Shown: piece by piece, positions 1-64,000 of the stretch
Position numbering within the stretch: position 1 is the stretch's first letter
How the letters are laid out: every line of letters starts with the position of its first letter
Assembly (NCBI GenBank): GCA_965205015.1
Contig: OZ242029.1
Coordinates: 2,784,001-2,848,000, forward strand
DNA length: 64,000 nucleotides
From: Candidatus Poribacteria bacterium
Lineage (GTDB): Bacteria > Poribacteria > WGA-4E > WGA-3G
Direction of reading: 5' to 3'
Notes under the pieces: generated by a model
The model's database searches: none
What the model was told of the DNA's origin: nothing
What the model saw: the letters and a program-made list of their open reading frames with translations, nothing else
Program-made: the position numbers and the translations under genes

Positions 1-34
1 CAACGGCGATAGCACCGTAAATATTTTAGACCTT

Positions 35-844
35 GTGCAGGTTGTCCAACACTTGGACGAAACTGCTGTGACACGGATCCGCGCTGTCCCCGAAGGCATG
101 GTGCTCATCCCTGCGGGGTGGTTTCAGAGGGGGAGTGACACCGGGAAAGCCGACGAAACGCCGGTGCGTACTCTCTACGTAAATGCCTTTTACATGGACG
201 CCTACGCCGTCACCAATGCCGAGTATAAGAAGTTCATTGATGCCGTGCCGGAATGGCAGAAAGGCAGTATTTCGGAAAAATATCACGATGGGGCCTACTT
301 AGCACACTGGGAAGGCAATACCTATCGCACGGATCAAGCCGACCATCCTGTGTCTCATGTATCCTGGTATGCGGCGATGGCATACGCCAAGTGGGCAGGG
401 AAACGTTTACCGACGGAAGCGGAGTGGGAAAAAGCCGCCCGCGGGGGGCGCATCGGTCAGAAATATCCGTGGGGCGATGATGTGGATGTGACACGCGCCA
501 CAACTCAATTCTGGGAAAGTCCTCCGATCACGACCCGTGTGGGCAGCTACCCCCCTAACGCCTATGGCCTCTATGATATGGTCGGCAATGTCTGGGAGTG
601 GTGTTTGGATGCCTACGCTTCGGATTTTTATGCTAAGGCCCCCAGTCGAAATCCGCTGGCGGGTGCAGTCAGTAAAGAAACCCTCATATCGGGTGCCTTA
701 GAGGTCGAAACACCCCGCGTCTTGCGTGGGGGTGCCTGGACAGGCGATCCAAGGATACCGAGCGTTGCTGTGCGGGATGCCTCACAACCGCATCGGACAC
801 TGAGTCTCGCTGGGTTCCGTTGTGTTCGCAATGTCTCCCCCTAA
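35..844 (+). CDS. FGE-sulfatase (SUMF1/formylglycine-generating enzyme family) domain protein
   Basis: MVLIPAG, HPVSHVSWYAA, KRLPTEAEWEKAARGG, NAYGLYDMVGNVWEW, RGGAW and GFRC motifs. Confidence 0.9.
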   Translation: MQVVQHLDETAVTRIRAVPEGMVLIPAGWFQRGSDTGKADETPVRTLYVNAFYMDAYAVTNAEYKKFIDAVPEWQKGSISEKYHDGAYLAHWEGNTYRTDQADHPVSHVSWYAAMAYAKWAGKRLPTEAEWEKAARGGRIGQKYPWGDDVDVTRATTQFWESPPITTRVGSYPPNAYGLYDMVGNVWEWCLDAYASDFYAKAPSRNPLAGAVSKETLISGALEVETPRVLRGGAWTGDPRIPSVAVRDASQPHRTLSLAGFRCVRNVSP

Positions 845-1022
845 ACACTTCAGAGGCAGGGAAGCCCTATTTTTATCTTGTAAATCTTGGTTTAGACAAC
901 TGATAAATCCAACCGATGCCCTTGGACATCACAACTTGTATCACAGGAATTGCGAATGAATAACAAACGATCTCCCTAAATTCTAAGATCCACTATAATA
1001 TTAGTTAAAAAAGGAGTTTCTC

Positions 1023-1829
1023 ATGCAAACCCAATTTTCCAAACCTTTTCGCAACGTCATACTTTTTTCGCTGCTCACCTTTACCCTCTGTTTCGGTGTC
1101 ACAGCGATAAGCCACGGCAGTGCTATCGTCTCTGTGCAACCCGGGACGCTTCATGCCCCAGAAATCGGGGGACCCCTGACAGTCCGGGTGGCTATCACGG
1201 GGGGGGAGACCCTCGCCGGCTATCAGTTCAAGGTGGAATTTGACCCGAATGTGCTGCGATACGTCACAGCCACGAACGCTGATTACCTCCCCTCGGAGAC
1301 GTTTGCGATGCCGTTGCCTAAAGCCAACAGTGTTACGATGGTCGCCGCGGCACTCAAAGGCACGCCGGTGTCCACTGGCGATGGCACCCTCGCAACCCTC
1401 ACCTTTGAAGTGCTTGCGCTGGGTCCCTGTGGCGTTCACCTGACGGAGGTCATCCTCTCCGATGCCACTGCAACAGCGCTAGCTGTCAGATGGTCAGACA
1501 CACGTCTGGACAGCGCACTGGAGACGCTCCCCGCAACACAGACCTCCCTGTTCGACAACTATCCGAACCCATTCAACCCTGAGACCTGGATCCCGTATGA
1601 CCTGTCAACCCCTGCGGATGTCACGTTGACGATTTATGGTGCCAATGGTCGGTTAGTCCGGACGTTGAGGTTAGGCCATCAGCCCCCAGGGCAGTATCAC
1701 CGCAAAGGTCGCGCCGCCTACTGGGACGGTCGAAACGATTTCGGGGAACGCGTGGCGAGTGGTTTGTATTTCTATACCCTCACCGCCGGTGCGTTTAGTG
1801 CCACAGGCAAGATGCTGATTCTGAAATAG
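1023..1829 (+). CDS. Secreted cohesin-like domain protein with C-terminal FlgD-Ig/T9SS-type-A-like domain
   Basis: Signal peptide; YQFKVEFDPNVL...GDGTLATLTFEV (cohesin-like); NYPNPFNPETWIPY...WDGRND.GE.VASGLYFY C-terminus; AAGGAG RBS. Confidence 0.75.
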   Translation: MQTQFSKPFRNVILFSLLTFTLCFGVTAISHGSAIVSVQPGTLHAPEIGGPLTVRVAITGGETLAGYQFKVEFDPNVLRYVTATNADYLPSETFAMPLPKANSVTMVAAALKGTPVSTGDGTLATLTFEVLALGPCGVHLTEVILSDATATALAVRWSDTRLDSALETLPATQTSLFDNYPNPFNPETWIPYDLSTPADVTLTIYGANGRLVRTLRLGHQPPGQYHRKGRAAYWDGRNDFGERVASGLYFYTLTAGAFSATGKMLILK

Positions 1830-2051
1830 TATCATCTGACCATAGGAGTGCGGGGAGGAAACCGATGTTTATTGGAAACCTCCCGATGGGCGGGTGTCTA
1901 CATCCGCCCCATCCGACATGCATTCCAGACGGATATAAAATCTTTGGTTATCTCAATCCAGAAGAGATGGCAGTGGTGACGAGACTGTCCGTTTGGTGCG
2001 GTCGCCAGAAGAAATCGCGTCTTGCTGAAACTCCCAACGCATAGATAGGAC

Positions 2052-2129
2052 TTACGCGGTTTGCGAAGACCCCGATGGTTTTTCCTGCATCACGGGGATA
2101 ACATAACTCCGGATGGTCACACCGTCCAC
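2052..2129 (-). pseudogene. 3' remnant (25 codons plus stop) of a paralog of the 4125-4412 protein
   Basis: Translates to VDGVTIRSYVIPVMQEKPSGSSQTA*, nearly identical to VDGLTIRSYVIPVMQERPSVA at the end of 4125-4412. Confidence 0.75.
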
Positions 2130-2484
2130 TTCAGACGTATCGCCGCTTTCAGGGTTAACACAATTGACAACGCTGAATCTTAACGACAACATCATTTCTC
2201 ATATTTCACCGCTCGCCCGTTTGACGCATCTCAAAGCGTTATCTCTGAGAAACAACGGGTTCTCAGATGTTTCCCCCCTTACTGCATTAACCCAACTGAT
2301 ACGGTTAGATATTGGAAATGAAGTCTTCGTGTTCGTCAACTATAATCGCATTATGGATGTTTCCCCCCTCGCTGCGCTCACGCACTTGGAGGAGCTGAAT
2401 CTCTGGCATACGCCTCTAACCGCTGACGCTCTGAAACACATTTCCACAATGGAGGCAAATGGCACAGAAGTGCATCGGGATTGA
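2113..2484 (+). pseudogene. 5'-truncated leucine-rich repeat (internalin-like) gene
   Basis: LxxLxLxxNxIxDxSPL repeats start abruptly at ~2131, with no signal peptide, next to the opposite-strand remnant. Confidence 0.7.
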
Positions 2485-2704
2485 AACTTACCAAACAGGC
2501 ATCATTGTGCCCTCTCGGGACTGTTCCATTTTGTGCAGTGCCTGAACCGGTTTGCACATTTTTGGGCAGTTTACGGCGCAGCCCTCCTAAAAATCTATCT
2601 CTATCGGCATTTGGAAGAGTGGCACGCGAATTGCTCAGAGAACACCAATGGGTCTCGTGACATCTGAAATCTACACACACGCAACAAAAAAGGAGCGTCT
2701 TAGA

Positions 2705-3622
2705 ATGCGTTTAAGTTTGGTTTCCCCACTGATTGTATCTGTCCTTCTATTTGCGGGTACCGTTTCGGTTCAGGACGGTGCTGAGGCAGGAGAACTTCCA
2801 CGATTCGTACGCATCCCAGATATAAGGCTCTACAAAGCGATTTCTGGGGAACTCAGAGGGGTGCGAGTCTATGAAACACAGATGCGAGAACTGACAGCGT
2901 TGAACGCCGAAGATCTTGGCATTTCCGATCTCACTGGACTCGAACATGCTACCCATCTGAGGCAGTTAGATCTGAGCGGCAACCGTATCACCGATGTGTC
3001 CCTGCTCGCAGGTTTAACACACCTGCGTGTCCTGAATCTTGAAGGCAATGAGATCCGAGATCTCTCGTCCCTCTCAGGCCTGAAACATCTCACACACCTG
3101 AATCTTAAGGGGAATGCTATTGTGGATATTTCGCCGCTTGCGGACCTCCCCGCCCTGGCAGTCCTGAATCTTGAAGGCAACGAGATCCGAGATACATCGG
3201 AGCTTGCGGCCCTGGAAACCCGCGCACACCTGAACTTCAATACCCTCAGGGGCGCGCTTCGTGGAGAGATTGTCAATGTCCCGTACGAGGTTCCGATTGA
3301 TGGCGTTCGCGTTGTTCTTCAATCGGAAGATGGCAAAGAATACACGACGACAACGAACTATGGGGACTATACATTCACGGGCATCCCTGCGGGGAGATAC
3401 CTTCTAAGTATCTACAAAAAAGGGTACCGCGATCGGATCGGCAAACCTGTTACGATTGTGAAGGGTGGCGATTATTTCCTCCCCCTGAAGATGGTTGAAA
3501 TGGATAGTATCATGACGGATTTCAGACGCTTGCTATTCTATATCCTTCTCCTTTGTGGCATCACAGCACTCTTCACCTTCTTGCTCACGAAAAGATGGAT
3601 GGCAGAAAGGTTGCGAAGTTAA
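2705..3622 (+). CDS. LRR protein with carboxypeptidase-regulatory-like Ig domain and C-terminal TM helix
   Basis: AAGGAG RBS before ATG 2705; signal peptide; internalin-type LRRs; GDYTFTGIPAGRYLL; hydrophobic C-terminus. Confidence 0.8.
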   Translation: MRLSLVSPLIVSVLLFAGTVSVQDGAEAGELPRFVRIPDIRLYKAISGELRGVRVYETQMRELTALNAEDLGISDLTGLEHATHLRQLDLSGNRITDVSLLAGLTHLRVLNLEGNEIRDLSSLSGLKHLTHLNLKGNAIVDISPLADLPALAVLNLEGNEIRDTSELAALETRAHLNFNTLRGALRGEIVNVPYEVPIDGVRVVLQSEDGKEYTTTTNYGDYTFTGIPAGRYLLSIYKKGYRDRIGKPVTIVKGGDYFLPLKMVEMDSIMTDFRRLLFYILLLCGITALFTFLLTKRWMAERLRS

Positions 3623-3711
3623 CCTGTGCCGGATCCCTGGGACGTTATCAAAACTTCATTTTTCGGTATCTTCAACGTTTGAGAGTCCAATCCTAAAAAA
3701 GGAGCAGAACC

Positions 3712-3939
3712 ATGACGCGAAAAACACTTGCTGTCGGTAGACGCTACATCCCAGAGAACCCTTGGACTTATGCCGATTGTGGGGCGTTGTAGTGTTCCTT
3801 TGGGCTTTTGGAAATGGTGCGGGACCGTATCGAACAGGCACAGTTGCACTATGAGTCAGCGATTGCGGATCAGGAGCAAGCCGTGCACCACTCTCATCCC
3901 GAGTCTGCCATAATCTGTTCCATTTTGTGCAGTACCTGA
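3712..3939 (+). pseudogene. Degenerate TPR-like gene remnant
   Basis: AAGGAG plus ATG 3712; frame reads PENPWTYADCGAL*CSFGLLEMVRDRIEQAQLHYESAIAD (TAG at 3790), resembling the repeats of the 10928-12037 protein. Confidence 0.45.
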
Positions 3940-4124
3940 ATCAGCCAGCAAACCGCGGTGTCGCTCGTGGCATTGATCTGGCTGGCAGGTGTGGGTGTTC
4001 AGGTGGCAATAACTGTATTGGAGGCTTTGTAATCCCCAGTTTCCAGAAAAGGGAGAAGTCGCATATAAATGACTTGTCTTCAGCACATAGGTTGGATTGA
4101 AAGGGGCGATAAACGACGGCAAAC

Positions 4125-4412
4125 CTAAGCCACAGAAGGGCGTTCCTGCATCACAGGGATGACGTAACTCCGGATGGTCAGACCGTCCACCGTTTCGGTC
4201 TCCGCCCGTGGCTCAGGATGCTGGCGGTGATCGAAGACGATATAATACCCTTCTTGGACACCTTCCAATTTCAGATATGCTGCCAGTTGTGTCTTACCTG
4301 CCTGATAATATCGGTCGCCTTCCCATATCTTCGTCTCAACGATGTATTTTCGCTGGTTGTGGAGAATGAGGAGGTCCATTCTGCCGCGTCCCGTTTGGAC
4401 TTCAAGGAACAT
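4125..4412 (-). pseudogene. C-terminal PD-(D/E)XK/GxxExxY-like domain, probably a truncated AAA-ATPase-nuclease gene
   Basis: EVQTGRGRMDLLI...IVETKIW...QLAAYL motif; no N-terminal part and no RBS. Confidence 0.6.
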
Positions 4413-4709
4413 GTCCGCACCAATGCTGCGGTCTACCCACCGAGGCGATAGGGTTTTCAGGTGCCTTGCGAAGGCATGTCTCTATGTGTGAACCAAGTAT
4501 ATCATTTTTAATGTGAGAGGTCAAATCAATTCAGAGGACGTTTTTCGGAAAAAATCGCGAGCACAGCTCGCTCCTACAAGCGAAAAAATTCACATACATA
4601 AAGTAAATAGGTAAAATTGAATGGCCCTGGAGAAGCCTACGTGTAAACACAATTGACCGCGCCAACGTTTCAGTAACAATTATCAACAGAACCGAGTGAG
4701 GAACATCTC

Positions 4710-7700
4710 ATGAAACGACTGAACTTCTTAACGCTACTGAATTTCCTGTTAATGGTAGGTCTATTGGGCGGGCCCGCTTTTGCCGAAGAAACATCACAGC
4801 CCATACCCCCTATGCAAGACGCGGTTACACAGGGGGCATTACGCGTCAAAGTTGACGACGAAGTCGTCGAATGTCCGTTGAAACATACCGATGTAGAGGC
4901 GGACATCACTGGCTTCCTCGCCCGCGTCACCGTAACGCAAACCTTCTCTAACCCATACGACGAAAACATTGAGGCGGTGTATGTCTTTCCATTGCCGCAC
5001 ACTGCTGCGGTAGATGCGATGACGATGCACATCGGAGACGGCAAGATTGTTGGACTGATGAAACGGCGGGCGGAAGCACGCGCCGTCTATGAACAGGCAC
5101 TCCAACAGGGGCAGACGGCAAGCCTCCTGGAACAGGAACGCCCCAATATCTTTACGCAGTCGGTTGGGAACATCAAACCGCACCAAGAAATTCAGATTGA
5201 AATCTCCTACGTGGATGTCCTCAATTATGACCTGGGCATTTACGAATTCCATTTCCCAATGGTCGTCGGACCCCGCTATATTCCCGGTGCCCCGATCTCC
5301 GAGAAACCTCAGCTACCGAAGGAATTGAAGGGGAAGGTTGGCGAAGTGGAGGAACCCTTGATAGAGGAAACCACACTCGATCCTGACCCCTCAGGCACAG
5401 GCTGGTCACCGGATACAACCCGTGTTCCCGATGCTTCGCGGATCACCCCACCCGTTCTCAAACCCGGCTACCGCACAGGACACGACATCAGCCTCTCAGT
5501 CTCACTGGATGCAGGGGTGCCAGTGCAGGACATTGAGAGTGTGAATCACGCTGCGAAACTGGAACGGATTGATGCGTCACAGGCAACGGTAGAGATTTTA
5601 CCCACCGATTCGATACCAAACAAAGACTTCGTCATGAAATACGCCGTTGTTGGTGAGAAGCCGGAGATGGCGGTGTTCGCGCACGCCACGGGTCCAGAGC
5701 AACGCTATTTTATGCTCATGATTCAGCCGAAATTGGATGCGGAACTCCCCGAAACGCCACCGCGTGAACTGGTTTTTCTCGTGGACACCTCCGGTTCTAT
5801 GTCCGGTGAACCGATGGCGAAGGTGAAGGCGGCGATGCGCCACTTTTTCGCACTCAGCAAACCCGACGACACGTTCCAGGTGATTACCTTTGCAAATTGG
5901 GCAACCCAACTGTTTGAAAACTCGGTGCCGGCGACGGAAGCGAACATTGCGCGCGCCCTTGCCCTCACACAAGAGATACAGGGTGGTGGCGGCACGGAGA
6001 TGCTTGCGGGGGTCAAGACGGCTCTCAACGCACCCGTGGACCCGGATCGGGTTCGGATCGTCGTCATGCTTACCGACGGTTATATTGGCAATGAAGGGGA
6101 GATTATCGCCGAAGTCGGCAAACGTGCAGGCGACCAGATTCGTTTCTGGGTCATCGGCATCGGGTCTTCAGTGAACCGCTTTCTGATTGACGGGGTGGCG
6201 AAAGCGGGCGGTGGGATGAGCGGTGTGCTGGATTTGAACACCAACCCGAAGCCGCTTGTCACAGAGATTGTCGAGCGCATCCATCGGGCACAACTCGCGA
6301 ATATCCAGATGGATTGGAACGACCTCCCCATCTATGAAACCTATCCCCGGCGAATCCCTGAACTCTGGGCGGGTCGTCCGGTTGTCCTCTTTGGACGCTA
6401 CGCAGCAGGCGGCAGTACAGAGATAGAGATATCCGGCAGCGCAGAAGGTAAACCGCTCACGTATACGTTGGACGTGACACTTCCCGATGAGAAACCTACG
6501 CACGACGTTTTGGCGAAGGTGTGGGCGCGCAAGAAAATAGAAGACCTTTCCGCGCAGATGTACCATGAAGAGACACCCGAAGTGATAGAGGAAATCACCC
6601 GCATCGCCTTGGATTATCGGTTGATGAGTCAATATACGAGTTTCGTCGCCGTGGATGAAAGCGAAATACCACTCGCAGGTCAGCAGGCACACCCCCCGCG
6701 GCAGGTTATTGTCCCTGTCCCACTCCCAGAGGGGGTTAATTTTCATGGCATCTTTGGAAAGGACGTATTGGAAGAAGAACCCCAGTTTTTCTATGACCTC
6801 TTTGGTAAAGAACTGTTTAACCAGAACGGTGAATTCCTGGGTGGGACGGAAGCGCTTGTTGATGCCAGCGCAGCTCTTGCTCCGAGCAAACGTAAACACA
6901 CCCTCTTAACTGCAGGTAGTTTCCGCGGTAGATATACCGAGTTTGCTATAGGGGATTCCAAGCGATTCCTACCCACGTCTCCTCAGTTGAGAGCGGGTGG
7001 ACCGAAGCGAGAGTTCCCCTTGGCGTCCGGCTATGGCTATGGAAACGCAAATGCCCTGCCTTCTATAGATTCTGCCCGGCTTGTCGAGTTTCGCGCCCAA
7101 GCTTCAATCGTGAAGAATTTTGAATATGTGCCCCTACAAGATTTATCCGCTGATGGATTCCAGGAACAGCGCACGACTGCACGGGAAGCCCTGGTGGATG
7201 CACAGGCACTTCAGAAACAGGGACACCTTGCGGAAGCACGCCTTCGGTATCAACACGCCTTCGCACTCGCAGGGGAGGACACTCGCATAGAAATGACCGC
7301 GATGCAGGCAATTTGGACGTTGGGTGCTGAGATTGCGAAAAAACGGGCGGAAGTCTACCCGGGTCTCAGCCGAAAACTCGATGTGATCCTTCGGAATCAG
7401 CCACTTGCCGATGCCATTCACACTGTCGTCAACGCCGGGGGGTTCCAACTCGATGTGGTGCCGGGAAGTCTCAAGGATGTTGAGGTGCTGTTGAATGTGC
7501 AAGCACTCCGTGTGCCCTACCTCGACTTGCGGCACGCCACAGTGGTGCAAGGATTAGAATGGCTCCTCGCCCCCTATCATCTAACCTGGCACGTGAAGGC
7601 TCCGGATACCCTCACCGTCGGAACAGCGCGACGGCTGCCAGAGGCTTCCGTGTGGGGGTATGATGTCTTGGATCTCGCCATGCCCTTGGCTGACGAACTT

Positions 7701-8690
7701 GACGAAAATGCCCCACAGAAAAGTGTTGAAAACGCCCTTGCAGACTTCCTCACGGCTATTAGGATCGTTATCAACCAGAAAGAAGAAGGGATCCAGCCCG
7801 GTTCCGCGGTGTTACTGGATGCCAAACGCTTACTCGTCTATGGAGATCCGGAGATTCACCAAAAAGTGGAGCAGTTTCTCGAGGCACTGCGAGAGGGTGA
7901 AAGCGATGTGGCGAGTATTGCCCATCGTAGGGTGTCAGAGGCCGAAGGCGCAGCGTTGAAAGCGCTGCAAAAGTTGACAACAGTTCGATGGAAAACGGTA
8001 GCCGAGGCGCGTGAGAAACGCAGCGCATCGGAGGCACAGCAACGTATTGTTACTGATTTACGGACGATGTCTTGGCAGCTGCTCGCCGAAGCCTTGAATG
8101 GCACGGTTGACCTTGAGGCACTCACGAGACTTCAAATCGCTTGGCAGGCTCCTCAGATGACAGCCGTTATTGAAGATGCCTACCTGCTGCCCCTTGCGAT
8201 GCGTTCGGCATGGTGTATTCGCACCGCAGCGCGGTTAGTCTCTACTGATGGTGAACTGACAACGTTTTCCGAAAACATCCTCTCAAAGGTCAAGGGGATG
8301 CGAACCCTGAGGTCTCCGCGAGATCATTCCTTCGCTGCTTACCTCGGCACCCTGTATGCTGTTCTGTCCCTTGATGGAAATCCCCTTGATGTAAGGCGGG
8401 CACTGCTAAAAGAACAGACGAACGCCGATGTAAACACGGCACGTCTCATCGCTCAAAGTTTGCTTTCGCCTTCCCCAAAGAGCGATAAAGTTTTACAGGG
8501 AATGCTCTCTTCTCATCAGATTTCCGATGAGGATCTCATGTTGCTTGCCTGTTTGGCTGCCAAACGGCGCGGGGGTCACCTGTGGCAAACCTTCCGTGAG
8601 GAACTGCCCGATATGGTTCACGAGGGCCAGGTAAGCGGATTCGTTTTGGTGATTATCAGTCGTTTCCAGGCTTTGAATACAGAGATCTAA
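4710..8690 (+). CDS. Secreted VIT + vWA domain protein with long C-terminal extension
   Basis: VIT domain (ARVTVTQTFSNPY..IEAVYVFPLP); vWA MIDAS DTSGSMSG, GGGTE, LTDG; LMSQYTSFVAVDE. Confidence 0.9.
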   Translation: MKRLNFLTLLNFLLMVGLLGGPAFAEETSQPIPPMQDAVTQGALRVKVDDEVVECPLKHTDVEADITGFLARVTVTQTFSNPYDENIEAVYVFPLPHTAAVDAMTMHIGDGKIVGLMKRRAEARAVYEQALQQGQTASLLEQERPNIFTQSVGNIKPHQEIQIEISYVDVLNYDLGIYEFHFPMVVGPRYIPGAPISEKPQLPKELKGKVGEVEEPLIEETTLDPDPSGTGWSPDTTRVPDASRITPPVLKPGYRTGHDISLSVSLDAGVPVQDIESVNHAAKLERIDASQATVEILPTDSIPNKDFVMKYAVVGEKPEMAVFAHATGPEQRYFMLMIQPKLDAELPETPPRELVFLVDTSGSMSGEPMAKVKAAMRHFFALSKPDDTFQVITFANWATQLFENSVPATEANIARALALTQEIQGGGGTEMLAGVKTALNAPVDPDRVRIVVMLTDGYIGNEGEIIAEVGKRAGDQIRFWVIGIGSSVNRFLIDGVAKAGGGMSGVLDLNTNPKPLVTEIVERIHRAQLANIQMDWNDLPIYETYPRRIPELWAGRPVVLFGRYAAGGSTEIEISGSAEGKPLTYTLDVTLPDEKPTHDVLAKVWARKKIEDLSAQMYHEETPEVIEEITRIALDYRLMSQYTSFVAVDESEIPLAGQQAHPPRQVIVPVPLPEGVNFHGIFGKDVLEEEPQFFYDLFGKELFNQNGEFLGGTEALVDASAALAPSKRKHTLLTAGSFRGRYTEFAIGDSKRFLPTSPQLRAGGPKREFPLASGYGYGNANALPSIDSARLVEFRAQASIVKNFEYVPLQDLSADGFQEQRTTAREALVDAQALQKQGHLAEARLRYQHAFALAGEDTRIEMTAMQAIWTLGAEIAKKRAEVYPGLSRKLDVILRNQPLADAIHTVVNAGGFQLDVVPGSLKDVEVLLNVQALRVPYLDLRHATVVQGLEWLLAPYHLTWHVKAPDTLTVGTARRLPEASVWGYDVLDLAMPLADELDENAPQKSVENALADFLTAIRIVINQKEEGIQPGSAVLLDAKRLLVYGDPEIHQKVEQFLEALREGESDVASIAHRRVSEAEGAALKALQKLTTVRWKTVAEAREKRSASEAQQRIVTDLRTMSWQLLAEALNGTVDLEALTRLQIAWQAPQMTAVIEDAYLLPLAMRSAWCIRTAARLVSTDGELTTFSENILSKVKGMRTLRSPRDHSFAAYLGTLYAVLSLDGNPLDVRRALLKEQTNADVNTARLIAQSLLSPSPKSDKVLQGMLSSHQISDEDLMLLACLAAKRRGGHLWQTFREELPDMVHEGQVSGFVLVIISRFQALNTEI

Positions 8691-8719
8691 AGTGAAACTT
8701 ATGCGACCCTCACGTCGCC

Positions 8720-8748
8720 GCTGGCGGGGTTTCCTAACCCCGCCCAGC
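8720..8748. repeat. REP-like palindrome
   Basis: gctggcggggtt-tcct-aaccccgcccagc; a related copy lies at ~47068-47096. Confidence 0.6.
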
Positions 8749-8813
8749 AGTGCCGCGGGTTTACCTCCGTCCTGTGTGATATCAGACAAGGTTCACTTAA
8801 CCAACTTTCTGGG

Positions 8814-10871
8814 GTGAGTCAAATGTTGAAAACGTTTCTGTTTTTTTTATTTGTATCCGTGCTGTTCACACAAAACACTTTCGCGCAAGATGTTTCACGA
8901 TGGCACCTGCCTGAAGGTGCGAAAGCGCGACTCGGTAAAGGTTCGATAGAGGATTTCGCCTATTCCCCGGATGGGACACGCTTGGCGGTTGCGAGTAGCA
9001 TTGGCATCTATCTCTACGAGACCGCTACCTATCGCGAGGTCGCCTTGTTCACCGAACATACGGCTTGGCTTGACCTCATAAAGTTCAGTCCGGATGGCAA
9101 GACAATTGCCGGGGTGGACGGGACGGAGGAGACGATCGTCCATTTGTGGGATGCGAAAACGGGAAAACATAAACATACCCTCAAACATAAGGGGTCTGTC
9201 ACCAGCGTGGCATTCAGTCCGGATAGCACCACACTCGCTACTGGGAGCGCGGACACCGGTATCATTGAAGATTACCACACCCACACCCCCTATGCGACGA
9301 CACTCGCAGTGTGGGATGCCAAAACAGGGAAACGCACGCAGACCCTCAGTGGACATACGGATTTAGTGAACAGCGTGGCATTCAGTCCGGATGGCAAGAC
9401 AATCGTAAGTCGGAGCCGGGACCAGACTGTCCGTTTGTGGGATGCGAAAACGGGAGAACACAAACACACCCTCAAACATCCAAATAAAATCTACAGTGTG
9501 ATGTTCAGTCCGGATGGTAAAACCCTTGCCACTGTGGGGCATGACAAGACTGTCCGTCTGTGGAATGCCGAAACAGGGAAACACATGTATATGCTTGATG
9601 AACACATGGGTTCCTACACCAGGGCGGCGTTCAGTCCGGATGGCAAGACAATCGCAACTGGGAGCCCTAACGGAAGTATCCGCTTGTGGGATGCGAAAAC
9701 GGGAGAACACAAACGCTCCCTTGATCGACAGACGCATGCGCTTTGGGGCGTGGCGTTCAGTCCAGACGGCAAAACAATCGTCTGTTGGGGGGGTGGTCTT
9801 ACCGATATCGTCCCTCTGTGGGATGCGAAAACGGGAGAACACAAACACCCCCTCAAACATACACATGGGATCCACAGCGTGATGTTCAGTCCAGATGGCA
9901 GAACAATTACGACTGGGAGTTTTGATCAGAAGGTCCGTCTATGGGATGCCAAAACAGGCAAACACATGCATACCCTCACTGGACATACGGTTAGGATCCA
10001 CAGCGTGGCATTCAGTCCGGGTGGCAAGACAATCGCAAGTAGGATTGATGACGAGACCCTCGACTTATGGGATGCAAATACAGGGGTCCTCAAGCACACG
10101 CTCACGGGACATACGGATTCGGGTTACACCTCGGTTTACAGCATGGCGTTCAGTCCGGATAGCAAAACAATTGCTGCTGGGATTTTGGACAAGACCGTCC
10201 GCGTGTGGGATGCGAATACAGGAGTCCTCAAACACACGCTCACCGGACATACGAATTCGGTTAACGGCGTGATGTTCAGCCCAGATAGCAAAACAATTAC
10301 GACGCTGAGTTATGACATGACGCTCCGTTTGTGGGATGCGAATACAGGCGGACACAGACACACGCTCACTCTCGACGGAGATAAGTCTTGGATCCTAAGT
10401 GTAGCGTTCAGTCCAGATGGCAAAAGACTCGCCACGGGGAGTGAGGACGGGACCGTGCGCCTGTGGGGCGCGAATACAGGCGAACACACGCACACGCTCA
10501 CTGGACATACATCTTGGATCCTAAGTGTAGCGTTCAGTCCAGATAGTCGCACCCTCGCCACTGGGAGTGAGGACAAAACTGTCCGCCTGTGGGATGCCAA
10601 AACAGGCAAACACATGCAGACCGTCAGTGGACATACGGATTCGGTTTACAGTGTGGCATTCAGCCGAGATGGCAAAAGACTCGCCACCGGAAGTGAGGAC
10701 GACACCCTCCGCTTCTGGGATGCGAATACAGGAATCCTCAAACACACGCTCACCGGACATACATCTCGGATCAATAGCGTAGCGTTCAGTCCAGATGGCA
10801 ATACAATCGCCACTGGGAGCGATGACGGGACCGTCCTCCTATGGGATGTGCCGGTTACAAATAATAGATAA
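8814..10871 (+). CDS. Secreted WD40-repeat protein
   Basis: Signal peptide; ~14 GH...SVAFSPDG...VRLWD repeats. Confidence 0.95.
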   Translation: MSQMLKTFLFFLFVSVLFTQNTFAQDVSRWHLPEGAKARLGKGSIEDFAYSPDGTRLAVASSIGIYLYETATYREVALFTEHTAWLDLIKFSPDGKTIAGVDGTEETIVHLWDAKTGKHKHTLKHKGSVTSVAFSPDSTTLATGSADTGIIEDYHTHTPYATTLAVWDAKTGKRTQTLSGHTDLVNSVAFSPDGKTIVSRSRDQTVRLWDAKTGEHKHTLKHPNKIYSVMFSPDGKTLATVGHDKTVRLWNAETGKHMYMLDEHMGSYTRAAFSPDGKTIATGSPNGSIRLWDAKTGEHKRSLDRQTHALWGVAFSPDGKTIVCWGGGLTDIVPLWDAKTGEHKHPLKHTHGIHSVMFSPDGRTITTGSFDQKVRLWDAKTGKHMHTLTGHTVRIHSVAFSPGGKTIASRIDDETLDLWDANTGVLKHTLTGHTDSGYTSVYSMAFSPDSKTIAAGILDKTVRVWDANTGVLKHTLTGHTNSVNGVMFSPDSKTITTLSYDMTLRLWDANTGGHRHTLTLDGDKSWILSVAFSPDGKRLATGSEDGTVRLWGANTGEHTHTLTGHTSWILSVAFSPDSRTLATGSEDKTVRLWDAKTGKHMQTVSGHTDSVYSVAFSRDGKRLATGSEDDTLRFWDANTGILKHTLTGHTSRINSVAFSPDGNTIATGSDDGTVLLWDVPVTNNR

Positions 10872-10927
10872 CATAGCGGATGTGACGAAATCCTATGACA
10901 GATTGCTAAATTTTCTTCAACGCCTTA

Positions 10928-12037
10928 ATGGAGGTGAATCGTATGCAATTAAGGAAATTCCTGGTTTATATCGCTTTCATCTTCGCGGTATTCCCTGCTT
11001 TTGACGCTTTCCCTTTCTTTGAATCAACCTCCGATTGTCACCCTCGTATAAGAGACGGCTACTTTTCTACGCTCTTGCAAGCCGACCAAAGAGGACTGTG
11101 TGACATCTGTAGCATAGGAGCGATAAACGGCGATTTCATCAGGTTTACATTTGCGAAAATAATTTTTTCAGGGAGGTACCCCAAGATTTCTATTTTCGGG
11201 ACGAAACCCGTGATACCTTCTCTGAGAGTGCCCTGGGCCTGGGATTGGGAGATTGTAAAGAATCCGCGAATGATAATAAAGGGACCTCCGAATCCCTTGG
11301 TTGCGGCTCTGTTAGTTCGCTGGGAAAGTGATATGAAGGATTTCTGGACACTCTCTCGATTCGCAAAATGGCAAGAACGGCAGCAGAGAGAAACCGATGC
11401 CGTAGATGACAGCGTTCGTGGGATGGATCAATTACACGAGCAGGCTGCCTATAAAGCCGCGGTCGCAGGCTTTTATTATACCCTTCACTTAGCCCCAGAG
11501 AAACCCGCAGCCTATTACTATCGCGCGACTGCGAAACTTACACTCGGTGATACCGAATCTACCCTGGGGAATGTCGAGCAAGCCCAACACTTGTATCGGA
11601 CAGCCATTCAAGATTATACCCACGCCATTTCCCGAACCCCCCTGAATACCAATGCCTACGTCTTCCGGAGTTATGCGAAGTTCAGACTGGGTATATTGGC
11701 ATCCGTCGTAGGGAATGTCGAGCAAGCGCAACGCCATTATCACGCAGCGATTGCCGACTGTAGCCAGGCGATAGCACTCTATCAGACGGATGCGGTTGCT
11801 CTCACGGCAGCACTTGCTGTCTATACCGATGTCAGCGATGGCATGCGTGACTATCCGAGTGCTATACGGCTCAGAGAAGCGTATGCGTTTGCCTACCACC
11901 TCCGGGGTCTTGAAAATCAGGCACTCGGACAACACGCTGCGGCAGCCGCCGATCTTCAAAAGGCGAGGGTCCTCCAACTGATGCCAGAATATAGGGGTCC
12001 TTTGGCGCCTACTCTGGGACGGAGATCGGGGTGGTAA
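10928..12037 (+). CDS. Secreted TPR-repeat protein
   Basis: AYYYRA..LG...QA...Y..AI repeats; N-terminal hydrophobic segment. Confidence 0.75.
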   Translation: MEVNRMQLRKFLVYIAFIFAVFPAFDAFPFFESTSDCHPRIRDGYFSTLLQADQRGLCDICSIGAINGDFIRFTFAKIIFSGRYPKISIFGTKPVIPSLRVPWAWDWEIVKNPRMIIKGPPNPLVAALLVRWESDMKDFWTLSRFAKWQERQQRETDAVDDSVRGMDQLHEQAAYKAAVAGFYYTLHLAPEKPAAYYYRATAKLTLGDTESTLGNVEQAQHLYRTAIQDYTHAISRTPLNTNAYVFRSYAKFRLGILASVVGNVEQAQRHYHAAIADCSQAIALYQTDAVALTAALAVYTDVSDGMRDYPSAIRLREAYAFAYHLRGLENQALGQHAAAAADLQKARVLQLMPEYRGPLAPTLGRRSGW

Positions 12038-12130
12038 CGTTTCATCGTGTAGATGTCTGATGATGATACTTTCAACGTAGTCGACGAAATGATGGCAAAT
12101 GGGACAGGGGTCACCTTTACATACATACGT

Positions 12131-12247
12131 TATAGTAAAGTTTAGAATTAATTAGACACTTTAAAGAGGCGAGGATACAATCCTCGCCAGCGGCGGAGAG
12201 GATTGTTTCGCTAAGCAACTGTCTACATATTTTTCGACTTTACTATA
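12131..12247. mobile_element. MITE with TATAGTAAA...TTTACTATA ends and internal palindrome
   Basis: Terminal inverted repeats; internal ggcgaggatacaatcctcgcc shared with the copies at 35698 and 36740. Confidence 0.8.
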
Positions 12248-12395
12248 AAAGATTAAAAGTTTAGATATTTAAGCCTTATCGCGTTTGAACAAGGATTTTA
12301 ATCCTAAAATTAGAGTCCATTGCCAGCACGGGTGTGGAATGGATTTTCCGTAACTGAAAAATCGTCCAAACTTTAGTAACGTAAGGAGCATTCGT

Positions 12396-13376
12396 ATGAA
12401 AAAATGTTTCGGGATCCTCTTAATAATGCTAATCGGCTTGCTTGCGCTTTCTCTCAACAGCTGCCACAAGCCAGTGACAAGCCAAACAGGGACAGTCAAC
12501 GATTCACGAATATCTCCCGTTGCAACGCCACCCCCTGAAGGTATGGTGCTCATCCCTGCTGGCGAGTTTCAAATGGGCAGCAACAATAAGGTAGCAAAGG
12601 TAGTAGCGAACCACAGAGATATCGTGTCTACTACGGACGACGAACACCCTGTGCGCACTGTCTACGTTGAGGCGTTTTACATGGACGAGACCGAAGTCAC
12701 CAACGCAGAATATCAGAAGTTCCTCATCGCAAACCCGCACTGGCGAGACGGATACACTGCGGCGAGACACTCCGGCGGCTATCACTTCCAGCAAGCCAGC
12801 CTCCCCAGCAACGGTTCCTTCCAACAGGTACGGACGCGTGATTACGACTGGCATCTCGAGGACTGGATCGGAGATAACTACCCAAAGGGTAAGGGGAACC
12901 ATCCCGTGACGTATGTGAATTGGTATGAGGCGATGGCGTATGCGAAGTGGGCAGGCAAACGTCTGCCAACAGAGGCGGAGTGGGAGCGTGCTGCGCGGGG
13001 CGGTTTGGTCGGTAAGAAGTATCCGCACGGAGATACCCTAACGCCGCAGGATGCCAACTACGGAGAAAACGTCAGCGATACAACCCCTGTCGGGAGTTAT
13101 CCTGCCAACGCCTACGGTTTATACGATATGGCGGGGAATGTATGGGAATGGTGTCTCGATAAGTCTTATGGTGATTTTTACGGGACACGGGGAATAAAAA
13201 AGTTCCTTAATATTTTCATAAATATTAAGGGGTCCCGCGTCGTGCGCGGCGGCTCCTGGGCCAGTCCAGCTCGAAACGTACGGGTCGCAACTCGCGTCCT
13301 CGGTTCGCCCGTGAGCAGACGGAACTTCGCTGGTTTTCGGTGTGTGAAGGATATATCCCCCGAGAAAACTAAATGA
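12396..13376 (+). CDS. FGE-sulfatase domain lipoprotein
   Basis: Lipobox-like LNSC; RLPTEAEWERAARGG, GLYDMAGNVWEW, GFRC. Confidence 0.9.
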   Translation: MKKCFGILLIMLIGLLALSLNSCHKPVTSQTGTVNDSRISPVATPPPEGMVLIPAGEFQMGSNNKVAKVVANHRDIVSTTDDEHPVRTVYVEAFYMDETEVTNAEYQKFLIANPHWRDGYTAARHSGGYHFQQASLPSNGSFQQVRTRDYDWHLEDWIGDNYPKGKGNHPVTYVNWYEAMAYAKWAGKRLPTEAEWERAARGGLVGKKYPHGDTLTPQDANYGENVSDTTPVGSYPANAYGLYDMAGNVWEWCLDKSYGDFYGTRGIKKFLNIFINIKGSRVVRGGSWASPARNVRVATRVLGSPVSRRNFAGFRCVKDISPEKTK

Positions 13377-13400
13377 CCCTGTAAATCTCCTAAAATTTCC

Positions 13401-13430
13401 TTGACACGACAACACAATTTGTGCTATAAT
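13401..13430 (+). promoter_or_regulatory. sigma70 promoter
   Basis: TTGACA-N18-TATAAT with TG extension. Confidence 0.7.
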
Positions 13431-13474
13431 GCCTATACTGGATTTATCTTTTCAGAAGGTAAGGATATAACGGA

Positions 13475-14095
13475 GTGGCATTCAGCGATTTCAAAGCAAT
13501 TCCTGAAGTTCAAGAGAAATTCAGGATTATTTACACAGTCAACAACTTTATCGGGAGTGCGGTAACTTCAGGTCCTTCACAACAATTCTTGGAAGAACTT
13601 GAGTTTAACATGCAACATATTGATGTTTACGCCTCCGAGAGTGCGCGGTGCGAAGCGGTGATCTTTCCCGTTTTGCGGGAAGTCTACAAAGAATACGCCG
13701 ACCGTTACGCGCTCTGGATCAAGAAACCGCTCGTCTACGATGAGACGCTAAATGGCATCCCCGACTACTTTATCTCGACACGATCTGAACTCGGCATGCT
13801 CGTCGTCGGAAAACCCTTGATAATGCTCGTCGAAGCAAAAAAGAACGATTTTGAGCAGGGGTGGGGGCAATGTCTGTCCGAACTTGTAGCTGCACAAAAA
13901 ATCAATGCTGATGCGGAGGTCCCTGTGTATGGCGTGGTCAGTGATGGAACCTGGTGGCAATTCGGGCACCTCGTTAGGGACACCTTTACCCGAAACCGAC
14001 AGAGTTTTAGTGTGGACAATCTACATACCCTCTTCGGTGCGATTCATACCATCTTCAAAACAGCAACGGCGCACGATGCTCCTAAAACGTTATAG
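13475..14095 (+). CDS. Hypothetical protein, PD-(D/E)XK restriction-endonuclease-like fold
   Basis: GIPDY...VEAKK..FEQGWGQC..EL.AAQ...YGVVSDG..WQF. Confidence 0.7.
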   Translation: MAFSDFKAIPEVQEKFRIIYTVNNFIGSAVTSGPSQQFLEELEFNMQHIDVYASESARCEAVIFPVLREVYKEYADRYALWIKKPLVYDETLNGIPDYFISTRSELGMLVVGKPLIMLVEAKKNDFEQGWGQCLSELVAAQKINADAEVPVYGVVSDGTWWQFGHLVRDTFTRNRQSFSVDNLHTLFGAIHTIFKTATAHDAPKTL

Positions 14096-14203
14096 TGCTC
14101 ACAGCTGAACAGCCTAACAGGCTCTGCTACAAAAGAGCATACCACCTAAGACGTTATAATGCCAAAAGGCTTCCAAAGTTCCATAAACCTTCTGAACTTT
14201 CCT

Positions 14204-15592
14204 CTATTCGGACATTGGCAACCGCATTGAGACCGTGGTCCCTTCACCGAGGGTGCTGTGAATCTCTACCGTGCCGCCATGCTCTTCAAGAATCCGTTTG
14301 ACATTCGCCAATCCAAGTCCGGTTCCTCTCGTCTTCCGAGTGAAAAACGGTTCAAAGAGATGTTCTAAATCCGCCGCTGGTATCCCGGTGCCCGTATCCT
14401 TAACCTTGATACAAACGCTATCATTTTCCGTAAAGGTGGACACCCGCAGCACGCCACCTTGCGGCATCGCCTCCATTGCATTCAATATCACATTCATAAA
14501 TGCCTGTTTCAATTTGTCTGAATCAAATTGGATTTCTGGGGTTTCAGGTAACACGTCTAAGACGAGTTGGATTTTGTGGTGCGCTAAGTTGGCTTCCATC
14601 AAAGATAGAACGGCTTTTAGGATAGGTGCAATCGGTTGTTGCTTGAGGTCGAGCGACGAAGGACGTGCGAAGTCCATTAAACCTTTCACGATGGTATCAA
14701 TCCGTTCAATCTCTTCAAGGATATAGCGAACGGATTGCTGATGCTTCGCTCCCGACATTTCGGGTTTCTGCATCAACATCTGTGCTAACATCCGCATAGA
14801 TGACAACGGATTTCGGATCTCGTGCGCAAATGAGGCGGACATTTTTCCCGCTGTCGCCAAGCGTTCCGCTTGGATTAGCTGATCTCTGGACTGCTTGAGG
14901 TCCCTTGTCATCTGGTTGAACGCAGCCGCGAGATCGCCAATTTCATCGTGCGTTTTAATCTCACACTGCTCGTCCAGGTCGCCCGTCGCGACGCGCGTCG
15001 TAGAATCGACCAAAATTTTGATCGGGTTCGTCAAGTTCTTACCGATACGATAACTGATAAAAGCAATCAGTGCCATAACGAGAACAGCAATACCTAACAT
15101 ATACCACGTCAGGGTCCGCTTCGCTTCGGCGATCTTTTCCATCGGACGCAATAGGCAGTAGAACCGTTCCGGTGGGAGCGAGAGGTAAAAAACCTTGTAA
15201 GGCTTTCCAACGAGCGTCACATCGTGTGTAATCGGGATGTTGCTGGCTTCTCGGAAATGATCTTTTACTTCACGCAACCGCATTTTTTTCGCCAAATTCG
15301 CCCAATTCTGCTCAGCATCGGAAAGTCCACTCACCGTACTGTCATTAAGCGTGTAATCGGAACCGAAAACCATAATTTCGACACTATACGCTTTCTTGAT
15401 TTTTTCACTGGGTTCCCGAATAAATCCAGTTTCTACAATGGTGTCGAGCCATCCTTGGGTTTCACGTGTAAATTGTTCACTGTACTTCCACGCAAACAAT
15501 TCAACTGTTAGCAACGGTACAAAGATAGTGACACACGCAAATAGAAGCAAAAATGGGAGAACGATTTTGGTTTGAATGCTATACCGACGCAT
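14204..15592 (-). CDS. HAMP sensor histidine kinase
   Basis: Two TMs, HAMP, AHEIRNPL H-box, NA.EAM, DTGTGI, GTGLGL. Confidence 0.93.
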   Translation of the reverse strand: MRRYSIQTKIVLPFLLLFACVTIFVPLLTVELFAWKYSEQFTRETQGWLDTIVETGFIREPSEKIKKAYSVEIMVFGSDYTLNDSTVSGLSDAEQNWANLAKKMRLREVKDHFREASNIPITHDVTLVGKPYKVFYLSLPPERFYCLLRPMEKIAEAKRTLTWYMLGIAVLVMALIAFISYRIGKNLTNPIKILVDSTTRVATGDLDEQCEIKTHDEIGDLAAAFNQMTRDLKQSRDQLIQAERLATAGKMSASFAHEIRNPLSSMRMLAQMLMQKPEMSGAKHQQSVRYILEEIERIDTIVKGLMDFARPSSLDLKQQPIAPILKAVLSLMEANLAHHKIQLVLDVLPETPEIQFDSDKLKQAFMNVILNAMEAMPQGGVLRVSTFTENDSVCIKVKDTGTGIPAADLEHLFEPFFTRKTRGTGLGLANVKRILEEHGGTVEIHSTLGEGTTVSMRLPMSE

Positions 15593-15752
15593 CAGAATCT
15601 CTCTTTTGGATTACAACTTGGGGTCGTTTCTGCAAAATCTAAGGTTGCTGTTAGTATACTGCAAAGGAGCTGGCATGTCAAGGTTTCACCCGCACTCACC
15701 GCACAGACGGGTCTTGTGCCTGCCTACACATGACTCTCAGATTACGAAAAAA

Positions 15753-15845
15753 CGAACAAAAACCTTCTTTAATCTGTCTAAAAATATGGGAAAAGACGAA
15801 CGCATACTAAGAAATTGGAACTTTCTGACGCCTACGGTGTGTAAA
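15753..15845 (+). promoter_or_regulatory. Candidate ECF (RpoE-like) promoters upstream of the sigma gene
   Basis: GAACAA-N16-GTCTAA (15754-15781) and GGAACTT-N16-TGTAA (15817-15844). Confidence 0.3.
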
Positions 15846-15921
15846 TTTTAAGCCGGTTTACGTTCACTTGTAGCATTGTGATCCAAATCCCTTAAACTGA
15901 ACTTGATATGGAGAAAAAAAC

Positions 15922-16566
15922 ATGACGAATCCCCAAAAACCGACCCCTGTGTACACAGCGTCGGAGCTTGAACAGATTGACGAGGACGAACTCGTCAAGC
16001 GGTTTCAAAATGGTGACATAGAGGCTTTTAATCCGCTCGTTCTTAAATATCAGAAGAAAATATATAATCTCGTTTATCAGCAAATTCGTGATCGAGAAGT
16101 AGCAAAAGATATTAGCCAAGAGGTCTTTTTAAAAGCGTTTAAAGCGCTGCCTAACTTCAAGGGGGGTTCTGCGTTTTACAGCTGGATTTACCGCATTGCT
16201 ATCAATAGTAGTATCGACTTTCAGCGGCGGTGTAACCGTAATAAAGTACTGACGTTTGAAGAATTACCCCCTGATGCCGACGAAGTCCTGAGGATGTCGG
16301 ATGCTCACCCGTCGCCCGAGAAACTTCTTGAGGAAAAGGAACTGGGTAAGATCATTCGGAAGGCAGTGCGGAAACTCCCACCGGGTCAGCGTCGTGTTTT
16401 TAATCTTCGGCACCGAAGAGAACTGGCAATTAAGGAGATCGCGGTGTTGTTAAACAGATCGGAAGGTACCATTAAGACACACTTACACCACGCGCATCGG
16501 CGTCTCCAAGGCATGCTGCTCCCCTACCTACGCGATGAACCCCTGGAATGGCATTCAGAAACTTAG
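15922..16566 (+). CDS. ECF RNA polymerase sigma factor (RpoE-like)
   Basis: Region 2 DISQEVFLKAFKAL..F.G.SAFYSWIYRIAIN; region 4 EIAVLLNRSEGTIKTHLHHA. Confidence 0.92.
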   Translation: MTNPQKPTPVYTASELEQIDEDELVKRFQNGDIEAFNPLVLKYQKKIYNLVYQQIRDREVAKDISQEVFLKAFKALPNFKGGSAFYSWIYRIAINSSIDFQRRCNRNKVLTFEELPPDADEVLRMSDAHPSPEKLLEEKELGKIIRKAVRKLPPGQRRVFNLRHRRELAIKEIAVLLNRSEGTIKTHLHHAHRRLQGMLLPYLRDEPLEWHSET

Positions 16567-16584
16567 GATGCAGTAACAATTTCC

Positions 16585-16613
16585 TTGACACCATATTTTT
16601 TATGTGGTATAAT
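16585..16613 (+). promoter_or_regulatory. sigma70 promoter of the tRNA cluster
   Basis: Perfect TTGACA-N17-TATAAT. Confidence 0.85.
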
Positions 16614-16638
16614 TAAGAAATGGAGATTTGTGAAATTA

Positions 16639-16726
16639 GGTGGGATGGCTGAGTGGACGAAAGCGGCGGTCTTGAAAACCGTTATGGCGCAAGCCATCGT
16701 GGGTTCGAATCCTACTCCCACCGCCA
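16639..16726 (+). tRNA. tRNA-Ser(TGA)
   Basis: Acceptor GGTGGGA/TCCCACC, anticodon loop CTTGAAA, long variable arm, GTTCGAATC, encoded CCA. Confidence 0.95.
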
Positions 16727-16730
16727 TTAT

Positions 16731-18197
16731 CTAAACTTCCGAGACGAAAACCCAATGCTTTAGTTTTGGGATACAGTCTCGCCCTCTTGGAAAGGACCAA
16801 AGCGTTCATTTTTTGCTTGACATTTGGTCCGAAAGTGTGGTATAATGAGAATATCAAGTTGGACCGACATATACAGCATAACCGCAAGGTTACGTGTCGG
16901 TCCCACCCACTTTGCGGGGGTTAAAGACTTGAGACTTGAAAGTCCATGCGAAACACGACCCATAAACTTTTCAAGGATAAGACGTTGCGTCACTTGCACG
17001 ACGATTGCAATATCTGTGGCGTTGTGAAAAATCATTTTTTGGCACTCTGTATGCGATATTACCGCCGCTATGGGAAAGGACTTTCGTATGCGAAACTGTC
17101 GAAACATTTGACGAAACTGAAGAAACTTGAGAAGTATCAGCATTGGAATATCCCTTACTCTTGGGCGTTGCAAAATGTGCTAAAACGGTTAGCACAAACT
17201 TTTCGTGAAATGAAAACATTGGGCAGAGGTCACCCGAAGTTCAAGTCGTGTAAGAAACACAAAGGGATGACGTTTCGGGGTGAACAGGTCAAACTTGAAA
17301 AAGTGTTGGATAAGCAGAAGAACCAAAGAAATCACCCGACCTATAAAATCCGACTGAATGGACGTTGGTATCGCTTCGCCCTGCATCGTGAAATCGAGGG
17401 ACACATCATCGAAGTTCATGTAACACGAGATGCGCTCGGAGATATGTATATTACGCTGACAGAAGACTATACCGAAATCAAGATCGAACCCAAGACGGGT
17501 AAAGCTGAAGGGTTTGATATGGGTATTACGGACTTTCTGATTGGTAGTGATGGTCATAGATATACGTCTCCGATGTTCTACAAACAGAACGCTGAAAAGT
17601 TAGCGAAAGCACAAAAGGCGTATTCCCGCAAGGTCAAAGGGTCTAACAACCAAGAGAGGGAACGCAAGACCGTTGCGCGTATCCACAAGAAAACGGCGAA
17701 CCAACGGACAGATCACCATTGGAAACTGGCGATAGAACTGTGTCGTAAGTTTGATATACTGTTCTTTGAAGACCTGAACCTTTCGGGTATGAAACGCTTG
17801 TGGGGGAAACAGGTCTCCGATCTTGCGTTTGGTGAGTTCCTGCGGAAACTCAAGCACCAGTCTCATAAGCGTATTCGCTCCGTGCTGAAAATCAATCGGT
17901 GGTCTCCGACGACAAAAGTCTGTTGTGTTTGTGGACATAAAAATCAAAACCTCACGTTAGCAGATCGTTCTTGGAGGTGTCCGAGTTGCGATACGCACCT
18001 TGACCGAGACGAGAACGCTGCGATGAATATTCTTAAGGAAGGGATAGCTTCCTTTGGCTTAGGGGTTGTAAGTCCTATTGTTTTGTTTGACAAGATCGTA
18101 GGCTGCTCCGTTGAATCCAACCATCCGATTCTGAAATCCACAAATGCTTCTGCATAACGATTGCAGAAGCCCAAGTCTTTAGACTTGGGTCTATCAC
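16731..18197 (+). mobile_element. IS200/IS605-family TnpB-only (IS1341-type) element; boundaries approximate
   Basis: Subterminal hairpins cccaatgc-ttta-gttttggg (left) and cccaagtc-ttta-gacttggg (right); starts after TTAT and ends in TCAC; internal TTGACA-N18-TATAAT at 16817-16846. Confidence 0.75.
16946..18157 (+). CDS. tnpB: RNA-guided endonuclease TnpB
   Basis: RuvC motifs GFDMG, FFEDL, DRDENAA; Zn finger CCVC...CPSC. Confidence 0.93.
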   Translation: MRNTTHKLFKDKTLRHLHDDCNICGVVKNHFLALCMRYYRRYGKGLSYAKLSKHLTKLKKLEKYQHWNIPYSWALQNVLKRLAQTFREMKTLGRGHPKFKSCKKHKGMTFRGEQVKLEKVLDKQKNQRNHPTYKIRLNGRWYRFALHREIEGHIIEVHVTRDALGDMYITLTEDYTEIKIEPKTGKAEGFDMGITDFLIGSDGHRYTSPMFYKQNAEKLAKAQKAYSRKVKGSNNQERERKTVARIHKKTANQRTDHHWKLAIELCRKFDILFFEDLNLSGMKRLWGKQVSDLAFGEFLRKLKHQSHKRIRSVLKINRWSPTTKVCCVCGHKNQNLTLADRSWRCPSCDTHLDRDENAAMNILKEGIASFGLGVVSPIVLFDKIVGCSVESNHPILKSTNASA

Positions 18198-18214
18198 AGT
18201 ATAGGGATAAAAAG

Positions 18215-18305
18215 GGTTGGAATGGGCGAACTCGGCGGTCTTGTCATTTGATAAAGGGCGTTATGGCGTAAGCCATCGTGGGTTTGAATCCTACTTCCAC
18301 CGCCA
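18215..18305 (+). pseudogene. Degenerate copy of tRNA-Ser(TGA)
   Basis: 18259-18305 matches the last 47 nt of 16639-16726 with 3 mismatches; cggcggtcttg retained, anticodon loop replaced by a longer sequence. Confidence 0.7.
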
Positions 18306-18308
18306 TAG

Positions 18309-18393
18309 GGAGAGGTGCAGGAGTGGTTGAACTGGACTGCCTGCTAAGCAGTTATGGCGTAAGCCATCGTGGGTTCGAATCCCACCCTCTCCG
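18309..18393 (+). tRNA. tRNA-Ser(GCT)
   Basis: GGAGAGG/CCTCTCC acceptor, loop CTGCTAA, long variable arm. Confidence 0.95.
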
Positions 18394-18401
18394 TTCACTA
18401 C

Positions 18402-18475
18402 GCGCCTGTAGCTCAGTGGATTAGAGCATCTGACTACGGATCAGAAGGCCAGGGGTTCGAATCCTCTCAGGCGCT
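18402..18475 (+). tRNA. tRNA-Arg(ACG)
   Basis: GCGCCTG/CAGGCGC acceptor, loop CTACGGA. Confidence 0.95.
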
Positions 18476-18497
18476 TCAAGGGACCTTCGCTGAAAAT

Positions 18498-18953
18498 TTG
18501 GATACCGATTTATTCTGGATGGAACACGCTCTCAAATTAGCGCAACAGGCAGGCGAAAAGGGAGAAGTACCTGTTGGGGCGCTGCTTGTTAAGAGCGGTG
18601 TTCTGATCGCTGAGGCATTTAACTTACGCGAGACACGCGGCAGTCCTATTGCCCACGCGGAAATGCTTGTCCTACAAGCCGCATCTGAAAAAATTGGTAA
18701 CTGGCGATTTGTTGATACGACGCTCTATGTGACATTGGAACCTTGTCCGATGTGTGCTGGCGCGATTGTTTTGGCGCGCGTTCCAAGAGTTGTTTACGCA
18801 ACAACAGACCCGAAATCAGGGGCAGCCGGAACGCTTTATAATATCCTTCAAGATGCGCGACTGAATCATCGGGTTGAATTGGTAAGCGGGGTATTAGCGG
18901 AAGAAAGCAGTGCCTTGCTGAAGTCCTTTTTTCAGCAGCGCCGCCAGAAATAG
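18498..18953 (+). CDS. tadA: tRNA adenosine(34) deaminase
   Basis: GEVPVGA, AHAE, TLEPCPMC; start placed at TTG 18498 because the ORF-track start lies inside the tRNAs. Confidence 0.93.
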   Translation: MDTDLFWMEHALKLAQQAGEKGEVPVGALLVKSGVLIAEAFNLRETRGSPIAHAEMLVLQAASEKIGNWRFVDTTLYVTLEPCPMCAGAIVLARVPRVVYATTDPKSGAAGTLYNILQDARLNHRVELVSGVLAEESSALLKSFFQQRRQK

Positions 18954-18979
18954 CAATTATAGAAATAAGTGGGCATCTT

Positions 18980-19006
18980 GTAGGGGCGGGTCTCGTGCCT
19001 GCTTAC
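18980..19006. repeat. GTAG-type REP palindrome
   Basis: gtaggggcgggtctcgtgcctgcttac; relatives at 19498-19524, 25889-25914, 31112-31138, 39850-39876 and 4555-4577. Confidence 0.7.
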
Positions 19007-19022
19007 TACTGATACCCAATAA

Positions 19023-19107
19023 GGAGAGATGCAGGAGTGGTTGAACTGGACAGTCTCGAAAACTGTTGTGGCGCAAGTCACCGTGGGTTCGAATCCCACT
19101 CTCTCCG
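19023..19107 (+). tRNA. tRNA-Ser(CGA)
   Basis: GGAGAGA/TCTCTCC acceptor, loop CTCGAAA, long variable arm. Confidence 0.95.
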
Positions 19108-19215
19108 TTTTTCATCTTTTTCGGCGTCGAGTTGTAAAGCGTAAGCGGCTCAAGCATCGTAGCGGTTGCGTGTTGTGTGAATTCCGCAAGTTGCTCTTTA
19201 ACTAACAACCATTAC

Positions 19216-19288
19216 GGGGCAGTAGCTCAGTTGGGAGAGTGCATCCCTCGCACGGATGAGGTCACGGGTTCAAATCCCGTCTGCTCCA
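19216..19288 (+). tRNA. tRNA-Ala(CGC)
   Basis: GGGGCAG/CTGCTCC acceptor with G3:U70; loop CTCGCAC. Confidence 0.93.
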
Positions 19289-19387
19289 TATGAAACTTCG
19301 ACCTGAGAATTAGGTCGAAATTTATTTTTAAACCAGATTGCCCATCTCAGACGCGCGCGGCGTCATGAGATGTCCTAAAAATTTTAC

Positions 19388-19479
19388 GGAGAGATGCAGG
19401 AGTTGGTTGAACTGGCATGACTGGAAATCATGTGTGCTGTTTTGCAGTACCGTGGGTTCGAATCCCACTCTCTCCGCCA
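19388..19479 (+). tRNA. tRNA-Ser(GGA)
   Basis: Loop CTGGAAA, long variable arm, encoded CCA. Confidence 0.95.
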
Positions 19480-19544
19480 CTTTTGACGCAATTTGCTGTA
19501 GAGGCGAGGTCACCTCGCCCCTACTGTTGAAATAATTAACGCCT

Positions 19545-19815
19545 TGGCTATGCTAGGTGGGGAGGTAGCGGTGCCCTGTATCTGCAATCCGCTAAAGCAG
19601 AACTGAATCCCCGGTATGCGGCCTGTTTTTGTGGGGACTGTCCCACGCACGTGGTGTTGAGGGTTGGGTCTTGAGCAACGGGCGCTTATTGAACCCCGTC
19701 AGGTCCGGAAGGAAGCAGCGGTAGATGAGTTGCTCGTGTGACGCAAGGGTGCCTGACCTGAGCTAACGACGCGGGCAACGCTTGGAGAAGCTTGTCAACC
19801 CTGGGTGCATAGTCA
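19545..19815 (+). ncRNA. ffs: Large bacterial SRP RNA (Alu-domain type)
   Basis: GGGGAGGTAGCGGTGCCCTGTA..TGCAATCCGC 5' domain; helix 8 TCAGGTCCGGAAGGAAGCAGC; ends pair (tggctatgc/gcatagtca); lies upstream of dnaX. Confidence 0.93.
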
Positions 19816-19827
19816 TCTTTCTGAATG

Positions 19828-19962
19828 GCAGTCGGTTATCGGTTTTCAGTGAAAGAGGTCTTGATGTAACAATTCCGCATTTCCTGCGTGTAGGCTAAAT
19901 TTGGGTAGATTGTTACAAAGGTGGCTCTTAACCGACTGCCGATGCCTGACAACTGAAAACTA
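19828..19962. repeat. Heptamer-periodic palindromic element
   Basis: Left arm gtcggttatcggttttcagt..AAGAG, right arm CTCTT-aaccgactgccgatgcctgacaactgaaaac; relatives at 23861-23988, 31089-31225, 32314-32406 and 61272-61371. Confidence 0.7.
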
Positions 19963-19978
19963 TGGAAAGGATTGCCTG

Positions 19979-21754
19979 ATGTCTTACGAGGTTCTCACTC
20001 AAAAATGGCGTCCCCAAAACTTCAGCGACGTTGTTGGACAGGAGCACATTACCACGACGCTGAAAAATCAGATCCTCTCCGAACGTATCGGGCATGCTTA
20101 CCTTTTTTGGGGACCGCGCGGCACCGGTAAGACCACAGTCGCGCGTATCTTTGCCAAAGCCGTCAATTGTCCCAACCGCATTCAAGAAACCCAATTTGAC
20201 TCTATTGAAACAGCAGAACCTTGCAATCAATGCGAATTTTGCAACGAAATTTCGCAAGATAGATCCTTCGATGTCATTGAGATGGATGCCGCCTCCAATC
20301 GCGGTATTGATACCATCCGAGACCTCCGTGAAAACGTCAAACTCTCGCCAGCGACCTGTCCTTACAAAATTTACATCATAGATGAAGCACACATGCTCTC
20401 AACCGAGGCATTCAACGCCCTACTCAAAACCCTTGAAGAGCCGCCGCCTCATGTCATATTTATCATGGCAACCACTGAGCATGCCAAGATCCCGAAGACA
20501 ATCAGTTCTCGCTGTCAAGATTTCGATTTTCGATACCTCGAAGATGAAAAGATAATCGAACGCTTGCAGTTAATTGCCCAAGAGGAAGGTATTTCAGCAG
20601 ATCTGGACGTATTTACGTTGATCACCCGTCAATCCGAGGGATGTCTACGCGATGCCGAAAACCTCTTGGAACTCGTTTCTGCTGCTGGGAAAAATTTAAC
20701 AGTCGAAGGTGTTGAACAGACCATCGGACTCGGTTCCAGTTCCCTTCTCCAAGAACTTAGGGGAGCAATTACGGAAAGAGATCTCGCCAAGGGACTGAAA
20801 ACGCTAAATAACTTGACGAAGCAAGGTACAGACTTGTCGCAATGCTTGGATCAACTGATCGGTTATTTCCGGGACTTACGGCTTTTAGCAATCGACGACA
20901 GCCTCAGTGAACAGGTTCAGAGTCCCACGTCAGATCTCCCAAGACTCAAGCAGACGGCAGAGCAGATGTCGGTAGGCAGGTTATCCCGGATTATCAAAAT
21001 TTTGATGCATACCAATCGAGACATCAAACAGTATGGTTATCCACAACTTCAATTAGAGACGGCACTCATCCAGCTCAACTCGCTTGAAGAAGGCATACCG
21101 CTTGAGGAAGTCATCGGCAAATTATCGGCATTAGAGCAAAAATTCGATTCAGCGAAGCAGGGAAGAACGGAAGAAGGGATGGAAGAAGGGAAGAAGGGAA
21201 GGATGGAGGACCCACTCTTCCAACCTTCCAACCTTCCAACCAAGAACCTTCCAACCTCCCAACCAAATGCTGAAGGTTTCCGACCGGTTCCGACCGCTGA
21301 TAGCCATTCCTCCGACAGTGAGCGAAGCGAACGCCCTGACGGTTTCCCTCCTAATGTTTCACACGGGCTTAGAGATCTTACCGACCTCCCTTCATTTTGG
21401 GATGAGATCAGATCAAAACTCCCTATGAGATTCAGTCACGCATTACCAGAGGGATCTGTCCCCATTGTGAACGGCACAAACACGGTCGAGATTCCGTGTT
21501 TACCTTCGTTCCGTCTCTTAATAACGGATGAAGACCAAAGACTTGTAGCCGATATCCTAAAACAGGAAGTCGGCAAACCCGTAAAAATTGAATTGGTTGC
21601 TTCAGATATAGTGTCAGAATCGGTGGTGTCCGAGGACGAACCTGAACAAACAGAGCGAAAAACACCGAATATGCGTAAGATTGAAGCCCGAGATGATCCA
21701 CAACTTAAAACTGTTCTTGACCTTTTTGAGGCAACAGTTGTGGAGACCCAATAA
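19979..21754 (+). CDS. dnaX: DNA polymerase III subunit gamma/tau
   Basis: KWRPQ.F.DVVGQ, GPRGTGKTT, EMDAASNRG, IIDEAHML, LLKTLEEPP, SRC. Confidence 0.97.
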   Translation: MSYEVLTQKWRPQNFSDVVGQEHITTTLKNQILSERIGHAYLFWGPRGTGKTTVARIFAKAVNCPNRIQETQFDSIETAEPCNQCEFCNEISQDRSFDVIEMDAASNRGIDTIRDLRENVKLSPATCPYKIYIIDEAHMLSTEAFNALLKTLEEPPPHVIFIMATTEHAKIPKTISSRCQDFDFRYLEDEKIIERLQLIAQEEGISADLDVFTLITRQSEGCLRDAENLLELVSAAGKNLTVEGVEQTIGLGSSSLLQELRGAITERDLAKGLKTLNNLTKQGTDLSQCLDQLIGYFRDLRLLAIDDSLSEQVQSPTSDLPRLKQTAEQMSVGRLSRIIKILMHTNRDIKQYGYPQLQLETALIQLNSLEEGIPLEEVIGKLSALEQKFDSAKQGRTEEGMEEGKKGRMEDPLFQPSNLPTKNLPTSQPNAEGFRPVPTADSHSSDSERSERPDGFPPNVSHGLRDLTDLPSFWDEIRSKLPMRFSHALPEGSVPIVNGTNTVEIPCLPSFRLLITDEDQRLVADILKQEVGKPVKIELVASDIVSESVVSEDEPEQTERKTPNMRKIEARDDPQLKTVLDLFEATVVETQ

Positions 21755-21938
21755 TCGCACTTCTCCAGAAGTCGGTAAAGAGATGTTAGGAGTATCAAAA
21801 ACCTCTTTTCTTTTCTCACACCAAAGTGTGTAGTCCGTAATGGAATGGAGGGGTTTTTGCTTGGGTGTTTCTTCAGATTTGAGGAAGGAACGTTAAAGTC
21901 CATATCCACGCCATTTAACCGCAAGGAAAATTAAAAGT

Positions 21939-22247
21939 ATGAAAATGAACGACTTGATGAAACAAGCGCAGCAAATGCAAAAGCGAATGCTTGAAATTCG
22001 AGAGGAGCTCGCGAACCGCACCGTTGAAGCAACCGTCGGGGGTGGCATGGTAACCGCTGTTGTCAATGGACAGCAGGAAATCGTATCCCTCCGAATCACA
22101 CCCGAGGTTGTTGACCCGGAAGATACAGAAATGCTTGAGGACCTGATTGTCGCGGCAGTCAATGAAGCGTTGCAACAATCGCAAGAAATGATGTCGGCAG
22201 AAATGAGCAAATTGACTGGTGGCATTAAAATCCCGGGGCTCCCGTAG
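21939..22247 (+). CDS. ybaB: YbaB/EbfC nucleoid-associated protein
   Basis: MKQAQQMQ, GGGMV, LEDLIVAAVNEA; located between dnaX and recR. Confidence 0.95.
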   Translation: MKMNDLMKQAQQMQKRMLEIREELANRTVEATVGGGMVTAVVNGQQEIVSLRITPEVVDPEDTEMLEDLIVAAVNEALQQSQEMMSAEMSKLTGGIKIPGLP

Positions 22248-22260
22248 TTTTTTAAGAGAA

Positions 22261-22875
22261 ATGCAAGAATACCCGAAACCGCTGGCGAAGCTCATTACGG
22301 AGCTCCAAAAGTTACCAACGATCGGTCAGAAGACAGCGCAACGCTTGGCATTTTTTATGCTAAAGTTACCTGACCCTGAGACTGCCCAAATTGCTGAAGC
22401 CATCGCGCAGGTAAAACAACACCTGTCTTACTGCGATATATGTGGCACGATTACAGACACAAATCCGTGCTATATCTGTACAAATCCGCGCCGCGATCGG
22501 CAGATAATTTGCGTCGTTGAAGAATCTGATGATCTTTGGGCAATTGAAAGAACCAACGGTTATAAAGGGCTCTACCACGTACTCGGTGGCGTTCTTTCAC
22601 CACTGGACGGGACGGGTCCCGACGAACTCGGAATCAATACCCTCTTTCAACGAATACGGGATGCCGCTATAAACGGCGAACCCGTGTGCGAGGTAATTCT
22701 TGCTACAAACTTGACAACGGAAGGACAAGCGACTGCACTCTACCTTACACAACACTTAGAAACCTTTGACATCGCTGTCACTCGAATTGCTTACGGTATT
22801 CCCATCGGGGGCGATTTGCAGTACATCGATGAGGTAACACTCGCGAAAGCACTTGAAGGCAGGCGAAAAGCTTAA
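22261..22875 (+). CDS. recR: Recombination mediator RecR
   Basis: LPTIGQKTAQRLA, C4 zinc finger, YHVLGG.LSPLDG, Toprim. Confidence 0.96.
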   Translation: MQEYPKPLAKLITELQKLPTIGQKTAQRLAFFMLKLPDPETAQIAEAIAQVKQHLSYCDICGTITDTNPCYICTNPRRDRQIICVVEESDDLWAIERTNGYKGLYHVLGGVLSPLDGTGPDELGINTLFQRIRDAAINGEPVCEVILATNLTTEGQATALYLTQHLETFDIAVTRIAYGIPIGGDLQYIDEVTLAKALEGRRKA

Positions 22876-22876
22876 G

Positions 22877-23857
22877 ATGAATAAAATGGAAAAGCGATGG
22901 CGCATCGCGCTTTTAATCAGTTTGTATTGCGGTGTATTGCGTATTGCGTGTGCGGCGCCGGATTCAGATAGGCAGGCTATAGGATTAGCAAACTCGACTC
23001 GCGATAGCGTCAGTACCGCGCGCGAAGCGAACGCTGCTTTTAACGCACGGCGCGCCTTTGACATGTTAGAGAAGCAGTGTGCTTTCGGACCGCGTCCCCC
23101 CGGTTCGGTTGCACATCGTGAAACGCAGAATTTTCTATTCACAGAACTTCAGAAATATGCAAATAGCGTAGCCCTTCAACCCCATCAGCATAAAACAAAA
23201 ACGGAGACCACGCTGCATCTAAACAATATCTTGGCGGAATTTGGACCGCCAACGGGTGGCGAGACACTTTTACTCGCAGCACATTGGGATACCCGTCCTT
23301 TCGCTGACCACGACCCGAAGATAGAAAATCGGGATACACCGATTCTGGGTGCTAACGATGGTGCCTCCGGTGTTGCCGTGCTCCTTGAAATTGCGAGGGT
23401 TCTAAAGGAACATCCACCGCCACGCAGAGTTGTTATCGTTCTTTTCGATGGCGAGGATTACGGCAGGTCGGTCGAGGATATGTTTATCGGCTCTCGGTTT
23501 TTCGCTCGAAATTTGGGGAAATGGAGACCGGACTATGGAATTCTGTTGGACATGATCGGGGACAAAGATTTGGCACTCCCGATTGAACGCTACTCTTGGA
23601 ATGCAAATCGGGGTTTCGCGCAGGCAGTCTGGCAGCGCGCAGCAACGCTCGGTTTAGCGCCGTTTCAATCCCGTTTAGGGTCCGCGATCTTGGACGATCA
23701 CGTCCCCCTCATCGAGGTAGGGATTCCAATGGTAAATATTATCGACTTTACTTATCCCTATTGGCATACAGTGGAAGATACGGTCGATAAATGTAGTCCC
23801 AAAAGTCTTGAAATCGTCGCGACGCTTGTTATCAGCATCATTTACGATGGACTCTAA
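22877..23857 (+). CDS. M28 family peptidase (glutaminyl-cyclase-like)
   Basis: AHWDTRP, GANDGASG, FDGEDYG, LLDMIGD, DDHVP, YWHT..DT. Confidence 0.88.
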   Translation: MNKMEKRWRIALLISLYCGVLRIACAAPDSDRQAIGLANSTRDSVSTAREANAAFNARRAFDMLEKQCAFGPRPPGSVAHRETQNFLFTELQKYANSVALQPHQHKTKTETTLHLNNILAEFGPPTGGETLLLAAHWDTRPFADHDPKIENRDTPILGANDGASGVAVLLEIARVLKEHPPPRRVVIVLFDGEDYGRSVEDMFIGSRFFARNLGKWRPDYGILLDMIGDKDLALPIERYSWNANRGFAQAVWQRAATLGLAPFQSRLGSAILDDHVPLIEVGIPMVNIIDFTYPYWHTVEDTVDKCSPKSLEIVATLVISIIYDGL

Positions 23858-23994
23858 TGAGTTATCAGGTGTCAGTTGTCGGTTGTCAGTAAAAGAGGGG
23901 TTTGTGAAATTCACGGAACGCGCAACTCCCACAAGTCTTAACCGAAAACTGGTAACTGAAAGCCTGCGCAGCAGGCGACTGACAACTATTAAAA

Positions 23995-25881
23995 ATGAAT
24001 ATTTATCAAAAACAGTACGACGTTATCGTAGTTGGCGCAGGGCACGCAGGTTGTGAAGCCGCACTTGCTGCCGCACGAATGGGCTGTGAAACGCTCATCG
24101 TCACTATCAATCTGGACACCATCGCGAAGATGTCTTGCAACCCCGCAATTGGGGGGCTTGCCAAGGGACATCTCGTTAAAGAGATAGACGCGCTCGGCGG
24201 TGAGATGGCAAAAAATATTGACAAGACTGGGATCCAATTCCGACGTTTAAATACGAAAAAGGGACCCGCAGTTCGATCAAGCCGCGCACAAGCCGATAAA
24301 AAGGCGTACCAAGATGAAATGAAACGGGTCCTTGAGGCACAAGAACGGCTTGACATCAAACAGGTATTAGTTGAGGAGCTGCTCGTCGAAAAGGGGCGGT
24401 GCATCGGAATCCTGAGCCAGACAAAAACGGCTTATTTCGGAGAGACGATCATTCTGACGACAGGCACTTTCCTGAAAGGTATAATCCATATCGGTGATGT
24501 ATCCTATAGCGCGGGTAGAGCCGGTGAGTCTTCGGCGGAGAAACTTTCTGAAAGTTTTTTAAGTCTTGGATTTGAGATTGGTCGGCTTAAAACTGGCACA
24601 CCGCCACGTGTCAACGCCCAAACGATTCATGTCAGTGAAATGGAAATTCAACCGGGCGATGAAAATCCTCGCCCTTTCTCATTTTTAACTGAACGGATTA
24701 CACAGCCCCAACTCCCATGTTACTTGACTTACACGAATCAGCATACACATGCGTTAATCCGTGAGAACCTCCACCGATCTGCGATGTACAGCGGTCGTAT
24801 TGTCGGCATTGGTCCCCGTTACTGCCCCTCCATCGAGGATAAGGTTGTCCGCTTCGCGGAGAAGACCGAACATCAAGTTTTCGTAGAACCTGAGGGACGA
24901 GATACCGACGAAATCTACCTCAACGGTATTTCTGCGAGTCTACCTGAAGATGTACAGGTGGAGATGGTACATAGCATCAAAGGGTTAGAGAATGCTGAGA
25001 TTATGCGCTTCGGCTATGCTGTTGAATACGATTTTGCACCGGCGACGCAACTCCAGCCAACGCTTGAGACGAAGCAGGTGCCAGGGCTCTATTTCGCGGG
25101 ACAACTCAATGGCACTACGGGCTACGAGGAAGCCGCTGCGCAGGGGCTTATGGCAGGAATCAACGCTGCTTTAAAAGTAAAGGGTGAAAACCCTCTTGTC
25201 CTTGACAGATCGCAAGCGTACATAGCGGTACTTATTGACGATTTGGTCACCTTGGACATCCGAGAACCCTACCGTATGTTCACATCGCGTGCCGAATACA
25301 GGTTAGCACTCCGAGAGGACAACGCAGATTTACGACTCACCGAAATTGGTAGGCAGATCGGACTCGTTGATGATGACAGGTATCGCCGGTTCGAAAAGAA
25401 GGCAGCTGCTGTCGAAACAGAGTTGGGACGTTTACAGGAAACCCTTCTCAAACCGACGCCTGCGACGCTCGAGAGTCTAGCGAGTATTCTTGAGACGGGT
25501 GAATTGAAGAAACCTACATCCTTGGCAGAACTTCTGAAACGCCCGGAACTTCATTACGAGCAGATAACTAAGATCGTACCTCCCTCTGAAATCCTGTCTC
25601 TTGCTGTGACCGAACAGGTGGAAATCCAGATAAAATATGACGGGTATATTCAACGACAACAGCGACAGATTCATCAATTCAAAAAATTGGAGAATTTCCG
25701 AATCCCCGAGGCATTCGACTATGCCAACGTTCAGGGGTTGAAGACAGAAGCGCGTGAGAAGCTTGCAAGGATCCGGCCCACCTCCATCGGGCAAGCATCA
25801 CGCTTACCTGGTGTTTCGCCAGCGGACATCTCGATCTTGACGGTTATCCTTCATCAACAGAACGCAAAACCGCATATGTAG
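23995..25881 (+). CDS. mnmG: tRNA U34 modification enzyme MnmG
   Basis: GAGHAGCEAA, MSCNPAIGG, RLKTGTPPR, GPRYCPSIEDK, GTTGYEEAAAQG. Confidence 0.98.
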   Translation: MNIYQKQYDVIVVGAGHAGCEAALAAARMGCETLIVTINLDTIAKMSCNPAIGGLAKGHLVKEIDALGGEMAKNIDKTGIQFRRLNTKKGPAVRSSRAQADKKAYQDEMKRVLEAQERLDIKQVLVEELLVEKGRCIGILSQTKTAYFGETIILTTGTFLKGIIHIGDVSYSAGRAGESSAEKLSESFLSLGFEIGRLKTGTPPRVNAQTIHVSEMEIQPGDENPRPFSFLTERITQPQLPCYLTYTNQHTHALIRENLHRSAMYSGRIVGIGPRYCPSIEDKVVRFAEKTEHQVFVEPEGRDTDEIYLNGISASLPEDVQVEMVHSIKGLENAEIMRFGYAVEYDFAPATQLQPTLETKQVPGLYFAGQLNGTTGYEEAAAQGLMAGINAALKVKGENPLVLDRSQAYIAVLIDDLVTLDIREPYRMFTSRAEYRLALREDNADLRLTEIGRQIGLVDDDRYRRFEKKAAAVETELGRLQETLLKPTPATLESLASILETGELKKPTSLAELLKRPELHYEQITKIVPPSEILSLAVTEQVEIQIKYDGYIQRQQRQIHQFKKLENFRIPEAFDYANVQGLKTEAREKLARIRPTSIGQASRLPGVSPADISILTVILHQQNAKPHM

Positions 25882-25971
25882 ACATCTTGTAGGGGCAGGT
25901 CTTGTGCCTACCACAAATACTACCATAAAAGTCGGTGACGAAAAGCCGATAGCCAATATGAGGCATCGCAA

Positions 25972-26703
25972 TTGGCGACGTACAAGCAGGACTTAAAAGA
26001 GACGTTCAATCATTACGGATTTCCGTTAACTGAGCATCAGGTCGCACAATTCAATCTGTATCGCACTGAATTACAGCGGTGGAATCAACACATGAACCTG
26101 ACTGCGATCACGGATAGTGATGAGATCGTTCATAAACATTTTCTGGATTCGCTAAGTGTTTTAGAACATATCTCATTGAGCAGTGGTGATTCTGTGGTTG
26201 ATATTGGGACGGGTGCCGGATTTCCGGGAATCGTATTGAAAATCTACATGCCTGATATCCGGTTAACGCTCATTGAATCATCGAAAAGGAAGGTAAGTTT
26301 CCTAAAATTTATAGTCGCCCAATTGAATCAGCGTCTGAATCAGCGTCAAGCGGTAAACGGGCATCAGGGGGTAGACGTTGAAATATTCGCGGAACGTGCG
26401 GAAATTTGTGTGCAGCGGCAGAAACACATGGGGACATACGATTGGGTTTTCACCCGTTACGTCGCGGCGATTCGAGACTCGGCGGCGTACTGTATACCGT
26501 TGCTGAAACCGACAGGAAAGTGGGTGGCTTATAAATCCTGCGATGAAACCGTAGAGAACGAAATTAACAATAGTTCAGCGTGCCTTGAGGCGCTCGGTGG
26601 AATCGTCGAAACTGTCTTAAAAAATCCAAAGTTCAATCGAAATTATATTGTGATGCATCGCGGTACTCCACTTAAGCACCCCAGCGGGGTGCCATGTCTA
26701 TAG
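25972..26703 (+). CDS. rsmG: 16S rRNA m7G527 methyltransferase
   Basis: WN..MNLTAI, KHFLDSL, DIGTGAGFPG; follows mnmG. Confidence 0.93.
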   Translation: MATYKQDLKETFNHYGFPLTEHQVAQFNLYRTELQRWNQHMNLTAITDSDEIVHKHFLDSLSVLEHISLSSGDSVVDIGTGAGFPGIVLKIYMPDIRLTLIESSKRKVSFLKFIVAQLNQRLNQRQAVNGHQGVDVEIFAERAEICVQRQKHMGTYDWVFTRYVAAIRDSAAYCIPLLKPTGKWVAYKSCDETVENEINNSSACLEALGGIVETVLKNPKFNRNYIVMHRGTPLKHPSGVPCL

Positions 26704-26724
26704 CCAGGAGCAATAGTTTAAAAA

Positions 26725-27063
26725 ATGAATTTTGAGACAACAATTGGGAAGCAAAATATCTCCATCCTTCATGTAGAAGGCAAGATTCTTGGAACTGCCT
26801 CTGACGCGTTCCGTAAAGAAATGAACGAACAACTTCAAACGGGACGCGATAAGTTAGTGGTTAATTTAATGGACGTTCCGTTGATCGATAGCAGCGCGTT
26901 AGGGGCAATTGTGATCACTTTGAAGTCTTGTCAGCAATCGGGTGGAAAGTTAGTGTTACTCAAGCCTCAGAAAGCCGTTAGAGAAGTTTTGGAGGTAACG
27001 AAACTCAGCACCGTCATTGAGATTTATGATACGGAGGAAGGCGCGTGCGCCTCTTTTCTTTAG
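26725..27063 (+). CDS. STAS anti-sigma factor antagonist (RsbV/SpoIIAA-like)
   Basis: VPLIDSSALG phospho-Ser motif; 112 aa. Confidence 0.9.
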   Translation: MNFETTIGKQNISILHVEGKILGTASDAFRKEMNEQLQTGRDKLVVNLMDVPLIDSSALGAIVITLKSCQQSGGKLVLLKPQKAVREVLEVTKLSTVIEIYDTEEGACASFL

Positions 27064-27228
27064 TATTCCTCGCGGATAGTCAGGGAAGTTGAGTGGAAAT
27101 GCCCTTCTGTCGTGTCCGCGGTCAACGATTTTGACTGCTACGTGGTCCCTCTATACGCGAGTCGCTATGGGACCCCGGCTAAAGACTGCAGCGCAAGCAT
27201 CGCGCCGGGCGGCTATACGGAGAGCCAC

Positions 27229-29763
27229 ATGAACACCCAAACTCAGCTGACCGAACCGCAAGGTAAATTAAAGACCCGTTCCCAGTTTAAAGTGGGGTTA
27301 CGCGGTCAGCAGGTCGTTCTGTTTCTCTTAGTCTCTCTAATGCCGTTGTTCGCCGTTGCCTTAGCCATCAAATTTTTAGGCGAAAACGCTCTGAAGGAGT
27401 CTGTTGGCGAAAATCTTGTTCTTCTTGCGCAGGAAAAACTTGCCCGGGCGGATAGTGCTATCTCCGAAAAAATCGAAAAGATTCAAGCGGAGCTTCCAAA
27501 CATCCAAGCAGCAGTTGTCTATTCAAACACGGCTAACGAGAAACAGAGCGTATTTCTCAGTGTATGGGCGCGATTGGAGGACAGTATTCGCCTGCTTGAG
27601 ACCTATGCAGGCTATAAAACTGAAGTAACCATTACAAATGCATTCGGGTACGTTTTACGTTCAAACGATCAACAGTTGGATTATGACGCGACGAAAATGT
27701 TCCCACATCGAGTACAGGACACGGATTGGTGGCAAAAAGCGTATAACAACGGCATAGGTTACCCATTTGTGGAAGATGTCGTCTATGATGAAGTCCGAGG
27801 CGTACATTTCCTTCCAATCGCACTGCCGATACGTGCAGCGACTCAAGGAAATCGCGGTACGCAGCGAAAAACGAACGCGGTCGGGGTGTTGAGAACATTT
27901 CTGTTTTTACCTGAACTGACCAGTTTAGTTCAATCGCTCCCGGAGTTGGCGGAAACATATACGATTCTAACGAGTTCATCGGGCAAAATCATTGCAGCTT
28001 CACCCCAAAGCGAGTATCGAATAGATAGTTACATTGAGATGAGCAATGCCGCAGAGGAGGCAATTATTGAAGGAAAAAGAGGCGTTAATGGGAAGTATTA
28101 CGACTATGAACCGGAGGGTGAGACAGACCCTTTCGGTGACCCTCGCATCTATGGTTGGGCGCGCACGCGGAGAAATCCACAGAAAATCCCCAAGCAAAAT
28201 CCCCAAGCAAAAACCCTCTCGAGTATGGAGCCGTGGAAGGTTCAACAAAACTTTAGCAACTGGATAGTCTTTACTTCACGCCCTATCTCATCGGCTTACG
28301 CTGGCGTTGGCAGACTGAACAGATATATTTTTTATGTTACCATCGGGTCAAGTTGTATCGTTGTATTAATTGCTTGGTGGGCTGCCCAGCGCATAGCCAC
28401 ACCTATATTGAAAGTCGCGCAAGCAGCACGAAGCGTCGGGCAAGGTGAATTTGATAGCGAGATCACTGTTGATAGCGATAATGAAGTCGGTGTGCTGGCT
28501 GAAGAATTCAATGAGATGCGTCGGAACCTGAAAAATGCTGTTGATCGGTTAACGCAGGAAGAGAAAAAACTCACGGCTATTGTAGACAATCTCGGTGAAG
28601 GTTTGATTGTTGTTGATCCGACGGGGCGCGTGCTCTACGTCAATCCTGTCGCTGAACGTCTGCTGAATTTAGGGAATACCGCTGGCTACGAAAATTTTAT
28701 TGTTGTCGATGCAGCAAATAGTACGATCTGCTGGACAAAGGCGTTAGAAAGGGGAGGAAACACAGAAACCGATAAAAGAACTGTTGATATGAAAATATTG
28801 TCCTTTTCTCGGCGTGAAGTCGCACAACACCAAACAATGGTCGTTGAAGTCAATATCGATGGCAATCGACAGGACAACTTGACTACCAACCCCTCTTCGA
28901 CGCTATCTAACAAGGCACGGGTTGAGCGTCAAAATTCTCGAGTACTCCGCATCATTGCAAGCCATTTTTCCGATGAACATAATAACATCGTTGGCACTGT
29001 TTATGTTTTTGATGATGTTACCAATGAACATGAGATAGAAAAAATGAAGTCGGAGTTCGTTTCGCTTGTATCACATGAATTGCGAACACCCCTCACATCC
29101 ATCATCGGATTTATTTCGCTAATACTTGAGGGAAAAACTGGTAAAATTAATCAGAAACAGCACGAAAGTTTGACCCGTGCGCATCGCCAATCGAAACGGC
29201 TCGCTGCTCTTATTAACGATCTACTCGACATCTCCCGAATTGAAGCGGGCCGCATTGAGATGAAGCAGGAGCGGGTACAGATAGACAGAATCGCCAAATG
29301 GCGAATTGAGGAGCTCCGTCCACAAGCTGACCGGAAAGCTATCTCTCTGCTTTTTGAGGGACAGTCTAACCTGCCACCTATGATTGGGGATGCAGACCGG
29401 ATTGGGCAAGTTTTTATTAATCTCATCGGAAACGCCATCAAATTCACACCGGATAATGGGAAAGTGACGGTAAGGATATCGAAATCTCAGGAGAATGAGG
29501 GCGCCCCGCATGGATTCCATGTTCAAGTCATTGATACGGGACCAGGAATTCCGCCTGAAGATAGAGAGAAGGTATTTGACAAATTTCGGCAACTCGGGGG
29601 TGTCCACGCACGGAAACCACAAGGTGGCACTGGCTTGGGACTTTCGATTGCCGCTGGGATAGTTGAAGCACACGGCGGACGATTATGGGTGGAGGGCGGC
29701 GATAACGGCTGCGGATGCAATTTCCAGTTTTTTATGCCGTTGGAAAAGGGGGAAAATGGCTGA
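27229..29763 (+). CDS. Sensor histidine kinase (periplasmic Cache-like, HAMP, PAS)
   Basis: Two TMs, HAMP, VSHELRTPLTSI, NLIGNAIKFT, GGTGLGL; GGAG before ATG 27229. Confidence 0.92.
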   Translation: MNTQTQLTEPQGKLKTRSQFKVGLRGQQVVLFLLVSLMPLFAVALAIKFLGENALKESVGENLVLLAQEKLARADSAISEKIEKIQAELPNIQAAVVYSNTANEKQSVFLSVWARLEDSIRLLETYAGYKTEVTITNAFGYVLRSNDQQLDYDATKMFPHRVQDTDWWQKAYNNGIGYPFVEDVVYDEVRGVHFLPIALPIRAATQGNRGTQRKTNAVGVLRTFLFLPELTSLVQSLPELAETYTILTSSSGKIIAASPQSEYRIDSYIEMSNAAEEAIIEGKRGVNGKYYDYEPEGETDPFGDPRIYGWARTRRNPQKIPKQNPQAKTLSSMEPWKVQQNFSNWIVFTSRPISSAYAGVGRLNRYIFYVTIGSSCIVVLIAWWAAQRIATPILKVAQAARSVGQGEFDSEITVDSDNEVGVLAEEFNEMRRNLKNAVDRLTQEEKKLTAIVDNLGEGLIVVDPTGRVLYVNPVAERLLNLGNTAGYENFIVVDAANSTICWTKALERGGNTETDKRTVDMKILSFSRREVAQHQTMVVEVNIDGNRQDNLTTNPSSTLSNKARVERQNSRVLRIIASHFSDEHNNIVGTVYVFDDVTNEHEIEKMKSEFVSLVSHELRTPLTSIIGFISLILEGKTGKINQKQHESLTRAHRQSKRLAALINDLLDISRIEAGRIEMKQERVQIDRIAKWRIEELRPQADRKAISLLFEGQSNLPPMIGDADRIGQVFINLIGNAIKFTPDNGKVTVRISKSQENEGAPHGFHVQVIDTGPGIPPEDREKVFDKFRQLGGVHARKPQGGTGLGLSIAAGIVEAHGGRLWVEGGDNGCGCNFQFFMPLEKGENG

Positions 29764-31084
29764 AACGATTTTAATTGTCGATGACGATCTTGACATCCTT
29801 GAATTGCTAAAAATGAACCTTGAACCGGAAGGTTACAACGTACGGACCGCGGACAATGGTGAGAGTGCGGTGCAGAGTGCATGTGCGAATCCTCCGGATC
29901 TCATTCTGCTTGATGTCATGATGCCAGAGAAAAACGGCTTTGAGGTCATTGAAGAACTAAAAAATATCGAAGACACAAAAAACGTTCCGGTCATTTTAGT
30001 AACCGCTCGTGGACAGACAGAAGATAAGGTCCTCGGTTTGGATACTGGCGCAGACGATTATATTACGAAGCCGTTTGACCTCCGTGAGGTGACCGCACGG
30101 GTTGAAGCCGTCTTAGGGAGAACTCGCCCCATCAAGTACATTAATCCGTTAATGCGCGCGATGGGGGACAAGTTCAGCGAAGAGGGATTGCAGCAACTTG
30201 CGGGGCATCTTCAAGCCGCCGCCGCTATTCAAAATAAATTGTTACCGGAACAGGCACCAAGTCTTGAAGGATTTGATATCGCGACGCTGCTCCAAAGTTC
30301 AACATCCGTTTCTGGTGATTTCTATGACTTCATCCCCTTGAATGAAACACAGATCGGGCTGGTTCTCGGAGATGTAAAAGGCAACGGTATCCCTGCAGCA
30401 CTGTTGATGGTGATGATTCGGACAGCACTTCGCTTACTCTGCGATGAGGAAGATACCCCCGCGTCAATTCTCAAACGGGTTAATGACTTAGTCGTCCGGG
30501 ACACTGAGGCAGATTTGTTTGCGACAATGGTTTACGGTATATTGGACGTAGTCAATTCAACTTTCACGTATTCAAATGGGGGGCACTGTTATCCCTTCCA
30601 CTGGAAGAATACCGGCGAGATGGGGGTCTTGAAGACAGAAGGTATGTTGATAGGTGCATTTGAGGAGGCGACGTTTTCAAGCGACATCTGTTCTTTGTCT
30701 CCGGGCGATATCCTCGTTTTCTATACGGATGGTATTACCGAAACGGAGGCGAGGAATGATGAATTAGCCGTCAGTGGTCAGCAAGATAGCCAAGAAGCGG
30801 TCAGCAATCAGCGGTCAGCAAGAGAACCTGGTGGCAGTGAAAAACAAACGCAACCGCCACACACCGAAAGCCGAAGGTTTCCGAAAGCCGAAAGCCATTC
30901 TTCTGATAGCCAATTTACTGATAGTTACTATGGTGCAGATAGACTTGCCACCTGTATTTTCAAAAACGCCGGAGGGTCAGCCTCCACATTATGTGATGCG
31001 ATTGTTAACGAGCTAACACTATTTAGTGGAAGCACAAGTCCGCATGACGACAGGGCATTAATTGTTATCAAGCGAGATATTTAA
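29756..31084 (+). CDS. Response regulator fused to PP2C/SpoIIE phosphatase (RsbU-like)
   Basis: REC domain (IVDDD, LLDVMMP, KPF); GDFYD, GDVKG, YTDGITE, DD. Confidence 0.92.
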   Translation: MAETILIVDDDLDILELLKMNLEPEGYNVRTADNGESAVQSACANPPDLILLDVMMPEKNGFEVIEELKNIEDTKNVPVILVTARGQTEDKVLGLDTGADDYITKPFDLREVTARVEAVLGRTRPIKYINPLMRAMGDKFSEEGLQQLAGHLQAAAAIQNKLLPEQAPSLEGFDIATLLQSSTSVSGDFYDFIPLNETQIGLVLGDVKGNGIPAALLMVMIRTALRLLCDEEDTPASILKRVNDLVVRDTEADLFATMVYGILDVVNSTFTYSNGGHCYPFHWKNTGEMGVLKTEGMLIGAFEEATFSSDICSLSPGDILVFYTDGITETEARNDELAVSGQQDSQEAVSNQRSAREPGGSEKQTQPPHTESRRFPKAESHSSDSQFTDSYYGADRLATCIFKNAGGSASTLCDAIVNELTLFSGSTSPHDDRALIVIKRDI

Positions 31085-31247
31085 AATAGTTGTCGGTTAT
31101 CAGTTTCCAACGTAGAGGCGAGGTCACCTCGCCCTTACAGAGGTCTCTTTTTAACAATTCACCTCTCTGGAATACTCGAAGTTTGGGTAGATTATTACCC
31201 AAAACCCTCTTAACCGACTGAAACCTATAAAAGAAGGAGCTTCAAAC

Positions 31248-31973
31248 GTGGGCGAGAGAACTGAACAGGTGATTACGCTTTCTCTCCCAAGTTCAATGCG
31301 ACATGTTGATCTACTCAAAGTCATTGTCACTGAGATTCTGAAAGAAACAGATTTCACAGAGGACATTCAAGAGCAGGTTAACCGTGCTGTCATTGAAGCG
31401 GGTATAAACGCGACCAAACACAGCAACAGAGAGGGACTGAAAAGACAAACGGCTTTTCGGCTGGTTCTTGCTGAGAACCAATTCAACATAGCCACTGAGG
31501 ACGAAGGTGAGGAATCTACGCCCAACGAGCCTGAAACTGAACAGGTGATTACGCTTTCTCTCCCAAGTTCAATGCGACATGTTTACCTCCTTGATGTTGT
31601 TGTCACTGAGATTCTGAAAGAAACAGATTTCACAGAGGACATTCAAGAGCAAATTAACCTTGCTGTCATTGAAGCGGGGACAAACGCTATCAAACACGGC
31701 AATAAAGAAAATCCAACTAAAAAAGCGACCATCGAATTCACACTCGCCGAGGATAAGCTTGAGATCGTCATCGAAGACGAAGGCGATGGATTCACACGTA
31801 AGGAAGTCGCCGATCCCCTCGATCCAGAAAACTTGCTCAAAAGCAGTGGTAGAGGCTTATTTTTGATGGAAGCCTGCATGGACTCTGTAACTTACGAAAA
31901 GAACGGGACCATCATCAAAATGGTCAAATATAAAAGGGATTCCTATGCAAGTCAACCTTCGACACAAAGGTAG
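31248..31973 (+). CDS. RsbW-like anti-sigma factor kinase with N-terminal internal duplication
   Basis: EAGTNAIKHGN, EDEGDGF, SGRGLFLM; first ~90 aa duplicated. Confidence 0.88.
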   Translation: MGERTEQVITLSLPSSMRHVDLLKVIVTEILKETDFTEDIQEQVNRAVIEAGINATKHSNREGLKRQTAFRLVLAENQFNIATEDEGEESTPNEPETEQVITLSLPSSMRHVYLLDVVVTEILKETDFTEDIQEQINLAVIEAGTNAIKHGNKENPTKKATIEFTLAEDKLEIVIEDEGDGFTRKEVADPLDPENLLKSSGRGLFLMEACMDSVTYEKNGTIIKMVKYKRDSYASQPSTQR

Positions 31974-32310
31974 CATTACAATTTTAGATATTGAGGGAAA
32001 AGTTATCGGAGCAGACACCTTAGCTCTCAAAAACATCATTGATCAGCAGGTTCAGATAGCTGATAGCGAAGGGGCGCCCGGGGAAAAAGTCAACATAATT
32101 TTAAACATGGAACGGGTCCAGATGATGGATAGTTCCGGCTTAGGAGTACTTGTCTCCTCTTATACCACTATCCGACGCAACGAAGGGAACATCGTCCTCT
32201 TGAACCTCGGCGGCAACGTCAGAAGTCTTATTGTCATGGCGAAATTGATGACGATTTTTGACTGCTATGATACTGAAGCAGAAGCAATAGCTGGAATCCT
32301 ACGGACGTAA
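31945..32310 (+). CDS. STAS anti-sigma factor antagonist
   Basis: MMDSSGLGVLV motif. Confidence 0.9.
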   Translation: MQVNLRHKGSITILDIEGKVIGADTLALKNIIDQQVQIADSEGAPGEKVNIILNMERVQMMDSSGLGVLVSSYTTIRRNEGNIVLLNLGGNVRSLIVMAKLMTIFDCYDTEAEAIAGILRT

Positions 32311-32413
32311 AGGGTTGTCAGTTATGGGTTCGGGTTTTCTACGAAAACCCTTTCAGTTGTCGGTGAAGAAGGTCTCTTTAAACGAAAACTTCTTAACCGA
32401 TAACCATAAAAAA

Positions 32414-33133
32414 ATGGAAATACGTATCTCTAAAGACCTTGAAGAAGACACCAGTCTATGGCACAAATGCACTGGGTGCCAAGAGTTCGCTTTCAGAAAC
32501 GAACTTGAACGCAACTTTTATATCTGCTCATATTGTGGCGCGCTGTTCCCTCTCCTCGCTGAAAAACGGCTTGAGTACTTACTGGATGACTTACCAACGA
32601 CAGAAATCATATCCGCTAAGGAATCCGGACTTATCGCTGAAGGAATGATTGCAGGGCATCCAGTCTGTCTGTTCATCGCTGACATAGATGTGATTCCCGC
32701 CGAACTTGACGGATCCTTTTTTCTTACTGCGATTAATACTGCTTTACAAAAACAGATTCCATTGATTACGATTGTCGCGTGCCAACCGACTGGACCGCGA
32801 GCAGCTTTGGCAGAAACCACCTACTTAACGATGCAGATGGAGCGGTTAGCAGATACACCACTTCCCCATATCACTGTTTTAACTGAAACGGAAGTGTATC
32901 CATTGGCGACGTATCTTCCAGTCGGCGAACTGGTTATCGCAGAAGGCACAGTCCCCAGAAAAAAGTCGGCAGCCCCGAATCTACAGCCTGCGCTGCATGC
33001 CCCAGAAGAACAGCTTCTGACACAGCCGTCACCATCCGAAAAAGACGTTGAACCTGACATAAGTGTTGATTGTTATATCCCTCGTGAGGAACTGCCAAGT
33101 ACATTGGGATTATTTCTGAGATTTTTTAAATGA
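32414..33133 (+). CDS. Degenerate AccD-like protein (Zn ribbon retained)
   Basis: LWHKCTGC...YICSYC...AEKRLEYLLD resembles the AccD N-terminus; carboxyltransferase motifs eroded. Confidence 0.55.
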   Translation: MEIRISKDLEEDTSLWHKCTGCQEFAFRNELERNFYICSYCGALFPLLAEKRLEYLLDDLPTTEIISAKESGLIAEGMIAGHPVCLFIADIDVIPAELDGSFFLTAINTALQKQIPLITIVACQPTGPRAALAETTYLTMQMERLADTPLPHITVLTETEVYPLATYLPVGELVIAEGTVPRKKSAAPNLQPALHAPEEQLLTQPSPSEKDVEPDISVDCYIPREELPSTLGLFLRFFK

Positions 33134-33250
33134 TGATTTTTCGCGCTATGGGCATTTCACCCCTACGGAATGAAATTAGGTTCTCCTTAAATGGCATAAT
33201 TTATCTTTGCTTTACATTTGGAGCAGTGCCCAGATTCCCATAATTAAAAA

Positions 33251-34552
33251 ATGAAAAAAGACGTTTTGCGTGACGATCCGAATAATATAGGCATCTCTGA
33301 AAACAGGGCTAAACGCGTGTCCTTTGCCAACCAGAAATTTAAAGAAATCTTCGGTAGTGCCCCCGCATTTGTTGCATCCGCTCCGGGCAGAGTGAACCTC
33401 ATCGGTGAACATACAGATTACAACGACGGTTATGTATTCCCAGTGGCGATTGATAAATATATCAACATCGCTGCTCGAAAGCGACCCGATAGACGTGTGA
33501 GTTTACATGCTTTGGATGTCAACGATTCCTACGAATTCTGTCTCGATGCGCTCCCTTCTATTCAGCAGGATGCACCGGCATGGTGTCATTATCTCATCGG
33601 GGTTGCGTCTCTCCTACAAACATCGGGCAAAAAAGTATTTGGGGTAGATGCTGTGATCACAGGCGACGTGCCGATTGGTGCCGGTTTGAGTTCTTCAGCG
33701 GCGCTTTCAGTTTCAGCCGCACTGACTTTCTTAACCGCCAGTGCTTCATCTGAAATTTGGGGGAGCGAGCTGTACTCGCGACAATCAGAGAATGATAATA
33801 AAGAACTCGCTGCGTTGTGCCAGCGGGTAGAACACGAATTTGTCGGTGTTAATTGTGGTATCATGGATCAGACCATCTCGCTGCTGGGGCGGGAAAATCA
33901 GGCACTATTTCTGGACTGTCGTTCGCTGGAACACGAACATGTTCCACTCAGCTTAGAGACCACCCACTATATTGTTATTTGTAACACGAAAGTGAAACGC
34001 GAACTTGCCGCTTCTGAATACAATAAACGTCGCGCGGAATGTGAGAAAGGCGTTGCAGTCCTTAAAAAATGGTTGCCCGACATCTCTTCGCTCCGGGACA
34101 TTACGTTAACAGATTTCAAAAAACATGAAGAAGAACTTCCGGCGTTAACACAAAAGAGGTGTCGGTATGTGATTGAGGAGAATACCCGTGTATTAGACGC
34201 CGTTGCTGTGCTGAAAATGCGACACCTACAAACAGAAACCGAAGAAACAGAGGCGTCGCTCGCACAATTCGGTAGACTGATGAACGCGTCGCACAACGGG
34301 CTTCGGGATGACTACGAAGTCAGTTGTAGTGAGTTAGATTTGCTTACCGACGTTGCTCGCGGCATCACAGGTGTAATCGGGAGTCGAATGACAGGTGCCG
34401 GTTTTGGTGGGTGCACAGTTAACATCGTTCATAAAGACGTTTTAGAAACGTTCCAAACGCTCGTGACGACAGAGTACCACAAACACACCGGTATTGAACC
34501 TGAAATTTATCTCTGTAATGTCAGTGACGGCGCACAAGTTTTCTTTTTTTAA
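33251..34552 (+). CDS. galK: Galactokinase
   Basis: APGRVNLIGEHTDYNDG, PIGAGLSSSAA, CGIMDQ, SRMTGAGFGG. Confidence 0.97.
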   Translation: MKKDVLRDDPNNIGISENRAKRVSFANQKFKEIFGSAPAFVASAPGRVNLIGEHTDYNDGYVFPVAIDKYINIAARKRPDRRVSLHALDVNDSYEFCLDALPSIQQDAPAWCHYLIGVASLLQTSGKKVFGVDAVITGDVPIGAGLSSSAALSVSAALTFLTASASSEIWGSELYSRQSENDNKELAALCQRVEHEFVGVNCGIMDQTISLLGRENQALFLDCRSLEHEHVPLSLETTHYIVICNTKVKRELAASEYNKRRAECEKGVAVLKKWLPDISSLRDITLTDFKKHEEELPALTQKRCRYVIEENTRVLDAVAVLKMRHLQTETEETEASLAQFGRLMNASHNGLRDDYEVSCSELDLLTDVARGITGVIGSRMTGAGFGGCTVNIVHKDVLETFQTLVTTEYHKHTGIEPEIYLCNVSDGAQVFFF

Positions 34553-34569
34553 TAAAATAAAATAAAAAG

Positions 34570-35679
34570 ATGGAATATAGTATTGGCGTCGACCTTGGCG
34601 GAACAGACATTAAGGCGGGATTCGTCTCATCAAGCGGTGATATTTCTTGTCGGGTCGTGCTCCCTACAGATGTTGAGGTAGGAGGTCCCAAAGTCGTGGC
34701 GGCTCGAATTGCGGAAGCCGTTCGTCAAGTGCTTGTAAAAGCCAGCGGTTTCCTTCAGAAAGAGAGGGGACAGTCGTCAGGGTTGACAGCTGAACGCCGA
34801 GGGTCGAAAGCCATTAAAAGCGAGATTTGGGTTGGACTGGGATCCCCGGGACTTATCATCGCTGAAACAGGCGTTGTCCACTTTTCACCTAATTTTCCGG
34901 GTTGGAGTGACATCCCACTTGTGGATTATGTGAATGCTGAACTGGCGAAATTACACGTTCCAAAGGCAACCGCGAACGATAACTCACAAACCGATAGTAA
35001 TGAAAGGATTCAGAGTTGGAAACCCCTCCTACGCGGTATGGATAACGATGTGAATGCGATGACCTTGGGCGAACTTCGTCACGGTGCTGGTGTTGGGTAC
35101 GAAAACATCGTCGCATTAACACTCGGTACAGGCGTAGGCGGGGGTGTTGTGATTGACGGACAAGTTTACCACGGAAGTCAGAATACTGCGGGCGAACTTG
35201 GACATACTGTCGTTGAACCCAACGGGCGTTACTGTGGGTGTGGGAATCAAGGGTGTCTTGAGGCGTATGCTGGCGCGAAACATATCGTTGAACGGACCGC
35301 GGAGAAAGTACAGACAGGACGGTCTACAATTTTAGCCAAAGCCATAAGGGATAGAACAGTACTAACACCACAGCAAATAGCGGAGGCGGCACATGCAGGG
35401 GACAAAATCGCAATGGAGATTTTTGCTGAAACAGGACGGTATATAGGCATTGCCCTCACCTCAATCGCGCACATCCTCAACCCACAAATTGCGATTATCG
35501 GAGGCGGTATAGCGGAAGCGGGTGAAAAACTTCTCTTTGAACCTATCCGTGCTGAATTTTCCAAACGTGCTATGGATATTCCAGCGCGGATGAAGATCGT
35601 AAAGGCGTACCTCGGAAACGACGCGGGCATTGTGGGTGCGGCGATGCTCGCCCTTGAGAGTGAGAAGCCGGTATTGTAG
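34570..35679 (+). CDS. ROK family sugar kinase (glucokinase-like)
   Basis: GVDLGGT, DNDVNA, TLGTGVGGG, GELGH, CGCGNQGCLEAYA. Confidence 0.93.
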   Translation: MEYSIGVDLGGTDIKAGFVSSSGDISCRVVLPTDVEVGGPKVVAARIAEAVRQVLVKASGFLQKERGQSSGLTAERRGSKAIKSEIWVGLGSPGLIIAETGVVHFSPNFPGWSDIPLVDYVNAELAKLHVPKATANDNSQTDSNERIQSWKPLLRGMDNDVNAMTLGELRHGAGVGYENIVALTLGTGVGGGVVIDGQVYHGSQNTAGELGHTVVEPNGRYCGCGNQGCLEAYAGAKHIVERTAEKVQTGRSTILAKAIRDRTVLTPQQIAEAAHAGDKIAMEIFAETGRYIGIALTSIAHILNPQIAIIGGGIAEAGEKLLFEPIRAEFSKRAMDIPARMKIVKAYLGNDAGIVGAAMLALESEKPVL

Positions 35680-35697
35680 CACAAGAATTCGGGGTTA

Positions 35698-35816
35698 TAT
35701 AGTAAAACCCGTAATTACTTATACACTAACACAAGGGCGAGGATACAATCCTCGCCAGCGGTGGTGGGGTGTTTGTTCCCTGACGAACTGTAAACATATT
35801 TTTGGATTTTACTATA
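35698..35816. mobile_element. MITE (TATAG...CTATA family), identical to 36740-36858
   Basis: Terminal inverted repeats; 119-bp identical copy 1 kb downstream. Confidence 0.85.
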
Positions 35817-35867
35817 AACCCCTCCGACAACATGTCACGGAAAAATTTATAGCCAGGGGGATCACAA

Positions 35868-36653
35868 ATGAAAAATACAGTCAGCAGTCAACAGTCGGCA
35901 TTGTCCCGCAGGTTTCCCACACGCGGAGACCTGCGGTGCCATCAGCAAGACGATGTTACTTCACCAGAAAACCTCTTTGCTGAAGGTTTCCGAAAGCCGG
36001 GCGCTAAGAGCCAATTGGCAAGGTGTATCTTAGAAATTTTAGCAGTGCTCTGTTTGTTAGCAATCCCGCTGAGTTGTTCAAAGGTCCCAGAGGTCCCTGA
36101 TTTCATCAAAGATACCTTCCAGCCAGAGATGATTGTCCCTGTGTTCGACCCGGATGCTCATATCATGCCGCAGACGGGGACTGTGGGTTATGTCAAAAAC
36201 GGTGTAAAAGCAATGGCGGTGCCACTCAACGATGTGAAGGCGGTTGATGCGTTTGGTATCTTTATCTACAATGGGACCGACCATTGGATATCCTTCAAAA
36301 AGAAGGAGTGCCTGATGCTTGATGGCACAGCAAACGTTACGAAGCCGATCGATAAATCACAGGAATCCTTTTACCTAAAGAAGAACTTCAGACCGAAACT
36401 GCCCCCTGAATTCGGGGCGGAAGTGTTCCGATGGGATAAGACTATTAGAATACAGGGCGGTCCAGCAGTACTCCCCAGAGAAGACCTTGAGAAAACAACC
36501 GTGATGCCCGGACAATACGCGAGATTCTTCCTCTATTTCCGTAAGCGGAGTATTAAATATAGCAGCTTGCGGATCATTGTGCCAAGAGTCACGAGTGATT
36601 TCAATGAACAGCAAACGACGTTCGTTTTCAAATTTAAAGTGCAACGCGGCTAA
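35868..36653 (+). CDS. Hypothetical lipoprotein; N-terminus contains a repeat-derived segment
   Basis: Hydrophobic stretch plus LSC lipobox; start uncertain. Confidence 0.65.
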   Translation: MKNTVSSQQSALSRRFPTRGDLRCHQQDDVTSPENLFAEGFRKPGAKSQLARCILEILAVLCLLAIPLSCSKVPEVPDFIKDTFQPEMIVPVFDPDAHIMPQTGTVGYVKNGVKAMAVPLNDVKAVDAFGIFIYNGTDHWISFKKKECLMLDGTANVTKPIDKSQESFYLKKNFRPKLPPEFGAEVFRWDKTIRIQGGPAVLPREDLEKTTVMPGQYARFFLYFRKRSIKYSSLRIIVPRVTSDFNEQQTTFVFKFKVQRG

Positions 36654-36707
36654 ATACGCGTCCGTGAAGAAGTTTGAACTATGATCTGTAAGGTTATCGG
36701 ATGTGCC

Positions 36708-37892
36708 ATGATTAGCGGTCGGATAATCATAGCAAATCTTATAGTAAAACCCGTAATTACTTATACACTAACACAAGGGCGAGGATACAATCCTCGCCAG
36801 CGGTGGTGGGGTGTTTGTTCCCTGACGAACTGTAAACATATTTTTGGATTTTACTATAAAATCATAAAAACCCCGGTTCTGACTTTCCTCCTCGTGCTCT
36901 ATTTGGGTTGCACCCTACCCGAAAGCGAAATTGCGCAGGGAAATCCGCAGAAAATCCCCAAGCAAAAATCCCAAGCAAAAATCCCGATCGAAATCCTTCT
37001 CTCGAACCGTGAACGGCAGGCACCCCCTATAGTGGGGATTCGTTACATCCAAACGCTCGGTAGGGCGGGACAAGGCGCGGGCGAATTTCGGACCCCTTTG
37101 GGGCTTGCAATAGATGAACAAGACAGAATCTACATCGCCGATGCCGGTAACAATCGGGTGCAAGTGATTGACGATGCTGGAAATTATATCATAGAATTCG
37201 GAAGTCGTGGATGGCAGACAGGGGAATTCGATCACCCCACGGATATAGCGTTGAGTTTTCAAAGAAGGTACCGCCTCTATGTAGCAGACACGGGTAACAA
37301 TCGGGTGCAATACTGCAATTTTGTTGATCGTATTTTTTATCCAATCAGTGAGAGCGCAGATGGTGTCCTCCTCGACCGTCCTGAAGGTATCGGTATTGGA
37401 CGAAATGGTGAAGTGTATGTCGTTGACACAGGCAATCACCGCTGGATTGAATTCAACGTCGCAGGCGTTCCTGTTGTAGTACGAGGCAGCTTCGGGAGCG
37501 GGAGCGAACAATTCTGGAATCCAACAGATCTGGATGTTGATGCCCACGGAAATGTTTACATCGTTGATACAGGCAATCATCTCATAAAAAAATACGACTT
37601 TAGTGGTAATCCTATTGACATGTGGGGTGGCGAAGGCGACGCACTTGGACAATTGCGGGAACCGAAGTGTATCACCTTAGACGAATGGAATTATCTCTAT
37701 GTAACGGACAGCGGCAACAGACGTATTCAAGTGTTTGCACCTGATGGCAGAAGCATCACAGAATTCAGTGCCCCCACGCTTCAGGAACCCGTAGGTATCG
37801 CCGTCTCGAAAACCGGACGTGTCTTTGTGAGTGACGCCGAAGCGAATGACATAAAGGTGTTCCAAGTTTTTCGGAAAAAGTCTGAACCATGA
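36708..37892 (+). CDS. NHL-repeat lipoprotein
   Basis: F..P.G.A.D...IYIAD.GN.RVQ repeats; LGC lipobox; MITE inserted in frame near the start. Confidence 0.88.
   Translation: MISGRIIIANLIVKPVITYTLTQGRGYNPRQRWWGVCSLTNCKHIFGFYYKIIKTPVLTFLLVLYLGCTLPESEIAQGNPQKIPKQKSQAKIPIEILLSNRERQAPPIVGIRYIQTLGRAGQGAGEFRTPLGLAIDEQDRIYIADAGNNRVQVIDDAGNYIIEFGSRGWQTGEFDHPTDIALSFQRRYRLYVADTGNNRVQYCNFVDRIFYPISESADGVLLDRPEGIGIGRNGEVYVVDTGNHRWIEFNVAGVPVVVRGSFGSGSEQFWNPTDLDVDAHGNVYIVDTGNHLIKKYDFSGNPIDMWGGEGDALGQLREPKCITLDEWNYLYVTDSGNRRIQVFAPDGRSITEFSAPTLQEPVGIAVSKTGRVFVSDAEANDIKVFQVFRKKSEP
36740..36858. mobile_element. MITE (TATAG...CTATA family) inserted in frame
   Basis: Identical to 35698-35816; net 117 bp after TA duplication. 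Confidence 0.85.
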
Positions 37893-38010
37893 TTTATCTG
37901 ATGGATCTGATGGATGTGATGCGCTGCTTTCGTAATCACGATTTATCACATAAATCAGGGAAATCTCGATCATGATTGATGAGCCAGCGATATAAGAGGG
38001 CAGATGTGTC

Positions 38011-41000
38011 ATGATTATCGGAGGTCTCGTCATCAGGGTAATCAAACAAATCATAAAAATTCTGGTTCTGACTATTTGCTTGTGTGTGCTACCACATCCG
38101 AGTGGGATAGCCCAAAACCTCCCTAACGACGAAGCCACAGTTCTTGAATTTCCCACTTTTTCCGTCCTCCAGAAAACAGAGTCCGTTGAGTTGAAATCAG
38201 GAGAACAAGCATTCACGGTGAGGTATCCACCGATTCTGCCAAACAGCGAGCGGGTAACAGAAGCGGATGGGAAGGTGCTCGTGCGAGGTATCGACTATCA
38301 GATCGATTTCTATTTAGGCAAAATCACTGTAGGGGAAACCGGTCTTGTGCCTGCCCAAACGGATCTTAAGATAACCTACCGAACATTGCCCTTCGCGATT
38401 AAACAGGTCTATAAACGCGACCTTTACGGAACAGCGGACAGCGATCAGCGGTCAGCGGTCAGCGGTCAGCAAGAGAGTCGTCAGCAGTCAGAAACCGTCG
38501 ATGGTCAGCAAAGAGATTTTCTTACTGAAGATTTCCAACAGCCGACAACCGACAGTCAATTAGAAGTATCCGGCAGTCAGACATTCGGTATCTCGGTTGG
38601 CAGTGGACGGGGTGTGTCGCCGAATCAAGAACTCCGCGTCAATGTTGAGGGGAAAGCCTCTGAAAATATCACTGTCTTGGCACTGCTATCCGATCAGGAT
38701 CTGCCCATCCAACCCGAAGGCACAACCGAAAATATTCAAGACATCGATCAGAAATTGATTCGTATTGCGCATCCGAACATGAGGGGAACCTTAGGGGATT
38801 TTGAAGGCTCGCTCGGTGCATCGGAGTTTATTTTTTTTCCACGCGCATTGGAAGGGGTACAGGTTGAAGGCGATTTCAAGTGGGTGGACTTTCACTTCAT
38901 TCCAACTGCTATTCCGAAGGGTCAGTCTACGAGTTTAGTGCTTCGCGGTGAAGAAGGACGTAGTGAATATCGGCTCACAGTTGATGGGCGATACGTCATT
39001 GTGAAAGCGGGCAGTGAAATCGTCTGGCTGAACGGTGAAAGGATGCGGCGCGGCGAAAACAACGATTATATTATCCGTGAATATGGGGATCCAATTGTCG
39101 AGTTTAACAGCAAACATCTCATAACGAGCAACGATGTGATTCGGATCGATTTTGAATATATCCCGGAAGATCGGGCGTACCAACAGAATCTTTACGGATT
39201 CAGCAGCGTCTTCACACTGCCGGGTGAGCGTTTAACACTTGGGGCATCCTACGCCGTTGAAGCAGATCTCAGTCAACCCGAACAGACGCTCATCAAGTTT
39301 GAAGATGCGGAACTGGAGGCTCTTCGCCAAAACATCCTTAATCCGAAGGAAGATGAATCACCGCTCGTACCACCACAAAAGCATACTGTATGGGGGCTGG
39401 AGAGTCGTCTGAACATTACAGAACAAGCGTGGATTCAAGGCGAACTCGCCTATAGTAATCTTGATAAAAACACCTATTCCACTGTCGATCGGAAAGAGGT
39501 GAGTCAGGCATGGAAATTAATCGGTTACGCCGACTGGGACTTTGCGACATGGACCGACCAACTACGTCCTAAATTGACCACAAACCTTGACATACGCTCG
39601 ATGGACGCTGACTTCGTGCCGGTCGGTGCTTCAAGCGGCAACCGGACCCGTTCGCGTTACGAAACGCAATACGCCAAAGAGGGTTTTGATGATGCGTTCC
39701 TACTCGACGCTGCAAGCAGCCCACGAGGTTCCCAAGACGAGAGAACCATGAATTTCGACATCCGAATGATGCCGACAGATTGGTTAGCGGTTGACGCGGG
39801 GGTCGGTAGAAGCGAAGAGAGAGCCCCAGAGAGTCGTCAGTTACCAGTTGTAGGGGCGGGGTTACCCCGCCCTTACGGAGGAGATCTCGCTCAATCAGAT
39901 CCCTCTTTAACCGACACCCGACACCTGACAACTGATAACGATTCAACCATCCGCAACAATTTCAACTGGGGCGTCAACTTCAATCGACGTTCAGGCATGG
40001 GGCAGGTAAGTCGAACCTTCACACCTGTAGGCGGGCACTCCGGTTCCGGACTGCCTATAAGCACACCAGAGAGGAATCCGATAGGAGGGGAAGAAATACC
40101 CAAGCAAAAACACTCCGATTCCCGACAAAGCACATCTGCAGGATCGCGATTCCTGAAAAAGTTGCCGAATCTTCGCTGGGATGACTATCGTAGCAGTTCC
40201 CGGACGGAGGGTGAAGATTCAACAAGGACACAATCGCTACAGAAATCACGTCAAGAGGGAAATCTGTCGTATCCGCTCGGTCCGTTCAGAATTTTGGGAA
40301 CATTCGGGCGAGTGGCGTCGAACGAAGCGCGGAATGCGACGCTCAATCGAAAGCGGAACCGTGCAACCGGACGTATTGATCTTGCTGAATTCAAATGGGC
40401 ATCTTTGAACACCAGCTATGAGCTTGAGGAGGCTTTTGCAAAAGAACCCTTGCTCACTGTTGATGACGAGCCTATCGGTTTGTCGGATTGGCAGCGGAAC
40501 ACCACCGCACGGACTTGGAAGGTAGGTATCCTTTCACAGCAACAATCCTTTCTCAGCGGCGGGGTGAATCTGACGGCAAACATTGCGCGCCGAATGTTGA
40601 AAGCACACACCGATCTCGGGGCAAATACAACCACGCAACTCGCCGATATCAACCTCCAACTCACACCCCTCAGCCGGGCGATTGATATAGAAATCGCTTA
40701 TGAATTAGATAAAAAACTGACGAGTCAACGCCGCGAGGTCTATACCGACATCCATCCCCACACCGGCATTCTGCTCCAACCCGGTGAAGGATACTACGTA
40801 AAACTGGACGATCTACACTACGTAGAGGATCCAGAAGAAGGCACCTATATCAAGATCTATCAAAATGTGGGGGATAAACCGACAACAGCGGTAGATGCGG
40901 AATTCCGGGTCCGTTTTCAACCCCGACAGTTTTTCGCACGACGTGCCAGAGCCAGGCAACAGCAGCAACGCGACTCGATGTTGAAACGTGATAGTTTACG

Positions 41001-41922
41001 CCCGAATAGCCATCAGCAGTCAGGCGTCAGCGGTCAGCAAAAGAACCTCTTAACTGACGGTTTCCGACAGCCGACAGCCGACAGCCGGTTAGAGTGGTTT
41101 CTCAAGGCACTCAGAGGTCAAACCCGGTTATGGTTGACCGAAGAACAGGAGGTCGAGGACGCGGTATCGCTCTATCTGCTCCAAAGTCTACAAGGCTCAG
41201 AAACGCTTTTTGGGCGTTTGAATCAGCACCATCGATTTGAATTTTCGCCATCACCAGCGTTCAGTTTCGAGGTCAACCTTCGTGCTGGGGAGACGCTCAA
41301 TCGGCGGATTAATAACCAAGAACGCCACAGACGACATCGGACGTATGATGTAGGTCTCTCCGTGAACCCTACGCAACGCATGTCCTTCGGTGCGAACTGG
41401 GAACGACGCCGAGAAACTGAGAAATACAGTCAATTCCAAATTGAGGAGCTTACACAGGAAACCGAGACGATACCGAACAGGGGAGCCCTTCCCTCAACGC
41501 CTATCTCAGACCTGCGCCAATTTGAAGAGACGACTGAATTAAGCCTCCGGTATGAACTCAGCAGTTCCGTGCGGTGGAGCGGTATCGGAGGGTATAAACG
41601 GACGACTGACGAAGAGCGTCTCGACGAGGAGCCGGAAGCCAGAACGCGGACCTTCTTTTATGAAAACCGCGTCACGTATAGTCTCATCGGCAAGGGACGC
41701 CTCGATGTGAACTATAAACTCGGTTACGGCGAGAGTAAGGGGGGGATCCCCTTTGCGCAGTACACTTTCTACGAAGGCATTAGCCACGAAGTCCGCACAA
41801 CCGCGGATTACAGATTACGAAAGTTCACCGATCTCCTGTTTCGGCTCAATTATCGGTTGCTCTCCACAAAACAGCGGAAACCCGAGCACCGTCTGGAGAT
41901 GACGGTCAGTGCGGAACTTTAA
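38011..41922 (+). CDS. Large secreted/outer-membrane protein of unknown function
   Basis: Signal peptide; RG.DY.IDF..G.I and GSE.VWLNG...RGENNDY motifs; amphipathic beta-strand-rich C-terminus. Confidence 0.7.
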   Translation: MIIGGLVIRVIKQIIKILVLTICLCVLPHPSGIAQNLPNDEATVLEFPTFSVLQKTESVELKSGEQAFTVRYPPILPNSERVTEADGKVLVRGIDYQIDFYLGKITVGETGLVPAQTDLKITYRTLPFAIKQVYKRDLYGTADSDQRSAVSGQQESRQQSETVDGQQRDFLTEDFQQPTTDSQLEVSGSQTFGISVGSGRGVSPNQELRVNVEGKASENITVLALLSDQDLPIQPEGTTENIQDIDQKLIRIAHPNMRGTLGDFEGSLGASEFIFFPRALEGVQVEGDFKWVDFHFIPTAIPKGQSTSLVLRGEEGRSEYRLTVDGRYVIVKAGSEIVWLNGERMRRGENNDYIIREYGDPIVEFNSKHLITSNDVIRIDFEYIPEDRAYQQNLYGFSSVFTLPGERLTLGASYAVEADLSQPEQTLIKFEDAELEALRQNILNPKEDESPLVPPQKHTVWGLESRLNITEQAWIQGELAYSNLDKNTYSTVDRKEVSQAWKLIGYADWDFATWTDQLRPKLTTNLDIRSMDADFVPVGASSGNRTRSRYETQYAKEGFDDAFLLDAASSPRGSQDERTMNFDIRMMPTDWLAVDAGVGRSEERAPESRQLPVVGAGLPRPYGGDLAQSDPSLTDTRHLTTDNDSTIRNNFNWGVNFNRRSGMGQVSRTFTPVGGHSGSGLPISTPERNPIGGEEIPKQKHSDSRQSTSAGSRFLKKLPNLRWDDYRSSSRTEGEDSTRTQSLQKSRQEGNLSYPLGPFRILGTFGRVASNEARNATLNRKRNRATGRIDLAEFKWASLNTSYELEEAFAKEPLLTVDDEPIGLSDWQRNTTARTWKVGILSQQQSFLSGGVNLTANIARRMLKAHTDLGANTTTQLADINLQLTPLSRAIDIEIAYELDKKLTSQRREVYTDIHPHTGILLQPGEGYYVKLDDLHYVEDPEEGTYIKIYQNVGDKPTTAVDAEFRVRFQPRQFFARRARARQQQQRDSMLKRDSLRPNSHQQSGVSGQQKNLLTDGFRQPTADSRLEWFLKALRGQTRLWLTEEQEVEDAVSLYLLQSLQGSETLFGRLNQHHRFEFSPSPAFSFEVNLRAGETLNRRINNQERHRRHRTYDVGLSVNPTQRMSFGANWERRRETEKYSQFQIEELTQETETIPNRGALPSTPISDLRQFEETTELSLRYELSSSVRWSGIGGYKRTTDEERLDEEPEARTRTFFYENRVTYSLIGKGRLDVNYKLGYGESKGGIPFAQYTFYEGISHEVRTTADYRLRKFTDLLFRLNYRLLSTKQRKPEHRLEMTVSAEL

Positions 41923-41937
41923 CGTGAAATTAGTGAG

Positions 41938-44880
41938 TTAATTGAGAATCTCATCCCAATCCCACAAGAAAATTGTGCCATCCATGGCAGTGCTGACGAG
42001 CGTTTTACCATCTGGTGAAAACGCTAACGTTGCAACTTGTTGCGTATGTCCATCAAGAACCGAGATCTGGTCTCCTGTTGTAACTTTCCACAATTGGATT
42101 GCACCGTAGCTGTGTCCATTAACAAGTACCGCACCATCCGGCGAAAATATCAACGGTTTGGCGTAACCCGTGAATGTGTTTCTACCTCGTCTGTGCCCTG
42201 TGCTAATTGAAAAAAGTTTATTACCGGTATCCACGTCCCATAAATGGACGTGACGATGCGTCCCGACAGCAAGCAAGGTCCCGTCTGGAGAAAATGCCAA
42301 GGCAGCAATATGACCCAAATTCTCGCGCCCCGTTGATTCTTCAAAAGCAGCTAAGGTTCCGCTAGTCACAACATCCCACATCTGGATTTTCCCGCGTTGT
42401 GTGCCACTGACGAGCCTTGTACCGTCTGGCGAAAATGTCAATGCAGAAACCCTCGGCATATTGCGAACATTAGTTTTCGGATCAGCGAGGCGGATATTCT
42501 GTTCATCGCCGGTTTCCGTATTCCACAAACGAATTTCACCGGAACCAGAAAATGCCACCATTTTGCCATCAGGAGAAAAAGTCAGTTCATCGGTTCCCTT
42601 ACTATACTGTAGGGTTATGAGTTCACGTCCCGTTCTTACATCCGTCAGGCGAATCAGATGGTCTGAACGCCAAGTCATCAGCGGGAAGCCGTTTGCTTCA
42701 AAGACTACAGCACCTTCTGCCCCTACACTAACGAGTTTCGTGCCATCAGGTGAAAACGCCAAGGTTGGGAACCAATCCCGATGTCCTGTAGATTGGATGG
42801 CGGACTTTTGCGAGGTTTTCACATCCCAAAGGGTAACTATGCCATTAAACGCCACACTTGCAAGTGTGGAACTATCCTCAAAGAAAGTCACCGCCTTCAT
42901 CGACTGTGTGTGTCCGGAGATAGGGTTATCTATCGGAGCACCAGTCTCCGTCTGCCAGAAATGGACCGTGCCATCCGTACTGCTGCTGGCAAGCGTTTGA
43001 CCATCGGGTGAAAACGCTAATGCGGTGATACCGTTGCGGTGACCGGTGAGCGTCACAAGCGGTTCACCTGTGGTGGTGTCCCACAACTGCACTGTTTTAT
43101 CGGTACTCCCACTGGCAAGCCTCTCTCCATCTGGAGAAAACGCTAATACGTTTGTCCAACCTGTATGTCCTTGAAGTGTGACCCATTCGTTCTTGTTGGT
43201 GGTGTCCCACAATCGCACTGTTTTATCGGTACTCCCACTGGCGAGGCGGGTGCCATCGGGTGAAAACGCCAACGCTAATATATTCGGCATAGACGATGAT
43301 TTGCGATGTGAAGGCTTACCAAGGGGTTGAATAGACAAATCTACATGTCCTCTAAGGGTGGATAACTTTTTACGGGTCTTCACATTCCACAGTTCAATCT
43401 TCCCGTCCTCCTTCCCGATTGCAATTTTATCGTGATCCATCGCGTAGACAACATCAAAACTAACATCCCTTGTAAATAATCCCTGACTAAATAGCCAACC
43501 GAATAGCCCAGTTTTGAGATACTTCGTATGCTCTCTGCCGGTCTCAACGTTCAGTTCGCTAATTGCATTTCCTGAGTTACTCAAACTGATAAGCGTTTTT
43601 CCATCTGAAGAGAACCGTAATACCGATGCAGCAGCATATAAATCCTTGAGCAACACTTCGCGTCCCGTCGGTACTTCCCACACTCGGATTTCCGTCTTCC
43701 CGGAATAACCACCGCTACTTGCAAGGAAACGCCCATCAAATGAAAAAGCGAGGCATTGAGATTTGCCAGCAAATAGATTTCTCTCTTTGCCCGTTTCTAC
43801 ATCGTAGAGCCAGATCCCGATATTACTACCGACTGCGAGTTGTGCGCCATCGGGTGAAAACTGAATTACGTTAGCGCCGCCTTTTCCCAAACGCGCTTTC
43901 GCCTTTTCAGGTAGTTTCCATTGCGTATAATTTATGCCAGTTTCATCCGATTCCGCAGCGGCAAATAGCATCAGTTCCTCATCAGGCTGCTGTTCAGAGA
44001 TATGACTCTTATTCGATGCAGTGGAAGCATTTCCGAATTGCGTCCGCACATCCGGTTTAGATTCGATATCCAGCACAACGGGTGCTTCGATAAGTTCAAC
44101 AGTCATTTCCGAAGGGGCATCGAAGCTGTAAGGCTTCTGGAAACGCGCGAAATATTGATTGCTTACCCCCAACATCAACAACACCACTGCTAACGTAGAA
44201 GTCGCAATTGCCCACGGTGCGAATGGTTTACTATTAGGTGGCGTAACCGGTTTCAGACGCGAAATCTCGCGCATGATATTCTCTGTCAGATTCGGTGTGA
44301 TCTGGAAATTCTCCAAAGCCTCTCTTATCATGGGTTCCTCCCTCTTTAAACGCTCTTGTGCGCGGCGCAGACGACTCCTAATTGTATTTGCCGACACACC
44401 CAGAAACTTGCCAATTTCCGCACTGGACATTTCACCGAAGTAACGCAGCGTTAGAATCGTGCGATCACTCTCTGGAAGTTTAGCGAGCAACTTTTTCACA
44501 GCTGCGCGTTGTGCTTCTATCGCTGTCCGTTCGTTTTCGGCAATGATATGCCCTGAATACGTCGCGCGCTCTAACTGAGCGATGCCTGTATCTTCAAGCG
44601 ACTGCATCCACAAACGCTTTTTACGCAGCCATGCAGTACATTGACGACTCGCTATCACATAGAGCCAACTCGCAAAGGACTGCGGTTCCTTCAGTGTTGA
44701 GAGTCTTTGATACGCTTTCAGGAACGTATCCTGCGTAATTTCCTCGGCAATGTGGAAATCCCCGATCTTCCGCCATACGAGGGCGTGAACGGGTTTTTGG
44801 TATTTCCTCACGAGCTGCGTGAAAGCGGTATCATTGCCGTCAAGCGTGCGGCGAATGAGTTCAACGTCACTATTTTTCAT
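41938..44880 (-). CDS. ECF sigma factor with TM helix and C-terminal WD40 domain (980 aa)
   Basis: Sigma regions 2 and 4 (AEEITQDTFLKAY, EIGKFLGVS.NTIRSRL.RA), hydrophobic segment, WD40 repeats; GGAGG before ATG 44880. Confidence 0.92.
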   Translation of the reverse strand: MKNSDVELIRRTLDGNDTAFTQLVRKYQKPVHALVWRKIGDFHIAEEITQDTFLKAYQRLSTLKEPQSFASWLYVIASRQCTAWLRKKRLWMQSLEDTGIAQLERATYSGHIIAENERTAIEAQRAAVKKLLAKLPESDRTILTLRYFGEMSSAEIGKFLGVSANTIRSRLRRAQERLKREEPMIREALENFQITPNLTENIMREISRLKPVTPPNSKPFAPWAIATSTLAVVLLMLGVSNQYFARFQKPYSFDAPSEMTVELIEAPVVLDIESKPDVRTQFGNASTASNKSHISEQQPDEELMLFAAAESDETGINYTQWKLPEKAKARLGKGGANVIQFSPDGAQLAVGSNIGIWLYDVETGKERNLFAGKSQCLAFSFDGRFLASSGGYSGKTEIRVWEVPTGREVLLKDLYAAASVLRFSSDGKTLISLSNSGNAISELNVETGREHTKYLKTGLFGWLFSQGLFTRDVSFDVVYAMDHDKIAIGKEDGKIELWNVKTRKKLSTLRGHVDLSIQPLGKPSHRKSSSMPNILALAFSPDGTRLASGSTDKTVRLWDTTNKNEWVTLQGHTGWTNVLAFSPDGERLASGSTDKTVQLWDTTTGEPLVTLTGHRNGITALAFSPDGQTLASSSTDGTVHFWQTETGAPIDNPISGHTQSMKAVTFFEDSSTLASVAFNGIVTLWDVKTSQKSAIQSTGHRDWFPTLAFSPDGTKLVSVGAEGAVVFEANGFPLMTWRSDHLIRLTDVRTGRELITLQYSKGTDELTFSPDGKMVAFSGSGEIRLWNTETGDEQNIRLADPKTNVRNMPRVSALTFSPDGTRLVSGTQRGKIQMWDVVTSGTLAAFEESTGRENLGHIAALAFSPDGTLLAVGTHRHVHLWDVDTGNKLFSISTGHRRGRNTFTGYAKPLIFSPDGAVLVNGHSYGAIQLWKVTTGDQISVLDGHTQQVATLAFSPDGKTLVSTAMDGTIFLWDWDEILN

Positions 44881-44933
44881 GAATTCCCTCCGATTGTTCC
44901 ATTTTTCATGAATTCCCTCCGATCGTTCCATAG

Positions 44934-44961
44934 TGACGCGACTTAGGGGTACAACTGGTGC
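44934..44961 (-). promoter_or_regulatory. ECF-type promoter motif GCACC-N18-CGTCA
   Basis: One of five copies with identical spacing; lies upstream of the ECF-WD40 gene. Confidence 0.65.
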
Positions 44962-45083
44962 ATAATTCTGCAAAAAACACATACGCGTTTGGGAAAGAAG
45001 GATTCGTTTGGTTTTATCAATAGTGTACAATTCTAAGTTTGTGTAAATCTTAGGGCAATTTGTCAAGTGAATCAGAAACGAGC

Positions 45084-46937
45084 TTATTGCATCCGCCCCA
45101 TCTGCGCCATCATTTGGATCATCTGTATAAGCTGCTTGAAGTCGCCGAGTTTAAGGAGGAGTTTCGCACCAATGCTACTTTCCTGTCTTTTGGCGGAAAA
45201 ACTGATACTATAGTCCTCTGGTAGATTCATAAAGATCCCCGAAAGTAGTTGCAGTGCTGCATTATTCGGATCCATCTCCCCCAACATCGGCAAAGAATTT
45301 TTAGTCGTGATTGCTGGAGAAATCGCAATGAAAATATTGTTGTCCGTCCCTAATTGGTCAACGAGCTTCTGATAACTCGGGAAGTCAGAAAACTTCTCCT
45401 CGTTTCCGACTTTCCTATCAAGTGCCATTTGAATTGCTTCTGGACCCGTGCCCGTTGCGAAAAGGAGTTGCCCTTCGGTAAACCCATAATACCAGTGTAA
45501 TTCAGTGGGCATCAAACCAGCGATTTCCTCAGGGAATTCCTCGGGAAGTCTCGCGGTGAAATTAGGAAAAATGTAACTTTTAATTTCAACGCGGTTGTGC
45601 ATCATTGATGGACCTGCATAAATACCGCCTTCCTGGAGTTGTTCCAGAAACACCTCATCCATATAGGTTTTGGCACGTTGCGCATCTTTCAACTCATAGA
45701 TGAACAGAGAATCGGGTAACAAGCTACCCCTAAAGTTGAAAGAGACGCTCCACCGATCCACCAGAGATTCATGAAAATCTTTGATCTGCTCAAAGAGCAA
45801 ATCCCGCCGTGCTTCTTGTTCTGGCGTTTCTTGTGGAAAGGCGGCTAACAGGAGTTCGCTGAGTTCAACCTGCAGCTGCGGGCACCCCTGAAAGGCACCG
45901 TTCACAGATGCACGATTTGGCAGCTCGTCGAGAAAAGCCAATTCACCGGATACCTCTTCCAACAGTTTCAAAAATTCGCTATCGCTCCTGAGTTTTAGAA
46001 ACGGCTTGATTTGGAGATCAGTTCCCTCCACTTCAAGTCTCACACTGATAGATTGAAGCTTCTCAATGGACTCTCTATCTTTTTCAGGTATGTCTTCAGG
46101 TATGTCTTCAAAGAAGGATGCAATCGTTTTGGATGTCTCATCACCAGCCTTGAGAGTTTCTACGATTGATTCCAATTCCTCCTCAAGGGGACGATCGAAA
46201 GTAGCAATAATTCCCTCAATATCAATGCACACGCCTCCCTGATCGTCACCTGCCAAAATGTCGGCAAGGAAGGTGCTGTAATTTGCGTTCTGTGTGATAG
46301 TCGCTCCGGTTCCGTTATAGATATCAATAACGTTCTCACAAACCCCATGGGGCGTTGAAAAAACGAGGATGTTCTTCAAAATAACAAAACTCTGGTTACC
46401 TTCGGTTGCGTTCCAATAGGTTACGCCTTTATGTTCCGCGGGAACACTGCCTTTCGCTTCAATCATCTGTTTCATTGCCTCGGGATCTATTAGATGCGCA
46501 AGGGCGGAGAGATGCAATGGCTGCAAACTGGTAATAAAGACAGTGAAATCTCGGTTCACATCCAACCCAATTGCTTCAAAATCGGCTAAACTTTCAAACG
46601 CATCTCCGAAAATACGCTTCAAAATCTGCGTAGATACATTGGGAACCTCGATTTGTGGGGAAAGCTCCGCCATCATCGTATTAATTCTGTTATCCAGCTC
46701 AAGCAGGCTGGGGCAGTAGCTAACCCCCAATGCCCCTTTCGGAATTAGGCGCAGAACACTACTGTCTGGAACAGCAACTGGAGCACCTTGAGGTTTTTGA
46801 GAAGGCGTATCTATGGGTGTTGGTTCGGATACCTTAGATGAATCTGGCACGGCTTCTACCACATTTGAAGTGGCGAATAGAAGGGTTATCAGAGATATCG
46901 ACACGATGAAGCATGAAAGTAAACATTTCTTTAACAT
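45084..46937 (-). CDS. Secreted hypothetical protein
   Basis: AAGGAG plus ATG 46937; signal peptide MLKKCLLSCFIVSI... Confidence 0.8.
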   Translation of the reverse strand: MLKKCLLSCFIVSISLITLLFATSNVVEAVPDSSKVSEPTPIDTPSQKPQGAPVAVPDSSVLRLIPKGALGVSYCPSLLELDNRINTMMAELSPQIEVPNVSTQILKRIFGDAFESLADFEAIGLDVNRDFTVFITSLQPLHLSALAHLIDPEAMKQMIEAKGSVPAEHKGVTYWNATEGNQSFVILKNILVFSTPHGVCENVIDIYNGTGATITQNANYSTFLADILAGDDQGGVCIDIEGIIATFDRPLEEELESIVETLKAGDETSKTIASFFEDIPEDIPEKDRESIEKLQSISVRLEVEGTDLQIKPFLKLRSDSEFLKLLEEVSGELAFLDELPNRASVNGAFQGCPQLQVELSELLLAAFPQETPEQEARRDLLFEQIKDFHESLVDRWSVSFNFRGSLLPDSLFIYELKDAQRAKTYMDEVFLEQLQEGGIYAGPSMMHNRVEIKSYIFPNFTARLPEEFPEEIAGLMPTELHWYYGFTEGQLLFATGTGPEAIQMALDRKVGNEEKFSDFPSYQKLVDQLGTDNNIFIAISPAITTKNSLPMLGEMDPNNAALQLLSGIFMNLPEDYSISFSAKRQESSIGAKLLLKLGDFKQLIQMIQMMAQMGRMQ

Positions 46938-47039
46938 TGCTTTCTCCTTAGGCGTGTGAAACTTGTGATACCATGTCCCCGTTTTTGTCTTACTTGTCCC
47001 ATTTTTCCGATAAATTCCACTGTTTGTCAATGAAGACTT

Positions 47040-47155
47040 TATAGTAAGTCCCACAATTACGTGGACACTGGGGCGAGGTTAGAAACCTCGCCAGCGGGAT
47101 GCAGGATGGTGCTGCTACTCCCTGAGGTGTTAACTTATTTTTCGACTTTGCTATA
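47040..47155. mobile_element. MITE (TATAG...CTATA family) with REP-like cargo
   Basis: tatagtaagtc...gactttgctata ends; internal ggcgaggtt-aga-aacctcgcc. Confidence 0.75.
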
Positions 47156-47164
47156 ATTGTTAAG

Positions 47165-47192
47165 TGACGCAATTTACTCCGTGATGGGGTGC
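47165..47192 (-). promoter_or_regulatory. ECF-type promoter motif GCACC-N18-CGTCA
   Basis: Same boxes and spacing as the other copies, with an unrelated spacer. Confidence 0.6.
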
Positions 47193-47275
47193 ATAGGTCC
47201 AGAAAAAATGCAAAAATATTTTCTGCAATTCAAAGTATATAAACGATTCTGTTGGTATTTAGTATACTGGAAAAT

Positions 47276-47400
47276 TATAGTAAAACCCAAAAATAAGTGA
47301 ACATTCGTAGCACAAACTGTCCAGTTTGTGCAGGGGAGGCACGCAAACTAACAGTTTGCGCTACAATCGGGGTGCCCAAGTAATTATTGACTCTACTATA
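47276..47400. mobile_element. MITE (TATAG...CTATA family), inverted, carrying a GTAG-REP doublet
   Basis: Ends match the reverse complement of the 35698 copy; cargo gtagcacaaact...agtttgcgctac. Confidence 0.75.
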
Positions 47401-47520
47401 AAACGTGGGACGTGCTGGGGGGTTTACCTTTTGTTAAATAAATGGTGAGAAAGATAACGCAATGAGAGACTACTGACGTAGCAGAGGTTGTGGAAGTTCA
47501 CTATGAATCCGTGTGCCGCA

Positions 47521-48852
47521 TTATCTCAATGTAGCGTCTATAGAGATTCTCGCGAGGAAAGAATTGACTTTCCCTTCTCCACTGAACGAATTACCGGTGG
47601 CACCTAACTTAAAGCGCGTGCCTTCATCAAAACGGTGCGTGATCCTTCCGCCCTTACCGGGTACAATCCCTGATGCTGCGGTGAGTATAACCTGAGGCAT
47701 GCCGTCTGTTGAGAATTCGCTGTCGCTTGCAAACAGGATGAACGCACCGGCAGCCTCGGCACTCCCCATCCAGAGATCAATCGTGAGCATACCACCATCT
47801 TTAAACGCCGTCGCATCAATCTCAACAACGGTGTAATCTTGAGTGCCTGCTGTCGGTGTTCGGAAAATATTCAAGATATCCTGTGAAGGTTCTTCATCGT
47901 TGAGCACGACGCTTTTTGCCTGTGTGGAAAGAAACCTCGGTGTGTATTCCGATTGATCTGCCTTCGGTGCAAATCCATCACCCTTACGCGGGGTCATAGA
48001 TTTACCAACTTGTGTCCGCACATTCGGTTTTGATGCAAGATCCAGGACAATAGGAGTGTCAATAAGTTCCACCGTCATCTCCGATGGGGCGGCAAAATCG
48101 TAGGGCTGTTGGAAACGTGTTAAGTACTGACTGCTTGCTCCAAATGCCATTAAAACGAGGACGAGGGTTGAGGTAGCGAGTGCCCACGGCACGAACGGCT
48201 TACCACTGGGGGGTGTGGTGGGTTGGATGCGGGAAATCTCTTGCATGATTTTCTCGGTGAGATTCGCCCGAATCTGAAAGCCTTCCAGTGCTTCTCGGAT
48301 CATCGGTTCTGCCTTCTTTAAGCGGAGTCGCGCACGACGAAGCCGACTCTTAACAGTGCTCGCCGATACCCCCAAAAAACGGCTGATCTCTTCACACGTC
48401 ATCTCTCCAAAATAGTGGAGTGTGACGACGGTGCGTTCACTTTCCTGCAACCGGGCGAGCAATCTTTGGACGATGCCGCGCTGCGCCTCTACCGCAGCTT
48501 TTTCCTGCTCCTCGGCAATGTATTGGGAATACGTCACTCCTTCTATTAGTTCGATGTCCGTATCTTCCAACGATTGCGTCGGCATCCGTTTTTTTCTCAG
48601 CCACGCTTGGCATTGACGTGCGGCGATTCTATAAAGCCATCCTGCAAAGCGACTCGGATCCTTCAACGTTTCCAGTTTCTTGTAGACTCGCAGAAAAGTG
48701 TCCTGTGTAATCTCTTCCGCGACGTGGAAATCGCCAACTTTCCGCCATGCGAGCGCGTGGACTGGCTTTTGGTATTTTTTCACCAACTTCGCAAAGGCGT
48801 TTTCATCGCCTGTGAGACTGCGTTGAATTAGTTCTACATCGTCGTTCTTCAT
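47521..48852 (-). CDS. ECF sigma factor with TM helix and C-terminal domain shared with the SelN-like proteins (443 aa)
   Basis: Paralog of the 41938-44880 N-terminus; C-terminus SQDILNIFRTP...DYTVVEID.TAF..GG...FKLGATG...NSFLARIS. Confidence 0.9.
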   Translation of the reverse strand: MKNDDVELIQRSLTGDENAFAKLVKKYQKPVHALAWRKVGDFHVAEEITQDTFLRVYKKLETLKDPSRFAGWLYRIAARQCQAWLRKKRMPTQSLEDTDIELIEGVTYSQYIAEEQEKAAVEAQRGIVQRLLARLQESERTVVTLHYFGEMTCEEISRFLGVSASTVKSRLRRARLRLKKAEPMIREALEGFQIRANLTEKIMQEISRIQPTTPPSGKPFVPWALATSTLVLVLMAFGASSQYLTRFQQPYDFAAPSEMTVELIDTPIVLDLASKPNVRTQVGKSMTPRKGDGFAPKADQSEYTPRFLSTQAKSVVLNDEEPSQDILNIFRTPTAGTQDYTVVEIDATAFKDGGMLTIDLWMGSAEAAGAFILFASDSEFSTDGMPQVILTAASGIVPGKGGRITHRFDEGTRFKLGATGNSFSGEGKVNSFLARISIDATLR

Positions 48853-48960
48853 CTGTCCCCTCCAAAGAACTAAATTTGGAGAACCTTCAAGAATGATAAC
48901 GAGGCTGACAGGTTGGACGAAAATCCGTGGACATCCATCCAACCTGCTTATATCTTTGAA

Positions 48961-50946
48961 TCACTGGGCATCATAAATGAACCAGTTACCTTCCACTTTT
49001 CGCATCTTAACAGATACCTCCGAGGGATCTGCCATTGGCACTCTCAACCTGAAGTGGAATTCATCACCCACATACTCGCTGCCTAAGATCTCCATCTGAC
49101 GCAATATTTGACGCATCCGAGTACGCACATCCTCTGGCGCATCCTCAAAATCAACTTCAAATGTATGTCGGGCATCCCCTATAAGCATCGGATGTATTGT
49201 CTCTGCATCAAGGTTCTTAAATGCTTCCACGAAAGCGTTCATCACATCTTCCGCGGATTGATTTAAGTGCGCTGATGACACTTCTTTCCCATCCAATGCC
49301 TGATTCGGTTCAACAGAGATTTTCGCCACGAAGGCATTGACCTGCCCTTTCTTACTATGCCAATCACCGGTCGCCCCTAATTTAAAGTGATGCCCCCGGT
49401 CGAAAGGATAGATGATTTTCTTGGATTTACCCGGTGAGACTCCCCATGCCGAAGCAACCGCGTTCCGAGGTGCACCTTCTGTTGGGGGTTCGCTTTCGCC
49501 ATCAAACAGGTGGAACGAACCTGCAGCCTCTGCATGTCCGACGGAGATATTGATCGTAAGCACACCTCCATTTTCAAACGCCGTGGTATCAATTTTAATG
49601 ATAGTGTAATCTTGATAACCCGGTTCTGGTGTCCGAAAGATATTAAGGATCTCCTGTGAGGTTCGAACATCATTGAGTACAACCTTCAAACGACTCAATG
49701 CGGTATCCGAGTTGAGGGGCTCTGGTTCTGAAGTATCTTCACCGAATCCGGGAAGTTTTCCGTCTAAAGCTTCCTTGAGAAACGTTAGGTAACGTTGCCC
49801 CATGTTTGCTCCGAGAAGATCATTGACGGGCTGCCTGCCCATCAATTCAAGATCTGTTGAAAGAATCAAGGAATCTGACGGCGAACGCTTCTTCCACCCT
49901 TTCATGATTGCCTGTGCCAAAGGGGACTTTTTGTCGAATGGCTTGAATCCATGCTGGTGTCTCAATGCCATGAAAACTTTCTTATTAGCGGTGCGCTCCA
50001 ATTCGACATTCGACACCCAGGTATTGATAAAATTGTCATTCAAGAACTCAATGACTCGGTTGTTGGAGAGGACAACTGCCCTCAGGGCTTTACCGCTCCC
50101 TCAGCACGATTCATCCATCAATGGTCCATCTATAGAGATAGCGTGAATCGGCTTCTGTTGTGCGTGTGCCATCTCCAATACCTCATCTGGCGGCACCCAA
50201 TTAATTTGCTGTGATTTGTAGAAATTCGTTATCAGGGCACGTTCAGCGGTTTCTTGGGTAATCGCTTCTGCGAATTCGACGTTCTTCAGTAAATCTGGCC
50301 TTCCGGCACGAAGTTCCATTTGCGAACAGAAACCTGCATCTGTAATAGAGCTTCCGGGTCCGTATTTACTCCAGTTAACATCAAAGTTTACTGTGCCTTC
50401 AGGGACATACATCTTAAAGAAAGCGACCTTTTTTTGAATTCGATCAATTACAAGATGACCGGTAAACAGCGATGGAGTAAACCACCCATCCTTTAGTTTA
50501 AACTCCGCGTGAATCCGAAACACGATGTCGGCAAATGTATCGTTGTAAGCGCGCAGGCATGCCCACAAACCATAGGAATCGCCCGAGTTGATATGCATCT
50601 TCAAATTCGGATTGGGATGAAGTTGCCGTAGCAATTCTAATGCCCCGGTATTTTCAATCTGCCAGAGTTCGCCGATCGAAACCGCTTTGTCTGGAAGAAA
50701 GGCGCGGAAAACCGAGGCAGGATGCTGCTTCTCTGGTTCAGCAACGCGTAGATTTGCCAATGCCTCCCAATCTACATGGAAATTGGACAAGGTACTCACG
50801 ATTGGGGCGATGAAGCCTTTGACGGACATTTCAGATGCACCATCAAGATTAAGTGTAATTTTTTTATTCTGTGTCAAGTCCTCATTAGCGTTTAATTGTC
50901 CGCTTATCACAATCAGAGTGAGAAATCCAATCATTAGGGTTTTCAT
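48961..50946 (-). CDS. Selenoprotein N-like protein, copy 1 (Sec at TGA 50101-50103; 661 aa; signal peptide; extra C-terminal domain)
   Basis: ORFs 50101-51060 and 48961-50043 are in frame across a single TGA: GPLMDESC-U-GSGKALRAVVLSNNRVIEFLNDNFINTW; FRIHAEF, NFDVNW, QMEL and YLTFLKEAL motifs as in animal SELENON. Confidence 0.88.
50068..50083 (-). promoter_or_regulatory. Candidate bacterial SECIS hairpin
   Basis: GAGGGC-AGTT-GTCCTC starting 17 nt after the UGA. Confidence 0.6.
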
Positions 50947-51144
50947 TTTTACTTCTCCTTGTAATAGAATAACATTACTACGTAAACAACGTCTATCCCA
51001 AAAGTTGTTGCTCGCGTAGATTCTCATCTTTATGGTTTGGAGCGTTGAGGTCGAGCGCACACCTTAATCCTTAAAATTATCCAAACTTTAGTAATTTTAA
51101 TAACGGCAATTTTATCTTTCAGTCGGTTTGCCACGCGCATTCCT

Positions 51145-51954
51145 TTAGAGCCCTCTTAGGAGGGATACCCACCGTTCCCATACGGCTTTAGTGGCAGTTT
51201 TCTGTGCTTCGTTGGCATCTTCTGTCATACCGCGCATCAGGAAAGCGTGACCGACCCCTTCATAGATGACGGGTTCGTAGGTGATGTTTGCGGCATCCGC
51301 CGCGGCTTTAGTGGCATCAATTGTGGCATTGATACGATTGTCGTTCTCGGCGTAGAAGCCATACACCGGTGCTGATATTTTGGGGATATCTTCCGTTGAT
51401 GGGGCAGGACCGTAAAACACAAAACTAGCGGCTATTGTGGTGGAATGAACAGCGTAACTGAACGTTTGACCACCTCCCCAGCAGAATCCGGAGACTGCAA
51501 CCTTTTCATTGGTTTCAGGTAGATTTCGGACATATTTTTCGATGGCATCCAGGTCGGATGTGACTTGGGAGGGTGGGAGTTCGCTGATAGCCCATGGTAC
51601 GTCGTCCCTTGAGTCGAAACTTTCTGTGCCGCCACCGTCAGGTCCCATGCCGGAAAGCATATCTGGACAAATTGCGACAAACCCTTCGGCAGCGAGCGTG
51701 TCTGCGACGAGTCGTATCCAATTGGTGAGTCCGCGACCCTGGTGGATGACGATGATAGCCGTTGCGGGTTCTTTCACCGTTGGATAAACGATAAACGCAT
51801 TGACGATACGCGCATCGGAGGTCGTAACTTTCACCCTTTCGCTGTGTCGCGGGGATACGTCAAGTTGAGTTTTTATACTATCAGCCTCTGCATCGGCAAT
51901 GAACAATAAACCGGTGACAATGATACCTAACATAAGCGTGTGGGCTATCTGCAT
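51145..51954 (-). CDS. Secreted dienelactone hydrolase family protein
   Basis: GFCWGG nucleophile motif, FYG, END, YEGVGHAF; signal peptide. Confidence 0.9.
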   Translation of the reverse strand: MQIAHTLMLGIIVTGLLFIADAEADSIKTQLDVSPRHSERVKVTTSDARIVNAFIVYPTVKEPATAIIVIHQGRGLTNWIRLVADTLAAEGFVAICPDMLSGMGPDGGGTESFDSRDDVPWAISELPPSQVTSDLDAIEKYVRNLPETNEKVAVSGFCWGGGQTFSYAVHSTTIAASFVFYGPAPSTEDIPKISAPVYGFYAENDNRINATIDATKAAADAANITYEPVIYEGVGHAFLMRGMTEDANEAQKTATKAVWERWVSLLRGL

Positions 51955-52208
51955 AGTTTTTTCCTTATTTTTCCTTTGTACTGTGAATAATGGACTCTAC
52001 TACCTTTTAGATATTCTTTAGGACTTACGCGATAATTTAATATCTCAGCATTAAGCCCATTCCCCGATTTATCAATAATCGTCTGATCTGTAACCTCATC
52101 AAACGTCAGGTAAAAAACGAGTCCCTCATCCAAACTCGCGTTGGCGGAAATCGTCCCCAGGAGAATAAGGGGTCCCCAAAAAGCTGCACCGATAAATCCT
52201 CGTATCAT
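51945..52208 (-). pseudogene. Truncated LamG-domain gene
   Basis: First ~57 aa match the 54208 and 56264 paralogs (LDEGLVFYLTFD...IIDKSGNGL.AEIL), then similarity stops. Confidence 0.8.
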
Positions 52209-52280
52209 GTTTTCTTTTCCTCCTATAGAGTCATTTGAGTTTTCTAAAGCTTGTCACACAAATCTCGTGTCGATATATAA

Positions 52281-52308
52281 TGACGCGGAGGATTGGAAAA
52301 ACGGTTGC
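52281..52308 (-). promoter_or_regulatory. ECF-type promoter motif GCAAC-N18-CGTCA
   Basis: Preceded by TTTTGCAGAATTA, as are the copies at 44934, 55101 and 57155. Confidence 0.65.
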
Positions 52309-52401
52309 TTAATTCTGCAAAAAATAGAGAAAATATGATACGGGAAATGGATTTGGTTTGTTCATAGACTAAATCTGAATATGAAGCGCGTTGGATCCGC
52401 G

Positions 52402-54063
52402 TTAATTTTCGTCCTGCCCTTTCGACGCAGACTCCACGGATATTGTCGCGAGAAAAGCATTGGTACCTCCCTTCTTACTGAACCCATCACCGGTAGCTCC
52501 CAACCGAAAGGATTGACCTCGCTCAAAGATATGCGTGATGCTCTCTGTTCCACCGGATGGAATACTCCACGCTGAAGCGAGGGCATTCTGAGGTACCCCC
52601 TCTGTTGGCAGTTTCCTGTTGCCAGCAAACAAATCAAACGAACCGGCAGCTTCAGCGTACCCGACGGAAACATCAATCGTAAGCACACCCCCATTTTCAA
52701 ACGCTGTCGCATCAATTTCAACGACAGTATAATCCCGAAAGCCCGCCTCTGGTGTCCGAAAAATATTCAGTACCTCCTGTGAGGTCCGAACATCGTTGAG
52801 TACAACTTTCAAGTTACTCAATACAGTATCTGAGTTGAGGGATTCTGGTTCTGAAGTATCTTCACCCAATCCTGGCTGTTTTCCCGCTAAGGATTCTTGG
52901 AGAAACGTTAAGTAATGCCTTGTTGTGTTTCCTCCAACGAGATGAAGTTTATTGGCGGGTTGCCTACCCATCACTTCAAACTGTGGCGATATGATCAAAC
53001 AATCCACTGGAGAATGTTTTTTCCAGCCTTTCATGATTGCCTGTGCTAAGGCATGGGTTGTATCAAATGTTTTGGATTCTCGCTCGCGTCTCTTCGCAAT
53101 CGGGTCTCGTAAACTCGGTACCCGTCCCAATTCGCAATTCGGCACCCATGTGTTGACGAAATTTTCGTTCAAGTATTTTATGATCTGATCGTCGGAGAGG
53201 ACAACTGCCCTCAAGGCTTTGCCACTCCCTCAGCACGATTCATCAGCAAGCGGTCCCATTATTGAGAGGACGTGAACCGGCTTCTCTTGTGCTGGTGCCA
53301 TTTTCAACGCATCTTCCAAAGAAACCCAGTTAATTTCCTGCGATTTGTAGAAACGCAATATCAGTTTACGTTCAGCCGCTTCTTGAGTGATGGATTCTAT
53401 AAACTCGGTGTCTGATACAATTTCTTGGATCTCAGCATGAAGTTCTATTTTTGGACAAAAACCGACATCTATAGTGTTAGTGCTGTTTCGTCCAACATCA
53501 AAATTCAGTATGCCTTCAGGGACGTACATCTTGAAGGCAGTAACCTTTTCCTTAATTCGATCAATAACAAGATACCCAGCGAATTGAGACGGAGTAAATC
53601 GACCATCTCTTAGGATGAATTCTGCATGGATACGGAACACAATTTCAGCAAATCTATCATTGTACGCGCGCAAAGATGCCCACAAGCCGCGAGAATCCCC
53701 TGAATTTATGCTAATATCCAGATTTGGCTTCGGATGAAGTTGTCGCAATAATTCCAGCGCACTTCCTTCCTCGATCTGCCAGAGATCCCCAACAGAAACC
53801 GCTTCGGATGGCAGAAAAGCCCGAAAAACCGAGGTAGGATACCGCTTCTCGGGTTCAGCAACCCGTAGATTCGCCAATTCATCCCACTCCACATGAAAGT
53901 TATATTGCGTGTATTCAATCGGGGCAATGACGCCTTTCACTAACACTGCAGATGTACCATCAAGGTTAAGTGTGATTTTTTTCTTCTCTGTCAAGTCTTC
54001 ATTGGCGTTTAATTGTCCATTTATCATCACCAGAATGAGAAGCCCAATCGTTAAAGTTTTCAT
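52402..54063 (-). CDS. Selenoprotein N-like protein, copy 2 (Sec at TGA 53230-53232; 553 aa; signal peptide)
   Basis: In frame across TGA: GPLADESC-U-GSGKALRAVVLSDDQIIKYLNENFVNTW; FRIHAEF, FTPSQFAG, YLTFLQESL. Confidence 0.88.
53197..53212 (-). promoter_or_regulatory. Candidate bacterial SECIS hairpin
   Basis: GAGGGC-AGTT-GTCCTC starting 17 nt after the UGA. Confidence 0.6.
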
Positions 54064-54207
54064 TTTACAAATTCCTTAAAATTAACTACGGAAAATACGA
54101 TGTCTAAGTATCCATCTTACAAGAATTCGTTGTTCGCGTAGTATTACTATCAATATACAATAACTCGGGTTATATAAAGTAAAGCATTCTCACTTGCCAG
54201 CTACTCG

Positions 54208-55029
54208 CTAAGGGGTAACCGTCCTCTTTTTGACATCCGCCCAAGTCGTTGCGACTTTATCACTTGGTGAAACAGCGAGGAAATCCCCTACCATTGCCTG
54301 TTTAATTTCCCCATCGCTGAGTGCACGTTGCCAGACAGCGGTTTCATCAATAGAGCCGTTAGCGAATGCGTACTGCAATCTATTTTTTGCGCATCCGATC
54401 CGGAGTTTCGCGTTATTACCCCCAAAGAAATTGAATGTCTTTTTTTCCGAACCTATGACTTTACCGTCTAAATAAATCTTCACGGTTTTTCCGTCGTAGC
54501 TGCCAGCAACGTGGTACCATTTTCGGACACCCATTTTGTGTGAAACTGCGAATTCATGCCGGTCGGTAATCCCGCGTTTATCTCGCGACCCTAAAAACAA
54601 TACAATCTCTGGTCCGTCACCGATATCGGAGCTACCTATACCGTAGGTTCCAGACCAACCGACACCCGAATGGCACCCTTTATCAAGCCAATGCAACATC
54701 CTTTTACCTTTCCATGTTTCTTGATAGTAGATCCATGTCATCATTGTTATTTCGTTTGTAATTTTCAGTTTCTCTTGAGAAGGGATACTGACGCAATCCT
54801 GACCATCATCTGTGATATGAATGGCATTCCCGTATTTGCCCTTCACAATTTGGGTATTCTCGTGGAGTTCTGCGTCAAGACCATTCTTGGATTTGTCAAC
54901 AATTGTCTGATCTTTAACGTTATCAAACGTCAGATAAAAAACCAATTCCTCATCAAGTCCTGCGTTGGTAGAAATTGTCATTAACAGCATGACAGCACCC
55001 GAAAAAGCTGCAATAAATAACCGCGTCAC
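54208..55029 (-). CDS. Secreted LamG/concanavalin-like domain protein
   Basis: WYHVAGSYDG..KIYLDG, GSIDE.AVW.RALS; C-terminal VSPSDKVATTWADVK. Confidence 0.9.
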   Translation of the reverse strand: MTRLFIAAFSGAVMLLMTISTNAGLDEELVFYLTFDNVKDQTIVDKSKNGLDAELHENTQIVKGKYGNAIHITDDGQDCVSIPSQEKLKITNEITMMTWIYYQETWKGKRMLHWLDKGCHSGVGWSGTYGIGSSDIGDGPEIVLFLGSRDKRGITDRHEFAVSHKMGVRKWYHVAGSYDGKTVKIYLDGKVIGSEKKTFNFFGGNNAKLRIGCAKNRLQYAFANGSIDETAVWQRALSDGEIKQAMVGDFLAVSPSDKVATTWADVKKRTVTP

Positions 55030-55100
55030 GTTTTCTTTCCTCCTGTAGCGTCTGTTAAGTTTTCCAAAATTTGTTCCATAGACATGGTTTTGATATATAA

Positions 55101-55128
55101 TGACGCGGGTAACAGGCAGAACGGTTGC
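55101..55128 (-). promoter_or_regulatory. ECF-type promoter motif GCAAC-N18-CGTCA
   Basis: Same boxes as the other copies, different spacer. Confidence 0.65.
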
Positions 55129-55198
55129 TTAATTCTGCAAAAAAAGAACAAAATGTGATACACAGCGCAGCAAACGCGCATAACACAGCAGTTTCATA

Positions 55199-56221
55199 CT
55201 ATTTCTCTTTTACTTTTCCCCATATTGTGCTGAGCAGTTGGGGTTGCGGTGAGACAGGCAACACATATACAGGGTCGAACCAATCCCCTCCAAAATTCGC
55301 CTTAAAAACCCGTCCAATATGTGTCAACTGTGTCCGAGTGTCACTGGGGATATCAAGTTTGAAAATGTGTAGACGTCCCTTAATTTTCTGTGTATAAAGG
55401 ACCTCTTCCCCATCTGGCGACAGCACTGGATATTGTGCTCTGGGCCCGGCTTCATTGAGAAGTTCTCGGAGATCCGTCCCGTCGCGGTTTACAATATAGA
55501 TTGTTTCTTTATCCAGCCATACGGGTGGGAAACGATCCCCTGGCAAAAGGCGCGGGAACGGGTTCTGATTCCAAGAAAAAGCGAGTTTGCTCCCCGTAGT
55601 CGACCAAAACGGTTGATTTTGCCAAGCCGTTGCCGTCCTCGGTAGGAGGTGTTTTTGTCTTCGTGTGTGGAGGTCAATTAGGGCAATTCGGCAGGTATCT
55701 CCAATATAAGACACATACGCTATTTTCGTCCCATCGGGTGACCACGTCGGATATCTGCCCTCCACGACACGCGCCTCTTTTTGTTCACCCAAGGTTGCAA
55801 CGTGGATATGGAACCTGACACCGTCCCAATTCAGGTGTGTGTAAGCGATCTGTTTGCCATCGGGTGACCACGTCGGAGAATCCCTATAAGATTTTCTTTT
55901 TCTTGTGAACACGGGACGGACATTGGAGCCGCTGGGATCCATCAGATATAAGTCCCGGATGCCGCCCTCGCGATCGGAAACGAAAAGAATCTGTTCACCA
56001 GTCGGGGACCAGACAGGGTTTAGGTCATTTGCGCGATGTTGCGTTAAGTTTATCTGTTCACTCCCGTCCGGATTCATCATGTAGACCTCGTAATTGCCGT
56101 CTCGTGAAGAGGTGAACAGAATTTTGGCGGTTGTGGGTGCTGTTGCGAAAACGAAGTTAACATTTACGTCCAGTATCAACACGTTCAATATAGCAAAAAC
56201 GAACAACCGTATTGTTTTCAT
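55199..56221 (-). CDS. Secreted TolB-like (PD40) beta-propeller protein
   Basis: F.S.RDGN.EVY.MN.DGS, P.WSPDG repeats; C-terminal PVSPQPQLLSTIWGKVK. Confidence 0.88.
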   Translation of the reverse strand: MKTIRLFVFAILNVLILDVNVNFVFATAPTTAKILFTSSRDGNYEVYMMNPDGSEQINLTQHRANDLNPVWSPTGEQILFVSDREGGIRDLYLMDPSGSNVRPVFTRKRKSYRDSPTWSPDGKQIAYTHLNWDGVRFHIHVATLGEQKEARVVEGRYPTWSPDGTKIAYVSYIGDTCRIALIDLHTRRQKHLLPRTATAWQNQPFWSTTGSKLAFSWNQNPFPRLLPGDRFPPVWLDKETIYIVNRDGTDLRELLNEAGPRAQYPVLSPDGEEVLYTQKIKGRLHIFKLDIPSDTRTQLTHIGRVFKANFGGDWFDPVYVLPVSPQPQLLSTIWGKVKEK

Positions 56222-56263
56222 TTTATGTGCCTTTATGAGGGATTCTGATTTTGTAGGGAGCCG

Positions 56264-57082
56264 TTAGGGAGCGACCGCTCTTCTTTTCATATCCGCCCAA
56301 GTCGTCGCGGCTTTATCGCTCGGCGAAATAGCGAGCATGTTTCCTGTCATCGCTTGTTTGATTTCATCATCACTGAGGGCGCGTTGCCACACCGCAGCTT
56401 CATCAATAGAGCCGTTCGTGAATGTAAGATGGGGTACGTCTTTTGCACATCCGATCCGAACGTCTGCTTCGTTGTCCCCAAAGAAATCGAATTTTTTCTT
56501 TTCTTTTGCTATGACTTTACCATCTACATAGATTTTCATGGTTTCGCCATCGTAACTTCCGACAACATGATGCCATTTTTTTTCGTCCATTTCATGCGGA
56601 GTTCTGAACTCCTGTCGATCCCACTTCCCTTCTATGTGTGATCCCAAAAACAAAAAGATTTCTGGTCCGTTACCGGCATCAGTACCAGCAATACCATAAC
56701 AGTGCGCCCAACCAACCGGAACAACGAAATGACAGTCTTTTTCCAGCCAATGCGCCTTCTCGTTGTTCCATGTTTCTGCAGAATAAATCCATGCCATCAT
56801 TGTTATCTCACCGATAACTTTCAATTTCTCTTGGGCAGGGATATTGACGCAATCTCCGCTTTGACCTTTAAGGCGAATTGCATCTCCATATTTACCCTTG
56901 ACAATATCAACACGCTCAAGTATTTCTGCGTCAAGACCGTTGCCAGATTCATCAATAATCGTCTGATTTTTAACGTTATCAAACGTCAGATAAAAAACGA
57001 GGTCTTCATCCAAACCCGCGTTGGCAAAGGTCACCAACAACGTAACGACACTCAAAAAAGCAGCAATAAATGCCCGTAACAT
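56264..57082 (-). CDS. Secreted LamG/concanavalin-like domain protein
   Basis: Paralog of 54208-55029; GGAGG before ATG 57082. Confidence 0.9.
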   Translation of the reverse strand: MLRAFIAAFLSVVTLLVTFANAGLDEDLVFYLTFDNVKNQTIIDESGNGLDAEILERVDIVKGKYGDAIRLKGQSGDCVNIPAQEKLKVIGEITMMAWIYSAETWNNEKAHWLEKDCHFVVPVGWAHCYGIAGTDAGNGPEIFLFLGSHIEGKWDRQEFRTPHEMDEKKWHHVVGSYDGETMKIYVDGKVIAKEKKKFDFFGDNEADVRIGCAKDVPHLTFTNGSIDEAAVWQRALSDDEIKQAMTGNMLAISPSDKAATTWADMKRRAVAP

Positions 57083-57154
57083 GTTTTCTTTTCCTCCTAT
57101 AGCGTCATTTGAATCTTCCAAAATTTGTCACACAAATCTCGTGTCGATATATAA

Positions 57155-57182
57155 TGACGCGGAGGATCGGAAAAACGGTTGC
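57155..57182 (-). promoter_or_regulatory. ECF-type promoter motif GCAAC-N18-CGTCA
   Basis: Near-identical to the 52281 copy. Confidence 0.65.
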
Positions 57183-57339
57183 CTAATTCTGCAAAAAATT
57201 AGCAAATTTAGACATGGCTGTTGATAATTAGGGGTAAGGACGATCCATTGTCTTATGAATGAATTTCGATTTTTGAGTTTGCTTTACAGAAACGTAGATA
57301 GATAGGCGCGCGTTGACAAATAGGTTAAAATGATATGGG

Positions 57340-58875
57340 TTATTTTTCAAATGGGGGGACGACAGAGACACGCGCCAAAAAAGCATTGGAAGTGCTCTTT
57401 TGGTTGTTTGCCCTTGTAGCGACCAACTTAAAATGCTGTTTGCCCTCCCTGAAGTGGTGAAAGATATGTCCTGTATTGCCGGGCAAAACGTTCCATGTCC
57501 CAGTCAGTGCTTTATCTGTCGTTTTGTTTGTCAGAATTTTCGCATCGGCATCAAACAATTCAAACGTTCCTGCTGCCGCCCCTGCTCCGACCTGTATCTC
57601 AATGTGGAGCACGCCGCGTTCAAAAGGGGTGGTATCAATCTCCACGACCGTGTAATCTGGCGTATCGGTGTCGGATGTGTTGAAAACATGCAAAATCTCC
57701 ATCAACTCCGTCCCTAAGCTGATCGGGTTTCGATCTAATTTTGAGGCGTTCCCTACACGAGCGCGTTTTCCTTCAAACGCATCCACGGAATGCTGCAGCA
57801 CCGATAGGTATGCTTGCGCGTGATTCCTGTAAGGCAGTGCCATCTCCGGTTGATGCATAATGACTTCCGCGTCGGGGGTCAGTGCCAGAATATCCACAGA
57901 GTCGGTGTAATGGTGTTTCATCTTTTGAGCGACGAGACTCACCCCTTCGCCTTCCGCGCCACCTATCAGTTCTGGCAATTCCCGGAGGAGCACCCACGTA
58001 TTGACGAACTTTTCGTTGAGCGTTTTTATGACTTCAGGATTGGAGAGCGGACCCGCCCTCAAATTTTTGCCATTCGCTCAGCACGATTCATCATCTAAAC
58101 ACCCCCAGACAAGGATGGCATGGATCGGCCGATGGGTCGCTTTTGCCTGTGCGACTGCCTCATCAATCGGCAGCCAGTTGATCTCCGCGAACTTGTAGAA
58201 CTTCAGTTCCAATGCACGATGTGCTTCTTCCGTTGTGATAGTAGCGTCCCACGTGATCTCGTTTTGGTCGGTCTCATCTATAGCGAGGAGTTCCATACGC
58301 GGCACGAAAACCATATCCGCTCCCCCAGAGGCGTTGAGGTCAACGTTCGTGTTGCGCGCCGGCAAGGCTAATGAAAACGCGCGAATCGTTCCGCTTTCTA
58401 CATTCACCACTACTTTCCCTGCAAATTGTGATGGAATAAACCTGGCTTCGGACTCCCACTCATCGTTTTTTTCTTGCCACTCCTGATGAGCAGCGGAGTT
58501 CAACGCGAATTCTGCATGAATTCGGAAAGCAATTTCTGCGTAGTCTGAGGCACGTGCCCGTAAGCAGGCAAAGGCACCTTCCTCACCGTACCCTAAATCA
58601 GCCGTTGCTCCCGGATGAAACTGACGCAGGAAGGAAACAACACTGTTCGCATCAAGTTTATAGACATCCCCTACCGTCACAGCAGATGGTGGCAGGAACG
58701 CAGTGAAAGCATCAGTCCGGTATTCCTTAACAGGTTGGTTTGGTGACAGATCGAAAAGTTCAACGTGTTCTGGCGATGCCTTGTGCATACGAAAGGTAGA
58801 ATCCGCAATCGGTTCCCAATGTGCATGCACCTGTAGACGTGTTGAACTATTTAGGACATTACAAAGGTTTATCAC
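57340..58875 (-). CDS. Selenoprotein N-like protein, copy 3 (Sec at TGA 58078-58080; 511 aa; no obvious signal peptide)
   Basis: In frame across TGA: IHAILVWGCLDDESC-U-ANGKNLRAGPLSNPEVIKTLNEKFVNTWVLLRELPEL; GGAGG before GTG 58875. Confidence 0.88.
58043..58060 (-). promoter_or_regulatory. Candidate bacterial SECIS hairpin
   Basis: GAGGGCG-GGTC-CGCTCTC starting 17 nt after the UGA. Confidence 0.65.
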
Positions 58876-59087
58876 TATGTGCCTCCATTAATTTAAGATG
58901 CCTTTACAGAAAACTGTTGGATAAATTGGAGTATTCAGTCTTACTATTCATACGCATTTTCGGATGCACCTTCAGAAAGAATAGGAAAGCATTCTTGACA
59001 AAATAAAAAACCTACATAGAATGGTATGCAAAACAGCGGAAATCGCTCGTATCTCTTTGCAACGTTCAAAACGGAAAGGAACAGTCA

Positions 59088-60434
59088 ATGATTCAGACGG
59101 CTTACAAGGAAGCGTATCGTCCACAGTTCCACTTTACACCCAAGACCAATTGGACCAACGATCCGAACGGCTTAATCCATTACAAAGGTGAGTACCATCT
59201 CTTCTTCCAACACAACCCATTCGGTATCGACTGGGGCAACATGACGTGGGGACACGCCGTTAGCACAGACCTCGTCCATTGGAAACAACTCCCGCATGCC
59301 CTCCATCCAGATGAACTCGGCACAATCTTCTCGGGTTCTGGTGTCGTGGACTGGAAAAATACGGGGGGGTTTCAGACTGCGGACGAGGCGGTACTCGTCA
59401 ATTTTTATACGTCTGCAGGCAGCCACGCCCCGAAAGAGGTTCCGTTCACACAAAGCATCGCCTACAGCAACGATCGCGGACGGAGTTGGACAAAATATGA
59501 AGGGAATCCCGTGATTGAGCATATCGTGAGGGATAACCGCGACCCGAAAGTCATTTGGCACGAACCGACGCAAAAGTGGGTCATGGCACTTTACCTCGAC
59601 CAGAATGACTATGCCCTATTCGGTTCGACAAATCTCAAGGAGTGGACACGGTTATCCGACCTGCAGATTCCCGATACAGAATGCCCGGATATCTTTGAGC
59701 TTCCCGTTGACGGTGATCCGGATAATACCAAATGGGTTTTCTGGGGCGCAGCGGGAAAATATTACGTCGGTAGTTTCGATGGAACGACCTTTACACCCGA
59801 AGATGACGCACAGCGCGCCGACTACGGTGCCAATTTCTATGCGGCGCAAACGTGGAGCGATGTGCCAGAATTCGATGGCAGACGCATCCAAATTGCTTGG
59901 ATGAGTGGCAGTAAACCACCGGATATGCCTTTTAATCAACAGATGAGCTTCCCGTGTGAGTTGACCCTTCGGACGACTTCAGAGGGGATACGGCTACACC
60001 GAGAACCGGTTGAAGAGATCGAAAACATCCACACATATACGCACGCGTGGAGCGACCTTTCACTCAAACCGGGTGAAGACCCGCTTGCAGGATTGACAGG
60101 CGAACTGTTCGATATCCGCGCTGAAATAGTCTTGAACGATGCGACTGCCGTTGGTTTCAAAATTCGCGGGCAGGATGTCCGTTACGACGTTGGATCTCAG
60201 CAGCTCACGTTCTTAGAAAGAAGCGGACCCCTCGCGCCACGAAATGGGAAGATCCGCTTGCAAATTTTAGTCGATCGTATCTCTATTGAAGCATTCGGAA
60301 ACGATGGTAATCTCTCAATGACGTCCTATTTCCTGCCAGATCTGGACAACGCTGACATCGGAATCTATGCAGAGGGAAGCACAGCGACGTTCGTATCCCT
60401 GAAAGTACACGAGTTAAGGTCTTCGTGGGTGTAA
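59088..60434 (+). CDS. Glycoside hydrolase family 32 (levanase/beta-fructofuranosidase-like)
   Basis: WTNDPNG, WGHAVS, FSGS, RDP and ECP catalytic motifs. Confidence 0.95.
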   Translation: MIQTAYKEAYRPQFHFTPKTNWTNDPNGLIHYKGEYHLFFQHNPFGIDWGNMTWGHAVSTDLVHWKQLPHALHPDELGTIFSGSGVVDWKNTGGFQTADEAVLVNFYTSAGSHAPKEVPFTQSIAYSNDRGRSWTKYEGNPVIEHIVRDNRDPKVIWHEPTQKWVMALYLDQNDYALFGSTNLKEWTRLSDLQIPDTECPDIFELPVDGDPDNTKWVFWGAAGKYYVGSFDGTTFTPEDDAQRADYGANFYAAQTWSDVPEFDGRRIQIAWMSGSKPPDMPFNQQMSFPCELTLRTTSEGIRLHREPVEEIENIHTYTHAWSDLSLKPGEDPLAGLTGELFDIRAEIVLNDATAVGFKIRGQDVRYDVGSQQLTFLERSGPLAPRNGKIRLQILVDRISIEAFGNDGNLSMTSYFLPDLDNADIGIYAEGSTATFVSLKVHELRSSWV

Positions 60435-60557
60435 TACCCAACGCATAGGATTTATGGGGGAACCTAAGTCGCCAAAAAGCGCGCCTGCAATATCATAGAA
60501 ACTGCTGAGCGCGCTTGGAGGAAGATTGATATTTTTTACAGGACAGACCAAATCTGT

Positions 60558-60887
60558 TTAGACGCTAAACGACTCACCACAACCGCATGTGTTTTTAGCG
60601 TTCGGATTTGTTATTTTAAAGCCTGAATCCATCAAACCATCGTTATAGTCCAGTACGGAACCGGCGAGATAGAGCGTGCTACGAGGATCGATGAAAACCT
60701 TCAAGCCGTGAAATTCAAAAACTTTGTCGGTGCCTTTTGCGGGACCAAACTCAAGATTATATTGGAAGCCGGAGCATCCACCGCCAACGACCTGCATTCG
60801 CAAACCGAGTTCGGATTCAGCTGGGGATTCACTGTGGCTAATGAGAGTAATCGCTTTTTGTGCGGCGGATTCTGTAACGGTAATCAT
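60558..60887 (-). CDS. A-type Fe-S carrier (IscA/ErpA family)
   Basis: GGCSG and CGCGESF motifs. Confidence 0.95.
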   Translation of the reverse strand: MITVTESAAQKAITLISHSESPAESELGLRMQVVGGGCSGFQYNLEFGPAKGTDKVFEFHGLKVFIDPRSTLYLAGSVLDYNDGLMDSGFKITNPNAKNTCGCGESFSV

Positions 60888-61264
60888 GGTGATTGCGCCT
60901 CCTTTTTGGACAAAAAATCAGCAATAGCCATTTTTAGGACTTCTTCGGCAGCGTTCGCGTAACGTTGTTTATCCAGCGGCAGTCCTCCCAACGCTTCAGA
61001 GAGTTGCACAGCGGTAATCTCCAATGCCTCCGGGATATCGGTGCCGGTAATCAGTTCAGTGAGGATCGAAGCACTCGCGATAGCGGTGGGGCAACCGAAT
61101 GCTCGAAATTTCGCCGTAACGATCACGTTATCCGTTATCATGAGTGTGAGTTTTATCATCTCACCGTCAGCAGGCGAACCGATACTGGCAGTGCCGTCAG
61201 CATCGACAATTGTTCCGATATTGCGCGGGTTTTCGTAATGTTCAGTTACCTGTGGCGTGTACAT
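60884..61264 (-). CDS. IscU/NifU-N-like protein lacking two of three Cys ligands
   Basis: Y...V.EHY.NPRN.G, KF.AFGC..AIAS.S; CGD replaced by DGE and HC replaced by RY. Confidence 0.8.
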   Translation of the reverse strand: MYTPQVTEHYENPRNIGTIVDADGTASIGSPADGEMIKLTLMITDNVIVTAKFRAFGCPTAIASASILTELITGTDIPEALEITAVQLSEALGGLPLDKQRYANAAEEVLKMAIADFLSKKEAQSP

Positions 61265-61371
61265 GATCAAGGTTGTCAGTTATCAGTTACGAAAGAATTT
61301 TGTTGAACGAGAACTCTTAACTGAAAGCCAAGGACTGAAAGGATTTTCGTAGAAAATCCGAACTGATAACT

Positions 61372-61400
61372 ATTATACGATATTTCTAAATGATTGTCAA
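61372..61400 (-). promoter_or_regulatory. sigma70 promoter of iscU-like/iscA
   Basis: Perfect TTGACA-N17-TATAAT on the minus strand. Confidence 0.8.
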
Positions 61401-61643
61401 ATTTTTAAGTTGGCAATTCCATTCTAATTCGTTTAAACTGTTTCAAAACAGGTGTCGGTCTACGGGAGGACAGTTAAGATGAAGACCAAACCCGCAATAA
61501 TACGCAGAAACACGCAGAAACCGCCAAGCAAAAACACGTGGACGACTCGTGAGAAAGGGACATCAAAGTCCTAGGGGGAATACCCCAGCAAAAACACCTA
61601 CGTTGTTTTTCCGCAAGGTCAATTAAAAGAAGGAGAATGTCCA

Positions 61644-62342
61644 ATGTTTCAGAGATTTCAAGTAATACTCGGTTTAACCCTCTGTTTCCTACTGCTCCAA
61701 CCGTTTGCAAGCTTTGCCGTAGAGGAATTCAAGGTTTCAAAAAACGGAAAGGGTGAGCAGATCTGGTTTGAGGCGGAAGTCTTTGACGAAAGGGATTCCA
61801 AGGATGTCTATAAATTAGGTAAAGGTGAAAAGGCTGTGGATCCTGCCGATGGTGCCTTCGGGGATATTATCACAAATGCAGGAGCTGGGAAAAAAGGGTG
61901 GATACTCTATAGGTTCGACATCAGTCGTGCAGGCGGAAAAGCCGGAGACTGGCGGTTCATCGGGCGCGTCATTAATCCGAGCAACCATTCAGACTGGTTG
62001 TGGGTCTTAGGTGACGATGGTGATAAAATTCCAGATGCCGAACCTGCCTTTGTCCGTCCCAATCACATTATCTTTGAAGAAAATATTCCGGAATGGACAT
62101 GGAAGAAGACGGGAGATTTTGGACAGGATGCTGGCACGATTAATGAATTACAGGACGGTGAAAACGTCATGATGATATGGACACGGCAAAGTTCGCTTCA
62201 GGTCCAATATGATGTCTTTTGCTGGTCCAGCGACTTGGAATATCAACCTACGGATGAAGACTACGAGAAAGCGGACAAAAAAACTCTACCGGTGCATCCC
62301 GATGGATTGCTAACCACAACGTGGAGTCGGCTCAAACAGTAA
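61644..62342 (+). CDS. Secreted hypothetical protein (tandem paralog 1)
   Basis: AGGAG RBS; signal peptide; IWFEAE.FD; ends PVHPDGLLTTTWSRLKQ. Confidence 0.85.
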   Translation: MFQRFQVILGLTLCFLLLQPFASFAVEEFKVSKNGKGEQIWFEAEVFDERDSKDVYKLGKGEKAVDPADGAFGDIITNAGAGKKGWILYRFDISRAGGKAGDWRFIGRVINPSNHSDWLWVLGDDGDKIPDAEPAFVRPNHIIFEENIPEWTWKKTGDFGQDAGTINELQDGENVMMIWTRQSSLQVQYDVFCWSSDLEYQPTDEDYEKADKKTLPVHPDGLLTTTWSRLKQ

Positions 62343-62378
62343 CTGCTTTAAAATAGCACAAAAGTGCGATGAAGGAGA

Positions 62379-63077
62379 ATGATTATGCTTCGGAAATGTC
62401 AGTTAACCTTCGGCTTAGTTTTCTGTTTCCTGTTGGTACAACCGTTTACAGGCTTTGCTGTAGAGGAATTTAGAATTTCTCAATATGGCAGTGGCGAACA
62501 GATCTGGTTTGAGGCGGAAGCCTTTGACGAAAGGGATTCTGCGGATGTTTATAAATTAGGCAAGGGTGAAGGGGCACTTGATCCCACGGAAGGTGCCTTC
62601 GATGATATCATCACGAATGCTGGTGGACAAGGTTGGATACTCTACAGGTTTGACATCAGTGCTGCTGATGGAAAAGCCGGGGATTGGCGATTTATCGTGC
62701 GTGCCATTAATCCGAGCAACCACTCCGATTGGTTATGGGTTTTGGGCGACGACGGTGATGAAATTCCAACCGCTGCCCCCGCTTTTGTGCGTCCGGATCA
62801 CATTATCCTTGAAGAAAACGTTCCCGAATGGACCTGGGTGCGGACAGGTGATTTCGGACAGGATGGTGGCACGGTCAACAAGTTACAGGACGGTGAAAAT
62901 GTCATGATGATATGGACGCGACAAAGCTCGAACCAGGTTCAGCTCGACGTTATCTGCTGGTCCAGCGACTTGGAATATGAACCCACAGATGAAGACTATG
63001 AGAATGCCAGCAGCGGGGTTACTCCCGTCCACCCCGAAGGGCTACTCACCACAACATGGGCGCGGCTTAAGCAGTAG
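62379..63077 (+). CDS. Secreted hypothetical protein (tandem paralog 2)
   Basis: Highly similar to 61644-62342; ends PVHPEGLLTTTWARLKQ. Confidence 0.85.
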   Translation: MIMLRKCQLTFGLVFCFLLVQPFTGFAVEEFRISQYGSGEQIWFEAEAFDERDSADVYKLGKGEGALDPTEGAFDDIITNAGGQGWILYRFDISAADGKAGDWRFIVRAINPSNHSDWLWVLGDDGDEIPTAAPAFVRPDHIILEENVPEWTWVRTGDFGQDGGTVNKLQDGENVMMIWTRQSSNQVQLDVICWSSDLEYEPTDEDYENASSGVTPVHPEGLLTTTWARLKQ

Positions 63078-63567
63078 TTGCGGCGTTTTCGTCAAGTGCT
63101 TTTGGCTCTAATTCTGCTTGGCACTCAGCACAGTAACCGATGATTTCATTACGGAAGCGCACGGCTTTAAAGTCGTGTGCTTCACACACGGCTTTCTGCA
63201 AAGCATCAATTTGCGGTTCTTTAAACTCAACAATCTGGTTACATCGCAGACAGATGAGATGTGCGTGTTCCCGAAGTGAATGGATACTCTCATAACGCGT
63301 GTTCTTCTGGGCGTCGATAAATTCTGTCAATAGCCCACTTTTTACCAGCAGCGGCAACGTCCGATAGATGGTCGGACGCGACACGCGGTAACCGTTTCGA
63401 CGCATCTGAACCAAGAGGTCTTCTGTTTGAAAATGTCCCGGATAGTCAAAGACTTGGTTTAAGATGTCCAATCGCTTTTGGGTCAAACGGAGTCCATAAC
63501 TTTTGAGATAATCTTCAAACTGTTTTGCAAACTCTATATCGCGAGTAGTTTCTTCAGCGGTTTCCAT
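63067..63567 (-). CDS. Fur family transcriptional regulator
   Basis: GLRLTQKR..IL, TIYRTL, H.HLICLRC, GYCAEC. Confidence 0.92.
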   Translation of the reverse strand: METAEETTRDIEFAKQFEDYLKSYGLRLTQKRLDILNQVFDYPGHFQTEDLLVQMRRNGYRVSRPTIYRTLPLLVKSGLLTEFIDAQKNTRYESIHSLREHAHLICLRCNQIVEFKEPQIDALQKAVCEAHDFKAVRFRNEIIGYCAECQAELEPKALDENAATTA

Positions 63568-63580
63568 TTTCCGCCCCCTT

Positions 63581-64000
63581 TCAACTGGACGCAAAAGACA
63601 GACGACGACACGACGGCGCAAAATCGTTTTTCACAGCGTACTTATAAAACAGTTCAAGCCCTTTGATCGCAGATTCGCCTAAGTCGTATTTGATGTGATG
63701 TTGCAAATAATTGCGGCACAGTTCTTCTGGTAAACCGAGTTTTCGCGCCTCAATCTGTGCAATTTCCGGGATTCGCGCGATACCTCGTACTTTTGATTCA
63801 AGGAGTAACGCCGGTAGGTCTCCGAGTTGGGCTCCCGTCTTGGCAACCCAACAGGCGTAGACAAAGGGTAAACCTGTTAGCTGATGCCACGCTTCACCAA
63901 GGTCTAAGTTGTATTCTGTTGAACCCAGATGCCTGAGTGCTGGATCTCCAATGAGAAGGATCGCATCAAAAGGCGGATCCTGACGGTCTTGAAGGGCTGT
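63581..64000 (-). CDS. mqnA: MqnA chorismate dehydratase (futalosine pathway), 3' part; not in the ORF track
   Basis: Frame open from the window edge: DAILLIGDPAL...DLGEAWHQLTGLPFVYACW...GLELFY; stop at 63581-63583. Confidence 0.85.
   Translation of the reverse strand, partial: TALQDRQDPPFDAILLIGDPALRHLGSTEYNLDLGEAWHQLTGLPFVYACWVAKTGAQLGDLPALLLESKVRGIARIPEIAQIEARKLGLPEELCRNYLQHHIKYDLGESAIKGLELFYKYAVKNDFAPSCRRLSFASS

Follow-up and report, generated by a model that had tools for sequence, protein, structure and literature searches.

A Poribacterial ECF sigma factor carries the C-terminal beta-sandwich domain of neighbouring SelN-like selenoproteins

In the genome of a Candidatus Poribacteria sponge symbiont, the ECF sigma factor ECF2 shares a ~125-aa domain with three SelN-like selenoproteins encoded nearby. 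The domain forms the C-terminal module of the selenoproteins and the post-membrane C-terminus of ECF2, and all four copies lie in the 64,000-nt stretch of contig OZ242029.1 analysed here (the window; Table 1). Sequence comparison and structure modelling lead us to propose, tentatively, that ECF2 is a transmembrane sigma factor fused to its sensor, which works by homotypic domain pairing, and that it controls a selenoprotein regulon to which it belongs itself. Because the gene set resembles one self-regulating unit, the sensor may read its own products. If so, ECF2 would be a variant of the extension-bearing ECF sigma factors whose outer module derives from the products of neighbouring genes.

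Table 1 Features of the selenoprotein–sigma factor cluster (window positions)
Feature	Positions	Strand	Basis or remark
ECF1, paralogous sigma-TM protein, extracytoplasmic WD40 repeats	41938..44880	-	
Type B motif variant upstream of ECF1	44934..44972	-	
DUF3352-like exported protein, downstream of ECF2	45084..47054	-	Weak Pfam DUF3352, under cut-off
ECF2, 443-aa ECF sigma, one TM helix, extracytoplasmic part	47521..48852	-	Pfam Sigma70_r2, r4_2, Sigma70_ECF
ECF2 beta-sandwich copy	47524..47925	-	BLASTP, HMM; AF2 pLDDT 95, pTM 0.88, nine strands
ECF2 juxtamembrane segment, candidate cleavage/relay module	47983..48135	-	Common to ECF1-like paralogues
ECF2 single hydrophobic (predicted TM) segment	48136..48198	-	aa 219-239 of 443-aa protein
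ECF2 sigma region 4	48313..48474	-	Pfam PF08281/PF04545, ORF aa 157-210
ECF2 sigma region 2	48586..48786	-	Pfam PF04542, ORF aa 53-119
Sel1, SelN-like	48961..50946	-	Signal peptide, CU-dyad core, beta-sandwich, extra ~110-aa tail
Sel1 beta-sandwich copy	49300..49695	-	HMM positions 1-132
Sel1 hairpin, candidate bacterial SECIS	50068..50083	-	18 nt past TGA
Sel1 in-frame TGA (Sec)	50101..50103	-	SCUGS context
Dienelactone-hydrolase-family (DLH) protein, between promoter and Sel1	51145..51954	-	Pfam DLH
Type A motif upstream of LamG remnant-DLH-Sel1-ECF2 string	52281..52319	-	
Sel2, SelN-like selenoprotein, 553 aa	52402..54063	-	AF2 pLDDT 83.7
Sel2 beta-sandwich copy	52405..52830	-	BLASTP, HMM
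Sel2 hairpin 3' of TGA	53197..53212	-	
Sel2 in-frame TGA (Sec)	53230..53232	-	
LamG1, predicted regulon member	54208..55029	-	Pfam Laminin_G_3
Type A motif upstream of LamG1-Sel2	55101..55139	-	
PD40/TolB-like beta-propeller protein, predicted regulon member	55199..56221	-	Pfam PD40, NCBIfam TolB propeller
LamG2, exported concanavalin-A-like/LamG protein, predicted regulon member	56264..57121	-	Pfam Laminin_G_3; N-terminal hydrophobic segment
Type A motif upstream of LamG2-PD40	57155..57193	-	
Sel3, divergent SelN-like selenoprotein	57340..58875	-	N-terminus not signal-peptide-like
Sel3 beta-sandwich copy	57343..57720	-	Most divergent of the four
Sel3 hairpin 3' of TGA	58045..58060	-	Stem altered, pairing retained
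Sel3 in-frame TGA (Sec)	58078..58080	-	SCUAN context

One domain on a sigma factor and three selenoproteins

BLASTP aligns the ECF2 C-terminus (ORF aa 345-470) with the domains of Sel1 (54% identity, E 6e-40), Sel2 (57%, E 8e-41) and Sel3 (42%, E 3e-20), and 34 columns are invariant in the four-copy alignment. The original prediction that one domain is fused to all four proteins therefore stands, at 42-57% identity and E values of 1e-20 to 1e-41, and the BLASTP and HMM boundaries fall within a few codons of those first given. Six-frame translation of the window gave 1208 pieces, among which an HMM of the four copies matches exactly these four (E 9e-74 to 3e-58), with no fifth copy at E<=10. 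The domain had been called beta-rich and unassignable to a family, and both descriptions hold: AlphaFold confidently predicts an all-beta, nine-strand beta-sandwich (pLDDT 95), neither Pfam nor NCBIfam returned a domain match at E<=1, and a profile search of the PDB was likewise empty.

[quoted passage not shown] Hydropathy points to a single helix, as aa 219-239 provide the sole 19-mer with a Kyte-Doolittle value of at least 1.6, and we infer from it a topology in which the beta-sandwich is extracytoplasmic. ECF1 and ECF2 are 66% identical by BLASTP, with the similarity ending after the juxtamembrane segment, which recurs in six more paralogues from related loci. The cytoplasmic linker from sigma4 to the helix (~36 aa) would not accommodate a classical anti-sigma domain, and no separate anti-sigma-like gene was found beside ECF2 among the Pfam-annotated window genes. 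Across 18 ECF2 proteins (the window and 17 related loci), mean pairwise identity in the sensor domain is 0.75, making it as conserved as the membrane and juxtamembrane parts.

The three minus-strand SelN-like genes are each continuous when TGA is read as U, each encodes a CU dyad, and TGA occupies 40/40 homologous sites in the window and 17 loci. With TGA read as U, the Sel1 frame spans 48961-51060 with a likely start at 50946, and its hairpin sequence is kept across related loci. Animal SelN presumably shares the motif in its 'SCUG' version and resembles the bacterial proteins in the flanking sequence. In the Sel2 model, linker aa 402-416 have pLDDT <50, suggesting that the beta-sandwich is flexibly tethered. 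The selenoproteins had been described as exported, which suits the hydrophobic N-termini of Sel1 and Sel2 (best 10-mer hydropathy 2.9-3.0) but not that of Sel3 (1.17). Export is thus not evident for all three, and the beta-sandwich domain is apparently not restricted to the periplasm, a point that counts against the pairing mechanism proposed below.

That the neighbours are thioredoxin-like CU selenoproteins, and that animal SelN works by redox exchange with partners (excerpts of PMC8148124), raises the idea of a thiol-redox relay, in which the sensor domain of the sigma factor is oxidised or reduced by the SelN-like CU enzymes and activation is controlled in this way. The periplasmic part of ECF2, however, is Cys-free in 17/17 scored orthologues (the unscored one, L001, has one Cys in its domain), and any Cys is present in just 1/58 beta-sandwich copies. 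A thiol-redox signal on the sensor is therefore very improbable, and, judged by these sequences, the disulfide-exchange version of such a relay is close to refuted.

Conserved linkage, single origin and a common promoter motif

As originally predicted, ECF2 lies directly downstream of the first selenoprotein gene, across a 108-nt gap. A survey of architectures and gene neighbourhoods in genome contigs found the same arrangement in 17/17 related loci, all from species-level Poribacteria MAGs, with an ECF2 orthologue directly downstream of a domain-bearing SelN-like gene on the same strand (gaps ~40-110 nt). This adjacency is kept although other cluster genes have rearranged; a DUF3352-like gene follows ECF2 in 6/17 loci, and the DLH gene has no counterpart in the 17. 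The 18 ECF domain copies form one clade (support 100/99) nested within the SelN-type copies, a topology that indicates a single capture. This clade sits in a 62-row poribacterial-type clade (100/100), apart from 9 distant copies, and the Sel3-type copies form a clade of their own (100/100).

The wider domain family comprises 328 representative clusters at E<=1e-3, and partners among the best 150 of these representatives include caspases (6), M56 (9), TIR, TonB_C, S8/S9 peptidases and dockerin. A search with the ECF2 domain returned sigma fusions of 440-458 aa as 117 of the 120 matches listed. Promiscuity of the module had been named as what would count against a signalling link; the domain is indeed widespread across bacteria, yet the ECF/SelN linkage holds within Poribacteria. 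Family architectures also bear on the idea that the domain is a C-terminal sorting or anchoring signal resembling a T9SS CTD, and not a sensor or pairing module. Of 133 complete copies in these 150 proteins, 97 stop no more than 15 aa short of the C-terminus, as such a signal should, but 36 are internal, 14/150 proteins bear two or three copies, no sorting-domain model matches in Pfam or NCBIfam (E<=1), and one bearer of the domain is a sigma factor, which has to keep its N-terminus in the cytoplasm. We give this explanation hardly any weight.

A new result of this analysis is an ECF-type promoter motif, TGCAGAATTAnGCAnC-N15-19-GCGTCA, which matches 42 times in 331,461 nt, always on the gene strand and never on the opposite one; 50 shuffled sequences gave on average 0.58 matches and at most 3. 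Seventeen of the motifs are followed by a SelN-like gene, 13 by LamG, 6 by PD40, 5 by an ECF1-like sigma and 1 by a DUF3352-like gene. Type A motifs stand directly upstream of the ECF2-adjacent SelN-like gene in 12/18 cases; in 2 others, one of them the window, one or two genes on the same strand lie in between. For the adjacent copy, none was found in L009 and L016, the nearest in L012 is ~7.9 kb upstream, and L010 is a truncated locus. The common motif places ECF2 in one transcription unit with the SelN-like gene. The ECF1-like sigma genes have a variant -35 in 5/5 cases, and residue S165 of the sigma4 recognition helix is fixed across ECF2 orthologues and N in the ECF1-like paralogues. From the autoregulation rule and this one helix residue, we infer that ECF2, not an ECF1-like paralogue, reads the type A promoters.

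Domain pairing and competing explanations

In the mechanism we favour, ECF2 would hold sigma2/sigma4 in the cytoplasm, followed by the membrane helix, the paralogue-shared juxtamembrane segment and an outer beta-sandwich that a Poribacteria ancestor copied once from the C-terminal module of neighbouring SelN-like selenoproteins. This module would be a homotypic association domain: the sensor could pair with the same domain of exported SelN-like proteins or with itself when those proteins are engaged elsewhere. The pairing state would determine whether sigma is set free from the membrane, the likeliest route being regulated proteolysis, as known from fused sigma/anti-sigma proteins, and the released sigma would transcribe the type A promoters of LamG, PD40 and SelN-like genes and of its own operon.

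Complex prediction for the Sel1 and ECF2 domains scored 0.64 (runs 0.64, 0.63 and 0.66), and the best control scored 0.00; 58/80 solved complexes and 2/110 mismatched pairs attain this mark, counts that are approximate because alignments were self-supplied. At least 94% of contacts recur between runs, with partner pLDDT of at least 80, and, as the domain has no solved relative by sequence, the score is unlikely to come from a memorised structure. Direct binding to the selenoproteins, one branch of the original prediction, thus gains in silico support. The predicted interface is pseudo-symmetric, with matching alignment columns contributed by each chain, and includes L17, G53, A55, N120 and F122, all of them kept by both clades, plus the ECF-specific W51. 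Outside this listed interface, the ECF clade has replaced four family-wide polar or aromatic residues (D62 by I, W/Y84 by S, D85 by G and W112 by S), each new residue being conserved there at 0.61-1.0. In this model, the sigma copy retains the pairing surface and lacks the four residues elsewhere.

Such predictions also let through close relatives of a true partner, so a mere homodimeriser would score as a heterodimer, and a pseudo-symmetric modelled interface is what a homodimer should show. The domain could thus be a general dimerisation or scaffold module taken from a neighbour, its adjacency reflecting local duplication and co-transcription, with ECF2 homodimerising and answering an unrelated cue or undergoing constitutive processing. 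The promiscuity of the family and the unrelated outer domains that ECF1-like paralogues place on the same chassis fit this account. Adjacency that survives cluster rearrangement in every species-level genome, a single ECF clade under constraint and a promoter motif that joins both genes in one unit argue against it, and we consider an absence of any selenoprotein link rather unlikely.

The other branch of the original prediction was that sigma factor and selenoproteins sense the same ligand. The beta-sandwich might dock SelN-like enzymes on an envelope or host-matrix component that the sigma copy also binds, so that the presence of substrate would switch on the enzymes, by analogy with RsgI sensing polysaccharide via CBM-type modules. 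The fold resembles binding modules (ColG/ColH collagen-binding and PPC, TM 0.50-0.66; PliG; CBM6; the claudin-binding domain at the C-terminus of an enterotoxin), and the best matches are 3jqw (TMt 0.65, rmsd 3.3 Å over 120 columns), 5sv5 (0.54/0.66) and 4dzg (0.55/0.63). The wider family occupies the sensor position of BlaR1/M56 proteins (9/150 representatives) and occurs on secreted peptidases, the polar and aromatic residues common to its members hint at a ligand site, and the linkage and promoter evidence favours this explanation and pairing equally. The structural matches, however, share just 7-21% identity at TM of about 0.5-0.66, as expected of a generic jelly roll, and because D62, W/Y84, D85 and W112 are all replaced in the ECF clade, binding of the same ligand at the same site is unlikely. 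This branch is weakened, and we consider it rather unlikely. The one-component signalling scheme first proposed is partly supported, with the single polypeptide, the linkage in all 17 related loci and the common motif in its favour.

Relation to known signalling systems and to selenoprotein N

Pinto, Liu and Mascher reportedly treated ECF sigma factors with C-terminal extensions in 2019. Excerpts of PMC8999054 describe ECFs with such extensions or fused anti-sigma parts, namely IutY/ECF243, SCO4117/ECF52 and the WD40-bearing ECF57, and document proteolytic release as an activation route for IutY. Like ECF2, extension-bearing ECFs place sigma2/sigma4, a membrane helix and an extracytoplasmic domain on one polypeptide, and the WD40-type extension of ECF57 is matched here by ECF1. 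By contrast, ECF2 took its outer domain, a beta-sandwich with no catalogue entry, from proteins encoded by adjacent genes, and its short cytoplasmic linker leaves no room for a classical anti-sigma domain.

The RsgI/SigI biomass sensors of Clostridium thermocellum, as portrayed in excerpts of PMC10328401, PMC6852018 and PMC4711584, resemble ECF2 in having an outer sensor module of the kind carried by the secreted proteins that they regulate, signal relay through intramembrane proteolysis and a conserved segment in the periplasm, and several paralogous sensors with differing outer modules in one genome. In those accounts, sigma and anti-sigma are separate, the sigma is of SigI type and the ligand is a polysaccharide, whereas ECF2 is all fused and the family-wide residues lost from its sigma copy point to pairing with the proteins and not with their ligand. 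In the nine M56 proteins among the best 150 representatives, the domain follows the protease part, as does the sensor of BlaR1; the BlaR1/MecR1 output, unlike the ECF2 sigma, is a metalloprotease that targets a repressor, and these nine showed no selenoprotein link. PPC and collagen-binding domains (ColG, ColH), PliG, GOLD, CBM6 and calpain C2-like domains share the general jelly-roll beta-sandwich fold, a likeness that at 7-21% identity does not imply kinship.

Excerpts of the literature place the CU dyad of animal selenoprotein N (SEPN1/SELENON) in a thioredoxin-like region (PMC8148124), describe its alternation between oligomer and monomer (PMC7474598) and report SelN in sponges (PMC3473315). 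Unlike the animal protein, the bacterial SelN-like proteins have no EF-hand by Pfam; they add the C-terminal beta-sandwich and, Sel3 excepted, have a signal peptide in place of the type II anchor.

The end-domain: a shared, unannotated beta-sandwich

Three SelN-like selenoproteins (Sel1, Sel2 and Sel3) and ECF2, a 443-aa sigma–transmembrane protein encoded directly downstream of Sel1, end in a common domain of ~125 aa, here called the end-domain. The C-terminus of ECF2 is 54%, 57% and 42% identical to those of Sel1, Sel2 and Sel3, respectively (BLASTP, E 6e-40 to 3e-20), the four copies align with 34 invariant columns, and an HMM built from them matches those four alone when run against the window cut into 1208 six-frame pieces. 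The shared domain is thus real and far beyond chance, and the original prediction, which had placed one ~120-aa domain on all three selenoproteins and the adjacent ECF, stands in both content and position.

Features of the window discussed in the text
Feature	Position	Strand	Remark
Sel1	48961-50946	-	in-frame TGA 50101-50103; single protein if TGA=U
Sel2	52402-54063	-	in-frame TGA 53230-53232; single protein if TGA=U
Sel3	57340-58875	-	in-frame TGA 58078-58080; single protein if TGA=U
ECF2	47521-48852	-	sigma–TM protein with end-domain
ECF1	41938-44880	-	paralogous sigma–TM protein with WD40 outer part
Sel1 C-terminal tail	48964-49290		~110 aa past the beta-sandwich
Sel1–ECF2 spacer	48853-48960		hairpins
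DLH gene	51145-51954
LamG remnant	51945-52208		87 aa, N-terminal
DUF3352-like gene	45084-47054		exported protein, downstream of ECF2
ORF of 1303 aa	38011-41922		no Pfam match
Partner-switching-like set	27112-31973
RNA gene cluster	16639-19812		large SRP RNA at 19548-19812
IS605 OrfB/TnpB-like gene	16946-18157		Cas12f-like TNB domain
'Eukaryote-like' genes	1-13376

The guess that the domain is beta-rich was borne out by AlphaFold2, which with a 48-row alignment returned a nine-strand all-beta model (pLDDT 95, pTM 0.88). Foldseek places this model among jelly-roll sandwiches, including ColG/ColH collagen-binding/PPC, PliG, GOLD, CBM6 and calpain C2-like domains (TM ~0.5-0.66, identity 7-21%), and only generic jelly rolls appeared among viral models; as judged from the model, the end-domain and the PPC/collagen-binding domains share a fold class, which is not the same as demonstrated kinship. 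In the model of full-length Sel2 (pLDDT 83.7 overall), the linker ahead of the end-domain has pLDDT <50, so the module folds on its own and hangs on a flexible tether. Even at E<=1 the domain has no counterpart in NCBIfam, nor in Pfam for the four window copies and three distant members, and among the 150 best representatives of the family there is no Pfam match for the end-domain at 1e-4, the PPC and collagen-binding models included. Sequence searches of the PDB (Sel2 alone; four-copy, 30- and 48-row profiles) found no solved relative, returning chance-level or designed-repeat matches only, and in the Atlas the ECF2 domain matched only unnamed clusters, at 0.89, under the Atlas's own 0.9 bar.

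Searched with a profile, 1.84 billion representatives yield 328 clusters at E<=1e-3, of which 207 remain at <=1e-10 and 33 at <=1e-30, a sizeable unannotated family that merits its own model. Its members share the motif D-x-T-x-F-x-x-G-G ... S-F-D-L-F ... F-x-L-G-A-x-G-N-W-F-S-x-x-G-x-x-N; each of the four copies in the window covers the full profile, with the ECF2 copy deviating at D62, W/Y84, D85 and W112. Among the best 150 of the 328 representatives, 29 carry a Pfam partner: BlaR1/M56 (9), caspase (6), Lcl_C (2) and, in single cases, ECF sigma, S9 peptidase with PD40, TIR, TPR, CsgG/FlgO, VHL, TonB_C, S8, dockerin, WG repeats and others. Among the 121 without a partner, many represent the part of a SelN-like protein that follows the TGA, or are small proteins whose N-terminus contains a hydrophobic segment. 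With carriers as different as BlaR1-like sensors, caspases, peptidases and TIR proteins, the end-domain is, at the level of the family, a promiscuous module. It usually lies at the C-terminus (97/133 complete copies), as a sorting signal would, but not always, and 14/150 proteins have two or three copies (both among the best 150); we rejected the sorting-signal idea as very improbable.

Selenocysteine in the SelN-like proteins

Translation with table 11 breaks each Sel gene at a TGA, and reading TGA as selenocysteine (U) makes each continuous. In all three proteins the residue lies in an SC-U-G/A motif (SCUGS or SCUAN) immediately ahead of a conserved stretch. Across the window and 17 related loci from species-representative genomes, TGA occupies all 40 of the homologous [S/A]-C-x-[G/A] positions (27/27 under a stricter pattern), and its presence is thus no quirk of a single genome. 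We use the label 'SelN-like' for the CU dyad and for what we take to be similarity to animal SelN. A Cys-Sec pair of this type, set in a thioredoxin-like region, marks the selenoprotein N family, and an AlphaFold2 model of Sel2 has an alpha/beta region around the dyad. Foldseek with full-length Sel2 returned only look-alikes of the C-terminal domain and no Trx match for the SelN core; Pfam, NCBIfam and the PDB gave no match for the SelN-like proteins, and Pfam detected no EF-hand in the Sel proteins at E<=0.01.

Sel1 and Sel2 have predicted, cleavable-looking signal peptides and no type II membrane anchor of the kind found in the SelN family. Sel3 begins at the mature domain, yet keeps both Sec and the end-domain; because it has no signal-peptide-like N-terminus, the Sel3-type protein may be cytoplasmic. 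Past the beta-sandwich, Sel1 continues in an extra tail for which no family model scores at E<=0.01, and the same tail is present on SelN-like copies of eight loci (L002, L003, L004, L006, L007, L009, L014 and L017).

Each Sel gene can form a 6-7-bp hairpin 18 nt past the TGA (GAGGGC-AGUU-GUCCUC; the altered Sel3 stem still pairs), and the sequence is kept in the related loci. This element is a candidate bacterial SECIS, and a weak one, because the fold z-scores of the 62-nt post-TGA pieces are ordinary (-0.4 to -1.1) and the same stretch encodes conserved protein. At the gathering score, Rfam reported only tRNAs and SRP RNA in the window and nothing for the post-TGA hairpins; no tRNA-Sec was found within the window.

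Sec-free relatives also exist. P0276, encoded outside the window, is a fourth SelN-like paralogue that has the end-domain and a Gly at the Sec position (…EAC-G-ASGK); P0343 has CC and no end-domain, and P0300 has lost both dyad residues. In the literature searched, mostly outside subscription journals, neither the end-domain nor SelN-like selenoproteins of bacteria are described, and the accessible text of PMC7474598, on animal SelN, does not mention bacteria.

ECF2, its neighbours and their promoters

ECF2 is an ECF (group 4) sigma-70 factor in which regions 2 and 4 are present and regions 1.1 and 3 are absent. Pfam identifies Sigma70_r2 (E 1.6e-15), r4_2 (1.9e-15) and Sigma70_ECF (1.4e-07) with no match to r3 or r1, and NCBIfam TIGR02937 reaches 97.8 bits (cut-off 42.9). 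A single hydrophobic 19-mer (aa 219-239) is followed by ~200 aa, an arrangement that agrees, by inferred topology, with the original placement of the end-domain beyond a transmembrane helix. The gap between sigma4 and the helix is ~36 aa, and neither Pfam nor NCBIfam finds an anti-sigma domain there. ECF2 and ECF1 are 66% identical over the sigma part, linker, helix and juxtamembrane segment and unrelated beyond, where one has a beta-sandwich and the other WD40 repeats; six more paralogues in the related loci combine the same chassis with other outer parts. The shared juxtamembrane segment hints at a common processing step. Among 18 ECF2 proteins (window plus 17 loci), conservation of the outer domain (0.75) equals that of the helix and juxtamembrane parts. 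The ECF1-like family, present in L009, L011, L014, L016, L017 and the window, carries WD40, BNR-like propeller and other outer domains.

The association of this sigma factor with SelN-like genes is constant in Poribacteria. The fused protein is common: among 120 listed matches to the ECF2 domain, 117 are sigma fusions of 440-458 aa (61-100% identity), those with names belonging to Candidatus Poribacteria; of the 17 loci, 16 come from titled Poribacteria MAGs and one from an 'uncultured bacterium'. In 17/17 loci a SelN-like gene with the end-domain sits directly upstream of the ECF2 orthologue on the same strand, with a gap of ~40-110 nt and a GGAGG ribosome-binding site. One to four SelN-like paralogues lie upstream of ECF2 per locus, in varying order among LamG, PD40/TolB-like and WD40-like genes. 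Genome-wide promiscuity without ECF/SelN linkage had been named as the observation that would count against the original prediction; the first half applies across the family's representatives, whereas the linkage itself held in every locus.

In a midpoint-rooted tree of 58 copies (17 loci plus window) and 13 hand-picked members of the 150 representatives, the 18 ECF copies form a single clade (100/99) within a 62-row poribacterial-type clade (100/100) that is separate from nine distant copies; branching within this large clade is mostly unresolved. Because the SelN-fused copies are deeper and more diverse, we infer that the domain passed from SelN-type proteins to the ECF. The locus would then be a clear case of sensor origin, in which a modular sigma–TM chassis, bearing WD40, propeller and other outer domains here, captured the end-domain from the protein of an adjacent gene.

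The Sel1–ECF2 spacer contains a strong hairpin (-36.9 kcal/mol, z -4.0, 0/200 shuffles as good) and a second, small hairpin that pairs with the ECF2 GGAGG ribosome-binding site. The element is conserved in the closest loci and could serve in processing or translational control. Downstream of ECF2, the DUF3352-like gene is present here and in 6/17 loci, with a motif-like site before it in L004.

Four intergenic regions of the window share the ECF-type motif TTTTTTGCAGAATTA-n-GCAaC-N-GCGTCAyTAT, upstream of LamG2, of LamG1, of the LamG remnant followed by DLH-Sel1-ECF2, and of ECF1. Scanning the 17 loci and the window part (331,461 nt) with <=3 and <=1 mismatches allowed in the two boxes gave 42 matches on the gene strand and 0 on the other (50 shuffles: mean 0.58, maximum 3). 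The next gene downstream is SelN-like in 17 of the 42, LamG in 13, PD40 in six, an ECF1-like sigma in five and DUF3352-like in one. The -35 box is TGCACCAGTT before the ECF1-like sigma genes (5/5) and GCAACCGTT in the remaining copies, a distinction that defines types B and A, respectively; type B precedes each ECF1-like gene for which a promoter was found. In the sigma4 recognition helix, one fixed position separates ECF2 orthologues (S) from ECF1-like paralogues (N). ECF promoters typically pair an AAC-type -35 with a CGT-type -10. Type A (GCAAC...GCGTCA) lies upstream of the ECF2-containing operon in 14/18 cases, 12 directly before the adjacent SelN-like gene and two, the window included, one or two same-strand genes further up; of the others, it is far upstream in L012, L010 is cut off, and none was found for the ECF2-adjacent copy in L009 and L016. 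ECF sigma factors usually autoregulate, according to the accessible text of PMC7826278, and for this reason type A promoters are probably read by ECF2; if so, the SelN-like, LamG and PD40 genes would be its regulon. Scans of the cluster for sigma-70 promoters and terminators stayed at shuffle level (27 vs 19.2 and 17 vs 14.6), with no above-shuffle signal of either kind separating the genes.

The LamG remnant retains a type A promoter. The dienelactone-hydrolase (DLH) gene that follows has no counterpart in the 17 related loci, which suggests that it was inserted into a LamG gene in the window only.

Elsewhere in the window, the IS605 OrfB/TnpB-like gene lies inside an RNA gene cluster with four tRNA-Ser, tRNA-Arg, tRNA-Ala and the large SRP RNA. 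The partner-switching-like set comprises a HAMP/PAS histidine kinase, a response regulator-SpoIIE phosphatase fusion and an RsbW-like HATPase_c_2 protein. Many genes at the start of the window are 'eukaryote-like', of FGE-sulfatase (two), cohesin, LRR, VIT/VWA, WD40, TPR and NHL types, as is typical of sponge symbionts.

Predicted domain pairing and what ECF2 may sense

The original prediction offered two options, that the sigma factor's outer domain binds the selenoproteins directly or that it senses the same ligand. Complex prediction with the Sel1 and ECF2 domains, each with its own alignment, scored 0.64 (runs 0.64, 0.63 and 0.66) against 0.00 for the best control, the runs sharing at least 94% of contacts with partner pLDDT of at least 80. 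The mark for such scores was reached by 58/80 solved complexes and 2/110 mismatched pairs, a rough guide only, as custom alignments were used here. The predicted interface is pseudo-symmetric: the two chains contribute identical alignment columns, which fall in the I-L-N-I strand, the strand around G53 and the C-terminal V-N-x-F strand. Among them are the ECF-specific W51 and residues that both clades conserve. Because such predictions are also passed by close relatives of a true partner, the result likely reflects a homotypic pairing surface on end-domains, with no heterodimer preference implied. Direct binding thereby gains support in silico. Such a surface would also suit ECF2 as a plain dimeriser or a protein with no signalling link to the selenoproteins; with the SelN-like gene as its constant neighbour, we regard this alternative as unlikely.

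Comparison of alignment columns among 18 ECF, 34 SelN-type, 6 Sel3-type and 111 distant copies identified family-conserved polar or aromatic positions (S60, D62, W/Y84, D85, N111, W112, S114 and N120). The ECF clade instead has A60, I62, S84, G85 and S112 and has gained W51; the residues it has lost lie outside the listed interface. Given these substitutions, we consider sensing of the same ligand by ECF2 and SelN-like domains unlikely. Signalling through a thiol relay, which would make use of the selenoproteins' CU dyad, was rejected as highly improbable: Cys is absent from the periplasmic part of 17/17 ECF2 orthologues scored, which argues against a disulfide relay, and occurs in only 1/58 end-domain copies.

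On evidence that is computational throughout, the best-supported reading, in which our confidence falls a little short of even, is that ECF2 is a fused transmembrane sigma factor that would autoregulate a SelN-like/LamG/PD40 regulon through a sensor captured from the end-domain of that regulon's own products. The sensor would act by homotypic pairing with SelN-like products, or with itself, and the sigma part would be freed from the membrane, probably by proteolysis. A tentative and somewhat unlikely possibility is that ECF2 is a product-sensing sigma, whose sensor, a ligand-site-degenerate copy of the oligomerisation module in the selenoproteins it controls, joins or leaves periplasmic SelN-like oligomers so that pairing state gates membrane release. 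If true, a sigma factor would monitor its own regulon's product through paralogous domain pairing.

SelN causes human myopathies, and its biochemical role is still poorly understood. A compact regulon that groups Sec-containing bacterial relatives with LamG proteins, TolB-like proteins and a sigma factor dedicated to them would offer a genetic setting in which partners and substrates could be guessed and then examined. Product sensing, if correct, would also provide a bacterial, genetically tractable counterpart, in sponge symbionts, of the oligomer-to-monomer switch that the accessible text of PMC7474598 reports for animal SelN; sponges themselves possess SelN, according to the accessible part of PMC3473315.

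Among known systems, the closest described class to ECF2, in the accessible text of PMC8999054, consists of ECFs that carry regulatory extensions or have anti-sigma parts fused to them. The same text describes IutY, which Prc and RseP release, ECF57, which bears WD40 repeats, and SCO4117, whose outer domain binds carbohydrate. Like the IutY type, ECF2 has a TM helix and, by inferred topology, an extracytoplasmic domain C-terminal to sigma4; by contrast, it has no recognizable anti-sigma domain between sigma4 and the helix. In design, the closest analogue appears to be the RsgI/SigI sensors, because their outer modules, in the partial accounts available, resemble those of the enzymes that they regulate.

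Follow-up and report, generated by a model that had tools for sequence, protein, structure and literature searches.

Three hairpins in a contig of Candidatus Poribacteria, each located within a coding region downstream of an in-frame UGA, very probably act as bacterial SECIS elements for the recoding of this UGA to selenocysteine (Sec). Below, the window denotes the whole 64-kb stretch of DNA that was analyzed.

Three paralogous genes with an in-frame UGA

Three minus-strand genes in the window are paralogues, and each contains one in-frame TGA:

48961..50946, minus strand: copy 1 gene, 661 codons through one in-frame UGA, with the reading frame open before and after the TGA
50101..50103, minus strand: in-frame UGA of copy 1, residue 282, motif DESC-U-GSGKALRA
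52402..54063, minus strand: copy 2 gene, 553 codons through one in-frame UGA
53230..53232, minus strand: in-frame UGA of copy 2, residue 278
57340..58875, minus strand: copy 3 gene, 511 codons, a divergent paralogue, about 38% identical
58078..58080, minus strand: in-frame UGA of copy 3, residue 266, motif DESC-U-ANGKNLRAGPLS

Copy 1 ends with a TGA of its own (48961-48963). Since TGA terminates 8 of the 33 window ORFs of at least 250 aa, and just 3 of these 8 are sites of the family, the genetic code is standard. The N-terminus of the copy 1 protein resembles a signal peptide, and alignments of homologues show a C-terminal extra of about 110 residues. Copy 3 has no signal peptide when its GTG start is taken.

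Hairpins downstream of the UGA codons

The following hairpins were found 3' of the three UGA codons:

50068..50083, minus strand: SECIS-like hairpin of copy 1, GAGGGC / AGUU / GUCCUC, 6 bp, local minimum free energy (MFE) -8.9 kcal/mol
53197..53212, minus strand: SECIS-like hairpin of copy 2, same sequence as copy 1, 6 bp, local MFE -8.9 kcal/mol
58043..58060, minus strand: SECIS-like hairpin of copy 3, GAGGGCG / GGUC / CGCUCUC, 7 bp, local MFE -10.6 kcal/mol

A preliminary description of this DNA had placed a stem-loop exactly 17 nt after each UGA, and both this spacing (3/3 window copies) and the stems it gave were confirmed. It had also pointed out that pairing is kept even as the encoded residues differ, which was borne out: copies 1 and 2 encode LRAVVLS and copy 3 LRAGPLS, and the 3' arm of copy 3 lies 2 nt further downstream than in the other two copies, so that pairing is kept via a register shift, not column by column. 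Only two sites, 50068-50083 and 53197-53212, carry the copy 1/2 hairpin sequence GAGGGCAGTTGTCCTC, and a single one, 58043-58060, carries that of copy 3, GAGGGCGGGTCCGCTCTC, all on the minus strand; neither sequence was matched in dinucleotide shuffles.

The case from the window alone is weak, because the genes are paralogous, copies 1 and 2 share one and the same hairpin sequence, and the three 67-nt window stretches fold no better than their dinucleotide shuffles (z = 0.29, -0.62, and -0.52). The copy 3 hairpin is part of the MFE fold of its 67-nt stretch; the MFE fold of the copy 2 stretch is a different, longer hairpin using the same CUCUC. Across the family, 88.4% of the cells of this longer hairpin are paired; it is mismatched in copy-3-type sequences, and its covariation did not exceed that of shuffles. 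Rfam covariance models gave no relevant match at gathering scores in the whole window or at E <= 10 in 49900-58300, and no match to a eukaryotic or archaeal 3'-UTR SECIS covariance model was found in the window.

Conservation of the hairpin across Poribacteria

Homologous DNA was drawn from 77 Candidatus Poribacteria loci and the window, in which 176 copies of the motif were found, all 176 with TGA at the site and a frame open on both sides. The stem-loop lies inside the ORF, directly 3' of the in-frame UGA, in 3/3 window copies and 137/137 unique elements. Absence of the hairpin from TGA-containing homologues, named in the preliminary description as evidence against its proposal, was not observed: at least five of six pairs form in 137/137 unique elements (six in 135, five in 2). 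Among the 163 unique homologous sequences, 161 have all six pairs and 2 have five.

In the fixed register 94.8% of cells are paired, compared with 45-83% when the partner is slid. The covariation across homologues that the same description had proposed to look for is present, as neither the observed score nor the 12 doubly changed cells were reached by any of 500 shuffles. Columns 30 and 39 of the element alignment (A5) hold G-C in 107 sequences, A-U in 12, and G-U in 7, and Thr (ACA) variants convert a G-U pair to A-U. A GAGAGC 5' arm, with Arg encoded by AGA, stands opposite a GCUCUC 3' arm in 17/17 cases, which include two registers, and a tree built from flanking protein sequence implies at least 13 changes of this G/A arm state. 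All of the homologous DNA is confined to a single phylum and a single family (N-terminal domain identity 59-86%), so the sequences are related and double changes occur at one base pair only. On the strength of sequence comparison, these data settle the question of chance versus a real hairpin.

Codon choice and selection at the RNA level

Codon choice in and around the hairpin indicates selection at the RNA level. Synonymous recodings that keep the peptide reach 6/6 pairs in only 4.0% of cases, the mean MFE is -9.02 kcal/mol compared with -3.65 (SD 2.24) in recodings, and 154/163 sequences beat 95% of their own recodings. At Arg +7 in the 5' arm, AGG is used in 145 of the 163 sequences, AGA in 18, and CGN in none; in flanking Arg codons CGN accounts for 76% and AGG, the rarest, for 8%. 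Leu +11 is CTC in 160/163, Val +10 is GTC in 114/118, and Gly +9 is GGT in 112/112.

It might be argued that the hairpin is functionless, a by-product of the conserved peptide L-R-A-x-x-L-S and of descent of the paralogues. Cys-type homologues retain LRAGPLS, implying that the constraint on the peptide does not depend on the UGA, and the identity of copies 1 and 2 and the unremarkable folding z-scores point the same way. Such a by-product would nevertheless not lead one to expect six pairs in nearly all sequences against the few recodings that form them, the preference for the rarest Arg codon, or the compensation of arm changes in 17/17 cases. Nor can the invariance be explained by descent alone, as synonymous changes are saturated in the flanks. 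This already disfavored explanation is very unlikely. The caution in the preliminary description about the L-R-A codons was thus justified in that the constraint is real; it does not explain the hairpin, given AGG or AGA in 163/163 and CTC in 160/163.

The synonymous constraint extends beyond the hairpin:

50065..50106, minus strand: synonymously constrained stretch of copy 1, from Cys codon -1 to Ser codon +12 (A5 columns 4-45)
50091..50106, minus strand (also 53220-53235 and 58068-58083): possible small hairpin H1 around the UGA, UGCUG / AGGGAG / YGGYA

Synonymous variation is free at codons -8 to -5 and +13 to +29. The Cys codon before the UGA is TGC in 163/163 sequences, and the 17-nt spacer has GGG in 139/148. 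The SECIS-like hairpin alone does not account for the constraint on this codon and the spacer. RNAalifold applied to A5 pairs columns 4-8 with 15-19, which form H1; changes in H1 are one-sided only, and just 23/163 sequences beat 95% of their own recodings, so that H1 is a possible, weakly supported hairpin. The very small, almost unvarying probable SECIS shared by all copies, the conserved 17-nt spacer, and the preceding codon together may reflect a lineage-specific reading of the recoding signal beyond a generic hairpin.

Fit to the bacterial SECIS consensus

The bacterial SECIS (bSECIS) consensus, that is, the bSECISearch model of Zhang and Gladyshev as summarized in PMC13188914 (Fig. 2 legend), sets the loop at 3-9 nt, the stem at 4-16 bp, and the UGA-to-loop distance at 16-37 nt, and asks for a G within the first two loop positions and an MFE of <= -7.5 kcal/mol. 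All three window copies and 159/163 unique homologous sequences agree with it on all four published criteria, which supports the proposal in the preliminary description of a bacterial SECIS within the coding sequence. Loops of 4-8 nt and stems of 5-8 bp are present in 163/163. The loop is AGGU in 99 sequences, AGUU in 37, AGUUGA in 11, GGUC in 6, AGGUGA in 6, CGUG in 3, and another sequence in 1. In 162/163 the first or second loop nucleotide is G with G or U next to it, the exception being a predicted loop CAGGUAUC. Most sequences (153) have a UGA-to-loop distance of 23 nt, with 24 nt seen in 9 and 22 nt in a single one, and the energy threshold is reached by 159/163 in the local 28-nt segment and by 162/163 in UGA+45 nt.

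The protein around the UGA residue

The AlphaFold2 model of copy 2 has a mean pLDDT of 90.7 and places the Cys-Sec pair (277-278) between a strand (263-268) and a helix (279-286). With Foldseek the model matched, among others, DsbH (2ju5) and the Thioredox_DsbH protein 7tkv_B, with E values of 5e-4 to 7e-4. The fold in the model is that of a DsbH-like thioredoxin, with the UGA residue at the active-site position. A weak Pfam match to Thioredox_DsbH (PF03190, DUF255) spans the Sec site in copy 3 only (E 0.036); with 14.5 bits against a gathering cutoff of 27, membership in PF03190 was rejected and the similarity is one of fold only.

These features bear on the idea that the UGA is a real stop and that the downstream half is translated separately from a CTG or TTG six codons on, with GGGAG as the Shine-Dalgarno sequence. 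This GGGAG, 10 nt upstream of Leu +6, is conserved, as its GGG counts show, and gene callers split the genes in the same manner. Against this, Leu +6 is CTG, a poor start codon in bacteria, in 105/159 sequences; the skipped G-S-G-K residues are conserved in stop-free homologues; and the split would cut the confidently modeled thioredoxin-like domain at its predicted active site. We regard separate translation as scarcely credible.

Selenocysteine as the probable residue encoded by the UGA

The features that mark a selenoprotein gene were all found: an in-frame UGA, conserved coding on both sides, and Cys in aligned homologues. The UGA residue of copy 1 is aligned with Cys in P0137, P0143, P0153, and P0158. 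Among the 150 listed representatives at 50% identity, 69 end right after the Cys preceding the site and 9 span the site; 6 of these 9, distant full-length homologues, have Cys there (DESC-C-GSGK). The close full-length paralogues from Poribacteria carry Gly, Trp, or Thr in place of Cys.

The latter residues are relevant to a further possibility, namely that the hairpin promotes decoding of the UGA by a near-cognate tRNA (e.g., for Trp) without SelB, akin to programmed stop-codon read-through. Trp (P0018 and P0020) or Gly at the site in some full-length paralogues, compared here as proteins, would fit single-base changes from TGA. However, this mechanism would leave unexplained the Cys in most listed site-spanning representatives, the position of the site in the predicted active site of the thioredoxin fold, and the G-G/U loop signature, which a mere mechanical roadblock would not need. 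It is highly improbable.

The UGA is most likely a selenocysteine codon. The 64-kb window yielded neither a selA, selB, selC, or selD gene nor a tRNA-Sec. Use of Sec by the phylum is supported by the literature: Sec-type group 4 hydrogenases are reported for Poribacteria (PMC13582414), and SelA and SelB COGs for most sponge-symbiont bins (PMC5649159). We envisage that, while the UGA occupies the ribosomal A site, roughly the next twelve nucleotides of the mRNA would be covered by the ribosome, and the hairpin of 6-7 bp, starting 17 nt past the UGA, would be exposed immediately beyond the mRNA entrance. SelB carrying Sec-tRNA(Sec) would bind the small loop (N-G-G/U-N) of this hairpin, and insertion of selenocysteine would replace termination. 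The product would be a multidomain protein, secreted in the case of copies 1 and 2, whose central DsbH-like thioredoxin-fold domain would carry adjacent Cys and Sec residues where the redox-active site of such folds usually lies, and presumably have a redox function.

A true SelB-dependent SECIS might also act on a UGA decoded partly or wholly as Cys by a tRNA(ReC)-like tRNA, yielding a Cys-Cys protein. According to the accessible portion of PMC13582414, tRNA(ReC) reads UGA as Cys with a SECIS downstream and such tRNAs occur in several Sec-using phyla, a precedent in line with the Cys-Cys of distant homologues. Yet Poribacteria are not among the phyla reported there with tRNA(ReC), and the window contains no such tRNA. 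Moreover, a Cys codon would give the same product without recoding machinery, yet TGA is present in 176/176 copies. Decoding as Cys is unlikely.

A proposed selenoprotein family and its significance

The UGA codons and their hairpins suggest a large family of selenoproteins that seems not to have been catalogued. Apart from the subthreshold PF03190 match of copy 3, no Pfam or NCBIfam model matched it. At E <= 0.1, the proteins of the window matched no NCBIfam or Pfam model for thioredoxin-fold selenoproteins or CU-motif families. There is no matching entry among the 119 selenoprotein families of a 2026 list, and the three-domain architecture with the DESC-U-GSGK motif is absent from Table 1 of PMC13188914. 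Tandem arrays comprise up to five predicted Sec-encoding copies within 8.8 kb, and the retrieved parts of one chromosome hold at least nine copies. We tentatively propose, with slightly less than even confidence, an uncatalogued three-domain selenoprotein family, mostly secreted, with a Cys-Sec DsbH-like domain and expanded in tandem arrays in Poribacteria. If true, the Poribacteria of sponges would count as bacteria comparatively rich in selenoproteins; a substantial selenium demand in these sponge-dwelling bacteria is suggested.

Gene callers cut these genes at the UGA, and in databases the copies appear as halves, each about 280-400 aa long and called 'hypothetical protein' where named. A large protein family of sponge symbionts has thus been misannotated and its probable selenium dependence overlooked. 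Recognition of the SECIS would allow correct annotation and add a Cys-Sec thioredoxin-fold family to the known selenoproteome. The natural variants, with compensated stems and two registers of the 3' arm, provide material for studies of SelB recognition outside model organisms.

Comparison with known systems

In its central domain, the modeled protein is structurally similar to DsbH and Thioredox_DsbH (2ju5 and 7tkv_B), differing in its C-U motif in place of CxxC and in extra predicted beta-rich domains at the N- and C-terminus. With thioredoxin-fold selenoproteins it would share Sec at the redox position, together with the existence of homologues that have Cys. Adjacent Cys and Sec residues also occur in the CU-motif families in Table 1 of PMC13188914 (SaoC, SaoL, HgcA, MbdU, and KCU-star).

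The E. coli fdhF SECIS, as described in PMC8659212, is a 17-nt minimal stem-loop located 11 nt from the UGA, with an essential bulged U17 and with G23 and U24 in the apical loop. The Poribacteria hairpin resembles it in its position downstream of the UGA and in the G and U of the apical loop, and SelB is presumably the reader of both. In contrast, its spacing is 17 nt and its helix is unbulged, which rules out an E. coli fdhF-type SECIS; the general bacterial model fits. Like elements of the bSECIS consensus, the Poribacteria hairpins lie in the coding sequence 3' of the putative Sec-UGA, with loop, stem, spacing, and MFE within the limits. They differ from it in a very small, unbulged helix without a conserved lower stem, in a sequence unusually uniform over at least 137 distinct paralogous elements, and in a synonymous constraint that extends to the spacer and the codon preceding the UGA.

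The UGA-containing genes and their surroundings

Three paralogous genes of the window are each composed of two long open reading frames (ORFs) in the same frame, split by a single TGA.

48961-50946, minus strand: copy 1 gene, 661 residues when read through
52402-54063, minus strand: copy 2 gene, 553 residues when read through
57340-58875, minus strand: copy 3 gene, 511 residues when read through

At the UGA site, copies 1 and 2 encode the motif DESC-U-GSGKALRAVVLS, and copy 3 encodes DESC-U-ANGKNLRAGPLS. The window is bacterial, with the standard genetic code; TGA terminates 8 of its 33 ORFs of at least 250 amino acids, and the family sites make up only 3 of these 8. The preliminary description had noted a stem-loop of 6-7 bp downstream of each UGA, with the loop AGUU in copies 1 and 2 and GGUC in copy 3. 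All quoted strings were located exactly at their assigned positions and the gap from TGA to the first stem base is 17 nt in each copy, thus confirming this observation. Setting aside noise and the normal ends of genes, the three family sites were the only ones in the window with long ORFs on either side of a TGA.

Between 48961 and 58875, the copies alternate with Laminin_G_3, PD40, dienelactone hydrolase, and WD40 genes. Copy 1 possesses an additional C-terminal stretch of about 110 residues (approximately 48961-49300, minus strand), which has no counterpart in copies 2 and 3 and most homologs and stops at a TGA in frame with the next ORF. This ORF, directly downstream (47521-48942, minus strand), encodes an ECF-type sigma factor of 473 amino acids with sigma-70 regions 2 and 4 and a long tail. 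In the database protein P0143, a distant Cys-type homolog, an ECF-sigma-like N-terminal half is fused to the UGA-family domain. The neighboring sigma factor gene and the P0143 fusion hint at a functional link to sigma/anti-sigma signaling. A signal peptide is absent from the predicted start of copy 3 and from relatives such as P0172, in which respect copies 1 and 2 differ. The two subfamilies may belong to different compartments, or the start of copy 3 may be mis-set.

Elsewhere in the window, six clustered tRNA genes (four for Ser and one each for Arg and Ala) precede a large SRP RNA of the Bacillus type (Rfam RF01854, 185.5 bits; 16639-19812, plus strand). A 1,303-amino-acid ORF (38011-41922, plus strand) and two adjoining 232-amino-acid ORFs (61644-63077, plus strand) gave no Pfam match at E <= 0.001.

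Conservation and covariation of the hairpin

Genome contigs were scanned with a nine-sequence N-terminal alignment, which confirmed 246 relatives; the best 80 were kept and yielded 77 loci with 59-86% identity. All of these belong to Candidatus Poribacteria genomes or unclassified metagenome-assembled genomes, and the DNA-level evidence for the hairpin covers one phylum. The loci and the window together contained 169 instances of the UGA site, or 176 with a broader motif, with TGA in every one. Regular-expression scans of the same sequences found no non-TGA copy of the site, and tblastn with 17 proteins spanning it (Cys, Gly, Trp, or other type) gave no match of at least 75% identity in any locus. 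Each locus, at most 8.8 kb long, held one copy in 21 cases, two in 27, three in 21, four in 5, and five in 3, the last being the tandem arrays of L033, L036, and L047, all of whose copies contain the UGA. Among 164 other selenoprotein-gene candidates in the loci, the convincing ones were only additional members of the same family.

Loss of the hairpin from TGA-containing homologs, which the preliminary description had named as evidence against it, was not observed: at least five of the six pairs are formed in all 137 unique 51-nt elements (six in 135 and five in 2, with loops of 4-6 nt permitted). Covariation across homologs, also called for there, was assessed in an alignment of 150/151 unique 72-nt sequences. 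In the original register, 94.8% of the cells were paired, compared with 45-83% when the 3' partner was slid, and the covariation score was reached by none of 500 shuffles. Both sides of pair 30-39 were changed in 12 cells (G-C 107, A-U 12, G-U 7). The 24 cells unpaired at this position represent variants with the 3' arm displaced 2 nt downstream (...GAG CUC UC or CCG CUC UC), as in copy 3, both registers being possible because CUCUC is repeated. This +2 register is confined to Glu, Pro, and Arg-Val variants and on its own pairs 83.4% of the cells, without covariation. Where the 5' arm reads GAGAGC, with the Arg codon AGA, the opposite arm is GCUCUC in 17/17 cases. On a midpoint-rooted tree of the flanking protein sequence, comprising 157 sequences with complete, distinct flanks, parsimony required at least 13 changes of the G/A state of the 5' arm, a count that gene conversion between paralogs could inflate.

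Selection on the RNA beyond the encoded peptide

The preliminary description cautioned that the 5' arm is also constrained by the Leu-Arg-Ala codons, and the hairpin might accordingly be a by-product of the peptide. This was strongly disfavored by codon counts and by a recoding test on 163 unique homologous sequences, in which every amino acid was fixed and synonymous codons were sampled according to codon usage in the flanks (up to 400 codons per instance). All six pairs were attained by only 4.0% of the recodings, the mean minimum free energy (MFE) of the 24-nt segment was -9.02 kcal/mol as against -3.65 kcal/mol (SD 2.24) for the recodings, and 154/163 sequences outdid 95% of their own recodings. 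With codons numbered from the UGA, Arg +7 is AGG in 145 and AGA in 18 of the 163 sequences; in the flanks, CGN makes up 76% of Arg codons and AGG 8%. The neighboring codons are similarly restricted (Leu +6, CTG/TTG in 159/159; Ala +8, GCA in 151/157; Gly +9, GGT in 112/112; Val +10, GTC in 114/118; Leu +11, CTC in 160/163), while each codon from -8 to -5 and from +13 to +29 varies among two to six synonyms.

Synonymous constraint was also seen in the Cys codon preceding the UGA and in the 17-nt spacer (50084-50106, 53213-53235, and 58061-58083, minus strand). The Cys codon is TGC in 163/163 sequences, compared with 49% in the flanks; Gly +1 is GGG in 139/148 (19% in the flanks), Gly +3 is GGC in 129/163, and AAA is used in 154/163. 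The spacer opens with the Shine-Dalgarno-like GGGAG. None of the tested explanations accounts for this constraint.

Competing structures

The 67-nt stretches of the three copies folded no better than shuffles. In copy 2, the MFE fold extends further: the CUCUC of the 3' arm described here is engaged by the GGGAG that directly follows the UGA, and an inner GCC/GGC helix is formed as well. This longer hairpin is paired in 88.4% of cells across the family and may be adopted by free transcripts of copies 1 and 2. As a conserved element it was rejected, considering that no covariation measure exceeded the shuffles and that copy-3-type sequences have mismatches at pairs 11-43 and 14-40. A ribosome positioned on the UGA would hold GGGAG inside it, so that only the hairpin at 17 nt could form. 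RNAalifold predicted a further small hairpin enclosing the UGA; 23/163 sequences outdid 95% of their own recodings, which is weak support.

The protein family and its putative selenocysteine

Among 1.84 billion cluster representatives searched, 634 were relatives at E <= 0.001. Among the best 150 of these, 69 terminate exactly after the Cys preceding the UGA site and others start at the Leu six codons downstream, a signature of gene callers halting at a conserved stop codon. Distant N-terminal fragments ending at this Cys show 26-45% identity. Nine of the 150 span the site, with Cys in six (DESC-C-GSGK and similar) and Trp, Ala, or Phe in three. In close full-length paralogs from Poribacteria, the corresponding residue is Gly (13), Trp (2), or Thr (1). 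In most of these UGA-less paralogs (P0004-P0021) the preceding Cys is retained, and their N-terminal domain contains an insertion of about 30 residues; judged by protein sequence, they look like a branch that lost selenocysteine.

An AlphaFold2 model of copy 2, built from a 72-sequence alignment (mean pLDDT 90.7), predicts three domains and places Cys277-Sec278 in a thioredoxin-like domain, with strand 263-268 before the pair and helix 279-286 after it. Foldseek matched this model to DsbH (2ju5), a Thioredox_DsbH protein (7tkv_B), and AGR3 (3ph9); the remaining matches were generic beta-sandwiches. No PDB sequence matched a profile of the family alignment at E <= 1. Selenocysteine is usually argued for on three grounds that are combined here: a conserved in-frame UGA, homologs with Cys, and a location at the active site of a thioredoxin fold.

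Selenocysteine use in Poribacteria is supported by the literature: according to the sections consulted, the phylum is among nine with Sec-type group 4 hydrogenases (PMC13582414), and most sponge-symbiont bins contain SelA and SelB COGs (PMC5649159). Pfam and NCBIfam (release 20.0) assigned no family to the three read-through proteins: at E <= 0.1 the sole hit was DUF255 for copy 3, which was sub-threshold, as was DNA_pol_E_B for copy 2. Database copies, where named by their source, are "hypothetical protein" halves. Table 1 of PMC13188914 covers 119 prokaryotic selenoprotein families with domain models and has no entry with the domain, motif, or architecture found here; the CU motif itself is shared with SaoC, SaoL, HgcA, MbdU, and KCU-star in that table. 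Literature searches on Poribacteria and selenocysteine or selenoproteins found no description of the family, which may figure in BSepDB (PMC13326102) or deep-Sep (PMC12013277). Apparently uncatalogued, it seems to have undergone a strong expansion in Poribacteria, and we regard it as a more interesting part of the finding than the SECIS.

Comparison with known bacterial SECIS elements

No relevant Rfam match was obtained for the hairpin region. The bacterial SECIS (bSECIS) consensus, as given in the legend of Fig. 2 of PMC13188914, comprises a loop of 3-9 nt with G at position 1 or 2, a stem of 4-16 bp, a UGA-to-loop distance of 16-37 nt, and an MFE of at most -7.5 kcal/mol. We folded only the segment 15-43 nt after the UGA, as a rough mimic of a ribosome covering the first nucleotides. 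The hairpin was obtained in 163/163 segments, and 159 agreed with the consensus in all four respects; three deviated in energy only and one in loop and energy. The loops were AGGU (99), AGUU (37), AGUUGA (11), GGUC (6), AGGUGA (6), CGUG (3), and other (1).

The hairpin is real and under RNA-level selection. With high probability, it is best explained in the way already favored by the preliminary description, as a bacterial in-CDS SECIS, here directing selenocysteine insertion. The E. coli fdhF SECIS, as outlined in the part of PMC8659212 consulted, is a 17-nt minimal stem-loop 11 nt from the UGA, with a bulged U17 and G23 and U24 in the loop. In contrast, the Poribacteria hairpin is spaced 17 nt from the UGA and has no bulge, and therefore conforms to the general bSECIS model rather than to the E. 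coli type. Among SECIS elements it is ordinary, though unusually small and uniform.

Follow-up and report, generated by a model that had tools for sequence, protein, structure and literature searches.

Selenoprotein N-like genes with a conserved in-frame UGA and a probable selenocysteine reading in Candidatus Poribacteria

Loss of selenoprotein N (SelN; SELENON/SEPN1) leads to a human myopathy, and the substrate chemistry of SELENON is poorly defined. Animal genomes are usually credited with one SelN gene. A bacterial SECIS is generally a stem-loop that closely follows the UGA on its 3' side and has G and U in its apical loop. In thioredoxin folds, the redox centre is found in the loop joining the first strand to the first helix. 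In the accessible portions of two papers, SelN is treated as an animal-specific selenoprotein (PMC2375036) and listed among metazoan accretions (PMC7016017). The animal motif, SCUG, is likened to the GCUG centre of thioredoxin reductase in the accessible part of a SelN review (PMC12839072), and is taken from that source because the database entries for the animal proteins omit U. A literature search found no description of Poribacteria SelN-like selenoproteins in print, and the main text of a 2026 review of the prokaryotic selenoproteome contains neither SelN nor Poribacteria. An earlier note on this DNA had referred to a previous mention of such a poribacterial sequence, for which the search gave no confirmation.

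The window analysed here is a whole stretch of 64,000 nt from a Candidatus Poribacteria bacterium. ORF lists made under table 11 and with TGA read as U, together with the translations, show three minus-strand frames that stop at a TGA after DESC and then stay open. Very probably, these are three paralogous genes (A, B and C) in which UGA is read as selenocysteine (Sec), encoding single-chain redox proteins with a SelN core, guided by a hairpin and linked to ECF sigma factors. The six table-11 ORFs would thus be three genes, each translated through one UGA. The earlier note had reported the DESC-TGA junctions at 50101, 53230 and 58078 with same-frame continuations, the joined peptides, protein lengths of 661, 553 and 511 aa and Sec at residues 282, 278 and 266; all of these agree with the ORF lists and translations, the length of 661 aa applying if the start is at 50946. 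The table-11 downstream ORFs open only at TTG (50043, 53214 and 58062), as it had also stated.

Gene A (48961..50946, minus strand) encodes a predicted SelN-like selenoprotein of 661 aa with Sec282 (TGA at 50101..50103). Its signal peptide precedes the SelN core, which is followed by a beta-sandwich C-terminal domain (CTD) and then by a further C-terminal extension of approximately 110 aa, which is kept in 14 loci and gave no match in a Pfam search. Its terminator is an ordinary TGA at 48961-48963. An ATG at 50946 (MKTLMIG...) gives 661 aa and the first possible GTG, at 51060, gives 699 aa; the start at 50946 is favoured, as MK(T/I)L... is where the orthologs start. Gene B (52402..54063, minus strand) encodes a predicted selenoprotein of 553 aa with Sec278 (TGA at 53230..53232), featuring a signal peptide at approximately residues 1-20, the SelN core at residues 33-397 (window 52873-53967) and the CTD at residues ~419-545 (window ~52429-52809). 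Gene C (57340..58875, minus strand), a member of a second clade, encodes a predicted selenoprotein of 511 aa with Sec266 (TGA at 58078..58080). It starts at a GTG with GGAGG six nt upstream and is composed of the SelN core and CTD. The residues around Sec are ESC-U-G in A and B and ESC-U-A in C. By inspection, both A and B open with a short signal peptide of the cleavable type (MKTL..GQLNA/NE) and the N-terminus of C has no hydrophobic stretch or signal peptide; judged from these N-termini, A and B are probably exported and C is probably cytoplasmic. Genes nearby carry dienelactone hydrolase, LamG and PD40 domains (Pfam) and offer no redox clue.

The similarity to SELENON on both sides of the TGA, which the earlier note had put forward, is evident in profile and pairwise searches. 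Profile A2, built from the bacterial core and searched against 1.84 billion representatives, matches animal SelN with E-values of 1e-37 to 1e-51 over stretches spanning profile position 252, the Sec site. The matches include proteins from Nematostella (1.1e-51) and wombat (2.4e-50), and entries named selenoprotein N from hagfish (1.5e-42), spider (3.9e-38) and Tasmanian devil (4.4e-37). Pairwise BLASTP against animal SelN gave 30% identity over 290 aa (E 2e-35) in an alignment crossing the Sec site, and a second alignment gave 28% over 309 aa (E 2e-28). The Cys-Sec of the window aligns in BLASTP to the hagfish sequence ...DDQSC, a gap and then SGRTLR. The nearest Atlas cluster is 'Selenoprotein N' (scores 0.93 and 0.92), and neither NCBIfam nor Pfam has a model that recognises the SelN-like family.

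The homology claimed in the earlier note holds for a two-domain core (a beta-rich N-domain, then a thioredoxin-fold domain) that is 28-30% identical to animal SELENON over approximately 300 aa and shares with it the Cys-Sec pair at the same aligned place and the motifs FRIHAEF, P(S/A)QF.G, NVD and P(R/Q)MEL. It does not extend to the EF-hand, which is absent (Pfam at E <= 0.1 otherwise gave two weak unrelated hits), or to the type II membrane anchor, which is absent from A, B and C by inspection. Consistent with this, the profile matches in animal proteins begin after the EF-hand region, at residue 47 in Nematostella and residue 171 in jellyfish. The bacterial proteins instead have a bacterial signal peptide or none and add the C-terminal beta-sandwich domain, with the further extension in gene A. 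The predicted exported proteins A and B, and sigma-fused forms described below, would lie in a compartment topologically equivalent to the ER lumen.

No solved structure was found for any SelN homolog. In an AlphaFold2 model (pLDDT 80), residues 221-367 are structurally similar (Z up to 13.8) to thioredoxin-fold proteins of the DsbD-gamma, DsbH and AGR3 kind, and Cys260 and Sec261 of the model sit between strand 246-251 and helix 263-269. The Cys-Sec pair (S/A-C-U-G/A) would occupy the loop between the first strand and the first helix of the fold. Among solved structures, the C-terminal half of the core comes closest to DsbH, DsbD-gamma, Thioredox_DsbH (DUF255) and the ER proteins AGR2/3 and ERp19, with Z of 10-13.8, rmsd of 2.4-3.4 A over 106-126 residues and Foldseek E-values of 3e-4 to 1e-2; Pfam PF03190 is a weak match (E 0.036). 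These proteins match the thioredoxin domain alone, at 10-21% identity, and contain neither the N-domain nor the Cys-Sec dyad. An adjacent Cys-Sec dyad is also featured in mammalian thioredoxin reductase, although there it lies in the flexible C-terminal tail of a flavoenzyme and here inside a thioredoxin fold, with no homology between the two. Known bacterial thioredoxin-fold selenoproteins share the UGA in the redox-active loop, Cys homologs and, in relatives of this bacterium, the Sec machinery, and the putative 3' hairpin with G and U in its apical loop would be a further resemblance; their motifs are CxxU or UxxC, whereas Sec is here adjacent to Cys (CU).

The codon at this site is strictly conserved. 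When a motif scan was run with Cys, Ser, Thr, Ala, Gly or stop permitted at the position, TGA was present at 59 of 59 homologous sites (the window and loci L001-L048), so the three in-frame TGAs are not due to chance. The in-frame TGA is also present in all 150 matches listed in the phylum search, and all 27 matches from three genomes with 300 or more of the 359 profile positions covered contain exactly one. Substitution rates at codon positions 1, 2 and 3 are similar upstream and downstream of the TGA in six ortholog pairs; one pair, for example, exhibits 0.117/0.042/0.294 upstream and 0.106/0.078/0.318 downstream. Swaps between TGA and Cys, anticipated in the earlier note, were found as eight database homologs with Cys at the Sec position (P0007, P0126, P0128, P0135, P0129, P0134, P0150 and P0256). 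One homolog has Trp (P0124) and one is a Cys-Ala form (P0167). At the DNA level, a 104-nt stretch around the UGA (family D7) is the sole repeat common to all three paralogs.

A putative bacterial SECIS hairpin follows each UGA. In gene A it is located at 50068..50083 (minus strand; GAGGGC-AGUU-GUCCUC) and begins 20 nt after the U of the UGA, and the putative hairpin of gene B (53197..53212, minus strand) is identical in sequence. The putative gene C hairpin (58043..58060, minus strand; GAGGGCG-GGUC-CGCUCUC) has 7 bp, and its 3' arm is displaced by 2 nt relative to A and B. Each in its own register, 43/43 A/B-type and 8/8 C-type sequences pair fully. Compensatory changes from G-C to A-U (3 cells) and from C-G to U-A (1 cell) were observed; this covariation is sparse, and the hairpin overlaps the most conserved protein segment. 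Synonymous choice within the hairpin is constrained in 51/51 genes, with AGR for Arg (25% elsewhere in the same genes), CTY for Leu (35% elsewhere) and NNT for Val/Gly (34% elsewhere), counts that are not independent because the sequences are related. By RNAfold, the 60 nt that follow each UGA have unremarkable z-scores (-0.3 to -1.0), and Rfam has no family for this element. Recoding would involve SelB and tRNA-Sec guided by this in-frame hairpin of 6-7 bp, 20 nt downstream, whereas animal SelN uses a SECIS in the 3'-UTR.

The search for Sec machinery suggested in the earlier note was positive in related genomes: selA, selB, selD and tRNA-Sec are all present, above curated cut-offs, in 5/5 related Poribacteria genomes, namely those with orthologs 73-85% identical to the window genes. 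In these genomes tRNA-Sec adjoins selB, and selD itself has one TGA. No tRNA-Sec was found in the 64,000 nt of the window.

If the TGAs were real stops, each locus would produce two polypeptides, with the C-terminal half reinitiated at TTG, or would be a decaying pseudogene. An in-frame TTG does lie 16-58 nt from the TGA in every downstream half, public annotations split the halves, and 5/7 fetched homologs end exactly at ...ESC. However, the site is never TAA or TAG, Cys-containing homologs and animal SelN run through this point as one chain, purifying selection is equal on both sides, and the break would land inside the active-site loop of a thioredoxin fold, so that termination here is hardly credible. 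If UGA were decoded as a standard residue (Trp, Cys or Gly), or if TGA were reassigned, the proteins would be full-length without being selenoproteins, and the Trp of P0124 agrees with such a reading. TGA nevertheless terminates five further long ORFs of the window, with the terminator of gene A among them, and coding coverage of the window under table 11 is 82%; therefore there is no global reassignment. The full Sec machinery of the relatives with its Sec-containing SelD, the conserved hairpin at SECIS distance, and the pairing of the site with Cys in homologs and with U in the animal motif (SCUG in the accessible part of PMC12839072) also make this reading very improbable.

The reading of UGA as Sec leaves the origin of the family to be considered. 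Recent capture from a sponge host, rather than descent within an old bacterial family, is suggested by the sponge habitat of Poribacteria, given in published abstracts, and by the animal-specific status given to SelN in the available text of PMC2375036. The tree nonetheless lends no support to the recent transfer for which the earlier note had proposed a phylogeny. In this tree, taken as unrooted, the seven non-sponge animal sequences form one clade (100/100) on a long stem and are not nested beside Poribacteria with support. The poribacterial sequences split into two deep clades, among which Cys forms of other bacteria are interspersed. In addition, 690 clusters (50% identity) match the profile at E <= 0.001, and approximately 111 of the best 150 of these, by hand count, stop at the Sec position. 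Together with the bacterial in-frame hairpin, signal peptides and sigma fusions, these observations make recent capture improbable.

The bacterial family is also large. Three genomes each have 8-12 profile matches, and SelN-like hits were found in 116/150 genomes of the phylum sample. Since public annotation cuts these genes at the UGA, surveys of the Poribacteria selenoproteome probably undercount by several genes per genome. The animal-specific picture of SelN is changed by a deep and diverse bacterial family whose predicted Sec occupies the equivalent position, and the soluble members of this family, natural Cys forms included, could be expressed and crystallised. The Cys-Sec pair is predicted to act as a selenenylsulfide/selenol-thiol couple that reduces or senses oxidised substrates.

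Downstream of gene A, on its strand and 18 nt away, an ORF (47521..48942, minus strand) encodes an ECF sigma factor, a transmembrane segment and a SelN-like CTD (~47533-47910). It contains Sigma70_r2, r4_2 and ECF domains above Pfam cut-offs (PF04542, 1.6e-15; PF08281, 1.9e-15; PF07638, 1.4e-7), and its CTD is 57% identical to that of gene B over 126 aa (E 1e-41). Related genomes contain fusions in which an ECF sigma factor and a membrane helix precede the SelN core itself. As in known ECF sigma factors with fused transmembrane and extracytoplasmic domains, Sigma70 r2/r4/ECF regions are followed by one hydrophobic helix and an outside domain; the difference is that the outside domain is here the SelN core or its CTD, and no description of either as a sigma-linked sensor was found in the literature. 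Fusion and gene order thus suggest that the family takes part in redox sensing or repair outside the cytoplasm, with its output passed to an ECF sigma response, and the recurrent fusion makes this a functional hypothesis open to test. A single extracytoplasmic role does not suit every copy, because gene C and several paralogs are without signal peptides. More speculatively, and on balance doubtfully, the SelN core could be a bacterial module of old origin, coupled to membrane-tethered ECF sigma factors, that senses or repairs oxidative damage beyond the cytoplasm. Animals would have acquired this module once, adding the EF-hand and ER anchor, and Poribacteria would keep many Sec paralogs of it. 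If so, the expansion in Poribacteria would be among the larger ones of a single selenoprotein family in a bacterium, and the chemistry, partners and structure of human SELENON could be studied on the bacterial proteins as a tractable model. A sigma gene follows the SelN-like gene in 19/50 loci, and Sigma70/ECF Pfam domains occur in 13 of the 120 homolog clusters listed. The Cys-containing homolog P0129 is one such sigma-fused form, and its richness in Ala, Arg and Gly suggests a different, high-GC source organism.

Under translation table 11, the region containing the selenoprotein N (SelN)-like genes reads as six minus-strand ORFs arranged as three pairs, and the downstream half of each pair begins at a TTG codon. 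When TGA is read as selenocysteine (Sec, U), these six ORFs merge into three frames, designated gene A (48961–50946), gene B (52402–54063) and gene C (57340–58875). The Sec codon of gene A is the TGA at 50101–50103 on the minus strand (...MDESC-U-GSGKALR), that of gene B lies at 53230–53232 on the same strand (...ADESC-U-GSGKALR) and that of gene C at 58078–58080, also minus (...DDESC-U-ANGKNLR). The gene B product is 553 aa in length with U278 and the gene C product 511 aa with U266, while gene A encodes 661 aa with U282 assuming an ATG start at 50946, which is the start position of its orthologs; translation could begin no earlier than the GTG at 51060. ORF lists and translations agree with the coordinates, peptides and lengths given for these genes in the earlier note. 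Typical signal peptides are present in genes A and B. Gene C starts with GTG six nt 3' of a GGAGG sequence and lacks a signal peptide, as do some SelN-like paralogs in other loci. At its C-terminal end, gene A has a stretch of ~146 residues (48964–49401, minus strand) that includes an extra extension of ~110 aa past the C-terminal beta-sandwich domain (CTD); this stretch is 50–75% identical across 14 related loci and has no Pfam match.

The bacterial SelN core was represented by a profile of 359 positions built from 13 sequences, which found 690 matches at E <= 0.001 among 1.84 billion representatives. The animal proteins among these matches, named through cluster look-ups, are EF-hand domain-containing proteins of Nematostella (1.1e-51) and wombat (2.4e-50), a jellyfish protein with a gene-model identifier only (1.3e-47), hagfish Selenoprotein N (1.5e-42), spider selenoprotein N (3.9e-38), a snail hypothetical protein (2.7e-37) and selenoprotein N isoform X3 of the Tasmanian devil (4.4e-37). 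The animal matches cross the Sec position, with profile positions 4–339 aligning to Nematostella residues 47–442, for example. In pairwise comparison, gene C is 30% identical to hagfish SelN over 290 residues across the site (E 2e-35) and gene B is 28% identical to the Nematostella protein over 309 residues (E 2e-28). The similarity to SELENON on both sides of the TGA that had been proposed from the sequence is thus seen in profile and pairwise alignments that span the site. The animal motif, SCUG, was taken from PMC12839072 because the animal database entries carry no U letter. With two bacterial Cys forms as queries, the nearest entry in the protein Atlas is a chordate "Selenoprotein N" cluster (0.93 and 0.92), a placement that agrees with the sequence searches and is treated as a lead.

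Animal SelN features an EF-hand and a membrane anchor, whereas the bacterial proteins have neither. As they also carry either a signal peptide or none, the proteins of the window are classed, on sequence grounds, as bacterial SelN-core homologs and not as animal-type calcium-sensing SelN. Searches with the read-through proteins and the profile found no model for this family in Pfam or NCBIfam and no sequence-related solved structure in the PDB. Five database homologs are unusual members of the family (P0187, P0255, P0162, P0124 and P0006). Two carry a long coiled-coil insertion within the N-domain and lack the thioredoxin part, and a third, of 1101 aa, begins with a large unrelated region and stops at the Sec position. 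In another, Trp occupies the Sec site and the motif is altered, and the last is without the active-site region.

The gene C core was modelled with a mean pLDDT of 80 and a pTM of 0.78, and consists of a beta-rich N-domain followed by a thioredoxin fold (residues 221–367) resembling DsbD-gamma-like, DsbH and AGR3 chains (Z 10–13.8; Foldseek E 3e-4 to 1e-2). The Cys and Sec are predicted to sit in the loop that joins the first strand to the first helix of this fold. The full-length gene B model (pLDDT 77.5) places the C-terminal beta-sandwich at residues about 419–545. A Foldseek search with this model matched the CTD only to generic beta-sandwich or jelly-roll proteins at low TM-scores (a collagen-binding domain, CBM6 and PliG), and no family could be named.

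The in-frame TGA is conserved across the family. The window and 48 related loci were scanned with a motif that tolerates Cys, Ser, Thr, Ala or Gly in place of the TGA, and all 59 sites recovered have TGA. Of 150 genomes drawn from the phylum to which the related genome G001 belongs, 116 contain a match, and all 150 matches listed from this search contain an in-frame TGA. Some of these were scored as having two TGA codons; a second Sec was ruled out in the two loci examined, where the second TGA is an ordinary stop. The core profile gave 8, 10 and 12 matches in three related genomes, with exactly one TGA in each of the 27 that cover at least 300 of the 359 profile positions; the remaining 3 are short fragments. 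The third-codon-position bias of substitutions is equal before and after the TGA in 6 ortholog pairs, with values at codon positions 1/2/3 in one example of 0.106/0.078/0.318 after the TGA versus 0.117/0.042/0.294 before it. Global reassignment of TGA was rejected because TGA stops 5 other long ORFs of the window (gene A included) and coding coverage under table 11 is 82%. The exchange of TGA for Cys among aligned homologs, suggested as a check in the earlier note, was also found: eight database relatives have Cys at the UGA position (P0007, P0126, P0128, P0135, P0129, P0134, P0150 and P0256); P0124 has Trp there and P0167 has Cys-Ala. Public entries mostly end at the UGA: five of seven fetched sequences terminate in ...ESC, and by hand count the best stretch stops at profile position 251, one before the Sec site, in 111 of the best 150 of the 690 clusters.

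All 51 distinct sequences are able to form a hairpin 20 nt after the U of the UGA. The A/B-type hairpin (GAGGGC-AGUU/AGGU-GUCCUC) pairs completely in its own register in 43 of 43 sequences, and the C-type hairpin (GAGGGCG-GGUC-CGCUCUC), with its 3' arm displaced by 2 nt, in 8 of 8. There are few compensatory changes (G-C to A-U in 3 cells, C-G to U-A in 1), and codon choice is the stronger support for the hairpin. In all 51 genes the stem Arg codon is AGR, the stem Leu codon CTY and the loop Val/Gly codon T-ending, compared with 25%, 35% and 34%, respectively, in the rest of these genes. These counts are not independent, since the 51 sequences are related; the pattern extends over paralogs of about 36–38% protein identity. 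The only DNA repeat that genes A, B and C all share is a 104-nt segment surrounding the UGA (D7). RNAfold z-scores after the UGA are -0.3 to -1.0, so that the hairpin is not singled out by fold energy alone, and no matching family was found in Rfam. The hairpin is probably a bacterial SECIS and is put forward as a candidate; its distance from the UGA and its loop G and U agree with the general bacterial SECIS model.

No tRNA-Sec was found within the 64-kb window. In five related Poribacteria genomes with gene C orthologs of 73–85% identity, selA is present in all five, selB scores above the cut-off in all five with tRNA-Sec about 40–440 nt away, and selD (G001–G005) has one in-frame TGA in each, which makes SelD a selenoprotein too.

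A maximum-likelihood tree was built from 26 core sequences; it is unrooted, and no sponge sequence is among them. All seven animal proteins group together (100/100), and the long stem that carries them attaches among the bacterial lineages without firm support. Genes A and B fall within one poribacterial clade (100/99) and gene C in another (95/88), together with a sigma-fused Cys form. A recent capture from a sponge has no support in this unrooted tree without sponge sequences. Cluster look-ups for the Cys forms gave no organism names, and a homolog search with the Cys form P0135 returned 12 matches, with Poribacteria as the sole organism named. Atlas scores of 0.87–0.89 to Planctomycetota clusters offer Planctomycetota as further carriers as a lead only. 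The related locus L050 (genome G136) encodes three SelN-like selenoprotein genes head to tail at 437–5220, with one pair one base apart, one pair overlapping by about 30 nt and no signal peptide in any of the three; this arrangement shows that the family has undergone tandem amplification.

The ORF 18 nt downstream of gene A (47521–48942, minus strand) encodes ECF sigma domains, one hydrophobic helix and a CTD that is 57% identical to the gene B CTD (E 1e-41). The same sigma gene lies downstream of SelN-like genes in 19 of 50 loci, of which 40 are SelN loci and many have short flanks. Fusions of ECF sigma, membrane helix and SelN core number 13 among the 120 clusters listed. The Cys form P0007 has this architecture, and a second sigma-fused Cys form is P0129, whose source looks like a different, high-GC organism. 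As the core is fused behind an ECF sigma factor and a membrane helix, it would lie outside the cytoplasm at the position of a sensor domain. The Cys-Sec redox centre may then sense or repair oxidised envelope targets, and fusion and gene order suggest that this envelope redox role would be coupled to an ECF response. The other neighbours, a dienelactone hydrolase, two LamG proteins and a PD40 propeller, have no bearing on the role.

Lobanov et al. 2007 describe SelN as animal-specific (PMC2375036), and a 2020 analysis counts it as a metazoan addition (PMC7016017). A term search of the 2020 calcium-sensor paper (PMC7474598) returned no mention of bacteria. Neither SelN nor Poribacteria is named in the main text of a 2026 review of prokaryotic selenoproteomes or in the text of the BSepDB paper. 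Full-text literature searches found no description of a bacterial SelN; supplementary tables (e.g. PMC4807772) may list such genes, and subscription journals lay outside the scope. An earlier Poribacteria SelN mention, referred to in the earlier note, was not found in the same open full-text literature. The observation is real and richer than that note had described: a family of bacterial SelN-like proteins, predicted to contain Sec, has expanded in Poribacteria and is associated with ECF sigma factors.

Two further features were observed within the window. A 140-nt element is present in three copies of 66–91% identity (52186–52325, 55006–55145 and 57060–57199). The copies directly precede the two LamG genes and a short ORF (51945–52208) that resembles a truncated third copy of LamG, and the element may serve them as a common leader or promoter. 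On the plus strand, six clustered tRNA genes (four tRNA-Ser, one Arg and one Ala) followed by a large SRP RNA (19548–19812) occupy 16639–19812.
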